Positions 1 through 64,000 of a stretch of DNA of 64,000 nucleotides are shown one piece after another; positions within the stretch are counted from its first letter, which is position 1, and every line of letters starts with the position of its first letter. This DNA is from a virus. The notes under the pieces are model-generated. The model worked only from the letters and a program-made list of their open reading frames with translations. It searched no databases and was not told the DNA's origin. The stretch is taken from the IMG/VR virus record IMGVR_UViG_3300025168_000043, positions 32,377 to 96,376 of that record. One strand, written 5' to 3'. The translations under genes and the position numbers were made by a program.

Positions 1-13
1 ATGGGATTCTGAC

Positions 14-3000
14 ATGACGTTCCCAGAATTTGGCATACTCAATATCCCTGACCTTTTTGCGATACTTTTAAAAGCTTTAAAAGAAGCCATTATTGAGACT
101 GCTGTAGCTATCGCGATGCAAGTAGTTAAATTAATTTTAGAAAAGATCTTTTCTCTTGCTTGTGATGCTTTAGCACTCCTCGGCGCTAACTTGCTCGACC
201 TCACTAACGGAAACAATCACTTTAGGGACTTGCTAAAAGATAATCTTTGTCCTGACGCGTCCCAAGAGGATATGAATGAAACAATCAAAAATTTGTTTGA
301 TGCATTGGGTGACCCAGATCAAGACTGCCTTGAGCGTCTAACAAATGATGAAATGGGAGACTTTATTGATGATATCTCTCTGATGCTGACACAAGGTCAA
401 ATATGTCAACTGTTAAGGGGCAACCCAAGCGACGAAACAATGAAGATGGCAATGGAGCTTGCACAAACATCAGACTCGGAGTGTATTAGGGATATATTCT
501 CAGATCCCAACGCGTTCAGAGATTTCTTTAGGTCACTCGCGCCATTTATCCCCAACTTAAATGAGTTATGTGATAACTTGCTGCCAAACGCTAGCGACTT
601 AGACGTTTATCCTTGTGCTCCCGGTACTGCTGACAAGATTGAAGAGTTCAGGTGTGACCTCTTGCAACAAAAGGGACTTACTAAAGAAGAGTGTAGAGAT
701 ATTCTTGATGACCTTAAAGACAAGGCTCTAATGGATTTGGCAGATCTAGCCGATGTGATGCAAAATGGGCCGTTTGGAAACACACCACCAATGAGTTCCG
801 ACGAGGACTGCCCAGCCGCAGGTTTCTTCCCAACAGAACATCCACTTCAAAAGGCTCTTAACAATAATATTTCTAAATCAATGATGGAAACCATTGAAAA
901 AGCTCACCTAAGAGACTTGTGGGGTAATATTAATAAAGGCACAGGCCAAGGTGGCTTCTTAAATGCTGTCTTATCTGATACTTTAGGCCGTCCCTATAAA
1001 CAGCATAACTGGTATGTTGAGCATCTTGGTGCCCCGCTGGCAGCAGATTTTGGTTTCTTTGATTATCATTGTGATAATGCGATTATGAAACCCCAAGAGG
1101 GTAAGGTTGATGGTAACGCAAACAAGCCTATAAATGTATTTGGTGAAGTACTGGATGGTCCGGAAGGTGGCAAGTCTGGAAGGCAATCTTTCGGCGCTGG
1201 ATATTCTAATGGTGGCTATCCTCCAACCGTCGCGGCCCATCTTTCCAAGAAGTTTAAAAGTATGCACAAAAACATGACGTTTAGCACCACAACTAAACCT
1301 CCGGGCTTTCCTAACATGGCATCAGCTATAGAGGAATTTGAAAGAGTTCAAAGAGTTAATGAAAAACGCATTGATGAGCGTAGCAAATATATCGAAGCTT
1401 GGATTAGAGAGAATGATATTGAAGATAGATCTCAATCTAAGAGGTCTGTTCTCGCTCAAGATCTTCGTTCGGGTATTGCTAAAAAGATATTCTTCGAGGA
1501 GTTTGCTGGTGATGAAGATACCGCCGGAGGCCTCAAACTAGCTAGAAAGGTGAATCCTAAAAACTCGGCTGCCGACTTGGCCCGAGAGGTCTTGTTAGGT
1601 AAGCAAGTTTTAGGTGGTGTCGGTAAACCGGGCGAAAAAGGAGTCCCCTCACGGTCAGGAACAAAAGGCAAACTATTCCTTGATGAATATGGCGGGAAAC
1701 ATAAGTTACTACCTCTCCCGGACACATCCTCTGCTGATGTTGTATTAAAATACGGAGCATATCCAACAGATCCTGAAGATAATCAGTCGCCATATCAGTT
1801 TACTATTGAATACGATTACAACTTGTTCGATCAGGAAACACAGCGTATAATTGATGATAACAGATACAAAGTTAAAGTTACCGAAACATACAAAACTGGC
1901 AAACCTTCTGGCAAGACTAAGAAGGAGTTACGCCAACTTGGTAATCAACAACTAACAACATCAATTTACCAACCGGGCGCCTCGGGTTATTCTTTCCCTA
2001 GATATGAATTTGAAGTTGTGTCCAACCCACCGGGCGACATAGCTGATTTCTTAGATGGTTTGACCGAAGCAACACCGGGTGAACCGTTAACAAGGCCAAC
2101 TGCGGATCCACTGGGTGATTCTTTTGAGACTGAGGCATTATATAACTTCTTTAGAAGTCAGCTAACTGACATTTCGGAGGACCAACGCACAGCAGTTAGA
2201 GTTATGGACAGAGGGGCATTTAGAAACTATTTTGCTAAAAAAGAAGATCTCTTTGACCCGCTGGATTTCCCAGACCCGATAAAAAGATTAAATCTATTTG
2301 ATCAACTCTCAACAGGATTCATAGAAAGAATCTCCACACTTGTATCAACTGGGAACCCAAATGACGGATACAAGAGCAGAGACGATGACGATCTTAGTAA
2401 AATAGAAAAGAAAATCTCGGAGAAGATGAGCCTTGACAATATCTCCAGAGCTTTCCAGTTTGGGTACAACCCAGATCGACAGGCTAGGATTATTGAACTT
2501 GATCCATTAAAGTTTGGTGGCCCAAGGGCTCAGGCAAACCCTGATTTAGTTCCTCCTCCGTTTTATGTAAAGGAGAGAAGATTCAAAGGCTGGTTAGACT
2601 TATGCGACACACTAGTTCCTGAAGTATCAGGCTGCGAACCAGAATCTAAAGCCATATATAACTTAGAGGATTTGTCAGATCTCATAAGTTCGCTAGAATC
2701 TGAGCTAACAGCAGATCCAAGATTACAAAATGATCCGCTCTGTTCTCAAGAAGCGCCATACGATAAGATTCTTAGTTCTTTTGACGCTGCCAACCTTGAA
2801 GCCTCCATGAGGGCAATCATAAGAATATACACTTTGGACGTGTTCTTAAGAACGATACCAGTCTTCACAGCATTCGCATTAACAAAAGATAACTATGATG
2901 ACCTAATGTTGACGTTTGTTGTTGAAAGAATGAAGCAAGGTCTTGTCGTTGATGGTGCCAAGAGAACAGGTGCAGCAGACAATACTTACTACTACAGGTT

Positions 3001-4432
3001 CTTAGAGCAAGCGGTTAACAACACTAAAAGAAAACTAGACGCTGGAATATTAACTGCTGAAGACTTAACTGATGAAGAAAACGCTGCTTTTGATAGGATA
3101 GCGAATGAAATAATGGCTTATTATGATGAGTTCGACGGAGAACTTGAGTGTTTATCAGATGCTGCCATCAAAGGCAAAGGTATTTTTGATGGATTTTTCT
3201 CTACTTCCGCTGCTGCCTCTGCGGTTGGTATTGGCGCAGGAAGTAACAGGTTTAATAAGGGAGTTGCTAAAAATGCAAAAGACAGGGCATTTAAAGATTT
3301 TGTTGGCCGCACCGAAAAAGACGCGCTCCTGTTCTTAAGAAGGTACGTTAGAGAAGAATTTACATTTTTAAGGGATAAGCTGTCAAATGCAATCCCGCCA
3401 GTGGTCAATAATGTTAATAATCTCATGGCTCTTAGTCCTGATTGGGTTCGTGGTGCTGTAGATGCCGAGGGTCCTTATAATGTTATGGGCGATGTAAATG
3501 ATCCAACCGATTATGTGATAGAGGCTGGTCCGGTCCGGCGAGGATCTAATGATTCGGTGAGCTTTGTTACAAATAATTACTGGCCATTTGTGCTGGAAAA
3601 ATATATTAGAATACAAGAAAAAGAAGCCCCCGGATCTGACGTGGATAGATCTTCAAATCTTTACGACATTGTAAATATAGATGACTGGGAAGCATATGTT
3701 AAAAATGTGGCCTCTAGAGGAATAGAGGGTAATATATCTGACTTGTGGGAAGGATGGAGTTTTGGACTGCGACTAAGCTACCTTGTTGCTAAGGAGGACA
3801 ACGCCGCATTTGAAGAGGTCATGAACACAATACCAGAGTCTGTTTCCAGAGAAAATAAGGCATTTAATGTCGTCGATCGCGCAGGAGAAACCAGATACCT
3901 TATACCTGTTGCATCCGGAGAGCTTCCAATACCAGATCAAAAATACGATTTGTTTAAGGCTGATTCTTATGATGTTTATTGTTTGATTCCTGAGATGCAA
4001 AAAACTCCTGAGTTCCGAACAATGTTTAAATATATTTTCCCGTTGCCTCGTTTTATTTCTTTGATCGCGATGTACTCAACAATGGGTTTTACATCATCAA
4101 TAGGCAACACCGGCTATCCAAACGAAGGTGGGGACGTATGGGAATATCCGGGCGGAAAACCTCACAAGAAATTTAGAAAGTGGAACCATAGCCCACAGAA
4201 AGCTTTTCAAAGGTCCCGTCAGGCTGCAAGAAGAGTATTCGAAAGTTTCTATGAAGCAGCACAAGCTCTTGATTTTGATATGTCTTCCGATAGGGATCCA
4301 AAGAATAGTGCCGATTCTTTAAGAAACTCAATCCGACCAAAGGTTAACTTTGAAGATGGGCTTCGTTGGTGGGAAAGGGGCCTTAGAGTTACAGGTAATC
4401 CATATAACGATGACGGCGACTTGTGCGACTAA
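14..4432 (+). CDS. Large hypothetical protein, probably virion/baseplate-associated; likely 5'-truncated by the window
   Basis: 1472-aa ORF; the frame stays open upstream to the window edge (tgg gat tct gac atg); acidic, Cys-rich N-part; lies directly before baseplate wedge genes. Confidence 0.55.
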   Translation: MTFPEFGILNIPDLFAILLKALKEAIIETAVAIAMQVVKLILEKIFSLACDALALLGANLLDLTNGNNHFRDLLKDNLCPDASQEDMNETIKNLFDALGDPDQDCLERLTNDEMGDFIDDISLMLTQGQICQLLRGNPSDETMKMAMELAQTSDSECIRDIFSDPNAFRDFFRSLAPFIPNLNELCDNLLPNASDLDVYPCAPGTADKIEEFRCDLLQQKGLTKEECRDILDDLKDKALMDLADLADVMQNGPFGNTPPMSSDEDCPAAGFFPTEHPLQKALNNNISKSMMETIEKAHLRDLWGNINKGTGQGGFLNAVLSDTLGRPYKQHNWYVEHLGAPLAADFGFFDYHCDNAIMKPQEGKVDGNANKPINVFGEVLDGPEGGKSGRQSFGAGYSNGGYPPTVAAHLSKKFKSMHKNMTFSTTTKPPGFPNMASAIEEFERVQRVNEKRIDERSKYIEAWIRENDIEDRSQSKRSVLAQDLRSGIAKKIFFEEFAGDEDTAGGLKLARKVNPKNSAADLAREVLLGKQVLGGVGKPGEKGVPSRSGTKGKLFLDEYGGKHKLLPLPDTSSADVVLKYGAYPTDPEDNQSPYQFTIEYDYNLFDQETQRIIDDNRYKVKVTETYKTGKPSGKTKKELRQLGNQQLTTSIYQPGASGYSFPRYEFEVVSNPPGDIADFLDGLTEATPGEPLTRPTADPLGDSFETEALYNFFRSQLTDISEDQRTAVRVMDRGAFRNYFAKKEDLFDPLDFPDPIKRLNLFDQLSTGFIERISTLVSTGNPNDGYKSRDDDDLSKIEKKISEKMSLDNISRAFQFGYNPDRQARIIELDPLKFGGPRAQANPDLVPPPFYVKERRFKGWLDLCDTLVPEVSGCEPESKAIYNLEDLSDLISSLESELTADPRLQNDPLCSQEAPYDKILSSFDAANLEASMRAIIRIYTLDVFLRTIPVFTAFALTKDNYDDLMLTFVVERMKQGLVVDGAKRTGAADNTYYYRFLEQAVNNTKRKLDAGILTAEDLTDEENAAFDRIANEIMAYYDEFDGELECLSDAAIKGKGIFDGFFSTSAAASAVGIGAGSNRFNKGVAKNAKDRAFKDFVGRTEKDALLFLRRYVREEFTFLRDKLSNAIPPVVNNVNNLMALSPDWVRGAVDAEGPYNVMGDVNDPTDYVIEAGPVRRGSNDSVSFVTNNYWPFVLEKYIRIQEKEAPGSDVDRSSNLYDIVNIDDWEAYVKNVASRGIEGNISDLWEGWSFGLRLSYLVAKEDNAAFEEVMNTIPESVSRENKAFNVVDRAGETRYLIPVASGELPIPDQKYDLFKADSYDVYCLIPEMQKTPEFRTMFKYIFPLPRFISLIAMYSTMGFTSSIGNTGYPNEGGDVWEYPGGKPHKKFRKWNHSPQKAFQRSRQAARRVFESFYEAAQALDFDMSSDRDPKNSADSLRNSIRPKVNFEDGLRWWERGLRVTGNPYNDDGDLCD

Positions 4433-4459
4433 CTATATATTAATGTGGAGGAATAAATA

Positions 4460-4909
4460 ATGGCTCAAGGTTTAGCAATAGCTCTACCACTTACAGTAGA
4501 TACGGTGGATGGACCATATACATTACATAAAAATTTAACTGATATGGCATCGCAAAACTTAAAAATGGTCATATTAACCTCCCCCGGCGAGAGAATAATG
4601 ATCCCAGAGTTTGGAGTTGGCATCAGAAACTTCCTCTTTGAACCAAATAATAACGATACAAGAGAAAGAATCAGAAACAGAATCCAAGTTCAAGTTGAAA
4701 AATACTTGCCATATATTGAGTTAGTGAGTCTTGAATTGTATAAACCACAAACCGCAATAGTCGGTGAGACAGACGACAACGGCTTAGTCATAAGAATAAA
4801 ATACTCGATACCAGCCGCAAACGTTGTTTCAGAATTGACCATCGATGCGGGCTCCGGAGCCTCCACATCTACTAGTGGCGGTTCTGGTGGATCTGGCGGC
4901 GGCTATTAA
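4460..4909 (+). CDS. Baseplate wedge subunit, T4 gp25/GPW-like
   Basis: Motif NLKMVILTSPGERIMIPEFGVGIRNFLFEP typical of the gp25 family; SD ggagga upstream; adjacent to gp6-like gene. Confidence 0.88.
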   Translation: MAQGLAIALPLTVDTVDGPYTLHKNLTDMASQNLKMVILTSPGERIMIPEFGVGIRNFLFEPNNNDTRERIRNRIQVQVEKYLPYIELVSLELYKPQTAIVGETDDNGLVIRIKYSIPAANVVSELTIDAGSGASTSTSGGSGGSGGGY

Positions 4910-4962
4910 TCTATGTGTTTAAATGTTTGTTTGAATACTATTTAAAGAGGGAGAAACATTAG

Positions 4963-6759
4963 ATGGCCAGAAGAAATGTACCCATAGATTATACTAGCAG
5001 AGATTTTGATTCCATTAGGGAAGATCTCATAAACTATACAAAGAGATATTACCCCGACACGTTTAAAGATTTCAGCGAGGCCTCCTTTGGCTCTTTAATG
5101 CTTGATACGGTCGCTTATGTCGGCGACATTATGTCATTCTATCTTGACTATCAGGTTAACGAGTCTTTTATTGATACGGCCGTTGACTTTAAAAATATTC
5201 TTCGAATAGCCAAGCAGATGGGATACAAATATACCGGAGCCAAAACAACTTCTGGTATGGTTTCTTTTTATGCAATAGTTCCGGCCACATCAGTCGGTCT
5301 CGGCCCAAGAACAACCCATATGCCAATATTAAAAGCAAATACCGTGGTTAAGTCTGATTCTGGCGCCTCTTTTATTTTGACAGATGATGTTCGTTTTGAT
5401 GACCCATCAAATGAAGTAGTAGCCGCGCAGACCGATACTACAACAGGCGTACCCACAAGTTATGCTGTTAAGGCCGAAGGGCAGGTAATATCAGGCATAT
5501 TTGGCCAAACTACTGAGATTGTAGGTGCGTTCCAAAAGTTTAAGACGGTTCGTATAAACAACGCGAACCTAGTAGAAATAACCAGTGTATTTGATTCACA
5601 AGGTCACGAATATTTTGAAGTTGAATACTTAACACAAGATGTTGTATACAAGGCTGTTCCCAATAGAGATGAAAATACAAGACAAAATGCTCCATCACTT
5701 ATGAGACCATTTGTTGCTGCGCGCCGATTTACAGTTGAAAGAGATATTAATGGAGTTACATTAACTTTTGGCCACGGCTCTGATTCTGAAACAGCTTCAC
5801 AGACAATCGCCGACCCGGCAAATGTAGTCTTGCAAAGGGCCGCGAAAGACTATACTACTGATGTATCCTTTGATCCATCTAATCTGGTTGGAAATGACAA
5901 GTTGGGCATAGGACCAGCAAACACAACTCTAACAATAAGGTTCAGAGAAAATACTGCTTCAAATGCTAACGCAGCTATTGGATCAATCACGGCAGTAGCT
6001 AATCCTATTTTTGAGTTTAACGACCCAACTATAGCAAATACAGCAGCAGCAAGGGATGTTGTTGCTAGTATAGAGTGTTCAAATGAAGAGCCTCTAGTTG
6101 GCTCAACAGCAATCCCATCACGCGAAGAAGTTCGACAAGAAGCTATGATGGCTTTTTCTAGTCAAAACAGGGCTGTTACTTCGCAAGACTACGAAGCTCT
6201 TGTTTATATGATGCCCGGCAAGTTTGGTTCCGTCAAACGCGCAAGAGTTGTCAGAGACCAAGATTCATTGAAACGAAATCTAAACATTTATGTTATCTCT
6301 GAGAACTCATTTGGTAAAATGGCTACTACAAACAATGCTATCAAGGAAAACTTAAAAGTTCACTTAAACAGATATCGCATGATCAATGATACGGTAGATA
6401 TTCTGGATGCTAAGATAGTTAATATAGCTATCGATTTTGAGGTTGTATCAAGCGAAGAAATAAACAAATACGAAGTGTTAGATTCTTGTATACAAGCACT
6501 TAGAAGAAAATACTCATCTCCGATGTTTATAGGAGAAAGGTTTTATATTACCGATGTATATACAGAACTCAACAAGGTGCGCGGCGTGGTGGATACATCC
6601 AGAGTGAAGCTTGTCAGTAAGTCTGGAGGAAACTACTCATCCTCAGCCCTTAACATTGATCAATATATGTCCCTCGATGGCAGGTACTTATCAGTCCCAG
6701 ACAATGTAATAATTGAGATCAAGTTCCCAAGAATAGATATTAAAGGAACCGTAAGATAA
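4963..6759 (+). CDS. Baseplate wedge protein, T4 gp6/baseplate J-like
   Basis: N-terminal IDYTSRDFDSIREDLINY...SFYLDYQVNESFIDTA and QNRAVTSQDYE motifs of the gp6 family. Confidence 0.88.
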   Translation: MARRNVPIDYTSRDFDSIREDLINYTKRYYPDTFKDFSEASFGSLMLDTVAYVGDIMSFYLDYQVNESFIDTAVDFKNILRIAKQMGYKYTGAKTTSGMVSFYAIVPATSVGLGPRTTHMPILKANTVVKSDSGASFILTDDVRFDDPSNEVVAAQTDTTTGVPTSYAVKAEGQVISGIFGQTTEIVGAFQKFKTVRINNANLVEITSVFDSQGHEYFEVEYLTQDVVYKAVPNRDENTRQNAPSLMRPFVAARRFTVERDINGVTLTFGHGSDSETASQTIADPANVVLQRAAKDYTTDVSFDPSNLVGNDKLGIGPANTTLTIRFRENTASNANAAIGSITAVANPIFEFNDPTIANTAAARDVVASIECSNEEPLVGSTAIPSREEVRQEAMMAFSSQNRAVTSQDYEALVYMMPGKFGSVKRARVVRDQDSLKRNLNIYVISENSFGKMATTNNAIKENLKVHLNRYRMINDTVDILDAKIVNIAIDFEVVSSEEINKYEVLDSCIQALRRKYSSPMFIGERFYITDVYTELNKVRGVVDTSRVKLVSKSGGNYSSSALNIDQYMSLDGRYLSVPDNVIIEIKFPRIDIKGTVR

Positions 6760-8651
6760 TGGGTATTAAAAGATACTACGCTAAAAAAGATAATACTATA
6801 TCAAACGCTTTCAAAGAGAATTTAGTTACCCGAGCTACTGGGTCCAACATGGGGGCCTCTGATATTCTGGAGGTGTTTTCAATTTATGGCCAAGCAAACT
6901 CCACTTCTACGGAGGAGGCTAGAGTACTGATTAAATTTGACTGCACTGCATCAACCGATTCTATTAAAGCAGACAGAGATGCAGGAGTTATTCCTGTTAG
7001 TGGTAATGTAAACTTCTTTTTAAGACTCTACAACGCACCCCACAGCCAGACTCTTCCTAAATCATACACAATGGATGTCTCAGCCATTTCAGGCTCTTGG
7101 AATGAGGGTACAGGCCTTGATATGGAAGGTTACAAAGACATTGGTGCTTCCAACTGGGTAAATAGTCAAACAAATCAAGTCGCTGCCACAATGCGCTTCC
7201 AAGTTGATCAAAATTTAAGCGGCAACGGCCAAAGTTTTACTCTTATAAATACTGATGGTACGTCCGTTACATTTACATCGGATAGTAGCAAAACCGAGAC
7301 ACAATCAACCGCAACACTAATAGGTACCAGCCTTGACGGCACAGCAGCTAAAGCAATAACATCAGTTCACAATGCTTTGTCTGCTGCCATAACGGCTGGC
7401 ACACTTAAGATGTCTATAACTTCGCTTTCTGGTGCTTTATCGGACAGTGGATTTATGACCTTAACACAAAATGTAGGAGGAGTGGCAGGTAACAGCGCAA
7501 TACCATCTGGTGTTATGAACGGCGTTAGTTTTACCGTGGGTTTTACTGGTGGATCCGGCGCTTGGGCTACAACAGGCGGCGATTACTTCTCCGATACATC
7601 TTCTTCTTTCTCCGCATCCTTCGATGACGGCACTGAAGACATAGAACTAGACATTACACCGCTTGTAGAACAGTGGCTATCCTCCTCTAATCTTGGACAA
7701 AAAGAAGACGAAGGGGTCGGTGTATTTTTATCTAACACTTATTCCACTGCTGCAAGATCATATTATACAAAAAGATTCTTCGCAAGAGGTACAGAGTTTT
7801 TCTATAAGCAACCAAATATTGAGGCTCGCTGGGATTCTTCAATTGAGGACGACCGAGGAAACTTTTATTATAGCAGTTCTTTAGCTACTGGACCTGAGAA
7901 TCTAAATACTATCTTCTTTTATAACTACTTTAGAGGACGACTTCGTAATATACCTGATATTGGAACAGATAATATAGGCGTAAGCATCTTCTCCTCTTCA
8001 GCAGGCACACCCACTGGATCAGCTATCTCACTTGTGGCAGACGGCACCCACGTTCTATCAACAGGTTTATTTGCGGTCACAGGCGGTCATGTTTCTACTG
8101 GTATATACTCGGCCTCATTTGCTATGACGGCTGCTGCTACCCCCCTTACAACGATCAATGACATATGGTTTAAACTAGATAACTCATCGGCCGATGCCTC
8201 AACGGGCATCCAATACGGTACAGGAACAATCGAACCCAAAACCATTACAAACATGTACAATGCCCCCACAAACGATTATGTGGTTACAATAACAAACTTG
8301 CGAGAAAAGTATCGTCCTGAAGAGACTGCACGTTTTAGAGTTTACAGTCGCCAAAAAGATTGGACACCAACTATTTACACTAAGGCGGTAAGCACGCCAG
8401 AGGTTGAAATTGTTGAAAGTGGCTCTTTCGAAGTCTTCAGGGTTATAGATGATCTAAAAATTATACCACACGGAACGGGAAGCACACCATATTATACTTT
8501 CCTTTCATATGACACATCCGGATCCTATTTTGATTTAGATATGGCACTTTTTGAGCCCGGATATGTTAACGGTATAAAACTAGCATTCTATAACGAAGAT
8601 ATAGGGAGTTGGGTTGAGCAATCAGAAATCTTTAAATTTAGAGTTGAATAA
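6759..8651 (+). CDS. Virion structural protein (baseplate-associated, beta-rich)
   Basis: 630 aa, translationally coupled to gp6-like gene (TAATG); Ser/Thr/Gly-rich; KDNTI...RVLIKFD...LRLYNA...WNEGTG pattern. Confidence 0.55.
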   Translation: MGIKRYYAKKDNTISNAFKENLVTRATGSNMGASDILEVFSIYGQANSTSTEEARVLIKFDCTASTDSIKADRDAGVIPVSGNVNFFLRLYNAPHSQTLPKSYTMDVSAISGSWNEGTGLDMEGYKDIGASNWVNSQTNQVAATMRFQVDQNLSGNGQSFTLINTDGTSVTFTSDSSKTETQSTATLIGTSLDGTAAKAITSVHNALSAAITAGTLKMSITSLSGALSDSGFMTLTQNVGGVAGNSAIPSGVMNGVSFTVGFTGGSGAWATTGGDYFSDTSSSFSASFDDGTEDIELDITPLVEQWLSSSNLGQKEDEGVGVFLSNTYSTAARSYYTKRFFARGTEFFYKQPNIEARWDSSIEDDRGNFYYSSSLATGPENLNTIFFYNYFRGRLRNIPDIGTDNIGVSIFSSSAGTPTGSAISLVADGTHVLSTGLFAVTGGHVSTGIYSASFAMTAAATPLTTINDIWFKLDNSSADASTGIQYGTGTIEPKTITNMYNAPTNDYVVTITNLREKYRPEETARFRVYSRQKDWTPTIYTKAVSTPEVEIVESGSFEVFRVIDDLKIIPHGTGSTPYYTFLSYDTSGSYFDLDMALFEPGYVNGIKLAFYNEDIGSWVEQSEIFKFRVE

Positions 8652-8667
8652 CTAAGGTAGTTAAAGT

Positions 8668-11600
8668 ATGAGTATCAAAAAACTATTTGATTCAAATAAA
8701 ACAAACGACATACTCGTCTCGACTAACCTAGAAGAAGAGGTAGTCAAGAACGTCCCCGAGCTTGAATCTGCGGATAACGTCAGAGAGCAGATCGAGAGGA
8801 TTAATCGTTTTATACCACAGGTGGATTATAGTGATCCAGCCAACTTTGCTGTTTATGGATCAGCCGAGCGATACTATAGGGATTCATTCCACAGAGTTGC
8901 CACTCAATACCCGTATGATGGCTCCGAAGAAGAGATAACTCGCTACAACAACGAGTCCAACTACCTTGACCTACATATCCTTGAGAATGAGTATCCTAGG
9001 ACGCTTGGCCACGTTCGGTTTCCTACAAATAACGGCGGCGGATCCGCTACTAACCAGTTTGGCCAACAAACAAACGCAGCAAACATTACATTTTTTGGCG
9101 GTCCAAATGCTATAGCAGGAGGGATGACAACTGGCTCATTCCACCTACAGTTCACTGGTTCCAACTATTACGATACAGATATTTATCAAACTGATGGTAC
9201 GCTTGCATTAGACAGAGTTGGGTCAAGAGAAAGTAACTTAACTTACAATCTTCCTAGCAAAGGGCTCACTGTTGAGTTTTGGCAAGGAACCGAAGGAAAC
9301 CTGATAAGTGCCACCGGCCCGTTTGGCCGACAATCCAGACACGCTTTGTTTGATTTATGGAACGGAGAAGCCTCAAGTTCGGCTCAATATGGTCGCCTAA
9401 CTGTATACGCTTCAGGTTCTTCATCAGCCTTTAAAGGTATTTATCTAAACGCATATTCAGGCACTGTTGGAATCCAAGAACTTGAGTTATTGGATCCTGC
9501 TGTGGCTGCTCAAATCCCACCACAATATGTTAATACTTCATCTCCCACACCGGGTCACTTGGCTTTTGCTTTTAGTTCTGGGTCAACTCTGGGTTTAACT
9601 GTTAAAACATATATTAATGGTGTTCTAACCACAACAACAGGCTCTTCAGTCGCCCTAAATGAAGTCACTGGCGCCCTCCGAGGCCGTATTGGTGCTCTCC
9701 TAACGAACCCATCAGGTACTTCTATAGGTACAGATATGGATGGATACGGTACCAGTATTCGCAGTGCCTACGACGAGTTTAGGTACTGGAAAGCCGAGAG
9801 AACAGAAAAAGAAATACAACAAAACTATTGGACACAAGTTCGCGGCGGCACAAATAACGAAATAGCAAACGCAGAACTCGGTGTATACTACAAATTTAAC
9901 GAGGGCATTACAGGGGATGCAACAACTGACACCACTGTTTTAGACTATTCAGGCCGCATTACAAATGGAACTATCACAAACTACGGCACTGATGCTACCA
10001 CTACACTAGTAAGAAATGCCAACCTCCTGCCCGAGCGCAGTTCGCTTATTGTTGCTGCTGGAGCAGCCACATCAGAGTTCAAAGACCCAATCATCTATGC
10101 AAGCCATCCAGATGTTGTCTCAGCACTTGACAGATTGGTCGCATCTGGTAGCGTCCACGACTTTGAAAACCAAGCAAGCATAAAAGATTCTATCCCAAGC
10201 TGGATCATAGAAGAAGACGAAACATCAGGCGGTGAAGAGTTAGGAAAGCTTACGCAGATCCTTGGCTCCTATATGGACACACTTAACCTGCAAATTGAGT
10301 CCCTGCCCACATTAGCAGATAATACATACTTAAGTGGCAGCGACAAGCCTACACCATTTATGAAGAACCTGTTAAGCTCCCGAGGCTTGGCAGTCCCAGA
10401 AATCTTTGTGGACGCAGATCTGCTCCAAAGATTCGCTAACAGAAGCGACACCGAAGGCTACACTCTTGATATTAACGATACCAAGAACCTTATTTACAAA
10501 AACATCTACAACAACCTTATCTATCTTTATAAGTCAAAGGGTACAGAAAAAGCATTTAGAAACCTTATCCGCTGTTACGGTATCGGTGAAGATGTTATTA
10601 GATTCAACGCATATGCAAGCAATCAAACCTTTGACATCCAAGAAACAAGACAAGACAGAGTTATTAGAAAGAACTATGTTGACTTTAACCACCCTGATAG
10701 GTTTGATGGGGTTGTTTATCAGAGAGCCAACACTGGTGAAACAACTGGCATATCTTTCTTCTCGGCATCCTCGCCAAATAACGCTTTTGCTCAAACCGCA
10801 GAACTAGAAGTTATATTCCCAAGAAAGATGGAGTTTGCTAACTCGCAATATTTTGATACACCTTTTGTTACAGCGTCCCTCTACGGTAAAGCATCAGCAT
10901 CAGCAGACCCAGCAATCTTTGACGCAGCGTTTAGCAATAACCCAGCCACCGCACCTTGGCTTGTTGCTTATGCTGTTCGCACACAACAAAACTCAAATGA
11001 TGCTTATTTTGTTCTTGATTCTAACTTATTTACAAATCCACTTACAAGTGACATTTACTCAAATATTTACGACAACCAGAAATGGAATCTGGCGATAAGA
11101 GTTAAATCAAAAAACTGGCCATACTCTACGGGCTCTGTTGCATCAGGTGATGGGGCTGCTTCTTTCGGAAACCAAGAGGTTAGCTTTGTTGGCTATAACG
11201 TAGAAAATGGAGTCGTAAGAAATAGTTTTGTTTTAACAACTTCATCAATATCCTCCAATTTAGGGCCAAGTTTGCCTTATCGCTACTTCGTCGGCTCACA
11301 AAGAACAAATTATACAGGCGCAGTAGGCCATCAGACTGATATCTTAGCATCCTCACTACGAGTATATACAACCTTTTTAGATGACGATGTTATCAAATCA
11401 CACGCCCTTGACCCCGAAAACTACGGAACAAGAAACCCTAGCAGAAACTTGTTGTTCTATAACGACTCTGACGACGCAAGCCTAAACCCGGCGATTAAAA
11501 CAACTATCCCAGAGTCTGTTTCTCTTGCTCTTAATTGGGATTATTCGCAGGTCACTACAACAGACGCCACTGGCCGCTTTTCGGTCCAAGATGCATCATC

Positions 11601-14600
11601 TGGTTCAACAGGGCTAACCAGCAGATACCCGCAAGAGAATGTACTTACAAATGTTAATAAACAGTTCGCAGGCCGAGGACAGTTTGGGGTTAGCGCATAC
11701 AGTTCAACGGATGTCATCTCCAAGCAGTTTGTTCAATCAGCACAACAAAGACTGCCCGAAGTTGTTAATACCAACGATGATGTAAATGTTCTGTCCAGAG
11801 ATGATGAACTTTACCCAAGAGATGCATCCATCTCACAGACCTACTACACCTTTGAAAAGAGTATGTACGGTATCGTTTCACAAGAAATGATCAATATGTT
11901 CTCGTCTATTGTTGAGTTCAACAACCTTATCGGTGAAGTTGTTCATAAGTATCGTGGTGAATACAAGAGTTTAAGACTTTTAAGAGAACTTTTCTTTGAG
12001 AAGATCCAAAACAACCCTGACCTCGACAAGTTTATTGATTACTATCATTGGATTGATTCTTCACTTAACATTTTCTTACAACAGTTTGCTCCTGCTTCTG
12101 CTGATGTCTCCGATGAGATTCGCACTATAGTTGAAGATTATGTTCTTAATCGCTCCAAGTATCAACACAAATACAACCAGATCAAACAAGGTGACTCTGG
12201 AACTGGCACAAAAGCTGGTGGCTTTGACGAAACTATTCTAGAAGGCAGGGTCAAGGGCACCAGAGAACTACAATACGACTGGCAGTTTGGTCACGCCCCC
12301 CTAACTAACTCTCAAACCGAACACTCCCTTTGGTGGAAAGACCGAGCAGAAAGAAACAACACAGCATTTAATACCGCCGCGCTTATTGACACAGCAAGAG
12401 AAGACATTCTCACTATCATCCAGTTATTCAACTCTGCAAGCGCCCCATCGCTTAATGACGGCACCGGAGCCTCTGGGATATACGAAGGGTCCGCTTACGC
12501 CACAAGACGCTTCACAAGGCAATACAAGCTTGATACAGCCATTGTCCCTGATATCGGCGGTGGGTACAACTACCCAAGAAACCACAAGCCGGATGCTCTT
12601 TTTCCCCTGATGTTTGACCAACCATTGGATCTTACTAATAATATTGAGCAGGTAAATTTTGAAAAACAAGGGATGTTTACTCTTCCAGAAGAGGAACTAA
12701 GGCCTGTTATAAAGCAAGAAAAAAGAAGATTTACCGCAATCAATCCCGAGACACCCGTCGGCACCAACGGCGCTACAGTTTTTAGAGCATCTAGTGTTTT
12801 AGCCGGAACAAAATTTGTTACGCCTTTTATAATATTTAGTTCATCTGTTTCGCCTGCTGGCGGTTATGGACAACAATGGCAAACTTATCAACTCAAACCA
12901 GACTTCAATAAAGAAGAGTTCGCCGGTTATCACAATGATTCTTATGGTGACGACTATGAAGTACCTATGCAGGGTCCTTTTACTAACCACCACGTCGGCG
13001 GAAATAGACACCGGCATACCGATTTAAATAAAGGATCAGATACAGCGTTAAACAGGGCAGAGGCTTGGGAATTAGATATTGGAAATTCTGAGGTCGGCGC
13101 CGCCAAAGCCCGAGGTGCATCCGATGGTTCAATTAATACAAACATGCCCGGATCTAACCCCAACTACCGCAGAGACGAAACAGCCAAGCGCCCCGTTAAC
13201 ACCAAAAACATCAAACACAGAACAGGTTCCCTTGGCACGGTTGCAATGGGCAACTATTCTGCAAGTTATGAAATAGTTCAAACAACTGGTAGAACTCAAA
13301 ACAACTCTGCGTTTGTAAAGTCAGAGGGTATAAGAGATAACTTTACGATTTCTGTTGCTGGCGCTGATGAGGTTGGCTATATTGATCACGTCACAGACTA
13401 CGCCAAGCCTATTCGCCGCAGAACAGAACACGTTATAGTTAATCGTTTCTCCGCACCCGGTGGTCCTGAAACAGCAGGTGATAGTCAGGGTGGCCCCGGT
13501 CTTGACTTTGAGGCAGCAGAACTTAGCCCATACAACAACCTAAACTATAGAAATACAACCGTTCGCGACCCGCTAGAAACTTTATTATCAGAACACTCCG
13601 CACAGTTTGGACTTAGATCAGGTTCTATAGCTTCACCTATAGGATATAGTGGATCAGCAACTAATGTAACAGCAAGCTTTCACAAAGTTAATAGAAACCC
13701 GCTTCATAGGCTTGAAGGATATGACACAGGTTCCGACACTCCAGTTACAGGAACAGTGTTCGACAACTATTATGTACAACATATGATTCCAAGATCTGAT
13801 TTCCAATACGCTTGGATTACAGCTTCTTCTGATAGATTTAACTCTGCATTCGGCGCAGCCAATAATGTATATGGTTATTTCCCGTATGATGGCCTAGCCA
13901 GAGTGTCGAGTTCAGCCAATGGGTTTAGGTATGAATCAGCAGTTAACTTTGTTAGTGCAAGCGAGATAGGCTCTGTTCCCGGCACTATAACATATTCAAC
14001 CACTACCACAGCAACCGAAACACTTACGGGCCGTGGTAGTTTAGTCAGCAAAGGTGTTTACGATATATCTGGATCTTCAGGTTCTTTCGCGCCCGCTGCT
14101 AATCCTAATGATCATTTTATACCTCAAACCACTCATCTAAACATTGGTGGTATTTACGGAGACTTGTTCTCTACTTTCGTAGGACCTAAAGTTGCTCCCT
14201 TTACTTACTTACCAAGTAGGGGCGGCAACCCCTCCGCCATTGACAAAACACACGATTTTAATAGTTCACTTACGTTCTTAACGAATCAAGTATTATTTGG
14301 TGGAAACCTTTCTGATCCCCAAGAGTTTATAATCGGCCAAGATCGCGAATACGTCACTCAGTGGGTAGTCGATACTGTTTTGGGTGTCACCCCCTTCGAC
14401 AAAGAGACCGGTACCGGAGGGTATATTTTCAATGCAGCCGGCGCTCCGTATGGTAGACTTTATACTAGCCCATCAGCGATGGACAACACTAGATTTCAAA
14501 TGTTTCAAACGCTCAATAAAACATATGGTAGATTTGAATCAACCAACTATGTGAAATCCGTGGGATCAATCCCGTTAGCCGTAGCCTATCCACCAGAGGT

Positions 14601-17600
14601 CGGCTTTAATAAATATGGCTTAGGTACGCTCACACAACCTATATCATTCACAAACGGTAATCCTCTCTTTACAGTGTCTAATATGATAGAGACATCTGCT
14701 TCCCGTGGCGCCGGCTTAATATTAAACTCGCTTTTGACAAAACGTAATGGCTATTATGGTCATCCAACATGGAAGCAAATACGAGTAGGAGAGACTGGCT
14801 TAGTAAGGTATCATAGAAAAAATAATTATTATTCGCACACATATGATCCGGTGATCATTTCCAGCCAAACAGATCCAACTGGCGGGAGAGCAAAAGTTCA
14901 ATCTAGGACAGAAAATATTTTAATAAGCCAATCAGTTGTTACAGATCGCTATTTCCCTGTGGTATTTGAATTAGAAGCTAGGGATGATCAACAAAATAGT
15001 AAAGTTCTCAAATCAACAAATGTTGTAGCTAGGACATCGTTTGCTAATGATGTAATAACCTTTGATAACCAAGATGTTGTAGACAGGTTATTAGATGCTG
15101 ATGTTCTAGAAGCTTCCGAAAGGAAAACCTCTTATAGACAAATTGTTGACGATTTCAGCATATATGATAGTTTCCTAGACGAACAAAAACCAATACTTCA
15201 GATTAATAGTTTAAAATATAGAGAAACAGTCTATCCACCCAGAAATTTTGCATATACTTCCTTAACTCGCGGCCGCAACAATTTTAGTAACAACTTCTGG
15301 CGTGATGCACGCTCTGATAGAACTTGGCCTTCCACACCGCCAGCCAACGCGGAAAATCTTACAGAATACTCAAAAACCCAACGGGAGAAAAACACTAATA
15401 GTCAGGGTCAGGGATCCTCAAATGTGTCGTTTCAGCTAGCGCCTTTTCAAAGTCGATGGGCACTTGATGGATTGTTATCTACCACAAATCAGAATAATTT
15501 AACTACTTTAGCCGGATATCCAACTGGTGGTATTAACGCTAATAATGCAGATGGCTATAAGCCCGGTGAGCTTCAGAACTTATACACTCATTTTGTTCGA
15601 AACCAACAAGATGACTTTGAAATAGATCGCTCAGACGATGGTGAAATAGCTCAACTTCGAGCAGGAGCTTTGTACGCTAGAAAGCATATCAATCCTTACA
15701 CTTCTTCGGTATGTGGTATGTCAGGCATGAGAAAACAAATAGATATATCGGCTTTTATTTTCTCTGGAACATCTTACCTCTTATTAACTAGCTCCATTGG
15801 TGCTGGCGAAGCATTTTGGGATGCACCCAATCTGGCAGGAAGATACGAAGGCACATCAAGTGTTTTTGTTAAAGAACGAGCAACACCATTCTATGATGAT
15901 TATGATGCTTTTTATTCGGATATAAAAACAAAAACACGCGGCCGCTCTATTATACCGGAGTTTAGAATAGAAGATCATATAGATTTTTACGAACAAAATG
16001 GTTTTGATTACCTCACAGAAAACCCAGCCTTATTTCAGTTCCCCGGTGTTCCCAGTCAAGAGGGGTATCTCCAGAATAGTGGATATCCTCACTTCTTTAA
16101 AATATTCACCAACTCTGATTTTATGCAACACTTTGAAGTTGTTCGAGAAGATGGTCTTAAAGAAGGCGGAATATTGGAGCCCGCAAAGGTGAAGTTAAGA
16201 TGCAAAGCAGTCAAAAAGTTTGTCCCATACGACGGCTTCTATCCTGCCGAAAGAACTCTACAGCTAGCGTCTGCATTCTCCGCATCTTACGCCCCGCTTA
16301 CACAACTTTCTTCTTCAACAGGCGCCGAAAACACATATCAAGTTGCTTGGAGAACAATGCTCAAACCTTTCTTTGCACCCGGAATTGTGTACAATACTAT
16401 TAAATCGGGAGTTGCAGTTGACTACCCGATAATGACTGGCTCCTACAATGTTGGTAAAATGATCATGGCCGGAGATGGAGCAAGCGCAAACACCGGAGTC
16501 AGAATGGTGGCTACAGCTTCTGCGGGCATATTCTCTAACTCAAGAAATGATTCAAAAAATGGCCTCACGGGCCTTTTGGCTGGTTTTAATATAGTATCAC
16601 ATAATGATGGTTGGGATTATCGTGTTCCATTCGAGACAGTGCTTGAGCCGGGTAAATATATTTATGGTAAAAATATTGTTGATGATGAACCAAGTGCTTT
16701 TGCAGGGATAAATGTTACGGCTTCTTGGGGAAGCAGCGAACAAGGCACAAAATACAAGAATATGATGCACAACTTTTTGGCCTCCTCGCTGGATGTCTTT
16801 ATCAAAGACGGAAAACCAACAGAGATTCTGTCAGCACCTCAAAAAGAATTTAAGGCTGTAACTCCGGGCCAGCCTTATGGTATGCGTATTAAAATGTATC
16901 GTAGTTTTGAATCAGGATCTCAACAAGAAACCTCGGGAGACTGGGGAGACTTTCAGGTCCCACAATATATAAGTGGCTCCCTTACAGACTTCACCATGTA
17001 CAGTCGCCCATCAGCCTTCGGCCCACCAGTACTCGCAGGCACAGGGTCGCAAGTAATGTCGCAACAAAAATATTGTATTACTGGTTCTAGAGAGATGACT
17101 CCAGCCCGAGGGCGTTATGCATCACATACTCCGCCTTATTTTGATGGTGAGTCTTGGATTGATCTTATTTACTATCCCTACAAATCTTTTGATAGCGGTT
17201 CCACAGGTCTAGAAGTAATAAACAACACCACAAGAACAGTGACAGTTTCTGATTTACATAATTTAGCTTCAACTGAGTTTTCTTCTGGTTCTGCTATCCT
17301 AGACTACGAATTTGGCCAAGGCTCTAGATTTGGCGGCGAGGGTACTTATGTGGTTCGTTGGCGCTTTGACCAAGAAGCCTTAAGAACCAATTTTTCGACA
17401 GAAGATACGGGATCAACATACCACGGAACTGGAAGTGACATCGGTCCAATGGGTGGACCTTGGGCTAATAGATGGGCAATGCATCTGGATGCCTCACTTA
17501 ATATTTTTTCTAAAGCTCGCGGAGTGGGAAGCTTGGCGGCTGAAGCTGTTTCGGCTGATTTAGCAGAAAGTGGATTAGGTGATGGAAGTTTCAATGCAGG

Positions 17601-18849
17601 AGACGACCGTTGGCGTATCCAAACTAAATTTGAGACACCGATGCTAAACTTTGGATATCTTGGTATGTCAGATATAACATTCAATGGAACAATCGGAAGT
17701 TTGAATGATTATCAAAGAGCAGTTAATAGTGTTGTACCAAGGGGTATGTGGCACCAATTTGGCAGGATCCCGCGCGATGCGGAAGGAGTTTATATTCAGG
17801 TCACTGATATTCCAGATAACTTTATCAATAATCACCCATCTTCTAGTATTATATTTGACCCGGCCGGCAAGTTTGATCTCCGAAATGCTGTTTCAGAGGG
17901 CATGAGAACCTTCTCAATTTTTGCAAAAGGTGGCAGTACTAATTCTGCCGAGGCCATTGATGCTGTAGCTAAAGATTTAAATGGCTATAAAATTCCGCAA
18001 AATATGAAAATTGATAGAAATGCGATTGATAACGCTGCGGGCCGGAAAACTGTGTCAACAACAGACTCTCCATTATCCTTGGTTGATATATGTGGTTTCC
18101 CAACCGAACCAGTTAGAATTGGTGAAATGCCATCATCTAAAACTATATTTGAAGCTGTTGTAGCGGTACCATTTATAGATGTAGATGGAGACAAAGAATT
18201 TTTCAATGTTCCTGTAGCTCGAACCGAGTTCGAAAAACCGTTTTTTGATAAAGCGGCCGGCAACAGTATTCTAAGACAACAAAGATTGATGGAAAAATAT
18301 GTTTTCCCTCCAACATTTGATTTTGTTCAAAACGACGCTGTTGAGCCAATAGCAATGTATATATTTGAGTTTTCTCATAAACTTAGTCAAGATGATTTGT
18401 CGCATATATGGCAAAACCTTTCACCCAAAATTGGAACAAGGTGCGAAGAGGCAATGGCCACAGTTTCGCACCCTCTTCTTGCAAACCAACTCTTGAATTT
18501 TAATGTTCTTGATGCTCTAGAAGCAGATGAGCAAGGCATTAAACCACCAAGGGTTGAGTTCCCCGAAGAACTTCAGTGGATGGTGTTTAAGGTCAAGCAA
18601 CGCGCGAAATCAAATTATTTTAAACAGATCGAAAGCTCCGAAAGAGCAGACATTCCTTTCTATACTTCTAACTGGCCATATGATTTCTTCTCTTTGATTG
18701 AGGTTGCTGATATAGATGCTGAAGTTGAATTTAAACCGACACAAAATAACCTAGATATGAAGAAGCAGAAACGCGAAGCTGCACAGAACGCATTAAATGA
18801 TAGGACTAGTAGAGATGAGGCTGTTGATGTTGGACCAGCGGGGGATTAA
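8668..18849 (+). CDS. Giant baseplate/tail protein with LamG-like (concanavalin) domains and a gp7/tail-protein-I-like segment
   Basis: 3393 aa; DEFRYWK...LGVYYKFNEG...VLDYSG (LamG-like) and IYLYKSKGTEKAFRNLIRCYG (gp7/gpI-like); located in baseplate cluster. Confidence 0.65.
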   Translation: MSIKKLFDSNKTNDILVSTNLEEEVVKNVPELESADNVREQIERINRFIPQVDYSDPANFAVYGSAERYYRDSFHRVATQYPYDGSEEEITRYNNESNYLDLHILENEYPRTLGHVRFPTNNGGGSATNQFGQQTNAANITFFGGPNAIAGGMTTGSFHLQFTGSNYYDTDIYQTDGTLALDRVGSRESNLTYNLPSKGLTVEFWQGTEGNLISATGPFGRQSRHALFDLWNGEASSSAQYGRLTVYASGSSSAFKGIYLNAYSGTVGIQELELLDPAVAAQIPPQYVNTSSPTPGHLAFAFSSGSTLGLTVKTYINGVLTTTTGSSVALNEVTGALRGRIGALLTNPSGTSIGTDMDGYGTSIRSAYDEFRYWKAERTEKEIQQNYWTQVRGGTNNEIANAELGVYYKFNEGITGDATTDTTVLDYSGRITNGTITNYGTDATTTLVRNANLLPERSSLIVAAGAATSEFKDPIIYASHPDVVSALDRLVASGSVHDFENQASIKDSIPSWIIEEDETSGGEELGKLTQILGSYMDTLNLQIESLPTLADNTYLSGSDKPTPFMKNLLSSRGLAVPEIFVDADLLQRFANRSDTEGYTLDINDTKNLIYKNIYNNLIYLYKSKGTEKAFRNLIRCYGIGEDVIRFNAYASNQTFDIQETRQDRVIRKNYVDFNHPDRFDGVVYQRANTGETTGISFFSASSPNNAFAQTAELEVIFPRKMEFANSQYFDTPFVTASLYGKASASADPAIFDAAFSNNPATAPWLVAYAVRTQQNSNDAYFVLDSNLFTNPLTSDIYSNIYDNQKWNLAIRVKSKNWPYSTGSVASGDGAASFGNQEVSFVGYNVENGVVRNSFVLTTSSISSNLGPSLPYRYFVGSQRTNYTGAVGHQTDILASSLRVYTTFLDDDVIKSHALDPENYGTRNPSRNLLFYNDSDDASLNPAIKTTIPESVSLALNWDYSQVTTTDATGRFSVQDASSGSTGLTSRYPQENVLTNVNKQFAGRGQFGVSAYSSTDVISKQFVQSAQQRLPEVVNTNDDVNVLSRDDELYPRDASISQTYYTFEKSMYGIVSQEMINMFSSIVEFNNLIGEVVHKYRGEYKSLRLLRELFFEKIQNNPDLDKFIDYYHWIDSSLNIFLQQFAPASADVSDEIRTIVEDYVLNRSKYQHKYNQIKQGDSGTGTKAGGFDETILEGRVKGTRELQYDWQFGHAPLTNSQTEHSLWWKDRAERNNTAFNTAALIDTAREDILTIIQLFNSASAPSLNDGTGASGIYEGSAYATRRFTRQYKLDTAIVPDIGGGYNYPRNHKPDALFPLMFDQPLDLTNNIEQVNFEKQGMFTLPEEELRPVIKQEKRRFTAINPETPVGTNGATVFRASSVLAGTKFVTPFIIFSSSVSPAGGYGQQWQTYQLKPDFNKEEFAGYHNDSYGDDYEVPMQGPFTNHHVGGNRHRHTDLNKGSDTALNRAEAWELDIGNSEVGAAKARGASDGSINTNMPGSNPNYRRDETAKRPVNTKNIKHRTGSLGTVAMGNYSASYEIVQTTGRTQNNSAFVKSEGIRDNFTISVAGADEVGYIDHVTDYAKPIRRRTEHVIVNRFSAPGGPETAGDSQGGPGLDFEAAELSPYNNLNYRNTTVRDPLETLLSEHSAQFGLRSGSIASPIGYSGSATNVTASFHKVNRNPLHRLEGYDTGSDTPVTGTVFDNYYVQHMIPRSDFQYAWITASSDRFNSAFGAANNVYGYFPYDGLARVSSSANGFRYESAVNFVSASEIGSVPGTITYSTTTTATETLTGRGSLVSKGVYDISGSSGSFAPAANPNDHFIPQTTHLNIGGIYGDLFSTFVGPKVAPFTYLPSRGGNPSAIDKTHDFNSSLTFLTNQVLFGGNLSDPQEFIIGQDREYVTQWVVDTVLGVTPFDKETGTGGYIFNAAGAPYGRLYTSPSAMDNTRFQMFQTLNKTYGRFESTNYVKSVGSIPLAVAYPPEVGFNKYGLGTLTQPISFTNGNPLFTVSNMIETSASRGAGLILNSLLTKRNGYYGHPTWKQIRVGETGLVRYHRKNNYYSHTYDPVIISSQTDPTGGRAKVQSRTENILISQSVVTDRYFPVVFELEARDDQQNSKVLKSTNVVARTSFANDVITFDNQDVVDRLLDADVLEASERKTSYRQIVDDFSIYDSFLDEQKPILQINSLKYRETVYPPRNFAYTSLTRGRNNFSNNFWRDARSDRTWPSTPPANAENLTEYSKTQREKNTNSQGQGSSNVSFQLAPFQSRWALDGLLSTTNQNNLTTLAGYPTGGINANNADGYKPGELQNLYTHFVRNQQDDFEIDRSDDGEIAQLRAGALYARKHINPYTSSVCGMSGMRKQIDISAFIFSGTSYLLLTSSIGAGEAFWDAPNLAGRYEGTSSVFVKERATPFYDDYDAFYSDIKTKTRGRSIIPEFRIEDHIDFYEQNGFDYLTENPALFQFPGVPSQEGYLQNSGYPHFFKIFTNSDFMQHFEVVREDGLKEGGILEPAKVKLRCKAVKKFVPYDGFYPAERTLQLASAFSASYAPLTQLSSSTGAENTYQVAWRTMLKPFFAPGIVYNTIKSGVAVDYPIMTGSYNVGKMIMAGDGASANTGVRMVATASAGIFSNSRNDSKNGLTGLLAGFNIVSHNDGWDYRVPFETVLEPGKYIYGKNIVDDEPSAFAGINVTASWGSSEQGTKYKNMMHNFLASSLDVFIKDGKPTEILSAPQKEFKAVTPGQPYGMRIKMYRSFESGSQQETSGDWGDFQVPQYISGSLTDFTMYSRPSAFGPPVLAGTGSQVMSQQKYCITGSREMTPARGRYASHTPPYFDGESWIDLIYYPYKSFDSGSTGLEVINNTTRTVTVSDLHNLASTEFSSGSAILDYEFGQGSRFGGEGTYVVRWRFDQEALRTNFSTEDTGSTYHGTGSDIGPMGGPWANRWAMHLDASLNIFSKARGVGSLAAEAVSADLAESGLGDGSFNAGDDRWRIQTKFETPMLNFGYLGMSDITFNGTIGSLNDYQRAVNSVVPRGMWHQFGRIPRDAEGVYIQVTDIPDNFINNHPSSSIIFDPAGKFDLRNAVSEGMRTFSIFAKGGSTNSAEAIDAVAKDLNGYKIPQNMKIDRNAIDNAAGRKTVSTTDSPLSLVDICGFPTEPVRIGEMPSSKTIFEAVVAVPFIDVDGDKEFFNVPVARTEFEKPFFDKAAGNSILRQQRLMEKYVFPPTFDFVQNDAVEPIAMYIFEFSHKLSQDDLSHIWQNLSPKIGTRCEEAMATVSHPLLANQLLNFNVLDALEADEQGIKPPRVEFPEELQWMVFKVKQRAKSNYFKQIESSERADIPFYTSNWPYDFFSLIEVADIDAEVEFKPTQNNLDMKKQKREAAQNALNDRTSRDEAVDVGPAGD

Positions 18850-18852
18850 TAA

Positions 18853-19899
18853 ATGAAATTTTTCAATCCAAAAGAAGAAGTTTTAGATATAAAAATGACT
18901 CAATATGGTCGCCACTTATTATCAAAAGGCCTGTGGAAACCAGAATTTTATGCTTTTTTTGATGATAATGTTCTTTATGACTCACAGTATGGTGATATTA
19001 CGGCTACTGGAAGCATAAACGTTATAGAAAGTCGTATACAAGATGAGACGCCGTTGTTAAAAGCACAACATACTTTCACCGGCTGCGACGAATACTTGTT
19101 TGATGGGCAAAATGACCTAGTTGATCGAGTTAGATTAAGTACTTATGAGAAACTCAATGTTATGCCGATGTCGCTTGGTACTTCTGACTATGAATCAACT
19201 AAAACCCCGGCTTTCCGCGCCCAATTCTTGGCTGGTGAAATTAAAGGATTAGAGTTTAACTTGACCGGCAGTTCCCGAACCGTGTCAGGGGTTGCCTCAA
19301 CAGCACATCAGTTACAGAAAATACCACAATTGGAGTTTGATATTGAGTATAAAATAAAAGTTATTGATCCGGAGTTCCCAGCCGATGAAGCGGTACAATT
19401 TGAAGTAGATCCTTCATTAACTCCGGGCACAACTTACAGTGATGGAAAGCAAATTGTTGTTGGGCCAGAACAAATAATATTTACACTTGAGGAACTTAAC
19501 GCACCATTTGACTTTGAAAACTATGATATAGAAGTTTTTGAAATAACAAATGAGTTTGGCGCTAGCGGAGAACAAATACTAAATCCTTTAAATTTCATAA
19601 AGCCGCTCCAAATGGTAGAAAACAATATACTAATAGATAAAAAAGAGGCTGAAATAAAAGCAGGCCGAGTCTCCGGCGCCGCCCCGGAAATCGATCCAAC
19701 GTTTGTTAGATACTTTTTTGACATCAACGTAGATGATGAAATCTCCGAAACTATTCTATGTAAATCAATATCAAAGATCAAAGCGGCCGGCAAGAGTCTA
19801 TATACAGATATTGACATTAATTGCCCGGACCTGTCAATCCCGGTTCGGCAAAATATTTACGGCTCCGACGCGTTGGACGAAGATTGTTCAGATTATTAA
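18853..19899 (+). CDS. Virion structural protein; N-terminus resembles that of 26292..27233
   Basis: LDIKMTQYGRHLLSKG...YAFFDDNVLY aligns by eye with LDAVLTDTGRMRLAAG...FALGDDEINY. Confidence 0.55.
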   Translation: MKFFNPKEEVLDIKMTQYGRHLLSKGLWKPEFYAFFDDNVLYDSQYGDITATGSINVIESRIQDETPLLKAQHTFTGCDEYLFDGQNDLVDRVRLSTYEKLNVMPMSLGTSDYESTKTPAFRAQFLAGEIKGLEFNLTGSSRTVSGVASTAHQLQKIPQLEFDIEYKIKVIDPEFPADEAVQFEVDPSLTPGTTYSDGKQIVVGPEQIIFTLEELNAPFDFENYDIEVFEITNEFGASGEQILNPLNFIKPLQMVENNILIDKKEAEIKAGRVSGAAPEIDPTFVRYFFDINVDDEISETILCKSISKIKAAGKSLYTDIDINCPDLSIPVRQNIYGSDALDEDCSDY

Positions 19900-19933
19900 T
19901 CAAAAACTACTTAGGTATATGAGGTTCTAGTTT

Positions 19934-22900
19934 ATGCAAATACAAGTTGATTTTCCAAGCATTTTTAACACTGCCTTGCCAAAAGTGTACATTAAGAAAG
20001 TAACTCTACTCCCGAACACAACACCGGGAAGTAGAAATGGAGTATCTTATGATTTGGAGTCTGATGATGGGCTACAAAAAAACAAGTATGGCAAGAAAAA
20101 GCCGAAAAAGATTAGTCCTAGATTTAGAGATGTATCTCCTGCTGGCAGGTCTCTAGAGATAAAAACAGAAGTTACCATTAAAGAAAGAATAAAACAAGAT
20201 GGAGATACAACTTGGTACAATAACAGTGAGTTTAATGAGTTCTTAAATTTAAAAATTGTGTTAGCTCGTACTCAAGATGCAATAGAAAACTTAGAGGATG
20301 GCAATTTTACACCTAAGTATTTGAAAAAACTAAAACGTCGGTCTCAAGTTATAGAAAAAAACATAAGCCTAAGAAAAAACGAAACTCCTATATTAGATCA
20401 AAAAGTTGAAAGTATAGATGGTAAAAAAGTTTATAGCACAACGTATGAAGTTACTTTTGAAATCCCAAGCTACAGACCAAGAAATTTGTCAGTTTTTGCT
20501 GCTACTTTTGTTGATTTGCGTGAGTATTATTTGCACAAATCTCCCGGTGTAAAATCTTCCAGAAGGTTTTTCCAAGGCACCGCAGTTTCACAAAGGGTTA
20601 TTAAAGCTGGCGAAGTACCAACAGGATCAAGTATATATTTATTACCTGACAAAAAACTGTGGGCCGGCCCAATACATTATCACGAACCTTCTGGGTTCAT
20701 GGCAGGCGCCTTTCATGGCCCACAAGCCCACCCTCGATTAGAAAAAAGAAAAGTTCCCAACCTAGTAGTTCGAGATTTTAGGGTTCTTGAAGATATAAAA
20801 CAGTCAGATTTTCTTTTACGACCAGAAAAGAAGAGGTTGAACAAAAAGCTGGAAAACAAAAGAGCTAAAGGCAATAGAATAATAAAGAAAAATCTTTATA
20901 TAACAGAACCTGAGTATGCTTTCAATGAGATCAACCAACTTCGATTTATTTTTCATCTTGACATGTATAAGGTAATAGCAGAAAAATCACAATTTGGTGC
21001 TTGCTTCCGCCGCGCAGACGCGTCGGCAAAGAGGCGTATTATGAACAACACAAGAATAAAAAATCTTTTTGTGTTAAGAAGCCGTGTTAAGCAAGGTTTA
21101 TCAAAAAATGAAGTTGTTACATTAAACGACTTAGAGCAACAAAGCCTCGTCGCGCAAAGCGGTGAGTCCAAGCGGAATGTTGTTCAGCCTCGCCGAACCA
21201 AGAAATCTTTAAACCCAGCCCTAGAAGATTCCGAAAAAGTAGTAACCGGTGGCATAAGAGAAATAAAATTAGGAGTCGAAGGATCAGAAGGGATTAGAAC
21301 TTTCACTGTATCTGACTTTGATATGTCCAAAAGAACAGATGGCTTGTATTCTTACAGTGTAGATTTTGAAATACAAGACGGAACCGCTATCTTTGTTAAT
21401 GATCAAAGAAACAAACTAACACAAGCAATAGGAACGCTGACAGAATATTATGGTGTAGCTTCAAGAGCAGAAAATACAAACAAAACCACCGGTTTATTTA
21501 CAGAAGATTTTATAAAAGAAATGGAAGAAATTTATAAAATACCAGAGTTCAGAGATGTAAACGTGCCAAACCGACGGCGCCGACGACGAGCAGTGCAATC
21601 TAGTATAGCCAAGGCCCCGTGGCTGAACGCGATAGCCGTGTACAGTGATGTTATGAGGAACCTAACAAATGCTAGGCAAAGTGATATAGTCAGGGCCTCA
21701 CTTTTATTACACAGTCTGGTAGAGCCATCTAGTGGGTCGGTGACTGGCATTGAAAAAATGCTTGAAATGTTACAACTGGCACAAAGTAAACTTTCATTTG
21801 CGGCAATAGGCGGTAAAAATCGATCTGGTACTCCACTGTCAAAAACAAATATTCCTATGATAGACGAAGTAGATTACAATGCCAAGACATCAGCATTTAA
21901 AGGCAAATTGTCAAAGTCTGCAATTCGATTGACTAAGAAATTCAAAACTGTGCATGACAGTAACATTCAAAATTTTGTTGGGTATGATTTTTTAAATCTA
22001 CAGAGATCTAAGAATTTAGGACTGAGAGTTATTACAACTGATCAGCTATCACAAAGATTGTCTCTGGAGAATCAAAAATATTTTAGCAGAAACGCTGCCG
22101 CCGAAGTCTTACAGCCTCCCGTAGGCGATTCACAAACGCCGGAAGACTTTACTAGGTTCATAAATCTTGAAGATGCTTACTATTCTTATTTAACACCCGC
22201 CGTAGTATATCACGGTAAAAAAAGATTAAAATTAGTTGGTCGCGGCCGCAGGTTGTGGAATGTGAGCCAATACGATTCTATGATAACAAATCTGGTCAAT
22301 TCTTCGAAGGAACGAGATTCTCTATCATCTAAAAAGAAAGAAGTCTTCAGAGGACCAAAAACAACCCCTTACATACCGTCCTTATCTCCGATAGAATATC
22401 GCGCTGATTACAGGCCGAATAAGGCTAAGGTAAACATGGATACATATGAGACAAACGTAGTTAATGCATCCTTAATCAGCAAATATGGTGTAACATTAAC
22501 CACCAAGAAAACTGAAAATATTTTTACAATAGCTGAAGATAATTATTATGGTCTTGAAGAGCGCGAACGCAAAAATTTAAGATCTAAAAAATATTTAGGA
22601 GAGAGTACCTTATTTACTAATGACTTTTTAGCAAACAAGTTCGCTAAAATGCCAATAGACGATAATCAGCTTAGAGATTTTACTTCTGTTTCGACACTAT
22701 TTGTAAAATCTAATATTCAATCTACTGACGGTGGCCTTTCAAATAAAAAGAAGAAAACAATTAAACTCTTCCGCCCCTCGGATGAAAGAAACATCATAGA
22801 TAAAGAATTGGAAAAGTATGATGACAAAAAAAACCCACAAGCAAAAAAACAAAGATTTATATCCAAAATTCCCAATCAGATAAAGTCTATTTTTATGGGT

Positions 22901-23707
22901 GATGACCCGAGGACCAATAAAAACTGGTTTACTGTTCTAGAAAATAAAGGCTTTGATCTAATCAGTTCTTCGCAGTATACAGGTTTGTATTATTTTAACT
23001 ATAACCATATTAATCAAATAGAAGTATTGGTTGGATTTGAAAAAGATAGGAATGAAAATATTCAAGCTTCTGCTCCTATCTATAGAATGCTCACAAAGGA
23101 GGTGTTTGATAGAATATCTGATGCTGGGAGACCATTTGTGTGTCGTCTTCGCCCCGCTACTATACCATATTTTGGAAAAAGTAGAAAGTTGAGTCTGCCA
23201 GAATATAACACAACTTTTATTCTAAGTTCCCGAACGAACCAGAGAGACCTTACTGCTGATGCCGAACTGGTGGAACTACAGGATGAATCTGGTGAGGATT
23301 TTGATTTTGAAACACCGGAAGAATCAATATTCATAAGTCGTTTAACAGAATATGAAGATTTAGATACAACTGGGCGCCGAGTACTTCGAAGGTTAATACG
23401 AAGAAACACTCGGTTATCTGGATTGTTACCAGAATTCACTTCCAACACCTTTATCCAACAACCAAGAAGAATTTCAAGAACTGGCGCTACATTTGGTATC
23501 GAAACAGACCAGACACAAGGCCAAGCACAATCTGGGGTAGTTAGCGAAGCCGTCGCGACCGGTCAAAGAACAAGAACACCCCGTGCTCCAACAGGCGCCA
23601 CGTCTACTACAACACCAGCCCGCGCCCAATCTACCACAACCGCATCACCGAACTCGCCGGCCACAATGTCTTCTCCGTCTACAACTCCATCTGGAGGAGG
23701 TTATTAA
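19934..23707 (+). CDS. Large basic hypothetical protein with His-rich motif and Ser/Thr-rich GGGY C-terminus
   Basis: 1257-aa ORF, SD gagg, upstream ACTACTTA motif; WAGPIHYH...MAGAFH...AHPRL. Confidence 0.55.
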   Translation: MQIQVDFPSIFNTALPKVYIKKVTLLPNTTPGSRNGVSYDLESDDGLQKNKYGKKKPKKISPRFRDVSPAGRSLEIKTEVTIKERIKQDGDTTWYNNSEFNEFLNLKIVLARTQDAIENLEDGNFTPKYLKKLKRRSQVIEKNISLRKNETPILDQKVESIDGKKVYSTTYEVTFEIPSYRPRNLSVFAATFVDLREYYLHKSPGVKSSRRFFQGTAVSQRVIKAGEVPTGSSIYLLPDKKLWAGPIHYHEPSGFMAGAFHGPQAHPRLEKRKVPNLVVRDFRVLEDIKQSDFLLRPEKKRLNKKLENKRAKGNRIIKKNLYITEPEYAFNEINQLRFIFHLDMYKVIAEKSQFGACFRRADASAKRRIMNNTRIKNLFVLRSRVKQGLSKNEVVTLNDLEQQSLVAQSGESKRNVVQPRRTKKSLNPALEDSEKVVTGGIREIKLGVEGSEGIRTFTVSDFDMSKRTDGLYSYSVDFEIQDGTAIFVNDQRNKLTQAIGTLTEYYGVASRAENTNKTTGLFTEDFIKEMEEIYKIPEFRDVNVPNRRRRRRAVQSSIAKAPWLNAIAVYSDVMRNLTNARQSDIVRASLLLHSLVEPSSGSVTGIEKMLEMLQLAQSKLSFAAIGGKNRSGTPLSKTNIPMIDEVDYNAKTSAFKGKLSKSAIRLTKKFKTVHDSNIQNFVGYDFLNLQRSKNLGLRVITTDQLSQRLSLENQKYFSRNAAAEVLQPPVGDSQTPEDFTRFINLEDAYYSYLTPAVVYHGKKRLKLVGRGRRLWNVSQYDSMITNLVNSSKERDSLSSKKKEVFRGPKTTPYIPSLSPIEYRADYRPNKAKVNMDTYETNVVNASLISKYGVTLTTKKTENIFTIAEDNYYGLEERERKNLRSKKYLGESTLFTNDFLANKFAKMPIDDNQLRDFTSVSTLFVKSNIQSTDGGLSNKKKKTIKLFRPSDERNIIDKELEKYDDKKNPQAKKQRFISKIPNQIKSIFMGDDPRTNKNWFTVLENKGFDLISSSQYTGLYYFNYNHINQIEVLVGFEKDRNENIQASAPIYRMLTKEVFDRISDAGRPFVCRLRPATIPYFGKSRKLSLPEYNTTFILSSRTNQRDLTADAELVELQDESGEDFDFETPEESIFISRLTEYEDLDTTGRRVLRRLIRRNTRLSGLLPEFTSNTFIQQPRRISRTGATFGIETDQTQGQAQSGVVSEAVATGQRTRTPRAPTGATSTTTPARAQSTTTASPNSPATMSSPSTTPSGGGY

Positions 23708-26232
23708 TGGCTAAAAAAACTACAAGATTCGCAAATCCAAGTGTCATGAATACTCAAGATAGATTCCGCGCAATATTTGGCCGTTGGACCCAAAACCAAA
23801 ATGGCATAAATTTTTCTGTACTTGAAAATGATAGCACGGTTAAGCTTGATAAAATATTTGATCCTGTCCCACTAGAGGCGGACATCGCGTCCGGTAACAT
23901 ATCGTTGGCTGATGGCACGGAAAGTTTTACAGATGTTATAACTGGTGCCCCTAGCGACGACGTGGATCCCGGTGTTGCAGTCGCAGAGTTACGAGCAGAG
24001 AATATAGACCGCCCGGCCGGCTCCGTTAGTGGCAGAACAGGCAACCCAATTCCGTTCAACCCATACCCAACGTTAGTACCTACGCATGTACAAACAATAA
24101 GATTGTTGGACACTAGAGATAAAGATGCTACTACTGATCAATCATGGATTGATATTGTTAACAATCTTTTTGATCCTACTATAGTATATGAAGACTTTGT
24201 AACTTCATTTGATGCCCCTATTACAAAAGAAGAAATGTTGAATGTAGAGGGCTCGGCTGCTTCATCCCCGGCTGCAATAAACTATGTATATAACTTTAGT
24301 GACGCTAACTTCGAAAGAATAGCAGCAGTAGTAACTAACCACGTCGTTCTCCCAGATTTATACTCTATGTTTGACGAAAGCACAAAAGTAGGCACCGCAA
24401 AACAAGATGGCACTAGGGATATTGATGTGCTAAAGTCTCCTACCGCGAAACAGTTAAGGCGCAATATAAGAAACAGAAGCCAAAGATTAAGTCTTCAAAA
24501 CAAAATAGTTCCGATTGAAAACATGCCATTGTTAGCAGATTATGAAGGCAGTAAATATTTGTTTCAAATGTATGTGGATATGAATATACCTATTGATAAG
24601 AATAAGAAATTTGCTAAGGTGATGAAAGATAGCACAATGGGAATAGCCTTAACTAGAGACATAGAGGGTGTACCTGATGTGGCATCACAATTAAAATCTG
24701 AACCTTTTATTTTTTCGACGCAAGTTATAGCCAAACGATCAGGGCTGGAAGAAACCAGCGTTTCTGAAATACCAGTTAAAACATTAAATCTTTTAGACTG
24801 GACTTTAATCGACGCGCCATCATATGCTCCGGACGTGGAAACATCATACCCACCACCAAATAATTTTAGTTTTGTTGGCATTAACTCTGGCCAGTCATAT
24901 CTTAATGGGCCACCCGGCTCAAAATCCAACGCGCTAGAACTTACCGGCCTGTATGACCAACTCACAAAGCTTCCAATCGGGTTTAACTCAGTTAGTACAG
25001 CAGTTGCTAATAATGATGCCTTCGCTCTAGCATTAGAGGGTTGCTATGACGGGCTGAAAGATCTTGCAGATGATAATAGGCGAACATTTCAAGATCTAAT
25101 AGATGGCAACGAAGCGTATTCTGAAATGCTTATGTACAAGGTTGAGAAGAGGCTAGGACCGGTTCAGCCAGTATTACAAGATCCAATACAAACATTTCAT
25201 TTTATGAACTCTGCTGAGGTTGAAGAATTTTTGTCAAATGAAAATCAGTTCAAGTTTGTGGACACGCAAGTTAAATACGGCACTGAATACATCTATACAG
25301 TAACTGGGTACAGAGCAGTCATTGGAACTCGCTACCAGTATGGTACTCCAACCACAGTCTCGGACTCGTTTGAGAGTCCAAATAACCGCACTGCTTCAGT
25401 GCCCATCTTTACAACCCCAACGATAAAGCTAATAGAAGTACCTCTCTTGTCATCAACAGGAAGAATATTTGATAATCCTCCATTAAAACCAGAGATTAGA
25501 TTTTTCCCGGTTGTTGATGATAGAAACAGTGTTAAGATGTTTTTTACCACATCTACAGGCCAAGAAGATGTTAAACCTATAGCCTTTAATCAGGAAGAGG
25601 CTAATGAACATGCACAAGTGGCCATCAATCAAAATAGAAATGATGGTAAGCTCACCTTTAAGACTGATGACTCAGCATCGGCTTTCGAGATATACCGAAT
25701 ATCTCAAATCCCAGCTACTATTGATGATTTTGCAGGACAGTTATTTGCAACAGTTCTGACTAGTTCACCGACTAATGTGCCTTTGAACGGTTCGTCAGCG
25801 ACAGCTTTAGTATCTCAGGTTCCAAATCAAAAATATTATTATGTATTTCGGACAGTAGATACACATGGTCATAAATCTAATCCAAGCTCGGTTTTTGAAA
25901 TAGAACTATATAATGATGGAGGGGCAGGATACCCAATCATAAGACATTATGATATGGCCTCACCTGACCCTACAATAACCACCAAATCTGCAAGAAAAAT
26001 AATACAGATTGTTCCAAGGATATCTCAGGCATACCTAAATGAAGAAAGCTCGGGCCTCCGCGATGATGACAATGCATTGCAGCCCGCCGGCGGAAACAGA
26101 AATATAAAACTTGGGACCGAAGAAGAATCATTATTTGGGAAGAAATTTAAGGTGCGACTAACATCTAAATCAACTGGCAAGAAACTTGATTTAAATATAA
26201 ATTTTAAGACAAAACAACTCAAGAGTTCATAG
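23707..26232 (+). CDS. Hypothetical structural protein with fibronectin-III-like segments
   Basis: 841 aa, coupled TAATG start; FVDTQVKYGTEYIYTV and PNQKYYYVFRTVDTHGHKSNPS resemble FN3 ends. Confidence 0.5.
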   Translation: MAKKTTRFANPSVMNTQDRFRAIFGRWTQNQNGINFSVLENDSTVKLDKIFDPVPLEADIASGNISLADGTESFTDVITGAPSDDVDPGVAVAELRAENIDRPAGSVSGRTGNPIPFNPYPTLVPTHVQTIRLLDTRDKDATTDQSWIDIVNNLFDPTIVYEDFVTSFDAPITKEEMLNVEGSAASSPAAINYVYNFSDANFERIAAVVTNHVVLPDLYSMFDESTKVGTAKQDGTRDIDVLKSPTAKQLRRNIRNRSQRLSLQNKIVPIENMPLLADYEGSKYLFQMYVDMNIPIDKNKKFAKVMKDSTMGIALTRDIEGVPDVASQLKSEPFIFSTQVIAKRSGLEETSVSEIPVKTLNLLDWTLIDAPSYAPDVETSYPPPNNFSFVGINSGQSYLNGPPGSKSNALELTGLYDQLTKLPIGFNSVSTAVANNDAFALALEGCYDGLKDLADDNRRTFQDLIDGNEAYSEMLMYKVEKRLGPVQPVLQDPIQTFHFMNSAEVEEFLSNENQFKFVDTQVKYGTEYIYTVTGYRAVIGTRYQYGTPTTVSDSFESPNNRTASVPIFTTPTIKLIEVPLLSSTGRIFDNPPLKPEIRFFPVVDDRNSVKMFFTTSTGQEDVKPIAFNQEEANEHAQVAINQNRNDGKLTFKTDDSASAFEIYRISQIPATIDDFAGQLFATVLTSSPTNVPLNGSSATALVSQVPNQKYYYVFRTVDTHGHKSNPSSVFEIELYNDGGAGYPIIRHYDMASPDPTITTKSARKIIQIVPRISQAYLNEESSGLRDDDNALQPAGGNRNIKLGTEEESLFGKKFKVRLTSKSTGKKLDLNINFKTKQLKSS

Positions 26233-26291
26233 AATGAGAGAAAACCTTTTTAATATACTATTTATTATGATCGCTGTAGGAGAGGAAACGA

Positions 26292-27233
26292 ATGGCTTTT
26301 TTAGATAATTCGGGTGATATTATACTCGACGCTGTATTGACTGATACTGGTCGCATGAGATTGGCTGCGGGAGATGGTAGTTTCAAGATTGTTAAGTTTG
26401 CGCTTGGCGATGATGAAATCAACTACGAACTTTATAACAAAAACAACGCTAGCGGATCTGCTTATTATGATCTTGAGATTTTGCAATCGCCTGTATTGGA
26501 GGCTTTTACTGATAATGCTTCTTCTATGAAGTCTAAGCTTATATCAATCCCAAGAAATAACTTATTATATCTTCCAGTACTAGCTCTTAACGAAGTTTTT
26601 GATACAACAGCAACTGCTAAACACTCTAGTGGGTTCTTCCTCGTCGCAGTTGATTCCGACACACAGACGGAGCTAGAGGCAAACTCCACCGGCACGTCAG
26701 TCGCTGGTGTTCTTTTTGGAGAGGATCCTGCTGCAAATGGTAACCGCGTTCGCGTTGATCAAGGATTAAACACAACTGCCATATCCCCCGGCCGCACAAT
26801 GCCACCAGTTCTACTGGAAACACAATACCAAATCGAGATGGATAACAGGCTTGGCTTCATCGTTAGTCCTCAAATGGCTCAACCAGCCTCAGTGTCTTTT
26901 GTGGATGACGATAATATGGCAACATATTATTTGTCTAGAGGTACTGATGCTGAATATGTACGCAACAATACTGACACTACTAACTCTTCAAATCAAGTTA
27001 TTAAAGGTCCTCGCGGAACTTTTATTGTTTTTAAAGTTAACTCGTCCTTGGAACTAAATACATCTGATTATTTGTTCGATACGATTGGGTCAACAGAAAC
27101 CATTTCAACTTCGAAAACAGCTAGTCAAGAGTTTAAAACCATCAGATCAAATATTAGAATCACTGGAGTTAATACTGGATACCGTATCGACATTCCGGTT
27201 AAATTCTGCAAGAAACATGGATCACCAATCTAA
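26292..27233 (+). CDS. Virion structural protein (baseplate/tail-fibre collar-like N-terminus)
   Basis: MAFLDNSGDIILDAVLTDTGRMRLAAGDGSFKIVKFALGDDEINY; late motif at 26256; SD gagg. Confidence 0.6.
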   Translation: MAFLDNSGDIILDAVLTDTGRMRLAAGDGSFKIVKFALGDDEINYELYNKNNASGSAYYDLEILQSPVLEAFTDNASSMKSKLISIPRNNLLYLPVLALNEVFDTTATAKHSSGFFLVAVDSDTQTELEANSTGTSVAGVLFGEDPAANGNRVRVDQGLNTTAISPGRTMPPVLLETQYQIEMDNRLGFIVSPQMAQPASVSFVDDDNMATYYLSRGTDAEYVRNNTDTTNSSNQVIKGPRGTFIVFKVNSSLELNTSDYLFDTIGSTETISTSKTASQEFKTIRSNIRITGVNTGYRIDIPVKFCKKHGSPI

Positions 27234-27249
27234 AGGATAAGGATTAATA

Positions 27250-28386
27250 ATGGCTACGACATTTAAAAACTTTCAGAGCAACGATTTAGCACAAACCAGA
27301 ACCCTTCTCCACGAGGCAATCCCAATCACAGGTTCTATTGTATCGGGTACTTACGCTGAAGATAATATTAAAACTTATGGGCACGGAATGTTTTCTAGTG
27401 TTTATGATTACCCTTTCTTAAGTTCTTCTGCTAACCATATATTTGATACATCTGTTGGGATCTCAGCAGATTCTACAATATTCGCTACACTTACAAGCCA
27501 ACAAGATAAGAAAAAGAATATTTATAATCAAATGGCTCAATATTTGGTGGGATATGATGATACTGGGTCGATTAAGAGATTCACGATTCCGGAGTCTTCC
27601 TCTGCCGGTCTCGCTGCCGGGATAGCCATGAATGATGTTTATTTTATTCCATTCGCTAGACTTCTATCAAAAGACGAGGTAAAGAAAGGTTCGTTTAACT
27701 TTGAAGTTGCAGTTAGTGCTAGTCATGGTCATGGTGGCCAACTATTCCAAGAAAGAATCAAACTGACAGACCACTCTGGGTCTGATGGTTATTATGTTGA
27801 TTCGCCTGCCGGCGAATACGGCATTCTTTATGCTTCAACTTCGATTGGTAATGTATCCTTTGTTAATGGTGAAGATTCAACAACAGGTACGCAACCTCCC
27901 GCTGGCCTTATTTATTATCAAGCCGGAATAGCTGTTGTATCTGGTTCAATCTTTAATACTACTAACTCTGGTGGCTTGTTGCGAAACTTAGACGCTGCCT
28001 ATTCTGTTATAAACGGCTGTGAACTAGGCGCCGGCTTTAGCAGATCGGGATTTGCAGCAGTTACAGCTTCTACTATTGATACTATGAATACCGGATTAAG
28101 AAACAGAATATTTAATATTTCATTCAATAATACAACTGAGCTTAACTCAACAATTTACTTCTGTCGAGCAAGTCACACTGATTTTAACTATAGTTCAAAT
28201 CCAACTTATCTAAGTGGAAGTGAAATCAGGGTGAAAACGCGCCCATCTGATACGCCCGTTGCATACTTTACCTCTATTGGCTTGTACTCCGCAGACAACG
28301 AGTTGCTAGCAGTCGCCAAGTTGTCCGAGCCACTCCGTAAGGATCCCACGAATGAGTTAACACTCCGAGTGAGGCTTGACTACTAG
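27250..28386 (+). CDS. Virion structural protein (tail-collar-like C-terminus)
   Basis: C-terminal YFTSIGLYSADNELLAVAKLSEPLRKDPTNELTLRVRLDY. Confidence 0.6.
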   Translation: MATTFKNFQSNDLAQTRTLLHEAIPITGSIVSGTYAEDNIKTYGHGMFSSVYDYPFLSSSANHIFDTSVGISADSTIFATLTSQQDKKKNIYNQMAQYLVGYDDTGSIKRFTIPESSSAGLAAGIAMNDVYFIPFARLLSKDEVKKGSFNFEVAVSASHGHGGQLFQERIKLTDHSGSDGYYVDSPAGEYGILYASTSIGNVSFVNGEDSTTGTQPPAGLIYYQAGIAVVSGSIFNTTNSGGLLRNLDAAYSVINGCELGAGFSRSGFAAVTASTIDTMNTGLRNRIFNISFNNTTELNSTIYFCRASHTDFNYSSNPTYLSGSEIRVKTRPSDTPVAYFTSIGLYSADNELLAVAKLSEPLRKDPTNELTLRVRLDY

Positions 28387-28397
28387 GAGGTGCGAGT

Positions 28398-29690
28398 ATG
28401 CCTCTTTATAAGTTTGGGGCCGGGGATGTATTTTACAATCAGTTAAGAACATATCCCAGTAGCTCGTTTTATATATATTCGGGTAGCGTTTATTATCAAA
28501 ACAAGTCAACCGAAGTGGGCTCCACTGTTGCAAACGTCAATGGTGTCCCTATTGGCAACGTGAGCTTGTTTGAGCTTAATGTTGACCGCGCCGCAACCTC
28601 TACTGGCAGAATCATCGGTTTATCCTCATCTGTTGGTACACAAAACGTTGTGGATAACGGAACAATATATCCTTTCATAGAAAAAGGGTTATCCAAAGTA
28701 GGCTTCAAAGGTCTTACAAGAAAACAGTTTATCAACGACTATGCCCAAGGCGACGTTATAACCGGCTCCTATTTTATGTCTTCCAGCATAACAAGAAGAT
28801 TGTATGCCTCAACCGCTGGTTTTAATGATACAAATAAAGACGGTGCTGCCTTGCGAAACAGTCTAGATTTTGCAAAACGATTAGGTCCGCACTATAACTT
28901 CCCATCGGGGTCTTCAGCAATTTTTACTAATGTTATTTATATCCCTTCTATTTTTTACGGATCAGAGATTAAGAAAGGCACTGTAGATCTTAAGTTTTAT
29001 ATCACAGGTACTCTTGTTGCCCACTGCCGAGACTCAAGATATGACGGCGCCCTTATTATGCAAGGAGATGCTGATTCTGCTCACTCCACACGCGCAACTG
29101 ATGGTTTGACAGTTGGGTGCGTACTATATAACGAAGGCGCAATAATATTGACCAGTTCCGCCCGTATTTCGGATTTAGCATCTAGTCCAAATATTAAAGC
29201 ATATTCTAATAGAACAAACACCACAACGTCAGATGCAGGTGGAAAATATACTTGGGAGCATTTTGGCCTTGGCTTACCCCAAGGTAATGACACATCATTA
29301 GAGCGCCTAACTACGCAAGCCTTTTTACAAAGCGCATCCTTTGGTTTAGAGTTCGCAGGCACCCACAAAATCCCAACCGTCACAATGCTTGCCAATGCAA
29401 ACCGAGGCGAGCTAAACTATACAAATAATCCAACGTATATTGAGTTCGGCCAAACAACTTACAACCCAGTAACAAGTTCTACATTCTTTGGCGAACAGCA
29501 GTTGAATATCAAGAATATTCACTCTTCTTCCTATTCGGATCCTACTGGAAGCCTAAAGAAAACCACATATATTACAAAGATTGGTATTTACGATGATAAG
29601 AAAAAACTTATTGGTATTGCATCTGTTGCCAAGCCTGTCAAGAAAACTGAAGATAGAGACTTGACATTTAAAATAAAACTTGACATCTAA
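28398..29690 (+). CDS. Virion structural protein, paralog of 27250..28386
   Basis: Shared NY(S/T)(S/N)NPTY, EIKKG(S/T) and YITKIGIYDDKKKLIGIASVAKPVKK...KIKLDI motifs. Confidence 0.6.
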   Translation: MPLYKFGAGDVFYNQLRTYPSSSFYIYSGSVYYQNKSTEVGSTVANVNGVPIGNVSLFELNVDRAATSTGRIIGLSSSVGTQNVVDNGTIYPFIEKGLSKVGFKGLTRKQFINDYAQGDVITGSYFMSSSITRRLYASTAGFNDTNKDGAALRNSLDFAKRLGPHYNFPSGSSAIFTNVIYIPSIFYGSEIKKGTVDLKFYITGTLVAHCRDSRYDGALIMQGDADSAHSTRATDGLTVGCVLYNEGAIILTSSARISDLASSPNIKAYSNRTNTTTSDAGGKYTWEHFGLGLPQGNDTSLERLTTQAFLQSASFGLEFAGTHKIPTVTMLANANRGELNYTNNPTYIEFGQTTYNPVTSSTFFGEQQLNIKNIHSSSYSDPTGSLKKTTYITKIGIYDDKKKLIGIASVAKPVKKTEDRDLTFKIKLDI

Positions 29691-29708
29691 ATATAATCGT
29701 GTTATAAT
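29680..29708 (+). promoter_or_regulatory. Consensus sigma70 promoter (early/middle) for the RuvC-primase unit
   Basis: TTGACA (29680-85), 17 bp spacer, TATAAT (29703-08), with TG extension. Confidence 0.85.
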
Positions 29709-29713
29709 ATAGT

Positions 29714-30241
29714 ATGATACTTGGTTTAGACATTTCCACAAGCATTACTGGATACACTCTCCTAGACGGAGATAAGATAATCCTTAATGGTGCTTGGGAC
29801 ACAAGAAAATACAAAGACTTTTTTAAAAAGGTCGTTCATGTTAGGGACGGCCTTGAAATTATAAGGAAAGAATATGGAACACGGATTACAGCAGTTTACA
29901 TCGAGCAGTCGCTCCAATCATTCAGGTCAGGGTTTTCGTCTGCAAAAACTCTCTCCACTCTTTCTCGTTTTAATGGCATCGTCTCTTGGTTGGTTTTTGA
30001 TCAATACAAAATCACGCCTGAATACCTCGCGGCTACGTCTGCCAGAAAACTTTGTGGCATCAAAGTTCCCCGAGGACAAAAGGCAAAACAAGTTGTTTTA
30101 AACTTTTTGGTTGACAACGAGCCTGCTTTCGTGTTAGAATATACTCGTAACGGTAATCCTAAGCCCGAGTGCTACGATAAAGCAGACTCAATAGTGATTG
30201 CCAAGGCGGGGGCCATATGCGAGCAGAAAAACTCAAAATAA
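29714..30241 (+). CDS. RuvC-like Holliday junction resolvase
   Basis: MILGLDISTSITGY, VYIEQ, and DKADSIVIA acidic catalytic motifs of the RNase H/RuvC fold. Confidence 0.85.
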   Translation: MILGLDISTSITGYTLLDGDKIILNGAWDTRKYKDFFKKVVHVRDGLEIIRKEYGTRITAVYIEQSLQSFRSGFSSAKTLSTLSRFNGIVSWLVFDQYKITPEYLAATSARKLCGIKVPRGQKAKQVVLNFLVDNEPAFVLEYTRNGNPKPECYDKADSIVIAKAGAICEQKNSK

Positions 30242-31146
30242 TAAAGAATGTTCTTGGACGAGGTTACCAGTCTGGTGATGAACACCTATTCGGCTGTCCG
30301 TTCTGTGGTCATCATAAGAAGAAGATGTCCGTTAATGTGGACAAATCTGTGTTCAAGTGTTGGATTTGTGACAAGTCAGGCCGTGATCTAGGCTACATTG
30401 TCCGCAAGTTTGGAACCAGAGAAGATCGTGACGAATGGTCCAAGTATGACGACCGTGTTGAGATCACAGATTTTGACTTCTTATTTGCGGAGCCTGAAGC
30501 CCCTTCTGAGCAACGCGTTGATTTACCCGAGCAGTTAGTCAGCTTAACGGGCAAGACGCCTTCTGTGGCCTCACAGATAGCTTTAAACTACTTATCAAAG
30601 CGTGGGATCACAAGAGACGACATCCTCAAATGGAAAATCGGTTATTGTCCTGACGGAGAGTATGCTGGTCGTGTGGTGGTGCCATCGTTTAACGAGAACG
30701 GCTATGCAAACTATTTTATTGCACGCTCATACGGCCAAGCTTGGCCAAGATACAAGAACCCACCTGCCTCCCGTGACATTATTTTCAATGAACTGTATGT
30801 AAATTGGGACGAGGACATAATTATAGTAGAGGGCGTCTTTGATGCCATAAAGGCTGGTAATGCAATTCCTCTTCTTGGATCAACGCTTCGCGAGAACTCT
30901 GCTCTTTTTCAAACCATTGTTAAAAGTGGGAATAGGGTGTTTCTGGCTTTGGATGAAGATGCATCCAAAAAAGCACGCAGCATTGCTCGCTTATTACTCA
31001 AGTATGGGGTAGAAGTTGGCCAGATAGATACATCTGGTGTCGAGGATGTCGGAGAGATGTCAAAAGAAGAATTTAAGCACAGGAAAAACAACGCGGCGAT
31101 TATAGAGAAAGACAACTATTTATTGCAAAGGCTTTTTGCCGTTTAA
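30217..31146 (+). CDS. DNA primase (Zn finger + TOPRIM)
   Basis: CPFCGHH...FKCWIC zinc finger; YKNP; IIVEGVFDAI and LALDED TOPRIM motifs. Confidence 0.88.
   Translation: MRAEKLKIIKNVLGRGYQSGDEHLFGCPFCGHHKKKMSVNVDKSVFKCWICDKSGRDLGYIVRKFGTREDRDEWSKYDDRVEITDFDFLFAEPEAPSEQRVDLPEQLVSLTGKTPSVASQIALNYLSKRGITRDDILKWKIGYCPDGEYAGRVVVPSFNENGYANYFIARSYGQAWPRYKNPPASRDIIFNELYVNWDEDIIIVEGVFDAIKAGNAIPLLGSTLRENSALFQTIVKSGNRVFLALDEDASKKARSIARLLLKYGVEVGQIDTSGVEDVGEMSKEEFKHRKNNAAIIEKDNYLLQRLFAV
31114..31123 (+). promoter_or_regulatory. Putative phage late promoter driving the leader-tagged gene array
   Basis: AACTATTTAT within primase 3' end, about 35 nt before 31159. Confidence 0.6.
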
Positions 31147-31158
31147 AGGAATAATGTT

Positions 31159-31413
31159 ATGAAAGTGACTCGGAAACAACTAAAACAGATTATCAAGGAA
31201 GAGTTAGAAGCTTCATTGGTGCAAGAAGCAGAAGGTGAGACGCCTCAAGATGTGGCTGATCGGCTCAAGAATATACCCGCCAGCTTTAGAATGAGTGTCC
31301 TAAACGACTTCCGCAACATGGCTGATGGTGACACAGAGATGGCAGAGTTCTATCCTCACGTTAAAGATCTTGCTGCTTTCGGCAAAGAAGTGCTACGATT
31401 GTTGGGCGCGTAA
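31159..31413 (+). CDS. Putative internal head (cargo) protein with conserved N-terminal leader
   Basis: MKVTRKQLKQIIKEELE...LVQE; SD aagga. Confidence 0.6.
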   Translation: MKVTRKQLKQIIKEELEASLVQEAEGETPQDVADRLKNIPASFRMSVLNDFRNMADGDTEMAEFYPHVKDLAAFGKEVLRLLGA

Positions 31414-31415
31414 AG

Positions 31416-31913
31416 ATGAAAACCACCAGATCTCAGCTAAGACAAATCATCAAAGAAGAAATAAACAGTATGCTGAACCGGCCAAGAACCGCAGAGCAGT
31501 TTCTGAAAATGATCAAGTCTCAGTTCAGGCTCGCGGGAACACGAAAAACTCTTGAAACGATGGCTAAATACTATGACGCAATGATTAAAGCCGCAGCCGA
31601 AAGAGCACCACTCAAGCCCAGTGACCCAAAAGAGATCGCAGCAGAGATTGGCATTGGACAGGATAGTCCTTATCTACAGTGGACAACCTTTCATCTAAAT
31701 AAGCTTCAGCAAGTACCTAGAGAGGCTTACGAAATGCTGCCCGCAAGTGATGAACTCACTGCTATGCATTATGACCGTCTCACAATAAAAGATAAAAAGC
31801 GCGCAGACCGAGATGCAGAGTTATCTCGCCCACGGTCACCGGAAGAGAAAGAAGCCGCTGCTGCCAAGTTCGGCCAAGATATGGCCGCAGGAAAATACGG
31901 TCCACTGGACTAA
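31416..31913 (+). CDS. Putative internal head (cargo) protein with conserved N-terminal leader
   Basis: MKTTRSQLRQIIKEEIN. Confidence 0.6.
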   Translation: MKTTRSQLRQIIKEEINSMLNRPRTAEQFLKMIKSQFRLAGTRKTLETMAKYYDAMIKAAAERAPLKPSDPKEIAAEIGIGQDSPYLQWTTFHLNKLQQVPREAYEMLPASDELTAMHYDRLTIKDKKRADRDAELSRPRSPEEKEAAAAKFGQDMAAGKYGPLD

Positions 31914-31925
31914 GGAATCATATCG

Positions 31926-32678
31926 ATGAAAATCACCAAAAAACTTTTAGAGCAAATGATTGAGGAAGCAGCATCGGAGTATGTCTACGGTATTAAAAAT
32001 CCCGGTCGTGTTGCCAACCAATACAAAATAAAGACAATCAAGAAAGTTATCTTTGAAGAGTTGTCCACAAACCTTAACGAAGATGGCCACGAAGACACAT
32101 CCTCAGCAATAAGAAAGTTGAAGACTTCTATTGAAGACGCAGGAGAAATCCTACAAGGTCTCCAAGCACACCAAGGAGATCTTCCCTCTTGGTGGATGGG
32201 CAAAGTAACTATCGCTGCTGACTATCTTAACAAAGCCAGAGACTACTTCCTTGTTTCCGGTGATGTGATGCAAGAAGAAGAGTTGGACGAGCGATGTCAA
32301 AAAGGTTATAAAACCCACGACACCCAAAAAACAAAACAAATGTTTGGAAAGACTTACCGCAACTGTGTAAAAGCAGAGGGTATGGAAGAGGATGCGATGG
32401 ACGAGATCTTTGGCCTTACCAATAATATCTCCTCTAACATTCTACATCTAAGCAAAGAAGACCGAGCACTTATTGAGCGTGACCTCGAAGAGATCAGAGA
32501 GTTGGCGCAAATGGAAGTGATGGACGAGCGCAAACTAAAACCGACCGAAAAGAAGAAACTTAAACGACTTGAAAAAGAAGTTCCCAAAAAAGACTTTACT
32601 GACCAGTATGGAAAGGAAGGCGAATCTATTTACTATGCCACATTAACTAAAATGGCGAAAAAGGGCAAGAAGAAATGA
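31926..32678 (+). CDS. Putative internal head polyprotein with leader and several modules
   Basis: MKITKKLLEQMIEE; modules separated by LNE, LDE, MEE, MDE. Confidence 0.6.
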   Translation: MKITKKLLEQMIEEAASEYVYGIKNPGRVANQYKIKTIKKVIFEELSTNLNEDGHEDTSSAIRKLKTSIEDAGEILQGLQAHQGDLPSWWMGKVTIAADYLNKARDYFLVSGDVMQEEELDERCQKGYKTHDTQKTKQMFGKTYRNCVKAEGMEEDAMDEIFGLTNNISSNILHLSKEDRALIERDLEEIRELAQMEVMDERKLKPTEKKKLKRLEKEVPKKDFTDQYGKEGESIYYATLTKMAKKGKKK

Positions 32679-33307
32679 AAATTACCAGAGAAAAACTAAA
32701 GCAAATCATCAAGGAAGAACTTGAAACTGCTCTTAATGAACAAACGCCCGCATATTATCAAGCCGGCAAGATTGGCGCAGGTATACCCGGCATTTTTAAA
32801 CGCCTTAGCCCCGTTCCGGACTATCTGGTACAAAGCTATAAAGGAAAAAAGAAAGTCTATAACACGAATAATGGAAATATTGTGGCATTAGATGATAGGG
32901 GCATTCCTTTTGTTTCATATGCTGATGAGATGGAGAAGAACCCCAATGCGGACTACCAATTCGCGATAGATACGCTTAAAAAAAATGGCTATGTAGAAGC
33001 TTCTCTAAGTGTCCCTATGTCTCCGGCAAATCTTGATGCACTCACTCTCGGAACTATTAAAGGGGAAGAGGTCGATCGTGGCTATGTACAAAGAGCGCGC
33101 GCCAACTTTATGAATCAGGACAAAGATATCCCCCGGATTAAGCAAGTCATCGGCAAGAGAGAACTGTCAGATCCAAGTATGCCTAACTGGGACCCCAGCA
33201 AAAATCAAATAGTTTACTTGGGATCACGGACACTTAGTTCCGGAGGTCGGGAAATTTATTTTAAGACATCAAATACTCACAAGTATTATAAAGCATTGGC
33301 CAGATAA
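32675..33307 (+). CDS. Putative internal head (cargo) protein with conserved N-terminal leader
   Basis: MKITREKLKQIIKEELETALNE; ATGA overlap with the previous gene. Confidence 0.6.
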   Translation: MKITREKLKQIIKEELETALNEQTPAYYQAGKIGAGIPGIFKRLSPVPDYLVQSYKGKKKVYNTNNGNIVALDDRGIPFVSYADEMEKNPNADYQFAIDTLKKNGYVEASLSVPMSPANLDALTLGTIKGEEVDRGYVQRARANFMNQDKDIPRIKQVIGKRELSDPSMPNWDPSKNQIVYLGSRTLSSGGREIYFKTSNTHKYYKALAR

Positions 33308-33320
33308 AGGAAATAATATT

Positions 33321-33857
33321 ATGAAAACCACTAAACAACAACTTAGACAAATCATCAAAGAAGAGTTAGAGGTCGTCCTCACAAACGAGGAGGCAGGCGA
33401 ACTCTTTGGCGAAGGCGTTGAAGCTCAGTTAGAAGAACAAGAGTTGAATGAAGACCTTGGTCAACTAGCTAATATGCTTGGCTCAAATCCTGAAGAACTA
33501 ATGATTGTACTCAAAGGCCTTGGTCTCACTGCTGCAAACATCGGAGTCCCAGCAGCCGCCGGCGGAGTTTTGTATAAAATTATAGATATGATAAGGGATT
33601 ACCGGGAACGAAAAGCAGAGCCCGAAGGCGAGCAAATGATGGAGCAAGAAAAGGTTGCTGGTGATGTCGCCCGCGTTGGCAAAAAGCTTGGTGGTGTTCA
33701 AGGTCTTGAAGCTCTTTTGGCAAGCATCAACAATCGTGATAAGTTTGAGGCTGTTTTAGCACAGTTTATTCAGATGGTTGCTAAAGAAAGACTTCAGCCC
33801 AACGATGTTAAAATGGGTGTTCGTAACGTTGCAGCAACGATTCTAAAAGGCAAGTAA
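33321..33857 (+). CDS. Putative internal head (cargo) protein with conserved N-terminal leader
   Basis: MKTTKQQLRQIIKEELE...ELNE...MMEQE; SD aagga. Confidence 0.6.
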   Translation: MKTTKQQLRQIIKEELEVVLTNEEAGELFGEGVEAQLEEQELNEDLGQLANMLGSNPEELMIVLKGLGLTAANIGVPAAAGGVLYKIIDMIRDYRERKAEPEGEQMMEQEKVAGDVARVGKKLGGVQGLEALLASINNRDKFEAVLAQFIQMVAKERLQPNDVKMGVRNVAATILKGK

Positions 33858-34325
33858 ATGAAAGACCTTATGGAAGGCTGGCGTGGATATCTTTCAGAAC
33901 AAGAGGAAGAAGTCGGTGACCCAAAGGGGATAGAGACGTTTGAAGATCTTAAGAAACTTTTAAGATCTATTGAACTTAAAAGAAAGGGCGGCGCCGTTGG
34001 CAAGAAAGCACTTAGTTTTGCTGCGTCTCTTATACCGGGTGGATCAGCAGCAAAAGAGTTGTTTGATAATGCGAAGGATGTTAAAGAATTCTTACAAGAT
34101 TTGTATACAGCAGATGATAACTTTAAAACACAAACTAGGCTTGACACCCTGAACATTGATGATAATGTTTCAAAAATTGTTGATGATCAAGTAGAGGCAG
34201 CATTTCTTAAAGTATTGCCAAATTTAATCGCAGATAAAACTGGACCTATTGGTGATTTTAACATTACTAAAGAATTGCAAGTTTTTCTAGCATCCAAATT
34301 TAATAATACAACAGTTAAAAAATAA
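33858..34325 (+). CDS. Putative internal head protein with a second leader type
   Basis: MKDLMEGWRGYLSEQE; directly abuts the previous gene. Confidence 0.5.
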   Translation: MKDLMEGWRGYLSEQEEEVGDPKGIETFEDLKKLLRSIELKRKGGAVGKKALSFAASLIPGGSAAKELFDNAKDVKEFLQDLYTADDNFKTQTRLDTLNIDDNVSKIVDDQVEAAFLKVLPNLIADKTGPIGDFNITKELQVFLASKFNNTTVKK

Positions 34326-34328
34326 TCC

Positions 34329-34357
34329 TTGACAGTGAGCCTTTAGCAGGTTATAAT
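34329..34357 (+). promoter_or_regulatory. Consensus sigma70 promoter for the 2OG-Fe(II) oxygenase
   Basis: TTGACA, 17 bp spacer, TATAAT. Confidence 0.85.
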
Positions 34358-34375
34358 AATAGTAACGAGGAAAAT

Positions 34376-35140
34376 ATGTCTAAAAGCTTAGTGGCTTCTA
34401 TTGAAGCTCATGATTGTATTAGGACCACCTATTTTAAAATAAGACTATCTGATGAGGTCTTGGCCGGCCTTCAGGAATACTCAGCTAAAGTTTTATCGTC
34501 TCCAAGCGTGTATGAAGATTATACATATAGGTTAGCCGGCCACATAAAAAAGGGTAAACAATTACAAATTCCTTTAGAAACCAAAGAGACAAAAGATTTA
34601 TTAAAAGTTTTATCCTCAGCCACCATACAATATTATAATAATTATTTATCTCGCGTGATGCCAAATCATGCACAAATACCTAAAGAAGAAAATCCATACG
34701 CTCTCAAGGGTGTAGAGGTTCAAGATCTGTGGTTAAACTCATATTTAGCTGGGGACTATAACCCAATACATAAGCATGGAACTGTTTCTCCTGTTGGGAT
34801 GTCATGTTTTATAGTTGTAAGCGTACCAGATAGTATTAAAAATAAAAAACAATCTCATACTGTGGGTAAATCAGGCGGGATTACTGGAAACGATCATTTT
34901 GATGGACACACTTTACTAAAGTGGGGATATAACTTTGGTAGCGACAACGTATTTGATTCTTTAGAATACTCGCAGCAGGATTATGTAAAGCCGGAAGAGG
35001 GTATGATATACTTATTTCCACGATGGATGGATCATATGGTGTGTCCATTCCAAGGTCCGGGGATTAGAGTGACAATGGCCGCTAACATTAGTATATGGAC
35101 AGATAGATATTATAAAATATATAATAATTCTAGTGAATAA
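34376..35140 (+). CDS. 2OG-Fe(II) oxygenase superfamily protein (TIGR02466-like)
   Basis: WLNSY...GDYNPIHKH...YLFPRWMDHMVCPF...RVTMAANI: HxH...H...RxxxxxN jelly-roll signature. Confidence 0.82.
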   Translation: MSKSLVASIEAHDCIRTTYFKIRLSDEVLAGLQEYSAKVLSSPSVYEDYTYRLAGHIKKGKQLQIPLETKETKDLLKVLSSATIQYYNNYLSRVMPNHAQIPKEENPYALKGVEVQDLWLNSYLAGDYNPIHKHGTVSPVGMSCFIVVSVPDSIKNKKQSHTVGKSGGITGNDHFDGHTLLKWGYNFGSDNVFDSLEYSQQDYVKPEEGMIYLFPRWMDHMVCPFQGPGIRVTMAANISIWTDRYYKIYNNSSE

Positions 35141-35143
35141 TCC

Positions 35144-35172
35144 TTGACAACAAGTCTGTAGCAGGTTATATT
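35144..35172 (+). promoter_or_regulatory. sigma70 promoter for the SbcCD fusion gene
   Basis: TTGACA, 17 bp spacer, TATATT; near-copy of the promoter at 34329. Confidence 0.8.
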
Positions 35173-35199
35173 ATAAGTATATTCAAGTAAGGGGTTACT

Positions 35200-38100
35200 T
35201 TGAAGATCGCACATATCGCGGATACACACATTCGCAACTATAAGTATCATAGAGAGTATCGTGAGGTATTTGATAAAATCTATGATAAACTAAAAGAAGA
35301 GAAAGTTGACTACATTGTCCACTGCGGGGATCTCGCACACACAAAGACTCAACTTTCTCCTGAATATTTTGATTTGGCGACATCGTTCTTAAGGAACCTT
35401 GCCAACATTGCGCCGACCTATATCATTCTTGGAAACCACGATGGTAATCTAAAGAACGAACATAGGCAGGACGCGATTACGCCAATCGCAAATGCTTTAG
35501 ACCATCCACAACTTCACCTGCTCAGAAACGCAGGCGAGACAGTGGTTGGGAATATAGCATTCAACGTTCTTTCTGTCTTTGATGAAGAGAACTGGGTGAA
35601 ACCATCAAGTAAAGAACGCATTAACATTGCGCTCTATCACGGCTCTGTGTCTGGTGTTACAACCGATACAGGCTGGGTAATGACACACGGTGACCATCCT
35701 ATTGAAGTTTTCGAGGGGCACGATTATGTTCTTCTTGGAGACATTCATAAAACAAACCAAATCCTCGATGACGAGGGACGTGTAAGGTATCCGGGCTCCA
35801 CTGTTCAACAGAACTTTGGTGAGACGGATGATAAAGGCTTCCTGCTTTGGGATATCCAGAGTAAAGAAGACTTTAGTTGTGAACACGTTGTAATCCCAAA
35901 CCCCAAGCCTTTTGTTACTATAAACCTAACCCCCACTGGGCGTATGCCCAAAGGCTTGTCTGTGAAAAAGGGTGCCAGATTACGACTAGTTTCTAACAAC
36001 AATCTGTCTCTTGAAGCGATGCGGAAGGCAGTAGATGTCGCAAAGCAACGCTTCAAGCCCGATACTATTACATTTCTTAATAGAGCAGCAGGCCAACGGG
36101 GGAACGTTGAAGAAATCACAGACAGTATTCAACAAGATGATATGCGAAACCCAGAGATCCAAGAAGAACTTATTCGTGAGTATCTGGTAGATTACCAAAC
36201 CAGCGAAGAGCTAATGAAAAAGGTTTTGGATCTCAATACCCAATACATCAAGAAGGCTGAAGAGACCGAAGAAGTATCCAGAAACATCAAGTGGCGTATC
36301 AACGACCTACAATGGGACAACCTATTCAACTATGGTGATGGCAACAGGATTGACTTCAACAAGCTAAATGGCACCGTTGGTATTTTCGGCAAGAACTATT
36401 CCGGCAAATCCAGTGTTGTTGACAGTTTATTATATACTTTGTTTAACACTACATCAAAGAACGAAAGAAGAAACGTCAACATTATCAACCAGAATAGAGA
36501 TGAAGGTTCTGGTGAGGTTGTGATATCAATCGGCGAAGAACAATATTATGTTCGCCGAGGGTCAAAGAAATATACAAAGCGTTTGAAAGGTGTTGAAACA
36601 CTTGAAGCGAAAACCGATCTAGACTTCTTCAAGATCGATGCCAACGGAGAAAAGGTTAGTTTAAATGGACTCACAAGAAACGACACAGACAAAAACATCC
36701 GAAAGGTCTTTGGATCTTTGGATGACTTCCTTCTCACTAGTTTGTCTAGCCAGTTGGATAGTCTTTCCTTTATTAGGGAAGGCAGCACAAAACGCAAGGA
36801 AATCCTTGCGAAGTTTCTCGACTTGGAAATCTTCGAAAAGAAGTTCAGATTAGCTAAAGAAGACGCATCAGATATGCGAGGTGCTTTGAAACGCCTTGAA
36901 GGTAGGGAATACGATGCTGAGATAGAAACTGCCGAAGCAGAGCATAACGAATGCGAAGAAAACTTATATGACCAGAAAGCCATATGTGAGGATCTCCGAG
37001 GCGAGATTGGGATCCTTTCTAAGAACATTACCGAGATAGACACCAAGATAGAATCTATTCCAGCAGAGGTAATAAACATTGCTCAGGTCAGAGTAGATAT
37101 CAAAGACAAGGCAGCAACTCTCGCTAAAACACAGGAACAACTTACACAAGAAAAAGACAATCTACAAGAAAAGAAAGATCTTATCTCTAAGATAGAAGAG
37201 TTCTTGGAGAGTTATGATATTGATGACCTGAAACAGAAAGAAAAGAAATCAGATGATCTATGGGTTAAAATCGTAGATCTAAAGAAAGAACTACACCGAA
37301 TAGAAGAAAAGGTTTCTTCCCTGAACGATCCTGAGTTTTTAAGAGGTTGTAAGTGTCTGTTCGAAGCAGAAGCAGCCTTAAAGTTAAAGCCAGACGTAGA
37401 AGAGAAGATAGGGATCTTTTCTGAAGAGCACACAGCTTACAACGCTCCAAGTATTGATAAAAAGATTGAACAGTATGGCTCTCTTGTGTCTAAGAAAGAT
37501 CAATCAACAAGAGACATTACAACTACCGAACTCACAATCGCCCGTAAGCAAAACACCATCAATACTCTGATGGCAGAGTTATCAGTGCTTAAAACCAAGA
37601 AAACATCTTATGAAGATAATAAAGAAGCAATTGAGAATCTTGAAGCACTCCTTAGCGAGAAGAAAACTCACAGAACAAGCCTCTCCACCAAGGAGAGAGA
37701 ACTAGAAACCTGTGAAGATGAGATTGTAAAATATCACAGAACGGTTGGTTCTCTGGAACAAAAGGTTATTAATATCAAAGATCAAAAGAACGACTACCTT
37801 GAACTTCGTGAACAGTTCGCAGCATACGATCTTTACATGCGCTGTATGCACCCTAACGGTATCGCATACGATGTTATCAAAAAGAAACTTCCAGTTATCA
37901 ATCAAGAGATAGCAAAGGTTCTTACAAACTTAACAAACTTTGAAGTCCTCTTTGAGGAGGATGGAAATAAGCTTGATATCTTTATCAAGCATCCGAAGCA
38001 CGACCCTCGTCCACTCTCTATGGCTTCGGGAGCAGAGAAGACAATGGCCGCAATGGCTATCCGTCTTGCTTTCCTTGCAGTGTCAAACCTGCCTACAAGC

Positions 38101-38295
38101 GACATTATGGTGCTTGATGAACCGGGGACAGCATTGGACGAGGAACACTTACAAGCATTCACCCAACTTTTGGATATGATTAAGGTACATTTCAAGACAA
38201 CACTTTTGATTTCCCATTTGGATTCATTAAAAGATGTTGTTGATTTAACTCTTGACATTTGCAAAAAAGAAGGTTATGCTTATATAAACCAATAA
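35200..38295 (+). CDS. Fused SbcD (Mre11-like nuclease) and SbcC (Rad50-like ATPase); T4 gp47/gp46 equivalent
   Basis: N-terminal IADTH, CGD, GNHD, YHG, GDIH metallophosphoesterase motifs; Walker A GKNYSGKSS, coiled coil, ASGAE signature, Walker B MVLDEP, ISH; TTG start with SD aagggg. Confidence 0.9.
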   Translation: MKIAHIADTHIRNYKYHREYREVFDKIYDKLKEEKVDYIVHCGDLAHTKTQLSPEYFDLATSFLRNLANIAPTYIILGNHDGNLKNEHRQDAITPIANALDHPQLHLLRNAGETVVGNIAFNVLSVFDEENWVKPSSKERINIALYHGSVSGVTTDTGWVMTHGDHPIEVFEGHDYVLLGDIHKTNQILDDEGRVRYPGSTVQQNFGETDDKGFLLWDIQSKEDFSCEHVVIPNPKPFVTINLTPTGRMPKGLSVKKGARLRLVSNNNLSLEAMRKAVDVAKQRFKPDTITFLNRAAGQRGNVEEITDSIQQDDMRNPEIQEELIREYLVDYQTSEELMKKVLDLNTQYIKKAEETEEVSRNIKWRINDLQWDNLFNYGDGNRIDFNKLNGTVGIFGKNYSGKSSVVDSLLYTLFNTTSKNERRNVNIINQNRDEGSGEVVISIGEEQYYVRRGSKKYTKRLKGVETLEAKTDLDFFKIDANGEKVSLNGLTRNDTDKNIRKVFGSLDDFLLTSLSSQLDSLSFIREGSTKRKEILAKFLDLEIFEKKFRLAKEDASDMRGALKRLEGREYDAEIETAEAEHNECEENLYDQKAICEDLRGEIGILSKNITEIDTKIESIPAEVINIAQVRVDIKDKAATLAKTQEQLTQEKDNLQEKKDLISKIEEFLESYDIDDLKQKEKKSDDLWVKIVDLKKELHRIEEKVSSLNDPEFLRGCKCLFEAEAALKLKPDVEEKIGIFSEEHTAYNAPSIDKKIEQYGSLVSKKDQSTRDITTTELTIARKQNTINTLMAELSVLKTKKTSYEDNKEAIENLEALLSEKKTHRTSLSTKERELETCEDEIVKYHRTVGSLEQKVINIKDQKNDYLELREQFAAYDLYMRCMHPNGIAYDVIKKKLPVINQEIAKVLTNLTNFEVLFEEDGNKLDIFIKHPKHDPRPLSMASGAEKTMAAMAIRLAFLAVSNLPTSDIMVLDEPGTALDEEHLQAFTQLLDMIKVHFKTTLLISHLDSLKDVVDLTLDICKKEGYAYINQ

Positions 38296-38303
38296 CTATT
38301 TAT
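38252..38303 (+). promoter_or_regulatory. Tandem sigma70-like promoter and late motif upstream of the membrane-protein trio
   Basis: TTGACA (38252), 17 bp, TATGCT (38275); AACTATTTAT at 38294. Confidence 0.55.
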
Positions 38304-38318
38304 TACATTGGAGGTAAT

Positions 38319-38510
38319 ATGAATATGATTAAGGGAGCAGTCGATAAAACTTTAGAAAAGGTTGTATCGCGTAAGCTACTTGTCTGGGCAACAGCAACCG
38401 GTCTCGCGGCTGGTGGTTTCTTGACTAGCGGAGATTGGGTAACCATCTCGGCTCTTTATCTCGGTGGCCAAGCAGTCATCGATGCCGTTGTTAAACTCAA
38501 GGCAGCGTAA
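38319..38510 (+). CDS. Small membrane protein, putative holin
   Basis: Start moved to ATG 38319 after SD ggagg; SRKLLVW followed by two hydrophobic segments; M-N-M possible dual start. Confidence 0.5.
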   Translation: MNMIKGAVDKTLEKVVSRKLLVWATATGLAAGGFLTSGDWVTISALYLGGQAVIDAVVKLKAA

Positions 38511-38887
38511 TGAGAAGCCTTATGAGATTCATAGGCACCTATTGGAAGGAGATCGCGATAGCTTCGTTGTTATTTGCGGTCTCCTTCTTCTGGTGGCAAG
38601 ACCACAAGGGTCTGGTTGATGCATACGACGCGTCTGTAGAGAGCTACGAGACAAGATTGAAGGAACTTAAAGAGAGCCATCAACGCGAGACTGAACGCAA
38701 GGCAGAGGCTCTTGAAGACTACAAGGCAAAGCTACAAGAACTTGAGATGGAATACACAGAGTATCAGCAAGCTGTAGCAGAAGCTAAATTTGAAAGAGTA
38801 CAAGATTTTGTAACTCTGAGACAAAGCAATCCAGATCAACTGATCGTGGAAATTGAGGCAAAGTTTGGTTTTGAGCACGTTGATTAA
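38510..38887 (+). CDS. Membrane-anchored coiled-coil protein, i-spanin-like
   Basis: Single N-terminal TM (IAIASLLFAVSFFWW) then long coiled coil; follows putative holin. Confidence 0.45.
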   Translation: MRSLMRFIGTYWKEIAIASLLFAVSFFWWQDHKGLVDAYDASVESYETRLKELKESHQRETERKAEALEDYKAKLQELEMEYTEYQQAVAEAKFERVQDFVTLRQSNPDQLIVEIEAKFGFEHVD

Positions 38888-39302
38888 AACATTATTTTTA
38901 TTTCTTTTGATGATCCCTGTTGCTTACGGTGGCGATGGTAAGTTTACCCTCGTTCCGCAAGGTGGGGTTGTCCCGTTTGAAGCAACTTGCTTTGACACAG
39001 AAGCCACAGCCAAGCTATTAACTTGGAAAGAGTTTCTAGCAGAAGAGATGAAAACCAAGTGTGAATACGAAAAGCAAGCTTTGGTCTTAGACACAGAGCT
39101 AGTGATTACAAATATGCAGATCACTCTTGACGAAACACGAGTTCGGTATCAGGTAGAGATTGATACACGAGATAAAGAACTAGAAACTCTGCGTGACATT
39201 ATCAAGAAAAACAAAAAACTAAACATACCTGTTGTCGTAGCAACCTCTGTGGCCGTTGGCTTTGGAGTTGGATTCGGCACTTATCATTTTGCGAGTCGGT
39301 GA
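38853..39302 (+). CDS. Exported coiled-coil protein with C-terminal hydrophobic anchor (possible spanin partner); exact start uncertain
   Basis: Signal-like LIKTLFLFLLMIPVAYG; C-terminal IPVVVATSVAVGFGVGFGTY; overlaps previous gene. Confidence 0.4.
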   Translation: MRQSLVLSTLIKTLFLFLLMIPVAYGGDGKFTLVPQGGVVPFEATCFDTEATAKLLTWKEFLAEEMKTKCEYEKQALVLDTELVITNMQITLDETRVRYQVEIDTRDKELETLRDIIKKNKKLNIPVVVATSVAVGFGVGFGTYHFASR

Positions 39303-39703
39303 TGAGCAAGAAAGATTTAGATTTAAACGACATCGCTAGATATGAAAAAGCGATCGCAAAGAAATATGGCCCCAAAGCCATAGAAAACCCAAGGAAATAT
39401 TGGAACGATGAAAAAGAAAAGTCTTATCAAGACCAGATTAAAAAGCTTGCCGAAAAAGAGCGTTCATTCGAAGAAAAGGATGATAAAGTAGAAGTAGACG
39501 GCTTTTTAATCTCCAAAAAACTACTTAATAAAGACACGACTAGGAGAACTTGTCCAGTTTGCAAAACATACTCTTTTAAAATAAGAGATGATGTATTTAT
39601 GAATAAGTTTGAATGTTGTGAAAAGTGTTATGTGCAGTGGATTGAAAATCGAGAAGATCGCTGGTTGACAGGCTGGCGCCCAAATAAACAGGAGACAGAT
39701 TAA
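39299..39703 (+). CDS. Hypothetical protein with Cys4 zinc-finger-like motif
   Basis: CPVC...CCEKC. Confidence 0.55.
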   Translation: MMSKKDLDLNDIARYEKAIAKKYGPKAIENPRKYWNDEKEKSYQDQIKKLAEKERSFEEKDDKVEVDGFLISKKLLNKDTTRRTCPVCKTYSFKIRDDVFMNKFECCEKCYVQWIENREDRWLTGWRPNKQETD

Positions 39704-40317
39704 TGGCTACAACAATGGAAATCGTTAGAGGGATCTCGCAGGTGATGGCAAACACCTATGATGGAGCCCTTGATGAAAACGGTGAGCCAATCAAGGTTGG
39801 ACTTAAAAGAGAAGAGGGGCACCCTATTCATGACTCAAGAGTTATGGATGGCTTCAAGGTGTCATTCCCGGCCAACCAACTTTGTATTCATTACCATTCG
39901 GAGGTCAGACTGAAAGAAGTTTACGCAAACGGTTTTGAGTCAGATCTAGAACAAATGATTGAAGATATTGCTTCGTTCCTTAAAAAAGAATATAGAAAAG
40001 TCACTGGCTCTACGCTTAGTCTAAAGAAGGTAGGCGAGCTTGACGCTATAGTGCAAAACACATCCCGCATCCGAACTTGGGTTCAGGCTAAGTGTTTTTA
40101 TGATATTGGTGGTCTCGACGATACTACAGAGGGCATTAACGATCCTTCAGACGATCGACTCGAAGACAATTTTCGTAAGTTCTTAGAAAAAGATGCAGGA
40201 AACAAGCGCCCAAGCAACGACAAAACCAAAGCACCAACTCCGGGCCAGCCCGTTTACGCAGGTAACGGCAAAGTCCACGCTAGAAAGGATGTAAACAGCA
40301 CTTACAAGGCTGAGTAA
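39703..40317 (+). CDS. Hypothetical protein upstream of terminase
   Basis: 204 aa, TAATG-coupled on both sides, SD ggag. Confidence 0.55.
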   Translation: MATTMEIVRGISQVMANTYDGALDENGEPIKVGLKREEGHPIHDSRVMDGFKVSFPANQLCIHYHSEVRLKEVYANGFESDLEQMIEDIASFLKKEYRKVTGSTLSLKKVGELDAIVQNTSRIRTWVQAKCFYDIGGLDDTTEGINDPSDDRLEDNFRKFLEKDAGNKRPSNDKTKAPTPGQPVYAGNGKVHARKDVNSTYKAE

Positions 40318-41903
40318 TGTCAGCGGGTCTAACCAAAAAAGAAACTGTCAAAGAGATAGTTAAGTGCGGTAAAGACCCCGCTTACTTTATTAACAACTAC
40401 GCTAGAATCTCGCATCCCCTGAAAGGTCTGATACCATTTAAAACGTATCCCTTTCAGGATGATTTGCTTGTAGACTTTAACGACTACCGCTTTAATGTTA
40501 TTCTTAAAGCACGACAGCTAGGCATCTCGACCATCACAGCCGCGTATGTTGTGTGGTTGATGTTGTTTTATCGAGACAAGAACGTCTTGGTTATTGCAAC
40601 GAAGTTCCAGACCGCAGCTAACCTAGTCAAGAAGGTTAAGAACATTATGCAGAATGTTCCCCCTTGGCTCCGTATTGCAGAAATTAAAATCGATAACAGA
40701 ACTTCGTTTGTTTTAACCAATGGATCAGAAGTTAAGGCCGCATCCACATCTGGTGATGCTGGTCGTTCGGAAGCACTCTCACTTCTTATTATTGACGAGG
40801 CCGCACACGTTGACGGCCTTGAAGAGTTGTGGACTGGTTTGTATCCTACACTATCAACTGGTGGCCGCTGTATTGCTTTGTCCACACCAAACGGTGTTGG
40901 TAACTGGTTCCACAAAACATATACCGAATCAGAACAAAATGTAAATGACTTTCACCCAACCAATCTTCCTTGGGATGTTCATCCCGACCGTGATCAAGAA
41001 TGGTTTGATAAAGAAACTAGAAATATGTCTCGCCGTCAAATCGCGCAAGAGCTTGAGTGTAGTTTTAATGCATCAGGTGAGACTGTCATACATCCGGAAG
41101 ATTTAGAAAGACTCGTACTAAATGTTAAAGATCCGATATATAGAACCGGCTTTGATCGTAATCTATGGCTGTGGGAACAGTATAGCCCGGAGGCCACATA
41201 TATGATGTCTGCCGATGTTGCCCGAGGCGATGGAGCAGATTTTTCTGTTTTCCACATAGTTAAATTAGAGACTATGGAGATTATAGGTGAGTATCGTGGA
41301 AAACCAAACCTTGAGGAATTCGCTTCTATTCTTGATTCCACAGGTAGAGAATTTGGTAATTGTCTGCTGGTGGTTGAGAATAACAGTTTAGGGATATCAA
41401 TCCTTGAGAAGTTGCAGGACCGGTCGTACCCCAATCTTTATTTTTCAATAAAGGGTACGCACGAGTATATAGACCAGCTACGGGCCGAATCAATCAGCAA
41501 TTCAGTTCCCGGTTTTACTACCTCCTCTAAAACTCGCCCACTTATCGTAGCGAAAATGGAAGAATTCATACGAAATAAACTAATTACAATATATTCTTCA
41601 CGCATCGTAGACGAGTTTAAAACATTTATATGGAATAATAATAGAGCACAGGCTATGAGAAGTTATCACGATGACTTAGTTATGGCATTAGCAATAGCAT
41701 GTTGGGTAAGAGACACAGCTTTAGAGGTTAATAAAAAAGACGTAGAATATAAGAGGGCTATGATGGACTCGATGAGAATAAGCACTAGGCAAATAAAGAC
41801 AACTATACCGGGCATGGAAGGACACCAACAAGGTGTCTGGAATGAAAAAGCTAAAAAAGAATTGCAAGAACATAAAGAGTTCATTTGGCTCATTAAGGGA
41901 TAA
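40317..41903 (+). CDS. terL: Terminase large subunit (T4 gp17-like)
   Basis: LKARQLGIST Walker A, LLIIDEAAH Walker B, LSTPNG coupling motif, ADVARGDGADFS and HDDLVMA nuclease motifs. Confidence 0.95.
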   Translation: MSAGLTKKETVKEIVKCGKDPAYFINNYARISHPLKGLIPFKTYPFQDDLLVDFNDYRFNVILKARQLGISTITAAYVVWLMLFYRDKNVLVIATKFQTAANLVKKVKNIMQNVPPWLRIAEIKIDNRTSFVLTNGSEVKAASTSGDAGRSEALSLLIIDEAAHVDGLEELWTGLYPTLSTGGRCIALSTPNGVGNWFHKTYTESEQNVNDFHPTNLPWDVHPDRDQEWFDKETRNMSRRQIAQELECSFNASGETVIHPEDLERLVLNVKDPIYRTGFDRNLWLWEQYSPEATYMMSADVARGDGADFSVFHIVKLETMEIIGEYRGKPNLEEFASILDSTGREFGNCLLVVENNSLGISILEKLQDRSYPNLYFSIKGTHEYIDQLRAESISNSVPGFTTSSKTRPLIVAKMEEFIRNKLITIYSSRIVDEFKTFIWNNNRAQAMRSYHDDLVMALAIACWVRDTALEVNKKDVEYKRAMMDSMRISTRQIKTTIPGMEGHQQGVWNEKAKKELQEHKEFIWLIKG

Positions 41904-41907
41904 ATAA

Positions 41908-43881
41908 ATGGCAAATCAAAACAGAAATCCAAGAAATCCAAGATCAGAATTATTTAAATCTCTAACAAGAGTTTTTTCTGGTCCGTTAACAACACGACGC
42001 ACACAGACTGGCCGAAGGATCAGGAGGTACCAGCTAGACAAATATCAGAGTAGATTTACTTCAGCTAGTGGTCAATCCTTTAAAACATTCAGATCGACAA
42101 ATGCATACAATATGCAACTAGGGATAATGAATCAACATAATCGCGCTGAACGATATGTTGATTTTGACCAAATGGAGTACACACCAGAGATTGCGTCTGC
42201 ACTTGATATTTATGCTGATGAGATGACTACGCATTCTTCTTTACAGCCAATGTTGCATATCAAATGTTCTAATGAAGAAATAAAAGCTGTTCTCGATTCC
42301 TTATATCATAATATTCTAAACATTGATCATAATCTTTTTGGTTGGTGCCGTTCGATGTGTAAGTATGGAGATTTTTTCTTATACCTTGATATTGATGATA
42401 AGTATGGTATCAAGACGGGTATCGGACTTCCATCGCGAGAAGTAGAACGCCTCGAAGGCGAGGACGAAACAAACCCAAACTACGTTCAATACCAGTGGAA
42501 CTCTGCCGGCATGACTTTAGAAAATTGGCAGATGGCTCACTTTCGTATTCTCGGGAACGATCGATATGCCCCTTATGGTACTTCAGTCTTAGAACCCGCA
42601 CGTCGAATCTTTCGACAGTTGATTCTTTTAGAAGATGCTATGATGGCTTACCGTATCGTCCGCTCTCCAGAGCGACGAGTAGTTAAAATTGATGTTGGTC
42701 AGGTTCCTCCAAACGAGGTGGAGCAATATGTACAAAAAGTTATTAGCTCAATGAAACGTAATTCTATCGTAGACGAGACAACAGGCCGCGTCGATCTTAG
42801 ATACAACCCTCTTTCAATCGAGGAAGATTATTATATTCCTGTTCGCGGAGATTCTAAGACAGAGATTACATCATTACCCGGTGGCACATTTACCGGAGAT
42901 ATTGACGATGTTAAATACCTTAGAGATAAGTTATTCTCCGCATTAAAAATCCCAGCATCTTATTTAACAAACGCTGAAGGTGCCGATGAAGATAAAACTA
43001 CGCTCGCTCAGAAAGACATTCGCTTCGCAAGAACCATTCAACGCTTGCAGAGAGCAGTTGTTTCCGAGTTAGAAAAGGTTGGTATCATTCACCTTTATAC
43101 TCTTGGGTTTAGAGATGAAGATTTACTTAGCTTTAAACTACAACTTAATAACCCATCCAAGATCTCAGAACTCCAAGAGTTAGAGCACTGGGACAAGAAG
43201 TTCTCTGTTGCAGGAGCAGCCACCGAAGGCTTCTTCTCTCGCCGTTGGGTTGCAGAGCATCTGTTCAATATGTCCCACGAAGAGTTTGAAAGAAATCAAA
43301 GAGAGATCTACTACGATCGTAAATTTGATGCTTCACTTGCAGCCGTTGCAGAAGCAATGCAAGAAGAGGCAGCAGGAGCAGGCCTTGGTGACCTTGGGGG
43401 AGACGAAGGTCTTGGCGATCTCGGTGATGATCTTGGTGATGATCTTGGAGCCGACCTCGGTGATCTTGGTGGGGACGAACCTGCCACCGCAGCGCCAGAG
43501 GAACCAGAGATCGGAGATGATCCGCTCTTAGCAGCACCCGGCCGTCGAGAAGATGAGGGTTATACAACACCCGGCTCGAAAGGAAAAGTATACCGTCCAG
43601 TTAAAAAAGGCAGAGACAATCGAGCAAAGGGTGCAATGAAGCGCCATAGGGCTTCGGTTGCTGGTGTAAATATGGACCCTCGTAAAACTTTTCCCGGTAA
43701 GAGTGGTTATGGAGGCTTAGATTCCTTAGCCAAGGGGATGTTTGAGTCGCGAGAAACTAATTATGACAATGAGTTTGCAATCGAGGAAGAAATTCTACAG
43801 ACCACCAACTTTGAAGTTAAAAGTCTACTAGAAAGTTTAGGTAACTCAACGGAGATTAAAAATGAAACTAAAGCACAATAA
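41908..43881 (+). CDS. Portal protein (T4 gp20-like) with acidic C-terminal extension
   Basis: PEIASALDIYADE, LEDAMMAYRIVRSPERRV, EDYYIPVRG, DDVKYLRDKLFSALKIP. Confidence 0.93.
   Translation: MANQNRNPRNPRSELFKSLTRVFSGPLTTRRTQTGRRIRRYQLDKYQSRFTSASGQSFKTFRSTNAYNMQLGIMNQHNRAERYVDFDQMEYTPEIASALDIYADEMTTHSSLQPMLHIKCSNEEIKAVLDSLYHNILNIDHNLFGWCRSMCKYGDFFLYLDIDDKYGIKTGIGLPSREVERLEGEDETNPNYVQYQWNSAGMTLENWQMAHFRILGNDRYAPYGTSVLEPARRIFRQLILLEDAMMAYRIVRSPERRVVKIDVGQVPPNEVEQYVQKVISSMKRNSIVDETTGRVDLRYNPLSIEEDYYIPVRGDSKTEITSLPGGTFTGDIDDVKYLRDKLFSALKIPASYLTNAEGADEDKTTLAQKDIRFARTIQRLQRAVVSELEKVGIIHLYTLGFRDEDLLSFKLQLNNPSKISELQELEHWDKKFSVAGAATEGFFSRRWVAEHLFNMSHEEFERNQREIYYDRKFDASLAAVAEAMQEEAAGAGLGDLGGDEGLGDLGDDLGDDLGADLGDLGGDEPATAAPEEPEIGDDPLLAAPGRREDEGYTTPGSKGKVYRPVKKGRDNRAKGAMKRHRASVAGVNMDPRKTFPGKSGYGGLDSLAKGMFESRETNYDNEFAIEEEILQTTNFEVKSLLESLGNSTEIKNETKAQ
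43381..43479 (+). repeat. Degenerate tandem (G)DLG/DDLG coding repeat in the portal tail
   Basis: GLGDLGGDEGLGDLGDDLGDDLGADLGDLGGDE; DNA units such as ggtgatgatctt repeated. Confidence 0.75.
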
Positions 43882-44689
43882 AAAGAGAAACACTGCTTTT
43901 TTGTATGAGGCACTTGTCAAAGAACTAACAAAAGCCATTGTTAATAAAGATGTAGAAAAGAAAAATGCTTTAGTTTCTACACTAAAGGAGAATTTCTCTG
44001 CTGGCAAAATCCTCTACAAAGAGATGGAGCTTATTAAAGCCTTGTCTGAAACCAAGAAGGTGGACATGTTCACAGCAGAGCGCCTGCTTTCGGAATCTGT
44101 TTTACGGTATTCTAAGTTGGACGCAGATAAAATATTTGAAGCCCAGTCTAAACTTATTGAAAATATTAATAAAAACTTTGGCAAGAAAGTTTATAGCAAC
44201 TTTGTCCCAAACTACAAACATCTTGCTACTATTTGGCAGTTGTTTACACAAAGCACGTCGGTGAAAGAGAAGGTACTCTTAGAGAAAGCTTTGGTATTTT
44301 CTATGACTGCAAGAGGCAAAGAGCCCGTTAAAGCAAAACAAATGCCTCACGTTGATAAACTAGTATTTAAAACTGTTATTGAAAATTTCAACAAATCATA
44401 TGATGGTGAACTCCTTATAGAGCAAAAAGAATTATTGAATAACTATATTGTTTCCTTCGGCGCTAACGAAGTAGAATTCAAAGCATACCTTAATGAAGAA
44501 CTAGGAAGACTTAAGAACGAAGTCACCATTCTTAAAGAAAAAGAGGTAATGCTTGAAAATAAAGATCTTACCGGTAAGTTGGAAGATGTTAGAGCTACGC
44601 TCGATAGATTCCAGACTAAAAAGGTTAACCCTGCGATGCTAGAAAAGGTCATGCAGGTACAGAAACTTGTAAAGGAATGTGCTGAATAA
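43862..44689 (+). CDS. Hypothetical head-module protein
   Basis: 275 aa helical protein MKLKHNKKRNTAFLYEAL, between portal and protease; SD ggag. Confidence 0.6.
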   Translation: MKLKHNKKRNTAFLYEALVKELTKAIVNKDVEKKNALVSTLKENFSAGKILYKEMELIKALSETKKVDMFTAERLLSESVLRYSKLDADKIFEAQSKLIENINKNFGKKVYSNFVPNYKHLATIWQLFTQSTSVKEKVLLEKALVFSMTARGKEPVKAKQMPHVDKLVFKTVIENFNKSYDGELLIEQKELLNNYIVSFGANEVEFKAYLNEELGRLKNEVTILKEKEVMLENKDLTGKLEDVRATLDRFQTKKVNPAMLEKVMQVQKLVKECAE

Positions 44690-45234
44690 TGGCCATCAAA
44701 ATCACAGTTGGTTCTAAGCAATCACCAGAACCTAAAAAAGCAGACCCAATAGCAGAAGTCGAACTTCAAATAAGAAGAGCCGCTAATGGTGATTACATTA
44801 TCTCTGACCACGCTGATATCGACATTATTGTGATGAAAGGTAAAAATAAGGTTTTGGTAATCGCTAAAGACATTATGTCAGAGATGGTATATGGAGCACA
44901 AGATAGGTTATTTTCTTTCTTAATTAAGAAGGGCCTCGTATCCCCCGACTCAGTTCAGGGTGGTTCGGTTTATGGTTCAATGGAAGGGCAACTATTACCA
45001 TCTGATGAACTAGATGTCGTTAACATGACCATACTTAATATCTCAAAATATATAGATGAAGAACGTCCATACTTTGAGTTTGCTGAGAAATTTGATGAAA
45101 TGGAAACAGAATACTTTACAGAACCAGAAGAGGAAGACTCAACTGAACTTGGTGAAGTTCCACAAGAATCTGAAAAGGGGACGATCCGCCCCGGCTATAC
45201 TTACGGCCCTTACTGGCAATCTTACACTTATTAA
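44689..45234 (+). CDS. Hypothetical head-module protein
   Basis: 181 aa, TAATG coupling, acidic C-terminus. Confidence 0.55.
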   Translation: MAIKITVGSKQSPEPKKADPIAEVELQIRRAANGDYIISDHADIDIIVMKGKNKVLVIAKDIMSEMVYGAQDRLFSFLIKKGLVSPDSVQGGSVYGSMEGQLLPSDELDVVNMTILNISKYIDEERPYFEFAEKFDEMETEYFTEPEEEDSTELGEVPQESEKGTIRPGYTYGPYWQSYTY

Positions 45235-45243
45235 GAGGTTAAT

Positions 45244-45549
45244 ATGGATTTATTGTGGTTTGCGCTCGCTTGCTACGGCTTGACTTTTCTTGTCGTGTAT
45301 GCGAGCATTTTTAATAGAATCCGACCAAGCAAAGAATGGCTTGGTGGTTTCGGCAAGTTATTTAACTGTTCCCTATGCTTTGGCTTCCATGCAGGGTGGT
45401 TTTTATTCGTCATTAACCGTTGGACAGAACTATTTACTTTTGACTACACTGTTGCAAACTTTTTTATTTGTGGCTGGGTAGGAGCCGGAGTTTCTTACAT
45501 TCTTTCAATGATTGTTGGTGACGAAGGTATAAGGTTAACAAAGGAGTGA
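45244..45549 (+). CDS. Small membrane protein with CxxC (DUF1360-like)
   Basis: Hydrophobic segments and GKLFNCSLCFGFHAGW; SD gagg. Confidence 0.55.
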   Translation: MDLLWFALACYGLTFLVVYASIFNRIRPSKEWLGGFGKLFNCSLCFGFHAGWFLFVINRWTELFTFDYTVANFFICGWVGAGVSYILSMIVGDEGIRLTKE

Positions 45550-45552
45550 ACA

Positions 45553-45603
45553 ATGCGACGTAGAAATATACCAGATGTTCGGCGCTGCTGTAGCGGCTCT
45601 TAA
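45553..45603 (+). CDS. Candidate 16-aa peptide MRRRNIPDVRRCCSGS (in frame with the upstream gene)
   Basis: SD AAGGAG at 45541-46 with 6-nt spacing; fills the intergenic gap; followed by GCGGG-N5-CCCGC hairpin. Confidence 0.4.
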   Translation: MRRRNIPDVRRCCSGS

Positions 45604-45645
45604 CTCGGGCGGGTAGCGCCCGCTAAATGTCGTTTGGAGATAACA

Positions 45646-46260
45646 ATGGGAAAAACACTTTTAAGAGAATATTACGCACTTTGTGATGGTGGTGTCTGTC
45701 AAGACATGCTAACCGAGGATGAGAAGAAACTTATGTCCGCTGGCAAGAAGTTTTTTATGACCGGTTGTATGCAGAAGTTTGACACACCAAACGGCAACGG
45801 ACGCGTGTATTCCAAAAGTATTCTCCAACGTGAAGTGGAAAACTATTGGAAACTTGTCAAGGAGCGCAGAGCACTTGGCGAGTTAGACCATCCAGATGAT
45901 TCAGTCATCAACTTAAAAAACGCATCTCACCTTGTAACCGATATGTGGTGGGATGGCGAAGCCCTTATGGGTAAGGTTGAAATCCTGAATACTCCTTCAG
46001 GCCAGATTCTTAAACAACTTGCCGAGTCAGGCGTAACATTAGGAATCTCATCCCGAGGCCTTGGTTCTGTCCGCGAAGTCCGTGGCACGACAATGGTTGA
46101 AGATGATTTTCAACTTATCTGCTTTGATTTTGTTTCCGAACCATCTACCCCCGGCGCCTTTATGCAGGTGAAAGAGGGGATGCGAGAGCACAAGGAACCA
46201 AACATTTTCACCAAAGCAGACAAAATAAACAGAATCTTAAATGATATTTTGAGAGATTGA
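45646..46260 (+). CDS. Prohead core protease (T4 gp21-like)
   Basis: NGNGRVYS, RALGELDHP, TPSGQIL, GISSRGLGS, DFVSEPSTPGA; ATG 45646 after SD ggag. Confidence 0.93.
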   Translation: MGKTLLREYYALCDGGVCQDMLTEDEKKLMSAGKKFFMTGCMQKFDTPNGNGRVYSKSILQREVENYWKLVKERRALGELDHPDDSVINLKNASHLVTDMWWDGEALMGKVEILNTPSGQILKQLAESGVTLGISSRGLGSVREVRGTTMVEDDFQLICFDFVSEPSTPGAFMQVKEGMREHKEPNIFTKADKINRILNDILRD

Positions 46261-46261
46261 G

Positions 46262-46690
46262 ATGAAAAGAACAGAACTTAAAAAACTAATAAAACCATTA
46301 GTGAAAGAATGCGTCCAAGAAACCATTCTAAACGATGGCCTCTTATCTAACATCGTATCAGAAGTTATGCAAGGGATGGGCAACCAGTTCCTTGTGGAAA
46401 ATAAAGAACAGATTGTTTCTACAATGTCTAATGAAAACAGTGTCCAAATAGAACAGTTGAAAGAAAGACAAAATGAAACAAGAAAACGCCTACTTGACGA
46501 GATAGGTAAAGAAACTTATAACGGAGTGGACCTTTTTGAAGGTACAACACCTATCAAAGATAGCGGAGAATCATCAATAATGAGGCAAGCAAGTCCGCTG
46601 TCCGGACAAGCCCCTGACGATTCTGGAGTGGATATTTCATCTATTGTAGCGTTAGGTGGAAAAAATTGGAAAGCTTTAACAAGTAACTAA
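46262..46690 (+). CDS. Hypothetical head protein with leader-like N-terminus
   Basis: MKRTELKKLIKPLVKECVQE resembles the 31-34 kb leader. Confidence 0.55.
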   Translation: MKRTELKKLIKPLVKECVQETILNDGLLSNIVSEVMQGMGNQFLVENKEQIVSTMSNENSVQIEQLKERQNETRKRLLDEIGKETYNGVDLFEGTTPIKDSGESSIMRQASPLSGQAPDDSGVDISSIVALGGKNWKALTSN

Positions 46691-46716
46691 CTATTTAATG
46701 TAAGAGAGGTAATACG

Positions 46717-47172
46717 ATGCCCATAGATGCAAGTACTCAAATATTCGGTGGATCCTATGGAGTAGGATTTAACAACGTTGGCAGTTATCAGGCCAGCGCA
46801 AAACCATACATCAAGACTGAACTTGTCGTTCCTGCCTCATCTAGTGATGCATCAACCGCTTTGGAAATAAGTTTTCCAAAGGTAACAAAGTTTATCACGG
46901 TTCGTAATGATGCAACTTCAGCAGCCGGCGAAATAAGATTAGCTTTTGCGTCAGGCGGCTTGGGCGCAGACAAAGACGGCGGGACGTCAGCTAATAACTA
47001 TATTAAGATCGCACAATCCGCATCATTCTCAGCCGATTTTAGAGTGACAAAGATTTATCTAATGTCTGACAAAAACTACACAACTAATGCTACTGTTATT
47101 GCCGGCCTTACACAAATAGAATCTGCAAGACTGCCTGACTCTTGGAAGGGTGACACCGGCGTTGGCGACTAA
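46717..47172 (+). CDS. Hypothetical virion protein (beta-rich)
   Basis: 151 aa; late motif AACTATTTAA at 46689; SD gagg. Confidence 0.5.
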   Translation: MPIDASTQIFGGSYGVGFNNVGSYQASAKPYIKTELVVPASSSDASTALEISFPKVTKFITVRNDATSAAGEIRLAFASGGLGADKDGGTSANNYIKIAQSASFSADFRVTKIYLMSDKNYTTNATVIAGLTQIESARLPDSWKGDTGVGD

Positions 47173-47187
47173 TAAATAAGAGGAATA

Positions 47188-47463
47188 ATGAGCTACCATA
47201 ATAAAAGAGGTAATCGAGGGCGCCCCCCAAGAAAGTTTTTTCACGAAGGGAAACACCCTTCCCACGTTACCACTTACGCCAAAGAAGGCGAACATCCTGA
47301 ACGCACTATAAAGCGATTTCTTAAGAAGTGTAAAAAAGAAAAAGTCATAGAGCAAGTAAGAAAATACGACTATTACGAAAAGCCATCTGTTAAGCGAAAA
47401 AGAGCTAGAGCCCGCCGCCAAGCGGTTCTAAAAAAGCTAAATGAGCAAAACAAGAAGACTTAA
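47188..47463 (+). CDS. rpsU: Phage-encoded 30S ribosomal protein bS21
   Basis: EGEHPERTIKRFLKKCKKEKVIEQVRKYDYYEKPSVKRKRARARR matches the bS21 pattern (E..E..LKRFK......G...E.R....YEKPS..RK). Confidence 0.85.
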   Translation: MSYHNKRGNRGRPPRKFFHEGKHPSHVTTYAKEGEHPERTIKRFLKKCKKEKVIEQVRKYDYYEKPSVKRKRARARRQAVLKKLNEQNKKT

Positions 47464-47483
47464 GGGTTTTTCTACAAATAGGG

Positions 47484-47493
47484 TACTATTTAT
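47484..47493 (+). promoter_or_regulatory. Putative late promoter of the scaffold-MCP unit
   Basis: TACTATTTAT. Confidence 0.65.
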
Positions 47494-47532
47494 TTATGAC
47501 AAAATAAGTGTTTCTAACACGAGGATTCAAGC

Positions 47533-48513
47533 ATGCCAACACTCCTAGAACAAGCTATTATCGACGCAGAAGAACTTAGAGAGGCCGCGTTAAAGAACGC
47601 CGAGTCTACTATTCTGGAAAAGTACAACAACGAAGTAAAGAATGTTGTTGAAACTCTTCTGGAACAAGAAGAAGAAATGGAAATGATGGGCGCGATGGAA
47701 GAGCCCGCCTTCGCTGCTGCTGAAGAAGAAGAGATGTGTCCTTGTCCTGACAAGGAAGAAGAAGAAATGGTTTCTTTTAGCTTAGAAGATCTTAAGAATA
47801 TGGCCGACGACCTAGAAGGCACTTCCGTTATGGGTGAGCCAGAAAGTCAAGAAGATCTTATGACCGGTCTTGGAATGGAGCCCGACGACGAAGACGAGAC
47901 TCTTCCCCTCCAAGAGGAGTTTGAGTTGACTGAGGAAGATGTTGAACTCGATGAAGAGATGATTAAAGAACTCGTTGAGGAATTAGTTGTTGATGTGATG
48001 CCTGTTAAAACTGGCTGGCTCGCAACCCCACAAGGTGAAATGCAATACGCAGAAGAATTAGAATTGGCTAGATTGGCCGGCACGGAGGCCCAAGAGCAAA
48101 TGAAAGCTCTTAAGGATGCCCACGACCGTCTAACCATTACAAACGAATCTTTGACAAGCGACAATAGAAAGCTTGTTGGGGGCATTTTAGCATTGAAAGA
48201 GAAGGTTGAAGAAACCCTCTTGGAAAATGCGAAACTTCTCTATATGAATCAGGCATTGAATAGTGCCTCCCTGAATGAGCGACAAAGGTCAAACGTTGTC
48301 GAGTCTATTCGCAAGGCTGATTCTGTTGAAGAGGCGAAGGTTATATATGAAACCCTTCAAAGCGCAGCGGGCGACTCTACTCGTAGAAAGCCAAAATCGT
48401 TGAGCGAAGCAATCAGTAGGCCTTCATCGACATTGCCAAGACGAAGAAAAGAAAGAGCGCAAGGGGATTCCGTTGCGAAGGATCGATTCCAAATTTTGGC
48501 AGGACTTAAATGA
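47533..48513 (+). CDS. Prohead core scaffold protein (T4 gp22-like)
   Basis: Very acidic coiled coil directly upstream of MCP; many L/I/M-x-E sites; C-terminal RFQILAGLK. Confidence 0.78.
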   Translation: MPTLLEQAIIDAEELREAALKNAESTILEKYNNEVKNVVETLLEQEEEMEMMGAMEEPAFAAAEEEEMCPCPDKEEEEMVSFSLEDLKNMADDLEGTSVMGEPESQEDLMTGLGMEPDDEDETLPLQEEFELTEEDVELDEEMIKELVEELVVDVMPVKTGWLATPQGEMQYAEELELARLAGTEAQEQMKALKDAHDRLTITNESLTSDNRKLVGGILALKEKVEETLLENAKLLYMNQALNSASLNERQRSNVVESIRKADSVEEAKVIYETLQSAAGDSTRRKPKSLSEAISRPSSTLPRRRKERAQGDSVAKDRFQILAGLK

Positions 48514-48554
48514 CAGAATAATCCAATTAAATTAATTAAAAGGAGGTGATTAAA

Positions 48555-50294
48555 ATGTCAATATTAAATAAATTAACTGAAGGAATCGTGAACCGCGATC
48601 TCCGTCAGGAAGGCGATGCCCTTATCTCTAAATGGGAAAAGACCGGTCTCCTCGAAGGACTCAATAATGATTCTTCGAAGAACGGAATGGCCCGACTTCT
48701 TGAAAATCAAGCCAAGCAGCTTCTGAAAGAGGCTTCTTCTATGGCAGCAGGCGATGTGGAAGGTTTTGCTTCCGTCGCATTCCCGCTCGTTCGCCGCGTG
48801 TTCGGTGGTCTTTTGGCCAACGATCTCGTTAGTGTTCAGCCGATGAGTCTCCCAAGTGGTCTCATCTTCTTCATGGACTTCACTTACAGTGACAGTCGTC
48901 TCGGTCTTACCGATGGTGAGTCTGTCTACGGTGGTGGTGTTGTGGCTAAGGGCATCCAAACAGGTGTCACGGATGTTAAGGAAAGTGGTGGTGGTTTCTA
49001 CAACCTTGCCAATGCTTACTCGCATCCTACTGCCTCTGTGACTGTCCAGATGGACAATGTTGTTGTCGCCGGTTCAACCGTTGCGGCTACCACTACAGAT
49101 GCAAACAAGAAGCTGATTCGTTTCGACCCGGACATTCTTGGTGATAGTACAAACCGTATTGCTGTTTTCAAAGGCGACAATGTTGTTGGTACTGATCTTC
49201 CAAATCTCAACAGAGATATGGTGACTGCAATCGAGGCAACGGCTGGTACGTTCAACCTTGGTAACGGTACTCAAGCTCGTCGTCTGACTTTCATCGATGC
49301 CGATGACAAGTTGAACGTCGTTTTCTTCAGAACTGGTGGCGCTATTACAGATCCAACCAGTACACAGACTCTCGTTCTTAGTTACCCAATTGCCGATAAG
49401 TTCGACAATGGTGGAGCTACTCCGGGTTCTGTGGTCGGTGGCGATCCTTGGGGCCTTGAAGAAGCTACTAATGCTACTCAAGCTTCCTCTGCATCAGGCG
49501 CTGGAGCCAAAGATGTCATCCCTGAGATCGACATTAAGGTGGACTCGGTTGCTGTGACAGCGATGACCAAGAAACTGAAGGCCAAATGGTCGCCAGAACT
49601 CGGTCAAGACTTGAATGCATACCACAACCTCGACGCTGAAGTTGAGTTGACCTCGATCCTGTCGGAGCAAATTGCTCTTGAGATCGATCGTGAGATCGTG
49701 AACGACTTGATCCAAGGTGCAACTGCTGGTACATTCTACTGGTCGCGCTCTCCGGGCCTCTTCGTGAACCGCACAACTGGTGTTGAAATCGGCGCTGCTT
49801 CGGCTGCTCCTGACTTCACTGGTACGGTTTCCGAGTGGTATGAAACCCTCATTGAGACCATCAATGATGTGTCGGCTCGTATTCATGTGAAGACTCTTCG
49901 CGGCGGTGCAAACTTCCTCGTGACCTCACCTGAAGTTGCTAACATCCTTGAGTTCACCGCTGGCTTCCGTGCTAGTGTGACTGCTGACTCCGATCGCGGT
50001 ACCGCAGGTGCAATCAACGTCGGTTCTATCTCTAAGAAGTTCGACATCTATGTCGATCCTTACTTCCCACGGAACGTCGTACTCGTCGGCCGTAAGGGTG
50101 GTAGCTTCCTTGAGTCGGGCTATGTTTACGCTCCGTATGTGCCCCTACAGGTCACGCCAACTATCTTCGGCACCGAGGACTTCGTACCTCGTAAGGGCGT
50201 CTTGACGCGCTACGCCAAGAAGATGGTCCGTCCTGATATGTACGGTCTGGTTATTTGTCGCGGACTCCTTGGTGAAGCTGGTGCAACTAGCTAA
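48555..50294 (+). CDS. Major capsid protein (T4 gp23-like)
   Basis: KWEKTGLLEGL, ARLLENQ, PLVRRVF...VSVQPMSLPSGLIF, KLKAKWSPELGQDLNAYH, YAPYVPL, PRKGVLTRY; SD aggagg, ATG 48555. Confidence 0.96.
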   Translation: MSILNKLTEGIVNRDLRQEGDALISKWEKTGLLEGLNNDSSKNGMARLLENQAKQLLKEASSMAAGDVEGFASVAFPLVRRVFGGLLANDLVSVQPMSLPSGLIFFMDFTYSDSRLGLTDGESVYGGGVVAKGIQTGVTDVKESGGGFYNLANAYSHPTASVTVQMDNVVVAGSTVAATTTDANKKLIRFDPDILGDSTNRIAVFKGDNVVGTDLPNLNRDMVTAIEATAGTFNLGNGTQARRLTFIDADDKLNVVFFRTGGAITDPTSTQTLVLSYPIADKFDNGGATPGSVVGGDPWGLEEATNATQASSASGAGAKDVIPEIDIKVDSVAVTAMTKKLKAKWSPELGQDLNAYHNLDAEVELTSILSEQIALEIDREIVNDLIQGATAGTFYWSRSPGLFVNRTTGVEIGAASAAPDFTGTVSEWYETLIETINDVSARIHVKTLRGGANFLVTSPEVANILEFTAGFRASVTADSDRGTAGAINVGSISKKFDIYVDPYFPRNVVLVGRKGGSFLESGYVYAPYVPLQVTPTIFGTEDFVPRKGVLTRYAKKMVRPDMYGLVICRGLLGEAGATS

Positions 50295-50318
50295 TCCATA
50301 AAGATTGCTTGACAATCT

Positions 50319-50349
50319 AACCCGCTCTCTTCGGAGGGCGGGTTTTTTT
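50319..50349 (+). terminator. Rho-independent terminator after MCP
   Basis: AACCCGCTCTC-TTCG-GAGGGCGGGTT followed by T run. Confidence 0.9.
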
Positions 50350-50400
50350 ATGCTTATACTAAACTAAGAAACTATTTATAAGTGACTTGGAAATACTCTC

Positions 50401-50457
50401 CGGGGTCGAGGCCACTGACCCTTGAAGAAATCTGACCGAAGTGGCTGGTCTTTTTTC
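50401..50457 (+). ncRNA. Candidate structured RNA: two hairpins with complementary (kissing) loops
   Basis: Stem GGGGTC/GACCCT with loop GAGGCCACT; stem GACC/GGTC with loop GAAGTGGCT; loops pair over 7 nt; late motif at 50370 just upstream. Confidence 0.55.
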
Positions 50458-50507
50458 GTGATTATTAACAAGTTATCGATAACTTAACTTAAAAGGAGAA
50501 ATTAAAA

Positions 50508-51038
50508 ATGGGAAGTCGAAGAATAGGATTAGCGCGATTTGAGGCGTTGCTAGAAGCGGTCGATAGAGACCTCAATCTTGAAAACTCAACATTAACTAAC
50601 TGTACAATCACAACAAACGCAGCGTGTACTTTCACCGGTACAACCCGTCTGCTTCACACCTCTGGCGTCATCAGACACCAAGGCGCCGAAGCGACGACTG
50701 CCGATGATACGGCGGTTGTCACAGCAGCAAACGTTTTGACACAAATCGTCAAGTGTACCCCCGGAGCCGACCGAAGCAAAGCTACCGATACAGCAGCTAA
50801 CTTTGTTTCAGGGCTAAATCTAACAGCGGATAATGATTCGTTTGATTTTCACTTCATTAACTTAGCTACTGATGGAACATCTGCCGTTACGTTAACCGCC
50901 GGCTCAGGTGTGACTCTTGTCGGTCGTATGGTTATTATGGCACAGGATGCAGCCGAGGATGCAGTTGCGGAAGGTGTTGCTACTTTCCGTGTTCGTCGTA
51001 CTGGCGCTACAGCCGTTACGATTTATCGTATTGGCTAG
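50508..51038 (+). CDS. Virion protein, possibly capsid decoration
   Basis: 176 aa Thr/Ala-rich beta protein right after MCP; SD aaggag; followed by a terminator. Confidence 0.5.
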   Translation: MGSRRIGLARFEALLEAVDRDLNLENSTLTNCTITTNAACTFTGTTRLLHTSGVIRHQGAEATTADDTAVVTAANVLTQIVKCTPGADRSKATDTAANFVSGLNLTADNDSFDFHFINLATDGTSAVTLTAGSGVTLVGRMVIMAQDAAEDAVAEGVATFRVRRTGATAVTIYRIG

Positions 51039-51060
51039 TATCATCTGAGACTATGAAACA

Positions 51061-51095
51061 GGCCCCCTTCCAGTTTTGGTTGGGGGTTTTTTTTT
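51061..51095 (+). terminator. Rho-independent terminator
   Basis: GGCCCCC...GGGGGTT followed by long T run. Confidence 0.75.
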
Positions 51096-51096
51096 A

Positions 51097-51125
51097 TTGA
51101 CACATATAACATATTGTGTTATAAT
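51097..51125 (+). promoter_or_regulatory. Consensus sigma70 promoter
   Basis: TTGACA, 17 bp, TATAAT with TG extension. Confidence 0.85.
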
Positions 51126-51149
51126 AAAGTATTGAGACAAGGAGTAGGC

Positions 51150-51311
51150 ATGTCAGAGACAGAGACAATAAATATTAGTCTACAAGATAGACTTGAGTTA
51201 TTAGAGCAGCAAGTAAAAGAGTTAGTAGGACGACAAAACAATATATTGCAACATTTGCGAGAATTAATCTCAACACTCGCAGAAATCCAACCGGATTATT
51301 ATGAAGAATAG
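51150..51311 (+). CDS. Small coiled-coil protein, separately promoted (moron-like)
   Basis: ATG 51150 after SD aaggag; LQDRLELLEQQVKELVGRQNNILQHLREL heptads. Confidence 0.6.
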   Translation: MSETETINISLQDRLELLEQQVKELVGRQNNILQHLRELISTLAEIQPDYYEE

Positions 51312-51350
51312 AACTATTTATTATAACCCTCTGGGTTGAAGGAACAAAAA

Positions 51351-51593
51351 ATGAAGTTTATATCACGCGCAAAGCGCAAGGCACTTGAAGAGAAGCTGGC
51401 TACACTCGATAAACAGAGTGCAGAAGCAAAAGAAATCAGGGGGAGCTTAGGCTGGGGTGAACCAGAGCCACCGGCACCACCACCTGCTCCACCTAAACCT
51501 AAAGCAAAGCCTGTTCCAAAAGCAAAGGCAGCACCGAAAAAGGCTCCCGCTGCTAAGAAGCCGGCTACAAAGAAAAAGACAACTAAAAAATAA
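51351..51593 (+). CDS. Small basic protein with Pro/Lys/Ala-rich (histone H1-like) tail
   Basis: PKPKAKPVPKAKAAPKKAPAAKKPATKKKTTKK; late motif at 51312; SD aagga. Confidence 0.6.
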   Translation: MKFISRAKRKALEEKLATLDKQSAEAKEIRGSLGWGEPEPPAPPPAPPKPKAKPVPKAKAAPKKAPAAKKPATKKKTTKK

Positions 51594-51630
51594 AAGTAAC
51601 TTTTAATAACGATTTGGTTGTTGGCACCCG

Positions 51631-51663
51631 GCCCCTCACCTTATTGGTGGGGGGTTTTGTTTT
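51631..51663 (+). terminator. Rho-independent terminator
   Basis: CCCCTCACC-TTATT-GGTGGGGGG then TTTTGTTTT. Confidence 0.75.
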
Positions 51664-51698
51664 GTGTAAACTATTTATACTGTATAGGAGAAAAACGT

Positions 51699-53012
51699 AT
51701 GGCTGTACCTACTCTAACACCTGCTAGCACGACAAGTAAGGTTATACTGACATCAACAGGTAGCACCGAAGCTACTGGCAACGGTGCAGCATCCGCAACT
51801 CATTATCCTTTTGGGATATACGTTGATACGACATCAGCCTTGTTCGATGCTAACTTCATTTCAGGTGCCTCAGATCAAGTTGCGTACACTTATAAAAAGC
51901 TTGGGGGTGATGTTCTAGATATTGAACTTACAGTAGGAAATGTTTACGCAGCCTACGAAGAGTCTGTTTTAGAATATACTTATCATATAAATAAACATCA
52001 AGCAAAGAATGTTCTTGGTAGCCTATTGGGCTTTGCCACTGGAACCTTTGATCATGACGGCCAAATGACCGGTGGCGATGCCTCTGGTTCAGCAGTTAAC
52101 TTGGCTTTTCCTAAGTTTAAGGTTGAATATGCTAGGAAAGTTGGAGAGGGTTTTGCAGAAGAAGCAGGCATTGGCGGAGATAATACTTTTTACTCTGCAT
52201 CGTTCGCTCTAACTTCTGGTGTGCAGGACTATGATTTACAAACAATTATATCACGATCCGCAACTACAAATGTAGACGAAGCATCAGGCGGGTCAGTTCC
52301 ATACGCTGATTTGGTTGGCAATAGAAAAGTAAAAATTCAAAAAGTGTTTTATAAAACCCCCGGTTCTATGTGGAGGTTTTATGGTTATTATGGCGGTCTT
52401 AATGTAGTAGGCAATCTCAACTACTATGGACAGTATTCAGATGATAGTACTTTTGAAATAATACCTGTATGGCAAAATAAACTTCAAGCTATGGCATATG
52501 AAGACCATCTGTTTACAAGATTATCCCATTATTCTTATGAGCTTTTTAATAATAAATTAAGACTCTTTCCTATTCCTCATGGATTTATTCCTCATATGTG
52601 GGTTCAGTTTACGATAGATAGTCAGCCTTGGACAGAGGATTCAGACAGAAAGAATGGCACAGACGGTATTAATAACATGAACACTCTGCCGTTCGATAAT
52701 ATACCCTATAAGAACGTTAACGCCATTGGCAAGCATTGGATCCGTCGTTACGCTCTCGCGCTCTGTAAGGAGATGCTAGGCCAGATTCGCGGCAAGTTTG
52801 GTGGTAGTATCCCAATCCCCGGTGATAATGTAACTCTCAACTCAGCCGACCTCTTGGGACAAGCAAAAGAAGAGCAAGATTATCTCAAGGAAGAGTTAAA
52901 AACTATTCTAGATGAAATGACCTACAATGCCCTCGCAAAACAAGACGCTGAAAAGATTGAAGCCATAGACAAGGTGAACGGCGGTATTCCATTAATGATT
53001 TATCAGGGGTAA
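51699..53012 (+). CDS. Neck/head-tail adaptor protein (T4 gp13-like)
   Basis: KKLGGDVLDIELT, WIRRYALALCKEMLGQIRGKF...IPGDNVTLN; ATG 51699 after SD aggag and late motif 51669. Confidence 0.8.
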   Translation: MAVPTLTPASTTSKVILTSTGSTEATGNGAASATHYPFGIYVDTTSALFDANFISGASDQVAYTYKKLGGDVLDIELTVGNVYAAYEESVLEYTYHINKHQAKNVLGSLLGFATGTFDHDGQMTGGDASGSAVNLAFPKFKVEYARKVGEGFAEEAGIGGDNTFYSASFALTSGVQDYDLQTIISRSATTNVDEASGGSVPYADLVGNRKVKIQKVFYKTPGSMWRFYGYYGGLNVVGNLNYYGQYSDDSTFEIIPVWQNKLQAMAYEDHLFTRLSHYSYELFNNKLRLFPIPHGFIPHMWVQFTIDSQPWTEDSDRKNGTDGINNMNTLPFDNIPYKNVNAIGKHWIRRYALALCKEMLGQIRGKFGGSIPIPGDNVTLNSADLLGQAKEEQDYLKEELKTILDEMTYNALAKQDAEKIEAIDKVNGGIPLMIYQG

Positions 53013-53016
53013 ATAA

Positions 53017-53511
53017 ATGTCAAACGAGAATAAATGGTCACAACCTGATGCCCCACCTCCCCCAATGTTTGCAGGGAAGAAGGAAAGAGATCTCGTAAAG
53101 CAAGTTAATGATGAACTGATTGAACGAGTCATAGGTCAAACCGTCGCCTATTATCCAATAGACACTCAAACAACAAACTTTCACTCTCTCTATGGAGAGG
53201 CTATTCACAAAAACTTTTTGCCTCCCATCCGAGTTAATGCTCTTGTAGAATTTGATGGGATAAACACAAAGTTCGAAAATAGTATAGGTTTAGATAAGAC
53301 CACAGAGATCACAGTCCACTTCCATAAGCGGCGCCTAACCGAAGACCAAGACCTTTTTGTGCGAGAAGGCGACTTCGTGGTATACGGAAAGTTTTTCTAC
53401 GAGATAGTTAGTTTATCGGAACCAAGACCGCTTTACGGTCAAGTAGATCATCTTTTAGAGATTTCTGCTAAATGTATTCGAGCACGAGAGGATTTATTCG
53501 ATGCCAGTTAA
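53017..53511 (+). CDS. Neck/head-closure protein (T4 gp14-like)
   Basis: ELIERVIGQTVAYY...LYGEA...REGDFV; synteny after gp13-like gene. Confidence 0.7.
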   Translation: MSNENKWSQPDAPPPPMFAGKKERDLVKQVNDELIERVIGQTVAYYPIDTQTTNFHSLYGEAIHKNFLPPIRVNALVEFDGINTKFENSIGLDKTTEITVHFHKRRLTEDQDLFVREGDFVVYGKFFYEIVSLSEPRPLYGQVDHLLEISAKCIRAREDLFDAS

Positions 53512-54436
53512 AAAACCAGACTACTCGTTTACAGACTTGCCAGATCATGGCGATGTATTAAAAGACCTAACTTTTATGCCTTCAACCGCCGAGAATATCG
53601 ATCAGGCCATATTTAAATTTATCAACGAAGAGCTTGATTTATTCACAACCACAAATAAAGGCAGAAAAAAGGTCCCTGTTATTTGGGTTTCGGCTGAACG
53701 AGCCCATCAAATAAAGAACAATCGAGACCTGCGAGATAACAATGGAGTGTTAAAGCTCCCGCTTATTACTGTCGAGAGAACAGGGCTAACGAAAGATCCA
53801 GCATTTAAGGGTACTTGGCAGGCACATATGCCAGATTTTGCCAAAAGCTACCACAGGGTTAGAAGGGTCAATGTTCCAGCAGCCAGAAGAATAAACCAAG
53901 AAAAAACGTCAAACTTTGCAAACGCTTTTTCAGCAAGAAAGTCAGGACAGAACCAACAAACTGGTATAGGACAACGAAACTTCCCAGCCCGGCCTAATAG
54001 AAAGAACCCAACGGTTCTAGAAACCATATACTTGCCAATACCTATATGGGTTAACGCAACTTATTCTTTAAAGTTAAGAACTCAATATATACAACAGATG
54101 AATGATCTAACACAGCCATTCTATACTTTTACGGGGCAGATGAATTCCTTCTTCGCAACTAACGAGGGTCATAGATATGAAGGATTTGTTGAAGGTGATT
54201 TTGGTAAAACAAATAATATCGCTGAAATGGGGGAAGAGGAAAGAACTTATGTTACAGATGTCAACTTAAAGGTTCTTGGTTATCTTATGGGAGAGGGTTC
54301 CAACGACAAAAAACCCAAGGTCACAGTAACTCAAAACTTTGTGGATGTTAAAATACCAAGAGAAAGAGTTATAGTTGGAGACATAAATGAGTTCTTGAGA
54401 GAGGATGAGGAAGGAAAAGGTTTTTATAGAGAGTAG
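53501..54436 (+). CDS. Tail terminator/sheath stabiliser (T4 gp15-like)
   Basis: KVPVIWVSAER...LKLPLITVER...PIWVNATY...QMNDL; position before sheath. Confidence 0.68.
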   Translation: MPVKKPDYSFTDLPDHGDVLKDLTFMPSTAENIDQAIFKFINEELDLFTTTNKGRKKVPVIWVSAERAHQIKNNRDLRDNNGVLKLPLITVERTGLTKDPAFKGTWQAHMPDFAKSYHRVRRVNVPAARRINQEKTSNFANAFSARKSGQNQQTGIGQRNFPARPNRKNPTVLETIYLPIPIWVNATYSLKLRTQYIQQMNDLTQPFYTFTGQMNSFFATNEGHRYEGFVEGDFGKTNNIAEMGEEERTYVTDVNLKVLGYLMGEGSNDKKPKVTVTQNFVDVKIPRERVIVGDINEFLREDEEGKGFYRE

Positions 54437-54514
54437 GGTTTTTGCCCCCGCACAATACTATTTATAAAGAGAAAGGAACCATATTGAGACTATTTGGTTT
54501 AAGGAGACATAATA

Positions 54515-57500
54515 ATGCCATCAGACGCTAGAAAATTTAGATTCGTATCCCCCGGTATCTTCATCAATGAAATTGATCAGTCACAGATCCCTGCTATCCC
54601 TGATGCAGTTGGCCCTGTAGTCATCGGCCGCGCCGAAAAAGGCCCCGGAATGATCCCAACAAAAGTTGGTTCATTTTCCGAGTTTGTCGAAAGATTTGGA
54701 AACCCACTTTCTGGTATAGGCACAGATGGTGATGTTTGGCGTCTAGGCAACGGCTACGCTGCTCCATCGTATGGCGCATACGCCGCACAAGCATATCTCC
54801 GAGCAGGCGTAGGTCCTGTTACTTTCGTCCGTCTCATGGGCACACAGTCTCCTGACGCCACTGAGGCTGGTAAAGCTGGTTGGACAACCACTGCTGCATC
54901 TCCTTCTACAGACCCCGCTACAAATGGTGGTGCTTACGGTCTCTTCATTTTTGATTCTGGGTCAGCCGTTGATACCGTTAACACTGGTTCTTTAGCAGCC
55001 GTATGGTACCTTAATAGTGGCGCAATCGTTCTTTCTGGTACTCTCGCAGGCGCTTACGACACAGGTGTTACCCAAACTACAGCCTCCGCAGGCGCTGTTA
55101 TCAAGGCCACCAATGGCGAGTTTAAAGCGCAGATTTATAGTGCTGCTGGAACACCTGCTAGTTCAATCGAAGCCGAGACTGGCAAACTAGAAGATATCAC
55201 CTTTAACCTTACTGAAGGCAGTCGGCACTTTATCCGTAACGTGTTCAATACGAACCCTGAGAACGCCGGCGCAATGGCAGACTCAAACAGTACTAAGACT
55301 TACTGGTTAGGGCAGACTTTTGAAAACTATATGGCCCGAGCCGGCAACGGTGGTTCTTCTTTAGCTGGAACAGATTCATATGGTGTTATTCTAGCGGTTG
55401 CTAACGGTGCTGGTGAAAACGGCCCTCATGAGCAAAGAATACCATACCGTGATGCTCACTCTGGGTGGTTCTTTGCACAAAGTCTCAACGCTGATACTGG
55501 CTCATATACACATGCAGCACAGAAGAAACTATTTAAGTTTGTTGGTATCAACGGCCATGGCGCTTGGTTGCACAGAAATCTTAAGATTTCTATCAGCAAC
55601 ATCAAAGCCCCCAGTAACGACAATGTGAAATATGGTACTTTCGACGTCGAGATTCGAAAAGCTCAAGACGGAGATCTTGGTCCAGTTATTCTTGAAAGAT
55701 TCTCTAACTGTAACCTGAACCCTGTAAGTGCTAACTTCATCGCGCGCCAAATCGGTGATGTTTCATTAGAATTTGATACAACTGAAAATCGTTACCGAGA
55801 GTTTGGTGATTATCCAAATAACTCTGAGTACGTTCGTGTTGTTCTTCATGATAATGTTGGAACTGTAGACTCTAAATATCTTCCATTTGGTGTTTTTGGT
55901 CCGCCAAAATATCCAAACTGGTTCTTTCAATCTGGCTCCATAGGCACCGCAAACGGAAACCCAACTGCCAATGCATTTGCACAAGGCGGTAATACTATTC
56001 CACACAGCATGGCCACTGATGCTACCGCTATTTTATCCGGCGCACTTGGCCTAGCAGGCGATCGCGGCGCTTACGGAACCGCATCTATCGAGTACCCAGA
56101 GGTTCTTACTCGACTAAGTTGTTCTAATGGTGCCGACGGCGCTAATCCAACTACTAATGCTTACTTTGGATTACAAACATCTAAGTCTAGAACAAGCACA
56201 GTGTTTGATCCGGGTTATGTTGATTATCTTCGCCCTCTCGGTGCTGATATTGTTACGGATGCATTGTGGGTTGATGATTTTGGTATTAACGGCTATACAA
56301 GCCCGCTTGTTCCTCAATTCAACTTTACTCTTGATGAAATTTATGTTACAACTGGTTCTGCATACTCGGCTGTAACCCCCACTAATAATATCGAAGATGC
56401 AGCATATATCGCTGGTTCCTTCGTGAACGGAACTTCATTTACTGCGACTAGCTCCATCGGAGGCGCCGCTAACTATGAAAACATTCTAAACGCTAAGATT
56501 AATCGCTTTACATCACCTCTCTTCGGAGGGTTTGATGGTGTTGACATTACTGAACGCGACCCATTCCGGAATACCCTTATTGATGGTACAACACCTACAG
56601 AGCAAACAAACTATGTTTTCTTCTCTCTCCGTCGCGCAATCAATACTATTGCGGATGCCGAGGTTGTGGAGATGAACGCAGCTACTATTCCCGGCCTCTG
56701 GCATGAAGAGACCACCAAGTATCTTATTGATACTTGCGAAGCTCGCGGCGATTCCTTGGCCATTATTGATATTAAGGGCGGCTTCCTCCCAAGGCATGAG
56801 AGCACTAGCTCCAAGTCTGCCAGAAAAGGACAACTTGGTGATGTTCTTACCAATATCAAAGCTCGTAATCTTAACTCCTCCTATGGTGCAGCTTATTATC
56901 CGTGGGTTAAGGTTAGAGATGATCAGACCGGAACTATTGTTAACATGCCTCCTTCGGTTGTTGCCCTCGGCGTTCTTGCTAACACAGAGAGAGCAGCAGA
57001 TGTCTGGTTCGCACCAGCAGGCTTCCGTAGAGGTGGTTTGTCCCTTGGAGCAGCCGGCCTCACAGTTAGCGGAGTTGAGACTAAGTTAACTTCACGCAAC
57101 AGAGACGACCTCTACGAAGTGAACGTTAATCCGATTGCTAGCTTCCCCGCAGAAGGAGTTGTGGTCTTCGGACAGAAGACTCTACAGGCTACTCAGTCGG
57201 CTCTCGACCGCATCAACGTGCGTCGTCTGTTGATCTTCCTCAAACGAGGAATCTCTAGAATCTCTAGCACCACATTGTTCCAACCGAACGTTCAAGCTAC
57301 TTGGAATAACTTCAAGTCCAGAGCAGATCAGTTCTTGGGCGATGTCCAAACTAGATTCGGTCTCGATGACTTCCGAGTTGTTCTTGACGAAACCACCACT
57401 ACTCCTGACTTAGTTGATCGTAACATCTTGTATGCTAAGATCTTTGTCAAGCCTACAAGAGCCATTGAGTTCATTGCTATTGACTTCATTATTACACGGT

Positions 57501-57523
57501 CAGGTGCGTCTTTCGACGACTAA
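54515..57523 (+). CDS. Tail sheath protein (T4 gp18-like)
   Basis: FVSPGIFINEIDQS, GRAEKGP, YYPWV, WFAPAGFRRG, GQKTLQ...SALDRINVRRL, KPTRAIEFIAIDF. Confidence 0.95.
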   Translation: MPSDARKFRFVSPGIFINEIDQSQIPAIPDAVGPVVIGRAEKGPGMIPTKVGSFSEFVERFGNPLSGIGTDGDVWRLGNGYAAPSYGAYAAQAYLRAGVGPVTFVRLMGTQSPDATEAGKAGWTTTAASPSTDPATNGGAYGLFIFDSGSAVDTVNTGSLAAVWYLNSGAIVLSGTLAGAYDTGVTQTTASAGAVIKATNGEFKAQIYSAAGTPASSIEAETGKLEDITFNLTEGSRHFIRNVFNTNPENAGAMADSNSTKTYWLGQTFENYMARAGNGGSSLAGTDSYGVILAVANGAGENGPHEQRIPYRDAHSGWFFAQSLNADTGSYTHAAQKKLFKFVGINGHGAWLHRNLKISISNIKAPSNDNVKYGTFDVEIRKAQDGDLGPVILERFSNCNLNPVSANFIARQIGDVSLEFDTTENRYREFGDYPNNSEYVRVVLHDNVGTVDSKYLPFGVFGPPKYPNWFFQSGSIGTANGNPTANAFAQGGNTIPHSMATDATAILSGALGLAGDRGAYGTASIEYPEVLTRLSCSNGADGANPTTNAYFGLQTSKSRTSTVFDPGYVDYLRPLGADIVTDALWVDDFGINGYTSPLVPQFNFTLDEIYVTTGSAYSAVTPTNNIEDAAYIAGSFVNGTSFTATSSIGGAANYENILNAKINRFTSPLFGGFDGVDITERDPFRNTLIDGTTPTEQTNYVFFSLRRAINTIADAEVVEMNAATIPGLWHEETTKYLIDTCEARGDSLAIIDIKGGFLPRHESTSSKSARKGQLGDVLTNIKARNLNSSYGAAYYPWVKVRDDQTGTIVNMPPSVVALGVLANTERAADVWFAPAGFRRGGLSLGAAGLTVSGVETKLTSRNRDDLYEVNVNPIASFPAEGVVVFGQKTLQATQSALDRINVRRLLIFLKRGISRISSTTLFQPNVQATWNNFKSRADQFLGDVQTRFGLDDFRVVLDETTTTPDLVDRNILYAKIFVKPTRAIEFIAIDFIITRSGASFDD

Positions 57524-57568
57524 AAAACATTTGAGTACTATTTAAGATAGATAGGGAGACACTATAAC

Positions 57569-58141
57569 ATGGCAAATAACTTCTGGACAAACGCTGGAGC
57601 GGCTAACGATCCAAAAAGAGGCTTTCGCTTCCGGGTGATGATCCCCGGTATTGATTCTAATTACCTTTGGTATGCTAAGACTGCTACAAAGCCACAGATT
57701 TCTTTTGGTGAAGCATCACACTCTTACTTGAACCACACCTACTATTGGCCCGGACGAGCAGAGTGGAATGAGGTAGATGTTGTTCTGGTTGATCCTGTCG
57801 AGCCAAATCTTGGAGGTAACATGTCAGCCCTGATTACCGCTGCTGGTTATGCGATCCCTGAAGATTCTAATTCTTTTAGTACAATGTCAAAAGCCCGTGC
57901 GTCCCAGCCACTTGGAGTTGTTACAATTGAACAGATTGACGAGAGTGGTAACACTATAGAGAAGTGGAATCTAAACAATGCTTGGGTCAAAGAACTGTCG
58001 TGGGGAGACCTCGACTATTCAAGTGATGATCTTACTGAATGTACTATTAAGTTCCGATACGATTGGGCATCCCTTACTTCCAAAGCCGATGGTCCACAAA
58101 ACATTAGTGGCCCCTTCTTCGCAGGGCCTACAACCAGTTAG
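57569..58141 (+). CDS. Tail tube protein (T4 gp19-like)
   Basis: DPKRGFRF, YWPGRAEW, EKWNLNNAWV...WGDLDYSS...IKFRYDWA. Confidence 0.88.
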   Translation: MANNFWTNAGAANDPKRGFRFRVMIPGIDSNYLWYAKTATKPQISFGEASHSYLNHTYYWPGRAEWNEVDVVLVDPVEPNLGGNMSALITAAGYAIPEDSNSFSTMSKARASQPLGVVTIEQIDESGNTIEKWNLNNAWVKELSWGDLDYSSDDLTECTIKFRYDWASLTSKADGPQNISGPFFAGPTTS

Positions 58142-58154
58142 TAGAGGTGTTTAA

Positions 58155-59108
58155 ATGGGTAACAAAGGTTTCGACGATCTCGATAGTTACGCAACTAATC
58201 GCCAAAGACAACTTAATGAGAACGCAAGGGAGCGTGTCGAGGGTCTTATCCGACCCGGCCAAGGTGTAAATCCAAACTTTGGGGTCAATCCGGGCGCCCT
58301 CGGAGACTTTAACCTCCCCGCCTCAAATATACCTAGTGATTTAGATCTAGCAAAAACATTTGTTGATGCTGCGATTGCAAAAGAGAGTAGCAAGAAACCA
58401 CAATTTTGGACAAACACTAAACTAGCTTTTGACCCCAAGTCACAGTTTCGTTGGAGAGTCCGTATACCCGGCTTTTCGGGAATTCGTGTCGGTACCGGGA
58501 ACGGCCGCGCCGGTTTAGAAGTCGATGATTCTGTTCAACTCGGTATATGGTATGCAAAAACAATAGACAAACCATCTTATGCTGTTAAGAATCTTGTAGA
58601 AGGAAGATATCCAGTAGATGGTGTATTGGCCTTTCCAAAAATAACCGCTACATCACCAGAACTTAAACCTATTACAATGACGTTGGTCGATCCCGTCAAT
58701 CCTGATGCCACAAGAGTTCTTGCTAAGTACTTGCGAAATGGAGGATTTCAGGAAAAAACGAAACCCGATAACTCTACGCAAGGTTACTTAAGCACCAATT
58801 ATCCATTGTCTAACGAAAGAACACAATCCGATTTTACTGTTGGAGAAATGTATATAGAACAGTTAGATTCTAGGGGTAATGTACTGGAGCGTTGGACTTT
58901 AATCGATCCATACCCAATCGATGTAAATTTTGGAAAACTTGATTACTCCAGTGACGATTTAGTAGAAATCTCCGTTACTTGGGGATATAGAACATTTAAA
59001 GTATTCTTTGCAGCAACTGGTAATAGTGAAGAAATAGAATACTTTGCAGAGATACCAGCCGCCAATAGTTTGGGTGGCGGTAGCGCCGGCGGATTACCCG
59101 GCACATGA
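58155..59108 (+). CDS. Second tail-tube-fold protein (tube paralog or gp48/gp54-like initiator)
   Basis: DPKSQFRWRV...ITMTLVDPV...ERWTLIDPYP..VNFGKLDYSSDDL mirrors the preceding tube gene. Confidence 0.75.
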   Translation: MGNKGFDDLDSYATNRQRQLNENARERVEGLIRPGQGVNPNFGVNPGALGDFNLPASNIPSDLDLAKTFVDAAIAKESSKKPQFWTNTKLAFDPKSQFRWRVRIPGFSGIRVGTGNGRAGLEVDDSVQLGIWYAKTIDKPSYAVKNLVEGRYPVDGVLAFPKITATSPELKPITMTLVDPVNPDATRVLAKYLRNGGFQEKTKPDNSTQGYLSTNYPLSNERTQSDFTVGEMYIEQLDSRGNVLERWTLIDPYPIDVNFGKLDYSSDDLVEISVTWGYRTFKVFFAATGNSEEIEYFAEIPAANSLGGGSAGGLPGT

Positions 59109-59129
59109 TAATTTTAACCTAGAGAGGTA

Positions 59130-59978
59130 ATGATGAGAGACAATAATAAACGGCTATCAGCCGGTGCAGACCCAGCACCTGCCGTAGCTGATGATGCAAA
59201 GCCGTCCTTGGACTTTGCTACACCAACAGAGTTGGTGGATTTGCCATCAAAAGGCAAGTTTTATTCTGAAGGGCATCCCCTTTATAATCAAGAAACAATC
59301 GAAATCAAGTATATGACAGCTAGAGATGAAGATATTCTAACATCTCCTTCGTTATTGAAGAAAGGTTTGGCTATTGATCGATTCCTACAAAATGTTATTC
59401 GCAATCAGCGGATTAACGTTAGCTCGTTGCTAACAGGTGATAAGAGTGCGATCATTGTTGCATCTCGTATCAACGGATTTGGAGCAGAGTATAAAACAAA
59501 AGTAACGTGCCCTAACTGTATCACTGTTAGCGAATATACTTTTGATTTAGATGGAGTCGAACACTACTATGGTGATGATTTGGAAAACTATGATGTTGTT
59601 CCATCTGATCGTGGAACTTTTATTGTTAAGCTTCCAAGAACAAAGTTTGAAGTTGAAGTACGATTGCTGACTGGCAGAGACGAAAACGAACTCGCTGCAA
59701 AGATGCAATCTAGCCAAAAGCGATCAAACAAGATTGAAACAAACCTTACTGACCAGTTAAAGAAAGTTATTGTTTCAGTGAATGGTGTAGAGGATATACA
59801 ATCTATACACCAAGTTGTTAATAATTTACCGGCTTATGATTCTCGATATCTGCGTGGCGCTTATGCTAAGATCACGCCCGGCCTTGATATGACGCAGCAC
59901 TTTGGGTGCCCAGCGTGTGGTTTCGAGAAGGAGGTAGATATACCCTTAACGGTTGACTTTTTTTGGTCTAAGCAATGA
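59130..59978 (+). CDS. Baseplate hub assembly chaperone (T4 gp26-like)
   Basis: LPSKG..Y, IKYMTARDEDIL, two CPxC motifs, C-terminal DFFW. Confidence 0.8.
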   Translation: MMRDNNKRLSAGADPAPAVADDAKPSLDFATPTELVDLPSKGKFYSEGHPLYNQETIEIKYMTARDEDILTSPSLLKKGLAIDRFLQNVIRNQRINVSSLLTGDKSAIIVASRINGFGAEYKTKVTCPNCITVSEYTFDLDGVEHYYGDDLENYDVVPSDRGTFIVKLPRTKFEVEVRLLTGRDENELAAKMQSSQKRSNKIETNLTDQLKKVIVSVNGVEDIQSIHQVVNNLPAYDSRYLRGAYAKITPGLDMTQHFGCPACGFEKEVDIPLTVDFFWSKQ

Positions 59979-60165
59979 TTATATTGCCTCGGTATATGAA
60001 GAGTTTTTTCTTTTAAAATACCACGGCAATTGGTCGTTTATGGAAGCTTACAATCTTCCTATCACTGTTCGCAGATGGTTCTTGAGTCGTCTTCAACAAC
60101 AGGTTGAAAAAGAAAATAAACAAATCGAAGAGGCCCAAAGTAAATCTAAGTCCGGAAGGCGTTAA
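59953..60165 (+). CDS. Baseplate assembly protein (T4 gp51-like), possibly expressed by frameshift
   Basis: FLLKYHGNWSFMEAYNLPITVRRWFL resembles gp51; only a TTG start, overlapping a T7 run. Confidence 0.7.
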   Translation: MTFFGLSNDYIASVYEEFFLLKYHGNWSFMEAYNLPITVRRWFLSRLQQQVEKENKQIEEAQSKSKSGRR

Positions 60166-60182
60166 TGTCTTCCGGTCTTTTT
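60152..60182 (+). terminator. Rho-independent terminator
   Basis: CCGGAAGGCG-TTAA-TGTCTTCCGG followed by TCTTTTT. Confidence 0.75.
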
Positions 60183-60221
60183 GCTTCTTGAAACTATTTA
60201 CATAGAGGGAGAACATAGGCT

Positions 60222-61031
60222 ATGGATGATTTTAACAAACAAATAGATATGGTTTTAGAATCCTCTTTGGGGGAGGTTAGAGCCGATGTGTTTGACCGCA
60301 TCGCAATGCCACCAAGTAGAGTAGGCACAGTAGCAGCCGAGCCAGAGCCAGAGCCGGATGATCCGGACGCCGAAGAGGAAGAAGAGGAAGCCCCGTTGCC
60401 TTCGCTTGAGCCTGATACATTCGATGTAGATGCTGTGGAGGCTTTGTTGCCCACGATGTCGGATGATGAAAGAGAAGATTTTCTCGCAAGACTTAGTTTT
60501 GACCCGGCCACGGAAATGTTTTCCCTCCCCCCAGAGGACGAACCAACCGAAGAAGCCGAACCAACCCCAGCAATCCCACGCCCTGCGAGACCATCAACTG
60601 CCAAGCGCACAAGCGGAACCACCCCGCTAGGCCACGCCCGTGACGCAGCCGCCGCCATCGGAAACCTTTTCCGCCGCAACGAGAATGTTAACGAAAACCG
60701 CAAACCAGCCGATGACCTTGTTGAAATCGTGATTGATTTTGAAGAGTTAAAGAAACAAGAACTTAATGAAAGCTTCTTGGCTATGTTTGGTGGCTGGGTT
60801 GAGCAAATCTTGAAGTCGATGTTCGGCGGCAGAACTCTTCCTTTGGCAGTCAAGGGTAGTTCCAGAGACGTTAAAGCTTTCGCAAAAGCAATCGGAGGTG
60901 AAAGAGCTTATCTAGACGCAGCGCAAAGATATGGTCTTGATCACCCTACAACGTATAAAAACAAAGCAAAGCTTAACAACTCTATTAAGGGCTTTGAGAA
61001 AGACACCGGCTTAAAGTGGCCGTTTAAGTAG
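60222..61031 (+). CDS. Hypothetical acidic protein before tape measure
   Basis: 269 aa; late motif AACTATTTAC at 60192; acidic Pro-rich low-complexity segment; VLE, LGE, VNE, LNE sites. Confidence 0.55.
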   Translation: MDDFNKQIDMVLESSLGEVRADVFDRIAMPPSRVGTVAAEPEPEPDDPDAEEEEEEAPLPSLEPDTFDVDAVEALLPTMSDDEREDFLARLSFDPATEMFSLPPEDEPTEEAEPTPAIPRPARPSTAKRTSGTTPLGHARDAAAAIGNLFRRNENVNENRKPADDLVEIVIDFEELKKQELNESFLAMFGGWVEQILKSMFGGRTLPLAVKGSSRDVKAFAKAIGGERAYLDAAQRYGLDHPTTYKNKAKLNNSIKGFEKDTGLKWPFK

Positions 61032-61043
61032 GGGGTGTTTTAA

Positions 61044-63350
61044 ATGGCAAATGGAGACGGTAGAACACCAGAACAAATACAAGCAGATGCCGAAGCCCTC
61101 GCACTCGTACAACAACGCCTAAGCCAAACCACCGCCGAACGTCTTGAAGATCTACAAAAAGAACAAAAGACGTTAAAAGATAATGTTGACCTTTTAGAAA
61201 CGATTGATCGTGCCACAAATCGAGTTGTCGGTCTTGGGGCCAAAAAACTTGAACTAGATCAAAAAGCGTTAGAGGTTTTAAAACAACAAACAAAACTTGA
61301 AAGAGAAAGAGGAAAACTTCAAGGCGCCGCTCTTGACGACAGACTTAGAGAAATTGCTCTTATTGAAGATGCTTTAGATCTACAAAGAGACTCTTATAAT
61401 GAAGCAGAAGGGGCTGCTAGAAGATTTCTTGGAGTACAAAAGCCCTCTGGACTGGCACGATCAATAGTTACTGGCGCAGCCGGAGCCAAATCTTTTGCCC
61501 GAGGCCTAAAAGAGATTTTAACCCCAGCAAATCTAGTTGGGTCAGCCCTCATGAAAGTTGCCGAGGCCTCCATTCTTGTCGGCACTCAACTTGATGAAGC
61601 AACTGCTAGCCTCTCAAAGGGAACAGGCCAGTTTGGCGTCTTCGATGTCCAAGTAGGCCAACTCGAACGGAGCCTATTTCAGGCCGGCGTTACCGCTGAA
61701 GATTCCGGCGCCGCCTTCAACAGCTTGTTCACAAATGTTAATGATTTTACTGGAATGCAGACCGCAACGCAGAATGAGTTAGCGCAGACCGTTGCCGTAT
61801 TAGATGAACTTGGTGTCGCTGGCGACACGACCGCAAAAAACTTACAACTTGCGACAAAAGTGCTTGGGATGACAGCTACCGAAGCAGGTGAGCTTACAAG
61901 AGAAATATTAGATTTTTCCATAGATCTTGGACTTTCACAACAACAAGTAGCCGATGATTTATCAAACTTTGGCCCTATGTTGGCTGCTTTAGGTAAGGAA
62001 GGGGTAAGCGCGTTTAAACAACTAGAAGTTCAAGTCAAAGCCACTGGCTTGCAAGTGAATGAACTCCTGCAACTAACAGAACAGTTCAACAAGTTTGACA
62101 CAGCCGCGCAGGCTGTTGGTAAGCTAAATGCTCTTCTCGGAGGACCGTTCCTAAACACACTTGAACTGGTAAATGAAACCAATCCGGCAAAGAGATTTGA
62201 GCTATTAAAGAATAGTATAGATAAAGCCGGCCTTTCCTTTGATACAATGGATTTCTACCAGAAGAAAGCTTTGGCAAGCGCAATCGGACTTAATGAACAA
62301 CAGTTAGCTCTTATGATGCGTGGTCGTTTAGATTTAATAAATGAACCAGAGAAATCAGCGCGCGATATTGAACAACTAGCCGCAGCGACACAACAGTTTC
62401 AAAGCTTGGCAGAAGAGTTAAAGCAAACCGTTGCAGCCTTAGCTGTGCCGCTTGGTCCTGTGTTTGATGGACTTAAGATGCTTTTAAATGGTATTCAAGA
62501 ACTAGCGCCTGCCCTGCCACCTATTATCATAGGTCTTGGTTTGCTCGTCGGCGTGATGACCCGAGCAGCCGTCGCCGCAGGCCTCGCAGCGATCGCGAAG
62601 AAGGGAGAGACAGCCGCTCTTCTCTCTAATAATGTAGCTCAAATCGCCGCCAACACCGCATCTGGCGGCGCCGCAGTCACAGCAGAAGTGGAAACAGTGG
62701 CACGCGGCTTACTTACAACGGCGATTGGGCTTCAGGCTGAAGCATTAGATAAACTGACTACTGCTACTACTAACTACGGATTAGCAGCAAAAACAGCAGC
62801 AACATCCGGTGCTGTTGGAGGCGCCGGCGCCGCTGGTGGCGTAGGTTTAGCAGCCACCCTCGCAGCATTCGCAAACCCAGCTACTTTAGGCGGTCTTTTG
62901 ATCATAACAGGTGCGGTTGTAGTATTGGCTAGTGTTTTCGGTCTTGTTATAGCAGCAGTTGGGTTTCTTGTAATGCAGTTCGCAAAACTGGCTGGAAACT
63001 TTACCAATGTAGCACAGGGCGTCAGAACGATGGTCGATGCGATTAACGATATAGAAGCTTCTAAAGCTGTTGTATTTACAACCGCCATGGCTCCTGTGGC
63101 TGCGATCGCAATGTCACCAATCGGAATGGCTGGAGCCGTTGCCACTACTACCGGAGGCGCTACAGACGGTGGAGCAGGCGGTGGGGCAGGTGGGGCAGCA
63201 CCAACGATTAATATTAGTTTAAGTATTGACGGAGATGAGTTATCAACTGCTGTAAATTCTGTTGAGGTGTCTAGATATAACAAAGGCCAACAAAGCGATA
63301 TGTACAACTCGATTATCGCTATGATTGAGCAAGGCTTGGTGAAGGGGTAA
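61044..63350 (+). CDS. Tape measure protein
   Basis: 768 aa Ala/Leu/Gly-rich helical protein with hydrophobic C-terminal segments; follows tube and chaperone genes. Confidence 0.82.
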   Translation: MANGDGRTPEQIQADAEALALVQQRLSQTTAERLEDLQKEQKTLKDNVDLLETIDRATNRVVGLGAKKLELDQKALEVLKQQTKLERERGKLQGAALDDRLREIALIEDALDLQRDSYNEAEGAARRFLGVQKPSGLARSIVTGAAGAKSFARGLKEILTPANLVGSALMKVAEASILVGTQLDEATASLSKGTGQFGVFDVQVGQLERSLFQAGVTAEDSGAAFNSLFTNVNDFTGMQTATQNELAQTVAVLDELGVAGDTTAKNLQLATKVLGMTATEAGELTREILDFSIDLGLSQQQVADDLSNFGPMLAALGKEGVSAFKQLEVQVKATGLQVNELLQLTEQFNKFDTAAQAVGKLNALLGGPFLNTLELVNETNPAKRFELLKNSIDKAGLSFDTMDFYQKKALASAIGLNEQQLALMMRGRLDLINEPEKSARDIEQLAAATQQFQSLAEELKQTVAALAVPLGPVFDGLKMLLNGIQELAPALPPIIIGLGLLVGVMTRAAVAAGLAAIAKKGETAALLSNNVAQIAANTASGGAAVTAEVETVARGLLTTAIGLQAEALDKLTTATTNYGLAAKTAATSGAVGGAGAAGGVGLAATLAAFANPATLGGLLIITGAVVVLASVFGLVIAAVGFLVMQFAKLAGNFTNVAQGVRTMVDAINDIEASKAVVFTTAMAPVAAIAMSPIGMAGAVATTTGGATDGGAGGGAGGAAPTINISLSIDGDELSTAVNSVEVSRYNKGQQSDMYNSIIAMIEQGLVKG

Positions 63351-63353
63351 ACT

Positions 63354-64000
63354 ATGTCAGCTAAGATAACTATAGAACACGTTGCTACTGGATTAACTAC
63401 TACTTTGTCAAACTATTATATGACTGAGTTCTCAGATAATATTAGTACAAAGTACAATAAAGTAGAAACATTTGGTCGTATGGATCCTCTTGTTAACTAT
63501 CAGGGAAGCACAAGAGATATATCGGTTGGTTTATTATTTACATTGACAGATCGAGCCGAACATGTTAGAATGCATAGGATGATTACCAAACTACAGAAGA
63601 TGCAATACCCAGTTTATGAAAACAAAGCGAATGCGCTTACCATCCAAAGACCTCCTCTGGTCAAAGTAACCTTTGCAAACCTGATTCGAGGCAATGGCGG
63701 CGGTGCTCTTCTTTGTGCAATGGAAGGATTTTCATTTACACCCAAAGTTGGTTTCACACCAGAAGATTCACCGTATGTGCGCTTCGGCGCTCCTAGAGGC
63801 CAACAAAGCAACCAAGGCCCAAAAACAGATATTAATCAAGTGGGTACGGCAGACGAAATATTCTTTAAAGAATATTCATTCGCGTTTAAATTCACTGTTT
63901 TGCACGAAGAACCAATGGGTTTTGCAATAGATTCATCTATGCGAGACAGAGAAACTGATTTGGGCAAAGACAGCAGCTACAATGACAAGAATATGCGCTT
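63354..64000 (+). CDS. Baseplate/tube-fold protein (gp48/gp54-like), 3'-truncated; absent from the supplied ORF track
   Basis: Manual translation MSAKITIEHVATG...MTEFSDNISTKYNKVETFGRMDPLVNYQGSTRDIS...QYPVY...PPLVKVTFANLI, open to the window end; SD aagggg. Confidence 0.7.
   Translation, partial: MSAKITIEHVATGLTTTLSNYYMTEFSDNISTKYNKVETFGRMDPLVNYQGSTRDISVGLLFTLTDRAEHVRMHRMITKLQKMQYPVYENKANALTIQRPPLVKVTFANLIRGNGGGALLCAMEGFSFTPKVGFTPEDSPYVRFGAPRGQQSNQGPKTDINQVGTADEIFFKEYSFAFKFTVLHEEPMGFAIDSSMRDRETDLGKDSSYNDKNMR

Follow-up and report, generated by a model that had tools for sequence, protein, structure and literature searches.

Unrelated phage proteins behind shared N-terminal tags: a candidate capsid-targeting propeptide system in uncultured marine T4-like phages

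The tag array and its surroundings

In this study, we analysed a window of 64,000 nucleotides (positions 32,377 to 96,376 of record IMGVR_UViG_3300025168_000043) from an uncultured marine T4-like phage. With 96 kb, the record is a fragment of 53% estimated completeness and its complete relatives measure 172-190 kb, and the label 'jumbo phage' used in the initial annotation is therefore wrong. Five consecutive + strand genes at 31159-33857 open with MK[VTI]T[RK]xxL[KRE]Q[IM]I[KE]EE (tag 1) and are unrelated beyond this tag, and a sixth gene follows with a different leader. All six open reading frames have the N-termini that had been claimed for them; the cargo parts behind the common leader belong to five different families, and the leader of the sixth gene proved to represent a second, widespread tag class (tag 2). 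The features of the region are as follows.

29680..29708, + strand: perfect promoter of the sigma-70 type (TTGACA-17-TATAAT), preceding the RuvC-like and primase genes
31115..31122, + strand: ACTATTTA motif, lying within the 3' end of the primase gene and 44 nt ahead of the first tag gene
31159..31413, + strand: g1, tag-1 gene, 84 aa, MKVTRKQLKQIIKEELE; cargo a singleton family, mature part of pI 4.5
31416..31913, + strand: g2, tag-1 gene, 165 aa, MKTTRSQLRQIIKEEIN; basic cargo, pI 9.1
31926..32678, + strand: g3, double-tag gene, 250 aa
32675..33307, + strand: g4, tag-1 gene, 210 aa, MKITREKLKQIIKEELE; basic cargo, pI 9.3
33321..33857, + strand: g5, tag-1 gene, 178 aa, MKTTKQQLRQIIKEELE; acidic cargo, a 7-member family in relatives
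33858..34325, + strand: g6, tag-2 gene, 155 aa, MKDLMEGWRGYLSE; family consensus MKLL[FM]ENWRK[YF]LNE
34329..34357, + strand: perfect sigma-70-type promoter (TTGACA-17-TATAAT) in front of a 2OG-Fe(II) oxygenase gene, bounding the array on its downstream side

None of the array proteins has a significant match (E<0.001) in Pfam or PHROG. In g3, a degenerate first tag (MKITKKLLEQMIEE) is followed by a 20-aa linker, a second tag core (KKVIFEEL) and then the cargo, which consists of a widespread EDGHED...LPSWWM...RDY helical-hairpin domain and two more modules. A single-tag homologue is 80% identical to g3 starting at residue 38, and 793 cluster representatives match g3 at E<=0.001. AF2 modelled g3 as helical throughout, with a pLDDT of about 90 in the hairpin, and Foldseek gave no match to this model in the PDB at E<=0.001; for g4 (pLDDT 0.44) nothing was found in the Atlas.

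The array had been described as flanked by sigma-70-driven genes, and perfect promoters are indeed present on both sides, the one at 29680 forming the upstream boundary of an early unit. A late-type motif had also been placed at 31114. Its longer form AACTATTTAT does occupy 31114-31123, 45 nt ahead of the first ATG; the 'late' role is read solely from the identity of the genes downstream. In this genome ACTATTTA has a strand bias (19 forward versus 2 reverse copies), and for 12 of the 19 forward copies a + strand start follows at 15-70 nt. The motif also stands ahead of structural genes, among them those for baseplate, scaffold and sheath. In 17 related loci, the first tag gene behind primase is preceded by the same motif at a distance of 41-56 nt. 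The T4 late promoter TATAAATA was discarded as a candidate, showing no association with gene starts in this genome, and a late sigma factor was not found in the 53%-complete fragment with an RM378 sigma factor query or with Pfam Sigma70_r2 (PF04542).

Distribution of the tags and nature of the cargo

A leader HMM scan, which the initial annotation had proposed, was run across 285 related metagenomic loci and recovered 482 copies of tag 1 in 422 distinct proteins; tag 2 is present in these loci in 62 copies, in 61 different proteins. The copies begin at the start codon in 475 and 60 cases, respectively. Both tags occur together in arrays, most of which sit among replication and recombination genes (primase, SbcCD, terminase) outside the head module, and predicted multi-tag polyprotein ORFs are present in public data. 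Using a strict back-translated tag pattern, at least 120 IMG/VR stretches were matched, as compared with 1 match in 185,579 prokaryote genomes (596 Gb). The pattern is far above chance expectation and the tags are specific to viruses. Among cultured relatives, Flavobacterium phage immuto has a protein, gp190, with the N-terminus MKKSQLRQIIKEAL. No match to g5 or to a three-tag protein was obtained by tblastn among 50,697 phage records, and the tag profile had no match in T4, RM378 or Pelagibacter phage HTVC008M. In the literature searched we found no paper on these tags, no mention of 'QIIKEE' and no paper linking capsid targeting with marine phages.

Residue, codon, cargo-family and pI statistics refer to a subset of 107 tag-1 proteins. 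Ile12 is invariant in this subset and encoded by ATT (52) and ATC (50) alike; Leu8 is found in 105 proteins, with all six Leu codons in use, and Glu14 in 106. In the 61 tag-2 proteins, [LIV]12 is present in 56 and E14 in 55. Since synonymous sites vary freely, an mRNA-level or translation-signal role of the tags was rejected, and by their codons the tags are evidently selected as peptide and not as DNA.

The cargo of the 107 proteins falls into 73 families, and cassettes turn over between phages with primases of 94% amino-acid identity. Pfam searches with the other tagged proteins returned only families of unknown function (PGDYG, DUF6240, DUF6321, DUF5661). The median pI of the cargo is 4.75, with 83 of the 107 below pI 6. 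Furthermore, the cargo under-uses [LI]xE: its [LI]xE/[LI]xD ratio is 0.77 (CI 0.66-0.89) for tag 1 and 0.59 (0.43-0.73) for tag 2, whereas other genes of the same loci have ratios of 1.16-1.27. This depletion of the cleavage motif suggests that the cargo is meant to survive the protease. The motif is enriched in the scaffold, the protease and h275, as expected of proteins that are chopped; it is enriched in the capsid protein too, and the depletion is therefore not a general property of protease-exposed proteins.

The head module and the register of the tags

Besides a gp21-family protease and a scaffold, the phage possesses a capsid protein whose N-terminal propeptide is predicted to be cleaved (a slash marks the cut below).

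45634..46260, + strand: prohead protease, T4 gp21 family (phrog_207, E 3e-53; T4 gp21, 30% identity, E 4e-24)
46262..46690, + strand: h142, conserved 142-aa head-module protein, N-terminus MKRTELKKLIKPLVKE/C
47533..48513, + strand: scaffold protein in the position of T4 gp22, with many [LI]xE sites
48546..50294, + strand: major capsid protein with an N-terminal propeptide; predicted cut ...AKQLLKE/ASSM after the Glu codon 48729-48731

The protease is the presumed enzyme for processing of the tags, and the scaffold their presumed docking partner. The capsid-protein site, ...QLL[KR]E/A, is conserved in 57 relatives and is aligned by BLASTP to the T4 gp23 cleavage site ...FLTE/AEIGG; tag 1 (KQIIKE/E) closely resembles this predicted site of the phage's own capsid protein. 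The gene directly after the protease starts, as had been noticed from the sequence, with MKRTELKKLIKPLVKECVQE, and the N-terminus of its product, h142, has the same hydrophobic-x-x-hydrophobic-hydrophobic-K-E arrangement as the tags. We regard h142 as a candidate prohead core protein. Tag genes directly adjoin the protease gene in the portal-to-capsid module of several relatives (L084, L093/94, L097, L106, L114), and in a DNA-pattern search the protease, h101 or h142 was the nearest gene for 26 of 223 tag ORFs.

Both tags can be written as hydrophobic-x-x-hydrophobic-[LIV]-x-Glu with Glu as residue 14. The [LIV]12-x13-E14 register, in which P3 and P1 are conserved and P2 is free, is common to the two classes; in the background, [LIV]xE falls at residues 12-14 in 2.7% and the full pattern is found in 1.5%. 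The conserved hydrophobic residue at P7 is L8 in tag 1 and W8 in tag 2, and that at P4 is I11 and Y/F11, respectively. The capsid targeting sequence (CTS) of T4 internal proteins was reportedly described by Mullaney and Black in 1996. In IPII and IPIII of T4 (MKTYQEFIAE), Y4 and F7 occupy P7 and P4, and the N-terminus of T4 gp24, MAKINELLRE, fits the same hydrophobic and Glu pattern. Targeting by the T4 CTS is determined by residues 4 and 7 and processing by residues 8 and 10, and T4-type propeptides span 10-19 aa, a range which includes the 14 aa predicted here at the extreme N-terminus (PMC9026906). The tag ends follow the gp21 rule (L/I at P3, Glu at P1) as a match of sequence, and their correspondence to the T4 targeting positions P7 and P4 is one of position only. 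No match to the tag-1 profile was found in the T4 genome at E<=10, so that homology in sequence to the T4 CTS is not detectable and the likeness lies in the residue pattern only.

A probable capsid-targeting function and its alternatives

As the tags end in the cutting rule of the head protease, they most likely act like the T4 address label, and we think it probable that they form a capsid-targeting propeptide system of the T4 internal-protein kind. The initial annotation had interpreted the leader as an address tag for head loading; apart from its jumbo-phage label, the core of this interpretation, a T4-CTS-like tag on variable cargo that the prohead protease would cut, is supported by several independent sequence-level lines, namely the protease-rule register, the recurrence of that register in a second tag class, the resemblance to the capsid site, the protease-adjacent tag genes in relatives and the structural-gene-type motif upstream. 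The anti-defence or takeover effectors that the annotation also proposed would go beyond this core. According to this model, the tag of about 14 residues would form an amphipathic helix, which through its hydrophobic residues 8, 11 and 12 would dock the protein on the scaffolding core during prohead assembly. The gp21-type prohead protease would then cleave after Glu14 (I-K-E/E in tag 1, L-x-E/ in tag 2), and the freed cargo would remain in the head and be delivered along with the DNA. We infer docking, cleavage, packaging and injection of the tagged proteins from sequence. The array itself is a hypervariable cassette locus that would be transcribed from the promoter motif of structural-gene type, with read-through from the early promoter upstream probably contributing.

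The location of the arrays and the composition of the cargo can also be read differently. The tags might be a docking helix for a non-capsid purpose, such as binding to a shared host or phage partner (chaperone, polymerase, takeover hub), oligomerisation or a timed degradation signal on early proteins, with the Phi-x-E register being coincidental or meant for another protease. Most arrays are indeed placed between primase, SbcCD and terminase genes and not in the head module, read-through from the sigma-70 promoter at 29680 would give early expression, and the cargo resembles many early host-takeover proteins in being mostly small and acidic. Acidic cargo is moreover not obviously favourable within a DNA-filled head, which counts against capsid loading. 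We nevertheless consider a non-capsid purpose unlikely, as it leaves unexplained why two unrelated tags share the [LIV]12-x-E14 register and have the P7/P4 hydrophobic positions of the T4 CTS, why tag 1 mimics the cleavage site of the phage's own capsid protein, why tag genes lie beside the protease gene in several relatives and why a structural-gene-type motif precedes the arrays.

The tags could likewise target the prohead while the cargo serves as auxiliary core or filler, an aid to assembly that, like T4 gp67, gp68 and gp22, is lost at maturation by degradation or expulsion. This would suit the presence of the same pattern in the core-like, protease-adjacent h142, the enrichment of [LI]xE in scaffold, protease and h275, and the predicted multi-tag polyprotein ORFs. 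The number of cargo families and their turnover between phages with such similar primases would be unexpected for assembly factors, however, and the cargo is depleted, not enriched, in the cleavage motif; we hold this explanation to be more doubtful still. Least credible, and in our view very improbable, is that the 5' segment is a DNA-level recombination handle for cassette swaps between phages and the peptide incidental. It is true that non-orthologous tag-coding segments can be identical in up to 34 of 35 nt and that the gene order shared with close relatives is interrupted precisely where genes begin or end; in comparison with relative L001, g1 is replaced, a 193-aa gene is found in L001 only, and g6 and the oxygenase gene are missing from L001. 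However, the amino acids are near-invariant while synonymous sites are free, the tag is always in frame and at the start codon, and the second tag follows the same peptide logic without any DNA likeness. Because synonymous sites vary and the second tag shares the peptide logic, recombination at the tags is a plausible side effect rather than the selected function.

That unrelated internal proteins have only a CTS in common is an established principle for T-even phages (IPI, IPII, IPIII and Alt; reviewed in PMC9026906, PMC3012670). The proposed capsid-targeting system would share with T4 a short N-terminal propeptide on unrelated proteins, its L/I-x-E end and P7/P4 hydrophobics, a scaffold, a protease of the gp21 type and a capsid protein from which a propeptide is cleaved (the cleavage being predicted here), as well as the placing of tag genes in hypervariable loci distant from the head module. 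In contrast to the T4 CTS, the tags are 14 and not 10 residues long and without detectable homology to MKTYQEFIAE, two classes coexist, and double tags and predicted multi-tag polyprotein ORFs are found. A single genome can carry as many as 12 tag genes, and the cargo families of this one uncultured marine clade number in the hundreds. The cargo is mostly acidic, unlike the basic, DNA-associated IPII and IPIII, and the system is predicted from sequence. Encapsulin cargo-loading peptides are also short and portable and bring diverse cargo into an HK97-fold shell, as proposed for the tags; they differ in being usually C-terminal and not removed by a protease, and they serve a cellular nanocompartment without DNA packaging or delivery. 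In the giant phages phiKZ, 201phi2-1 and SPN3US, head-internal ejection or inner-body proteins are cut after Glu by a gp21-related protease, and conserved N-terminal residues of the paralogues have been suggested to target the prohead; these propeptides mostly exceed 100 residues, with A/S-x-E motifs, as opposed to 14 residues here, and the proteins form paralogous families, whereas here unrelated cargo stands behind one portable tag (PMC5694885).

More tentatively, with what we would put at somewhat under an even chance, an abundant marine T4-like clade may use a two-tag, 14-residue propeptide code of fixed register as a general means of packaging proteins, loading hundreds to thousands of small, unrelated proteins into the capsid, including multi-tag polyproteins separated by cleavage within the prohead, for delivery into the host. 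Such a packaging code would mean that a large stock of injected effectors is still to be explored and that a portable tag for packaging is ready for use. The class of T4 internal proteins includes anti-restriction and host-takeover factors. If the capsid-targeting function is true, a simple sequence rule would pick out the proteins that widespread ocean phages carry in their capsids and deliver with their DNA, and hundreds of 'hypothetical' marine phage genes would become one defined, testable class. Two new portable tags would be at hand for packaging foreign proteins, and the logic of T4 targeting (hydrophobic P7 and P4, L/I at P3, Glu at P1) would predate the T-even phages and extend beyond them.

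The array, its neighbourhood and its two tags

The virus record, which is 96,376 bp long, about 53% complete and carries nearly all of its genes on the + strand, does not deserve the label 'jumbo phage' of the initial annotation, since complete relatives measure only 172–190 kb. By capsid protein, its closest cultured relatives are Flavobacterium phage immuto (47%), Microcystis phage Mel-JY01 and Rhodothermus phage RM378. The array of six genes, g1–g6, is situated as follows.

Gene array and surrounding features in the window
Upstream of the array: baseplate and very large structural genes
29714: RuvC-like resolvase, upstream of the array
30217: DnaG-type primase, upstream of the array
31159–31413, +: g1
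31416–31913, +: g2
31926–32678, +: g3
32675–33307, +: g4
33321–33857, +: g5
33858–34325, +: g6
34376: 2OG-Fe(II) oxygenase, downstream of the array
35200: SbcCD-like fusion, downstream of the array
40317: large terminase subunit, downstream of the array
41908: portal, start of the T4-type head module
45634–46260: prohead protease, gp21-type, head module
46262–46690: h142, conserved 142-aa head-module protein
47188–47463: ribosomal protein S21 gene (phrog_21469, E 1e-8), between protease and scaffold
47533: scaffold, head module
48546: major capsid protein, head module
After the major capsid protein: adaptor, then tail sheath

The S21 gene keeps its position inside the head module in relatives. 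The baseplate/fibre region holds structural ORFs of 3393 aa (8668–18849) and 2351 aa (2–4432, the start lying before the window), and most neighbours of these two ORFs have no PHROG match.

It had been claimed that five consecutive genes share one leader, and g1–g5 indeed start exactly as quoted there, with a sequence of the form MK[VTI]T[RK]xxL[KRE]Q[IM]I[KE]EE (tag 1); no significant Pfam or PHROG match (E<0.001) was obtained for g1–g6. Tag 1 is a real, N-terminal and portable element that is selected as a peptide. All 135 copies in 80 loci fetched via the primase lie at an ORF start and on the primase strand, and the HMM scan of relatives that had been proposed, run on 285 metagenomic loci, returned 482 copies (422 distinct proteins, 180 loci), of which 475 have an ATG, GTG or TTG start and 19 are located over 60 residues into an ORF. 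Among 107 distinct proteins, Thr4 is kept in 95, Leu8 in 105, Ile11 in 93, Ile12 in 107, Glu14 in 106 and Glu15 in 103, and Met1 and Lys2 are also highly conserved. Codon use is free, with six codons for Leu8 and ATT (52) or ATC (50) for Ile12; because codons vary while residues stay, the selected feature is the peptide, and an mRNA or DNA signal is ruled out. The part behind the tag, here called cargo, forms 73 families in this set, including 55 singletons; the cargoes of g1–g5 belong to five different families.

A strict back-translated tag-1 pattern was found in at least 120 IMG/VR stretches, and a short MAG contig gave the single hit among 185,579 prokaryote species genomes. This Opitutia contig (L290, PBSV01000031.1, 15.9 kb) also bears three ORFs with the leader type of g6; probably its sequence is of phage origin and was binned with the MAG, or else it hints at the host. 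Complete relatives have 2–12 tag copies each, in a few clusters, and about nine are present in an uncultured phage record of 484 kb. The only case among cultured phages is gp190 of immuto, with a shortened tag starting MKKSQLRQIIKEAL; the tag profile gave no match in T4, RM378 or HTVC008M.

The sixth gene, g6, which begins MKDLMEGWRGYLSE, had been reported to carry a different leader. It does, and this N-terminus is not an outlier but a member of a second family, MKLL[FM]ENWRK[YF]LNE (tag 2), with 62 copies (61 distinct proteins, 44 loci), 60 of them at a start codon. Conservation is highest at W8 (60/61), [LIV]12 (56/61) and E14 (55/61). Fifty-six of the 62 copies are found in a locus that also bears tag 1, on the same strand in every case, and 26 directly adjoin a tag-1 gene.

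Compound forms also exist. In g3, a degenerate tag is followed by a conserved linker (AASEYVxGxKxPxRVANxYKI), a second tag core and an EDGHED...LPSWWM...RDY domain, which in a relative sits behind a single tag; in P0116, the same double module stands ahead of unrelated cargo. The domain occurs in 793 cluster representatives at E<=0.001 and is confidently modelled as a helical hairpin, with no PDB fold match for the model. Four public metagenome ORFs (P0011, P0012, P0016 and P0124) contain 3–5 internal tag copies, each with a Met start, and may represent polyproteins, gene fusions, recoded stop codons or errors of gene calling.

Correspondence with the prohead protease and the head module

Both tags have an aliphatic residue at 12, a free position 13 and Glu at 14. 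T4 gp21 cleaves according to the rule L/I-x-E, which this register matches; ORFs without a tag in these loci have [LIV]xE at residues 12–14 in 2.7% of cases and show the full pattern in 1.5%. The conserved hydrophobic residues at 8 and 11 of both tags are P7 and P4 of the predicted cut after Glu14. The T4 internal-protein capsid targeting sequence (CTS) that had been invoked for comparison, MKTYQEFIAE, was located at the start of IPII and IPIII in the T4 record by back-translated pattern and annotation. There Y4 is P7, F7 is P4, I8 is P3 and E10 is P1, so that Y4 and F7 correspond in position to residues 8 and 11 of the tags; T4 gp24 (MAKINELLRE) has the same pattern. Mutational work on the T4 CTS has assigned residues 4 and 7 mainly to targeting and residues 8 and 10 to processing (summarised in PMC9026906).

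The window protease shares 30% identity with T4 gp21 (E 4e-24), and the capsid protein carries ...LLENQAKQLLKE/ASSM, a predicted cleavage site (slash, cut) that is kept as LL[KR]E/A in 57 relatives. BLASTP aligned it to ...FLTE/AEIGG of T4 gp23, a protein known to be cleaved there, at Glu65. Tag 1 (KQIIKE/E) closely resembles the phage's own capsid-protein site, and h142, encoded beside the protease, begins MKRTELKKLIKPLVKE/C, the same pattern as in the tags. The logic shared by the two tags points to the prohead protease as their putative processing enzyme. Across 25 relatives, the protease itself retains LL[RT]E[YF] and DLLTE at its N-terminus, where the enzyme may cleave itself as T4 gp21 does at LIE-9.

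In several relatives (L084, L093/L094, L097, L106 and L114), tag-1 genes lie directly before or after the protease gene, within the portal-to-capsid module. For 223 tag ORFs in pattern-derived loci, the nearest recognisable neighbour was the 125-aa gene after SbcCD (38), SbcCD (28), protease (15), terminase (10), primase (9), h101 (8) or h142 (3). The T4 ip genes likewise lie outside the head module, ipII and ipIII adjoining denV and e.

From residue 21 onward, cargo is poor in [LI]xE when measured against [LI]xD, a look-alike that cannot be cleaved, with ratios of 0.77 (CI 0.66–0.89) behind tag 1 and 0.59 (0.43–0.73) behind tag 2; for the remaining genes of these loci, small acidic ones included, the range is 1.16–1.27. 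Scaffold, protease and a 275-aa protein encoded behind the portal show an excess of [LI]xE, which is what core proteins that get chopped should show; however, the capsid protein has an excess too, and the depletion is therefore only suggestive support for capsid targeting. The 275-aa protein (43862–44689; about 11 [LI]xE per protein, observed/expected 2.1, 19 relatives) may be a component of the prohead core that is later degraded.

Expression signals and cassette turnover

The late-type motif described in the initial annotation was recovered. ACTATTTA is strand-biased in the genome (19 forward versus 2 reverse copies), and 12 of the forward copies lie 15–70 nt upstream of + strand starts. The genes it precedes include those for baseplate wedge, scaffold and sheath and the array (31115), and in 17 related loci it lies ahead of the first tag gene behind the primase by 41–56 nt. 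From the genes it precedes, we infer that it is a late promoter; a search of this ~53%-complete fragment for a sigma-factor region-2 domain gave no hit. Perfect TTGACA-17-TATAAT promoters lie at 29680 (RuvC-like gene and primase) and 34329 (oxygenase), and an 11/12 match at 35144 ahead of SbcCD. As there is no convincing terminator between primase and array, early read-through from upstream into the array is also likely.

Compared with L001, a related locus whose primase is 94% identical at the amino-acid level, the window shows gene exchange at gene boundaries or repeated promoter cassettes. L001 has an unrelated tag gene in place of g1 and a 193-aa tag gene of its own, and it lacks g6 and the oxygenase gene. 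The g3 homologue there lacks a 134-nt segment (32389–32522; 250 aa in the window, 206 aa in L001), a gain or loss of a module within the gene. Near-identical sigma-70 promoter cassettes (AATAATCCTTGACA...GGTTATA[AT]T; 34316–34358 and 35136–35180) flank the 2OG-Fe oxygenase gene in the window, and L001 has one such cassette; the difference would fit the insertion or deletion of a cassette bounded by promoters. The arrangement resembles the promoter-mediated shuffling of modules in T4-type phages.

Interpretation of the tags

It is established that unrelated T-even internal proteins share the CTS only (PMC3012670; PMC9026906). We consider it probable that the tags are capsid-targeting propeptides of a system like that of the T4 internal proteins, with two tag classes. 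Counting against this reading are the lack of sequence homology between the tags and the T4 CTS and the mainly acidic cargo (median pI 4.75). We regard a shared docking helix serving another purpose as unlikely, given a register that points to the protease. That the cargoes are prohead filler or assembly proteins which stay undelivered is improbable.

The tag-coding DNA of non-orthologous genes is alike at up to 34 of 35 nt, and the tags can also serve as recombination points. Given the codon data this role is plausibly a side effect, and it is very improbable that the tags primarily function as DNA recombination handles. We found no paper describing these tags, the 14-residue register, two coexisting classes or the scale in an uncultured marine clade.

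Follow-up and report, generated by a model that had tools for sequence, protein, structure and literature searches.

A conserved RNA with two mutually complementary loops in the leader of a capsid-spike-like gene of uncultured marine T4-like phages

The DNA analyzed here (hereafter, the window) is a 64,000-nucleotide stretch, positions 32,377 to 96,376, of IMG/VR record IMGVR_UViG_3300025168_000043, a 96-kb virus contig with an estimated completeness of 53%. The phage belongs to an uncultured marine T4-like lineage. At the protein level, its major capsid protein (MCP) is nearest among cultured phages to that of Flavobacterium phage immuto (47%), followed by those of Microcystis phage Mel-JY01 and RM378, and a nucleotide search of cultured phages returned two short MCP matches and nothing more, so that the phage has no cultured relative. 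The element of interest lies between the MCP gene and the gene for a capsid-spike-like protein, surrounded by genes that form a T4-type head and tail module (Table 1). An intrinsic-terminator-like hairpin closes the capsid transcript just upstream, and a comparable terminator after the MCP gene is visible in most relatives. No reading frame of more than 37 codons crosses the element, and a search of the genome found no second copy; there is one copy per genome.

Table 1. Genes and RNA features at the leader locus, in window coordinates
Feature	Position	Strand	Description
Prohead protease			PF03420; T4-type head and tail module around the leader
Ribosomal protein bS21			PF01165; 3 kb upstream of the leader
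Coiled-coil, scaffold-like protein			Between bS21 and MCP in the gene order
Major capsid protein gene (T4 gp23-like)	48546..50294	+	Upstream neighbor; phrog_138, E 2.4e-71
Intrinsic-terminator-like hairpin and T run	50319..50349	+	11-bp stem with 7 G-C pairs, then T run
Late-type promoter motif	50370..50379	+	AACTATTTAT; enriched, upstream of structural genes
Helix P0, 5' strands	50382..50395	+	GUGACUUG 50382-89; AAUA 50392-95; present in the MFE fold
CU-rich anti-SD-like junction stretch	50396..50401	+	CUCUCC here, UUCUCCU(UU) in most copies; between P0 and H1
Hairpin H1	50402..50422	+	GGGGTC 50402-07, loop GAGGCCACT 50408-16, GACCCT 50417-22
Loop-loop (kissing) helix	50410..50446	+	GGCCACU 50410-16 with AGUGGCU 50440-46
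Hairpin H2	50424..50457	+	Upper stem GACC 50434-37, loop GAAGTGGCT 50438-46, GGTC 50447-50; lower stem GAAGAAA 50424-30 with TTTTTTC 50451-57
Helix P0, 3' strands	50463..50476	+	UAUU 50463-66; CAAGUUAU 50469-76
Palindromic hairpin H3	50470..50485	+	AAGUUA-UCGA-UAACUU
Shine-Dalgarno sequence and start codon	50493..50510	+	AAGGAGA 50493-99; start codon 50508-10
Capsid-spike-like gene	50508..51038	+	176 aa
gp15-like protein, tail sheath			Listed after the capsid-spike-like gene

The product of the downstream gene belongs to no Pfam family and has 139 homologues, none of which carries a name; a search of this spike-like protein against 50,697 phage records gave no match. It consists of three parts: its basic N-terminal helix and its beta-rich C-terminal domain of ~110 aa are conserved, whereas a G/T-rich beta segment is variable. 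In the PDB, its AlphaFold (AF2) model (mean pLDDT of 89.5) best matches the capsid spike of Pseudomonas phage Pa223 (9ny6_C; E value of 5.7e-4, with a TM score of only 0.34), and tailspike and baseplate N-domains come next. From this predicted structure, capsid spike or decoration fiber is a reasonable but weak assignment.

A first-pass annotation of the window, made from the sequence alone, had noted a late motif at 50370 and an unusually long leader (~125 nt) behind it, and both observations hold. The motif has 23 matches (≤1 mismatch) against 7.9 expected, mostly directly upstream of plus-strand genes, many of them structural, and from the end of the motif to the ATG the leader measures 128 nt, compared with 16-49 nt at nine other motif-led genes. 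Because the Shine-Dalgarno (SD) sequence of other genes in this phage begins as little as ~6 nt past the motif, transcription probably starts within a few bases of it, which would place the 5' end of the present mRNA at ~50383-50386. The distance from the motif to the first of the two loops described below is 27-30 nt in 130 of the 132 copies listed, mostly 28-29 nt. The one seawater metatranscriptome consulted (11% of sampled words) gave contigs only over 49905-50119, within the capsid gene, leaving the leader uncovered, and is uninformative either way.

At the center of the leader stand two hairpins, H1 and H2, whose 9-nt loops (L1, GAGGCCACU, and L2, GAAGUGGCU, in RNA letters) each open with an unpaired GA and pair through their remaining seven nucleotides, forming six Watson-Crick pairs and one G-U pair. 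The two 7-mers are non-palindromic and complement each other, not themselves; as a bare duplex, they have a predicted energy of -10.1 to -11.6 kcal/mol. H2 is prolonged by a lower stem, set off from the upper one by a 3-nt bulge. All of this agrees with the first-pass annotation, whose coordinates for both hairpins, 9-nt loops, seven-pair loop complementarity, and extension of H2 by GAAGAAA/TTTTTTC are confirmed. The fold of the single sequence is, by contrast with its shuffles, unremarkable (z = -1.6), a value too weak to carry the argument, so that the case for the element rests on homologous copies and their covariation.

Relatives were sought in two ways. A protein-guided search with the MCP yielded the 80 closest MCP loci, five of which, with a covariance model, proved to bear the leader and show visible compensatory changes in it. 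At the remaining loci either the leader or the gene downstream is different, and in L002, the closest relative (MCP identity of 85%), the leader is unrelated. Pattern scans of IMG/VR and one scan of public metagenomes raised the total to at least 132 distinct, complete copies from viral and metagenome contigs. Since the early scans for loop variation held most loop bases fixed in their patterns, the loop invariance that they returned arose by construction and they could not test the loop-loop helix; the scan that replaced them was anchored on the leader, the anti-SD stretch, and H3, wholly outside H1, H2, and both loops. One early scan also returned six GC-rich chance matches (L131-L136), which are unrelated. 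The 185,579 representative bacterial and archaeal genomes scanned gave 0 matches and hence no clue to the host.

The setting of the element is constant. Of the 143 testable loci, 141 have a homologue of the MCP on the same strand that ends <400 nt before the element, at a median distance of 87 nt, and the gene family that follows is always the same, encoding a capsid-spike-like protein of ~190 aa whose frame opens AUGGG.... The features in between keep a single order: promoter motif, AACUUGA, UUCUCCU, H1, H2, a near-invariant palindromic hairpin (H3), SD, and AUGGG.... Both loops consist of G(A/G) followed by seven pairing bases in 132 of the 132 copies listed, their sequences being G(A/G)GGCCACU and GA(A/G)GUGGCU or covarying variants of these. 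All 132 copies listed have a spacing of 21-22 nt between L1 and L2, and mostly one of 25-26 nt between L2 and H3; in contrast to this rigid core, H3 and the SD lie anywhere from 5 to 16 nt apart.

Covariation was assessed in a MAFFT alignment of 69 sequences <90% identical (A2) and in a covariance-model alignment of 100 sequences (A4). Over the whole structure, 93.8% of the cells in A4 form a pair, versus 84% after column shuffling and 34-47% with slid partners, and 21 of the 33 pairs have changed on both sides; 0 of 500 shuffles of A4 reached any covariation measure, and the result for the MAFFT alignment is likewise. H1 is paired in 99.5% of cells and has changed on both sides at three of its four pairs (G-C, A-U, and U-A); H2 is paired in 88.6%, with changes to both partners at 10 of its 11 pairs and up to six pair types at a position. 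In the loop-loop helix, every cell (100%) is paired: pair 4 is C-G (88 sequences) or G-C (12), pair 5 is A-U (85) or G-C (15), pair 7 is U-G (63) or U-A (37), and the four other pairs are invariant. The first-pass annotation had named covariation in both stems and in the loop-loop helix as the check on its idea of a conserved RNA element; all three covary, and with at least 132 distinct homologous copies the idea is borne out.

Only four loop combinations occur among the 132 copies listed, all of them fully complementary and without a single loop mismatch. It was the scan anchored outside the loops that supplied the decisive variant, GGCGGCU with GGCCGCU. On a tree of the MCP C terminus, the double-variant loop type has at least two origins on well-supported branches and four on the full tree, and the GGCCGCU/AGCGGCU type needs one, counts that leader recombination could inflate. 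G-U pairs are frequent in the loop-loop helix (100% at pair 1 and 63% at pair 7), and because they are common, and fixed at pair 1, the pairing belongs to the sense strand only, that is, to RNA. Judged from these sequence comparisons, we conclude that the element is a real, conserved, folded RNA of uncultured marine T4-like phages and that its two loops base-pair.

The same evidence bears on the possibility that these letters act as DNA, as a protein-binding inverted repeat or a site of packaging or replication, or that the complementarity arose by chance. L1 and L2 do constitute an inverted repeat, and about half of the copies have an H3 that reads as a perfect palindrome in DNA. The frequent G-U pairs, however, would be C-A mismatches on the opposite strand or in duplex DNA, the stems covary while their sequence drifts, the half-sites of H3 vary in spacing, and loop mismatches occur in 0 of the 132 copies listed; we consider both a DNA-level element and chance to be extremely improbable.

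The first-pass annotation was right about the central hairpins and missed what surrounds them, namely, a long-range helix (P0), the hairpin H3, and a CU-rich stretch complementary to the SD (anti-SD). The alignments show P0 as a helix that encloses H1 and H2 in a three-way junction and would run from the predicted 5' end of the mRNA. The divergent clades represented by L103, L066, and L081 retain it despite their different sequence (GACCUAAGAAAU with AUUUCUUGGUU in L103 and GAUUUGAAU with AUUCAGGUU in L081). Its part P0a is paired in 98.3% of cells, mostly through wobble-compatible transitions, with two of six pairs changed on both sides; P0b is paired in 86.5%, with four of five pairs so changed.

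Between P0 and H1, the anti-SD stretch can pair with the SD over 7-10 contiguous positions in 125 of the 132 copies listed, and over only 5 in this window. A single position of this pairing varies (U-A in 111 copies, U-G in 14, C-G in 3, and C-A in 4); the core is invariant and there is no informative covariation. The sequences of the junction differ between the two main classes (UAGAAAG...CAUUGA versus CUUGAAG...UUCGUGA).

The most conserved stretch of the family is the near-invariant H3. Of the 109 copies whose H3 stem is unextended, 60 close it with a G-C pair and 49 with G-U. The loop of H3 is UGCA, UCGA, or ACGU, each a palindromic tetranucleotide, and its GTTA/TAAC half-sites are spaced by 2, 4, or 6 bp. 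The G-U closing pairs and the inconstant half-site spacing led us to reject H3 as a duplex-DNA operator and to regard it as an RNA hairpin. In every class, divergent ones included, H3 overlaps the 3' strand of P0 by 3-6 nt, and because the two share these nucleotides, P0 and H3 are mutually exclusive.

This architecture also separates the two forms that the first-pass annotation had envisaged, a late noncoding RNA (ncRNA) or a 5' untranslated region (UTR) element. The 5' UTR stands; a free-standing ncRNA does not, given the fixed spacing to the promoter motif, the continuation into the SD and ATG, and a U run that is unconserved. Transcription stopping at that U run after H2 (50451-56) would release a separate small RNA of ~70 nt made of H1 and H2, and in this window H2 followed by TTTTTT did score as terminator-like. 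Most relatives lack the U run, however, with AAUACAAUCAUUGA and similar sequences following H2 instead, P0 pairs sequence on either side of the two hairpins, and the spacing to H3 is conserved, all of which makes a small RNA of this kind very unlikely.

Taken as part of the mRNA, the leader most likely controls the amount of capsid-spike-like protein that is made. As to how, we lean toward the view that this ~125-nt 5' leader of a late mRNA is a three-way junction acting as a two-state gate. The mRNA would begin a few bases past the promoter motif, with P0 forming from about the first transcribed bases. In the first state, P0 would be closed, the 5' end base-paired and thereby shielded from 5'-end-dependent decay, and the anti-SD held in the junction, leaving the SD and AUG free, so that the mRNA would be stable and translated. 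In the second, P0 would be open, its 3' strand refolded as H3, and the anti-SD paired with the SD, turning translation off and exposing the 5' end. The kissing interaction would lock or tune the first, open and protected, state, and candidate triggers for a shift in the balance are temperature, Mg2+, a protein, or RNA concentration.

The gate is supported by the overlap of P0 and H3 in every class, by the capacity of the anti-SD to pair with the SD, and by the near-equal energies of the two folds. ViennaRNA folds constrained to closed P0 or to anti-SD:SD plus H3 differ by 0.7 ± 3.3 kcal/mol, and each is favored in 48 of 100 sequences, both figures excluding the kissing energy and having no null control. 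These near-equal alternatives suggest a gate on both translation and mRNA stability, and of the three functions that the first-pass annotation had put forward (translational operator, stabilizer, or self-oligomerizing RNA linked to head assembly), a combination of the first two is favored; the leader may be linked to head assembly through the nature of the downstream protein only. Against the gate count the anti-SD:SD pairing, which shows no informative covariation and amounts to only 5 bp in this window, the scarcity of true double changes in P0a, where transitions are mostly wobble compatible, and the geometry of the kiss: by our geometric estimate, the unequal H1 and H2 and the junction strands of 6-7 nt make an intramolecular 7-bp loop-loop helix sterically demanding. 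The near-invariance of H3 and the junction further suggests a sequence-specific partner beyond what a two-state gate entails.

Several of these points could equally be read without any switching. A constitutive structural leader, in which a 5' domain locked by the kissing loops protects the mRNA or keeps the AU-rich ribosome-binding region open and in which the anti-SD and H3 are incidental, would account for P0 beginning at the inferred 5' end at a fixed spacing from the promoter, for the anti-SD lacking covariation, and for strong SDs being general in this phage. It has a precedent in ompA-type leaders, whose 5'-terminal stem-loops stabilize Escherichia coli mRNAs. A stabilizer, however, requires no near-invariant sequences in the junction, loops, and H3, the overlap of P0 and H3 is preserved in classes of different sequence, and the alternative folds are nearly isoenergetic; we therefore hold a purely constitutive leader to be possible and a good deal less probable than the two-state gate.

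The geometry of the kiss raises a different possibility, that the loops pair between molecules, L1 of one leader with L2 of another, in a head-to-tail homodimer or oligomer to which H3 may add a contact. Covariation cannot separate intramolecular from intermolecular pairing, and in the ROOL RNA a kissing loop that had been called tertiary from covariation proved to be quaternary by cryo-EM (bioRxiv 10.1101/2024.12.08.627333). The arms of our element are unequal (4-6 bp in H1 versus 11 layers in H2); by geometric estimate, an antiparallel dimer would give two equal bridges, each composed of H1, the 7 bp, and H2, and a coaxial intramolecular version would have to span ~23 stacked pairs with linkers of 6-7 nt. 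All H3 loop types are, moreover, palindromic tetranucleotides. On the other side, each loop has two unpaired purines that, together with junction strands of 6-7 nt, provide slack, a bent or side-by-side intramolecular arrangement is possible, and a dimeric mRNA leader has no evident biological role. Side-by-side arms joined by a long intramolecular loop-loop helix are known from the lysine riboswitch. We regard a self-associating leader, its loops pairing between molecules and its palindromic H3 in contact, as doubtful, on a par with the constitutive leader; if the loops do pair in this way, the function of the leader would depend on the concentration of the mRNA late in infection.

The leader could also be a sensor for a trans-acting factor. 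The junction might hold an aptamer for a small molecule, or the RNA might be a protein operator, bound by the N terminus of unassembled spike protein or by a Rom-like protein that recognizes kissing complexes. The element has the architecture of a tuning-fork aptamer, with a closing helix and a downstream hairpin in competition, two arms with interacting loops, and a highly conserved unpaired junction, and the regulated protein has an arginine- and lysine-rich N terminus. Yet metabolites would not usually be expected to control the gene of a structural spike, and the two main classes have different sequences in the junction. The basic N terminus also occurs in homologues with unrelated leaders and is thus not tied to the RNA; autoregulation through it has no specific support and is not favored for this reason. 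A sensor of such a trans-acting factor seems to us unlikely, more so than either the constitutive or the self-associating leader.

The element represents a new RNA family built on principles already known. The first-pass annotation had proposed a search of Rfam, and none of its families matched: Rfam 15 gave no match at E ≤ 10 over 50380-50464 in the window and none at E ≤ 1 over the element in three typical members (L185, L202, and L066), the models RF00167, RF00044 (pRNA), RF01068 (mini-ykkC), and Mu-gpT-DE included. A literature search found no description of the motif.

The known RNAs with which it can be compared differ from it as follows.

(i) The purine riboswitch (RF00167) shares a closing helix around two hairpins with contacting loops (the three-way junction of our element being supported on 100 sequences), a closing-helix 3' strand that also belongs to a downstream alternative hairpin, and conserved junction nucleotides. 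Its loops, however, are of 7 nt and joined by two G-C pairs plus quadruples, compared with 9-nt loops and seven contiguous pairs here, and its arms are equal; those of the element are unequal (4-6 bp versus 11), and the element precedes a virion-protein gene and has no known ligand.

(ii) The dimerization initiation site (DIS) of HIV-1 forms a stable loop-loop helix from a 9-nt loop in which the G+C-rich pairing block has unpaired purines on its flanks, but its 6-nt block is self-complementary and pairs two identical genomes, whereas the element has two different loops on one RNA.

(iii) The pRNA of phi29 is likewise a phage RNA with two mutually complementary loops per molecule, which pair intermolecularly into a ring. 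It is a free, portal-bound ncRNA with 4 bp in this contact and drives DNA packaging; the element, an mRNA leader with 7 bp, continues directly into the SD and ATG of a structural gene and is unconnected with the packaging motor.

(iv) RNA I and RNA II of ColE1 form a 7-bp loop-loop helix of comparable stability in a complex that a protein (Rom) can read, but they are two antisense transcripts that act in trans to control replication, unlike loops carried on the same sense transcript.

(v) In the guanidine-II riboswitch (mini-ykkC), access to the SD depends on the kissing of two neighboring 5' UTR hairpins. These pair in a ligand-dependent manner through two bases of ACGR tetraloops, with no enclosing helix, as opposed to the 9-nt loops and seven pairs of the element.

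(vi) ROOL and GOLLD are phage encoded and have covarying kissing loops, theirs being intermolecular and building homo-oligomers; they are free ncRNAs of 500-800 nt near tRNA islands, not a 125-nt mRNA leader.

(vii) The leader of T4 gene 32 is a structured T4-type 5' leader in which a tertiary (pseudoknotted) fold precedes a ribosome-binding region that is unstructured. Its fold is different, its gene encodes a single-stranded DNA-binding protein known to autoregulate, and neither its sequence nor its model resembles the element.

(viii) With the class of SD-sequestering leaders, the element has in common an upstream anti-SD that can pair with its own SD and an alternative, SD-freeing fold of comparable energy (with no null control).

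To our knowledge, structured cis-regulatory RNAs have seldom been described from the structural modules of DNA phages, and hardly ever from the abundant uncultured marine T4-like lineages. The present motif is tractable, being ~125 nt long, widespread (at least 132 copies), attached to a single gene family, and clearly covarying, its 7-bp loop-loop helix included. Its stable, programmable 7-bp kissing pair, with four natural loop pairs that look orthogonal, is a possible module for RNA nanotechnology. It also lends itself to asking whether the kissing of natural short leaders occurs in cis or in trans and whether a three-way junction with a built-in anti-SD serves as a sensor. Were the loops to pair between molecules, leaders of the spike mRNA would dimerize or oligomerize late in infection, giving a concentration-dependent switch of translation or stability or an RNA scaffold for head decoration, and no natural mRNA 5' UTR of a DNA phage would have been shown before to act through kissing between molecules; if the three-way junction were instead an aptamer that senses a ligand or protein, its presence in a virion gene would be of comparable novelty. 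For the phage itself, the ribosomal protein bS21 encoded 3 kb upstream makes control at the level of translation seem a theme of the genome, and the motif offers a way into the question of how a phage meters a capsid accessory protein relative to its MCP.

Relatives that lack the kissing loops carry a second conserved leader, unrelated to the kissing-loop leader, upstream of the gene homologous to the spike-like gene. This second type, which lies downstream of MCP (major capsid protein) genes at loci L002, L006, L022, L024, L029, L039, L047, L058, L072, and L079, runs from variable hairpins through GACAUGAUUAUAAAUGG and GGAGGGUU to AUGGG, with a GGUAAAACC hairpin sometimes following GACAUGAUUAUAAAUGG. 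Because the closest relative by MCP (L002, 85%) has the second leader type and not the kissing-loop type, leaders appear to have been swapped between lineages.

In the protein encoded after the leader, the first ~25 residues (MGxxRxGLxRxEALLE..., encoded at 50508-50585 in the window) recur in proteins whose C-terminal parts are completely different. This N-terminal stretch looks like a common capsid-anchoring module to which exchangeable distal domains are joined.

In the window only, a U6 run (50451-50456) directly 3' of H2, the second hairpin of the kissing-loop element, renders that hairpin terminator-like; most relatives lack the U-run, and any attenuation at this site would therefore be lineage specific. 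At 2 of 143 loci (L183 and L299), ~0.8 kb separates the MCP gene from the element, a gap suggestive of a gene insertion. All loop types seen in H3 (the palindromic hairpin at 50470-50485, 3' of H2, and its homologues) are palindromic tetranucleotides (UGCA, UCGA, or ACGU), such that the whole hairpin is self-complementary through its center, which is more than an intramolecular hairpin needs.

Other features of the region are listed below. Midway through the late structural module, just 3' of the spike-like gene, a terminator-like hairpin is directly followed by a consensus sigma-70 promoter (together, 51067-51125). Farther downstream, the open reading frame (ORF) listed from a TTG at 51618 probably starts at an ATG near 51699 (window 51618-51701); its listed 5' part holds a further terminator-like hairpin and a copy of the late-type promoter motif.

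Transcription signals and a ribosomal protein gene near the kissing-loop leader
Feature	Position in window	Details
Ribosomal protein bS21, phage encoded	47188-47463	PF01165, 45.9 bits (cut-off, 27)
Terminator-like hairpin	51067-51094	With T9 run
Sigma-70 promoter	51097-51125	Perfect consensus: TTGACA, 17 nt, TATAAT, TG upstream
Terminator-like hairpin	51630-51656	Within listed 5' part of TTG-51618 ORF
Promoter motif copy	51669	Within listed 5' part of TTG-51618 ORF

With the protease gene on one side and the scaffold gene on the other, the bS21 gene lies 3 kb upstream of the kissing-loop leader, and its product may be relevant to Shine-Dalgarno-dependent translation in the phage.
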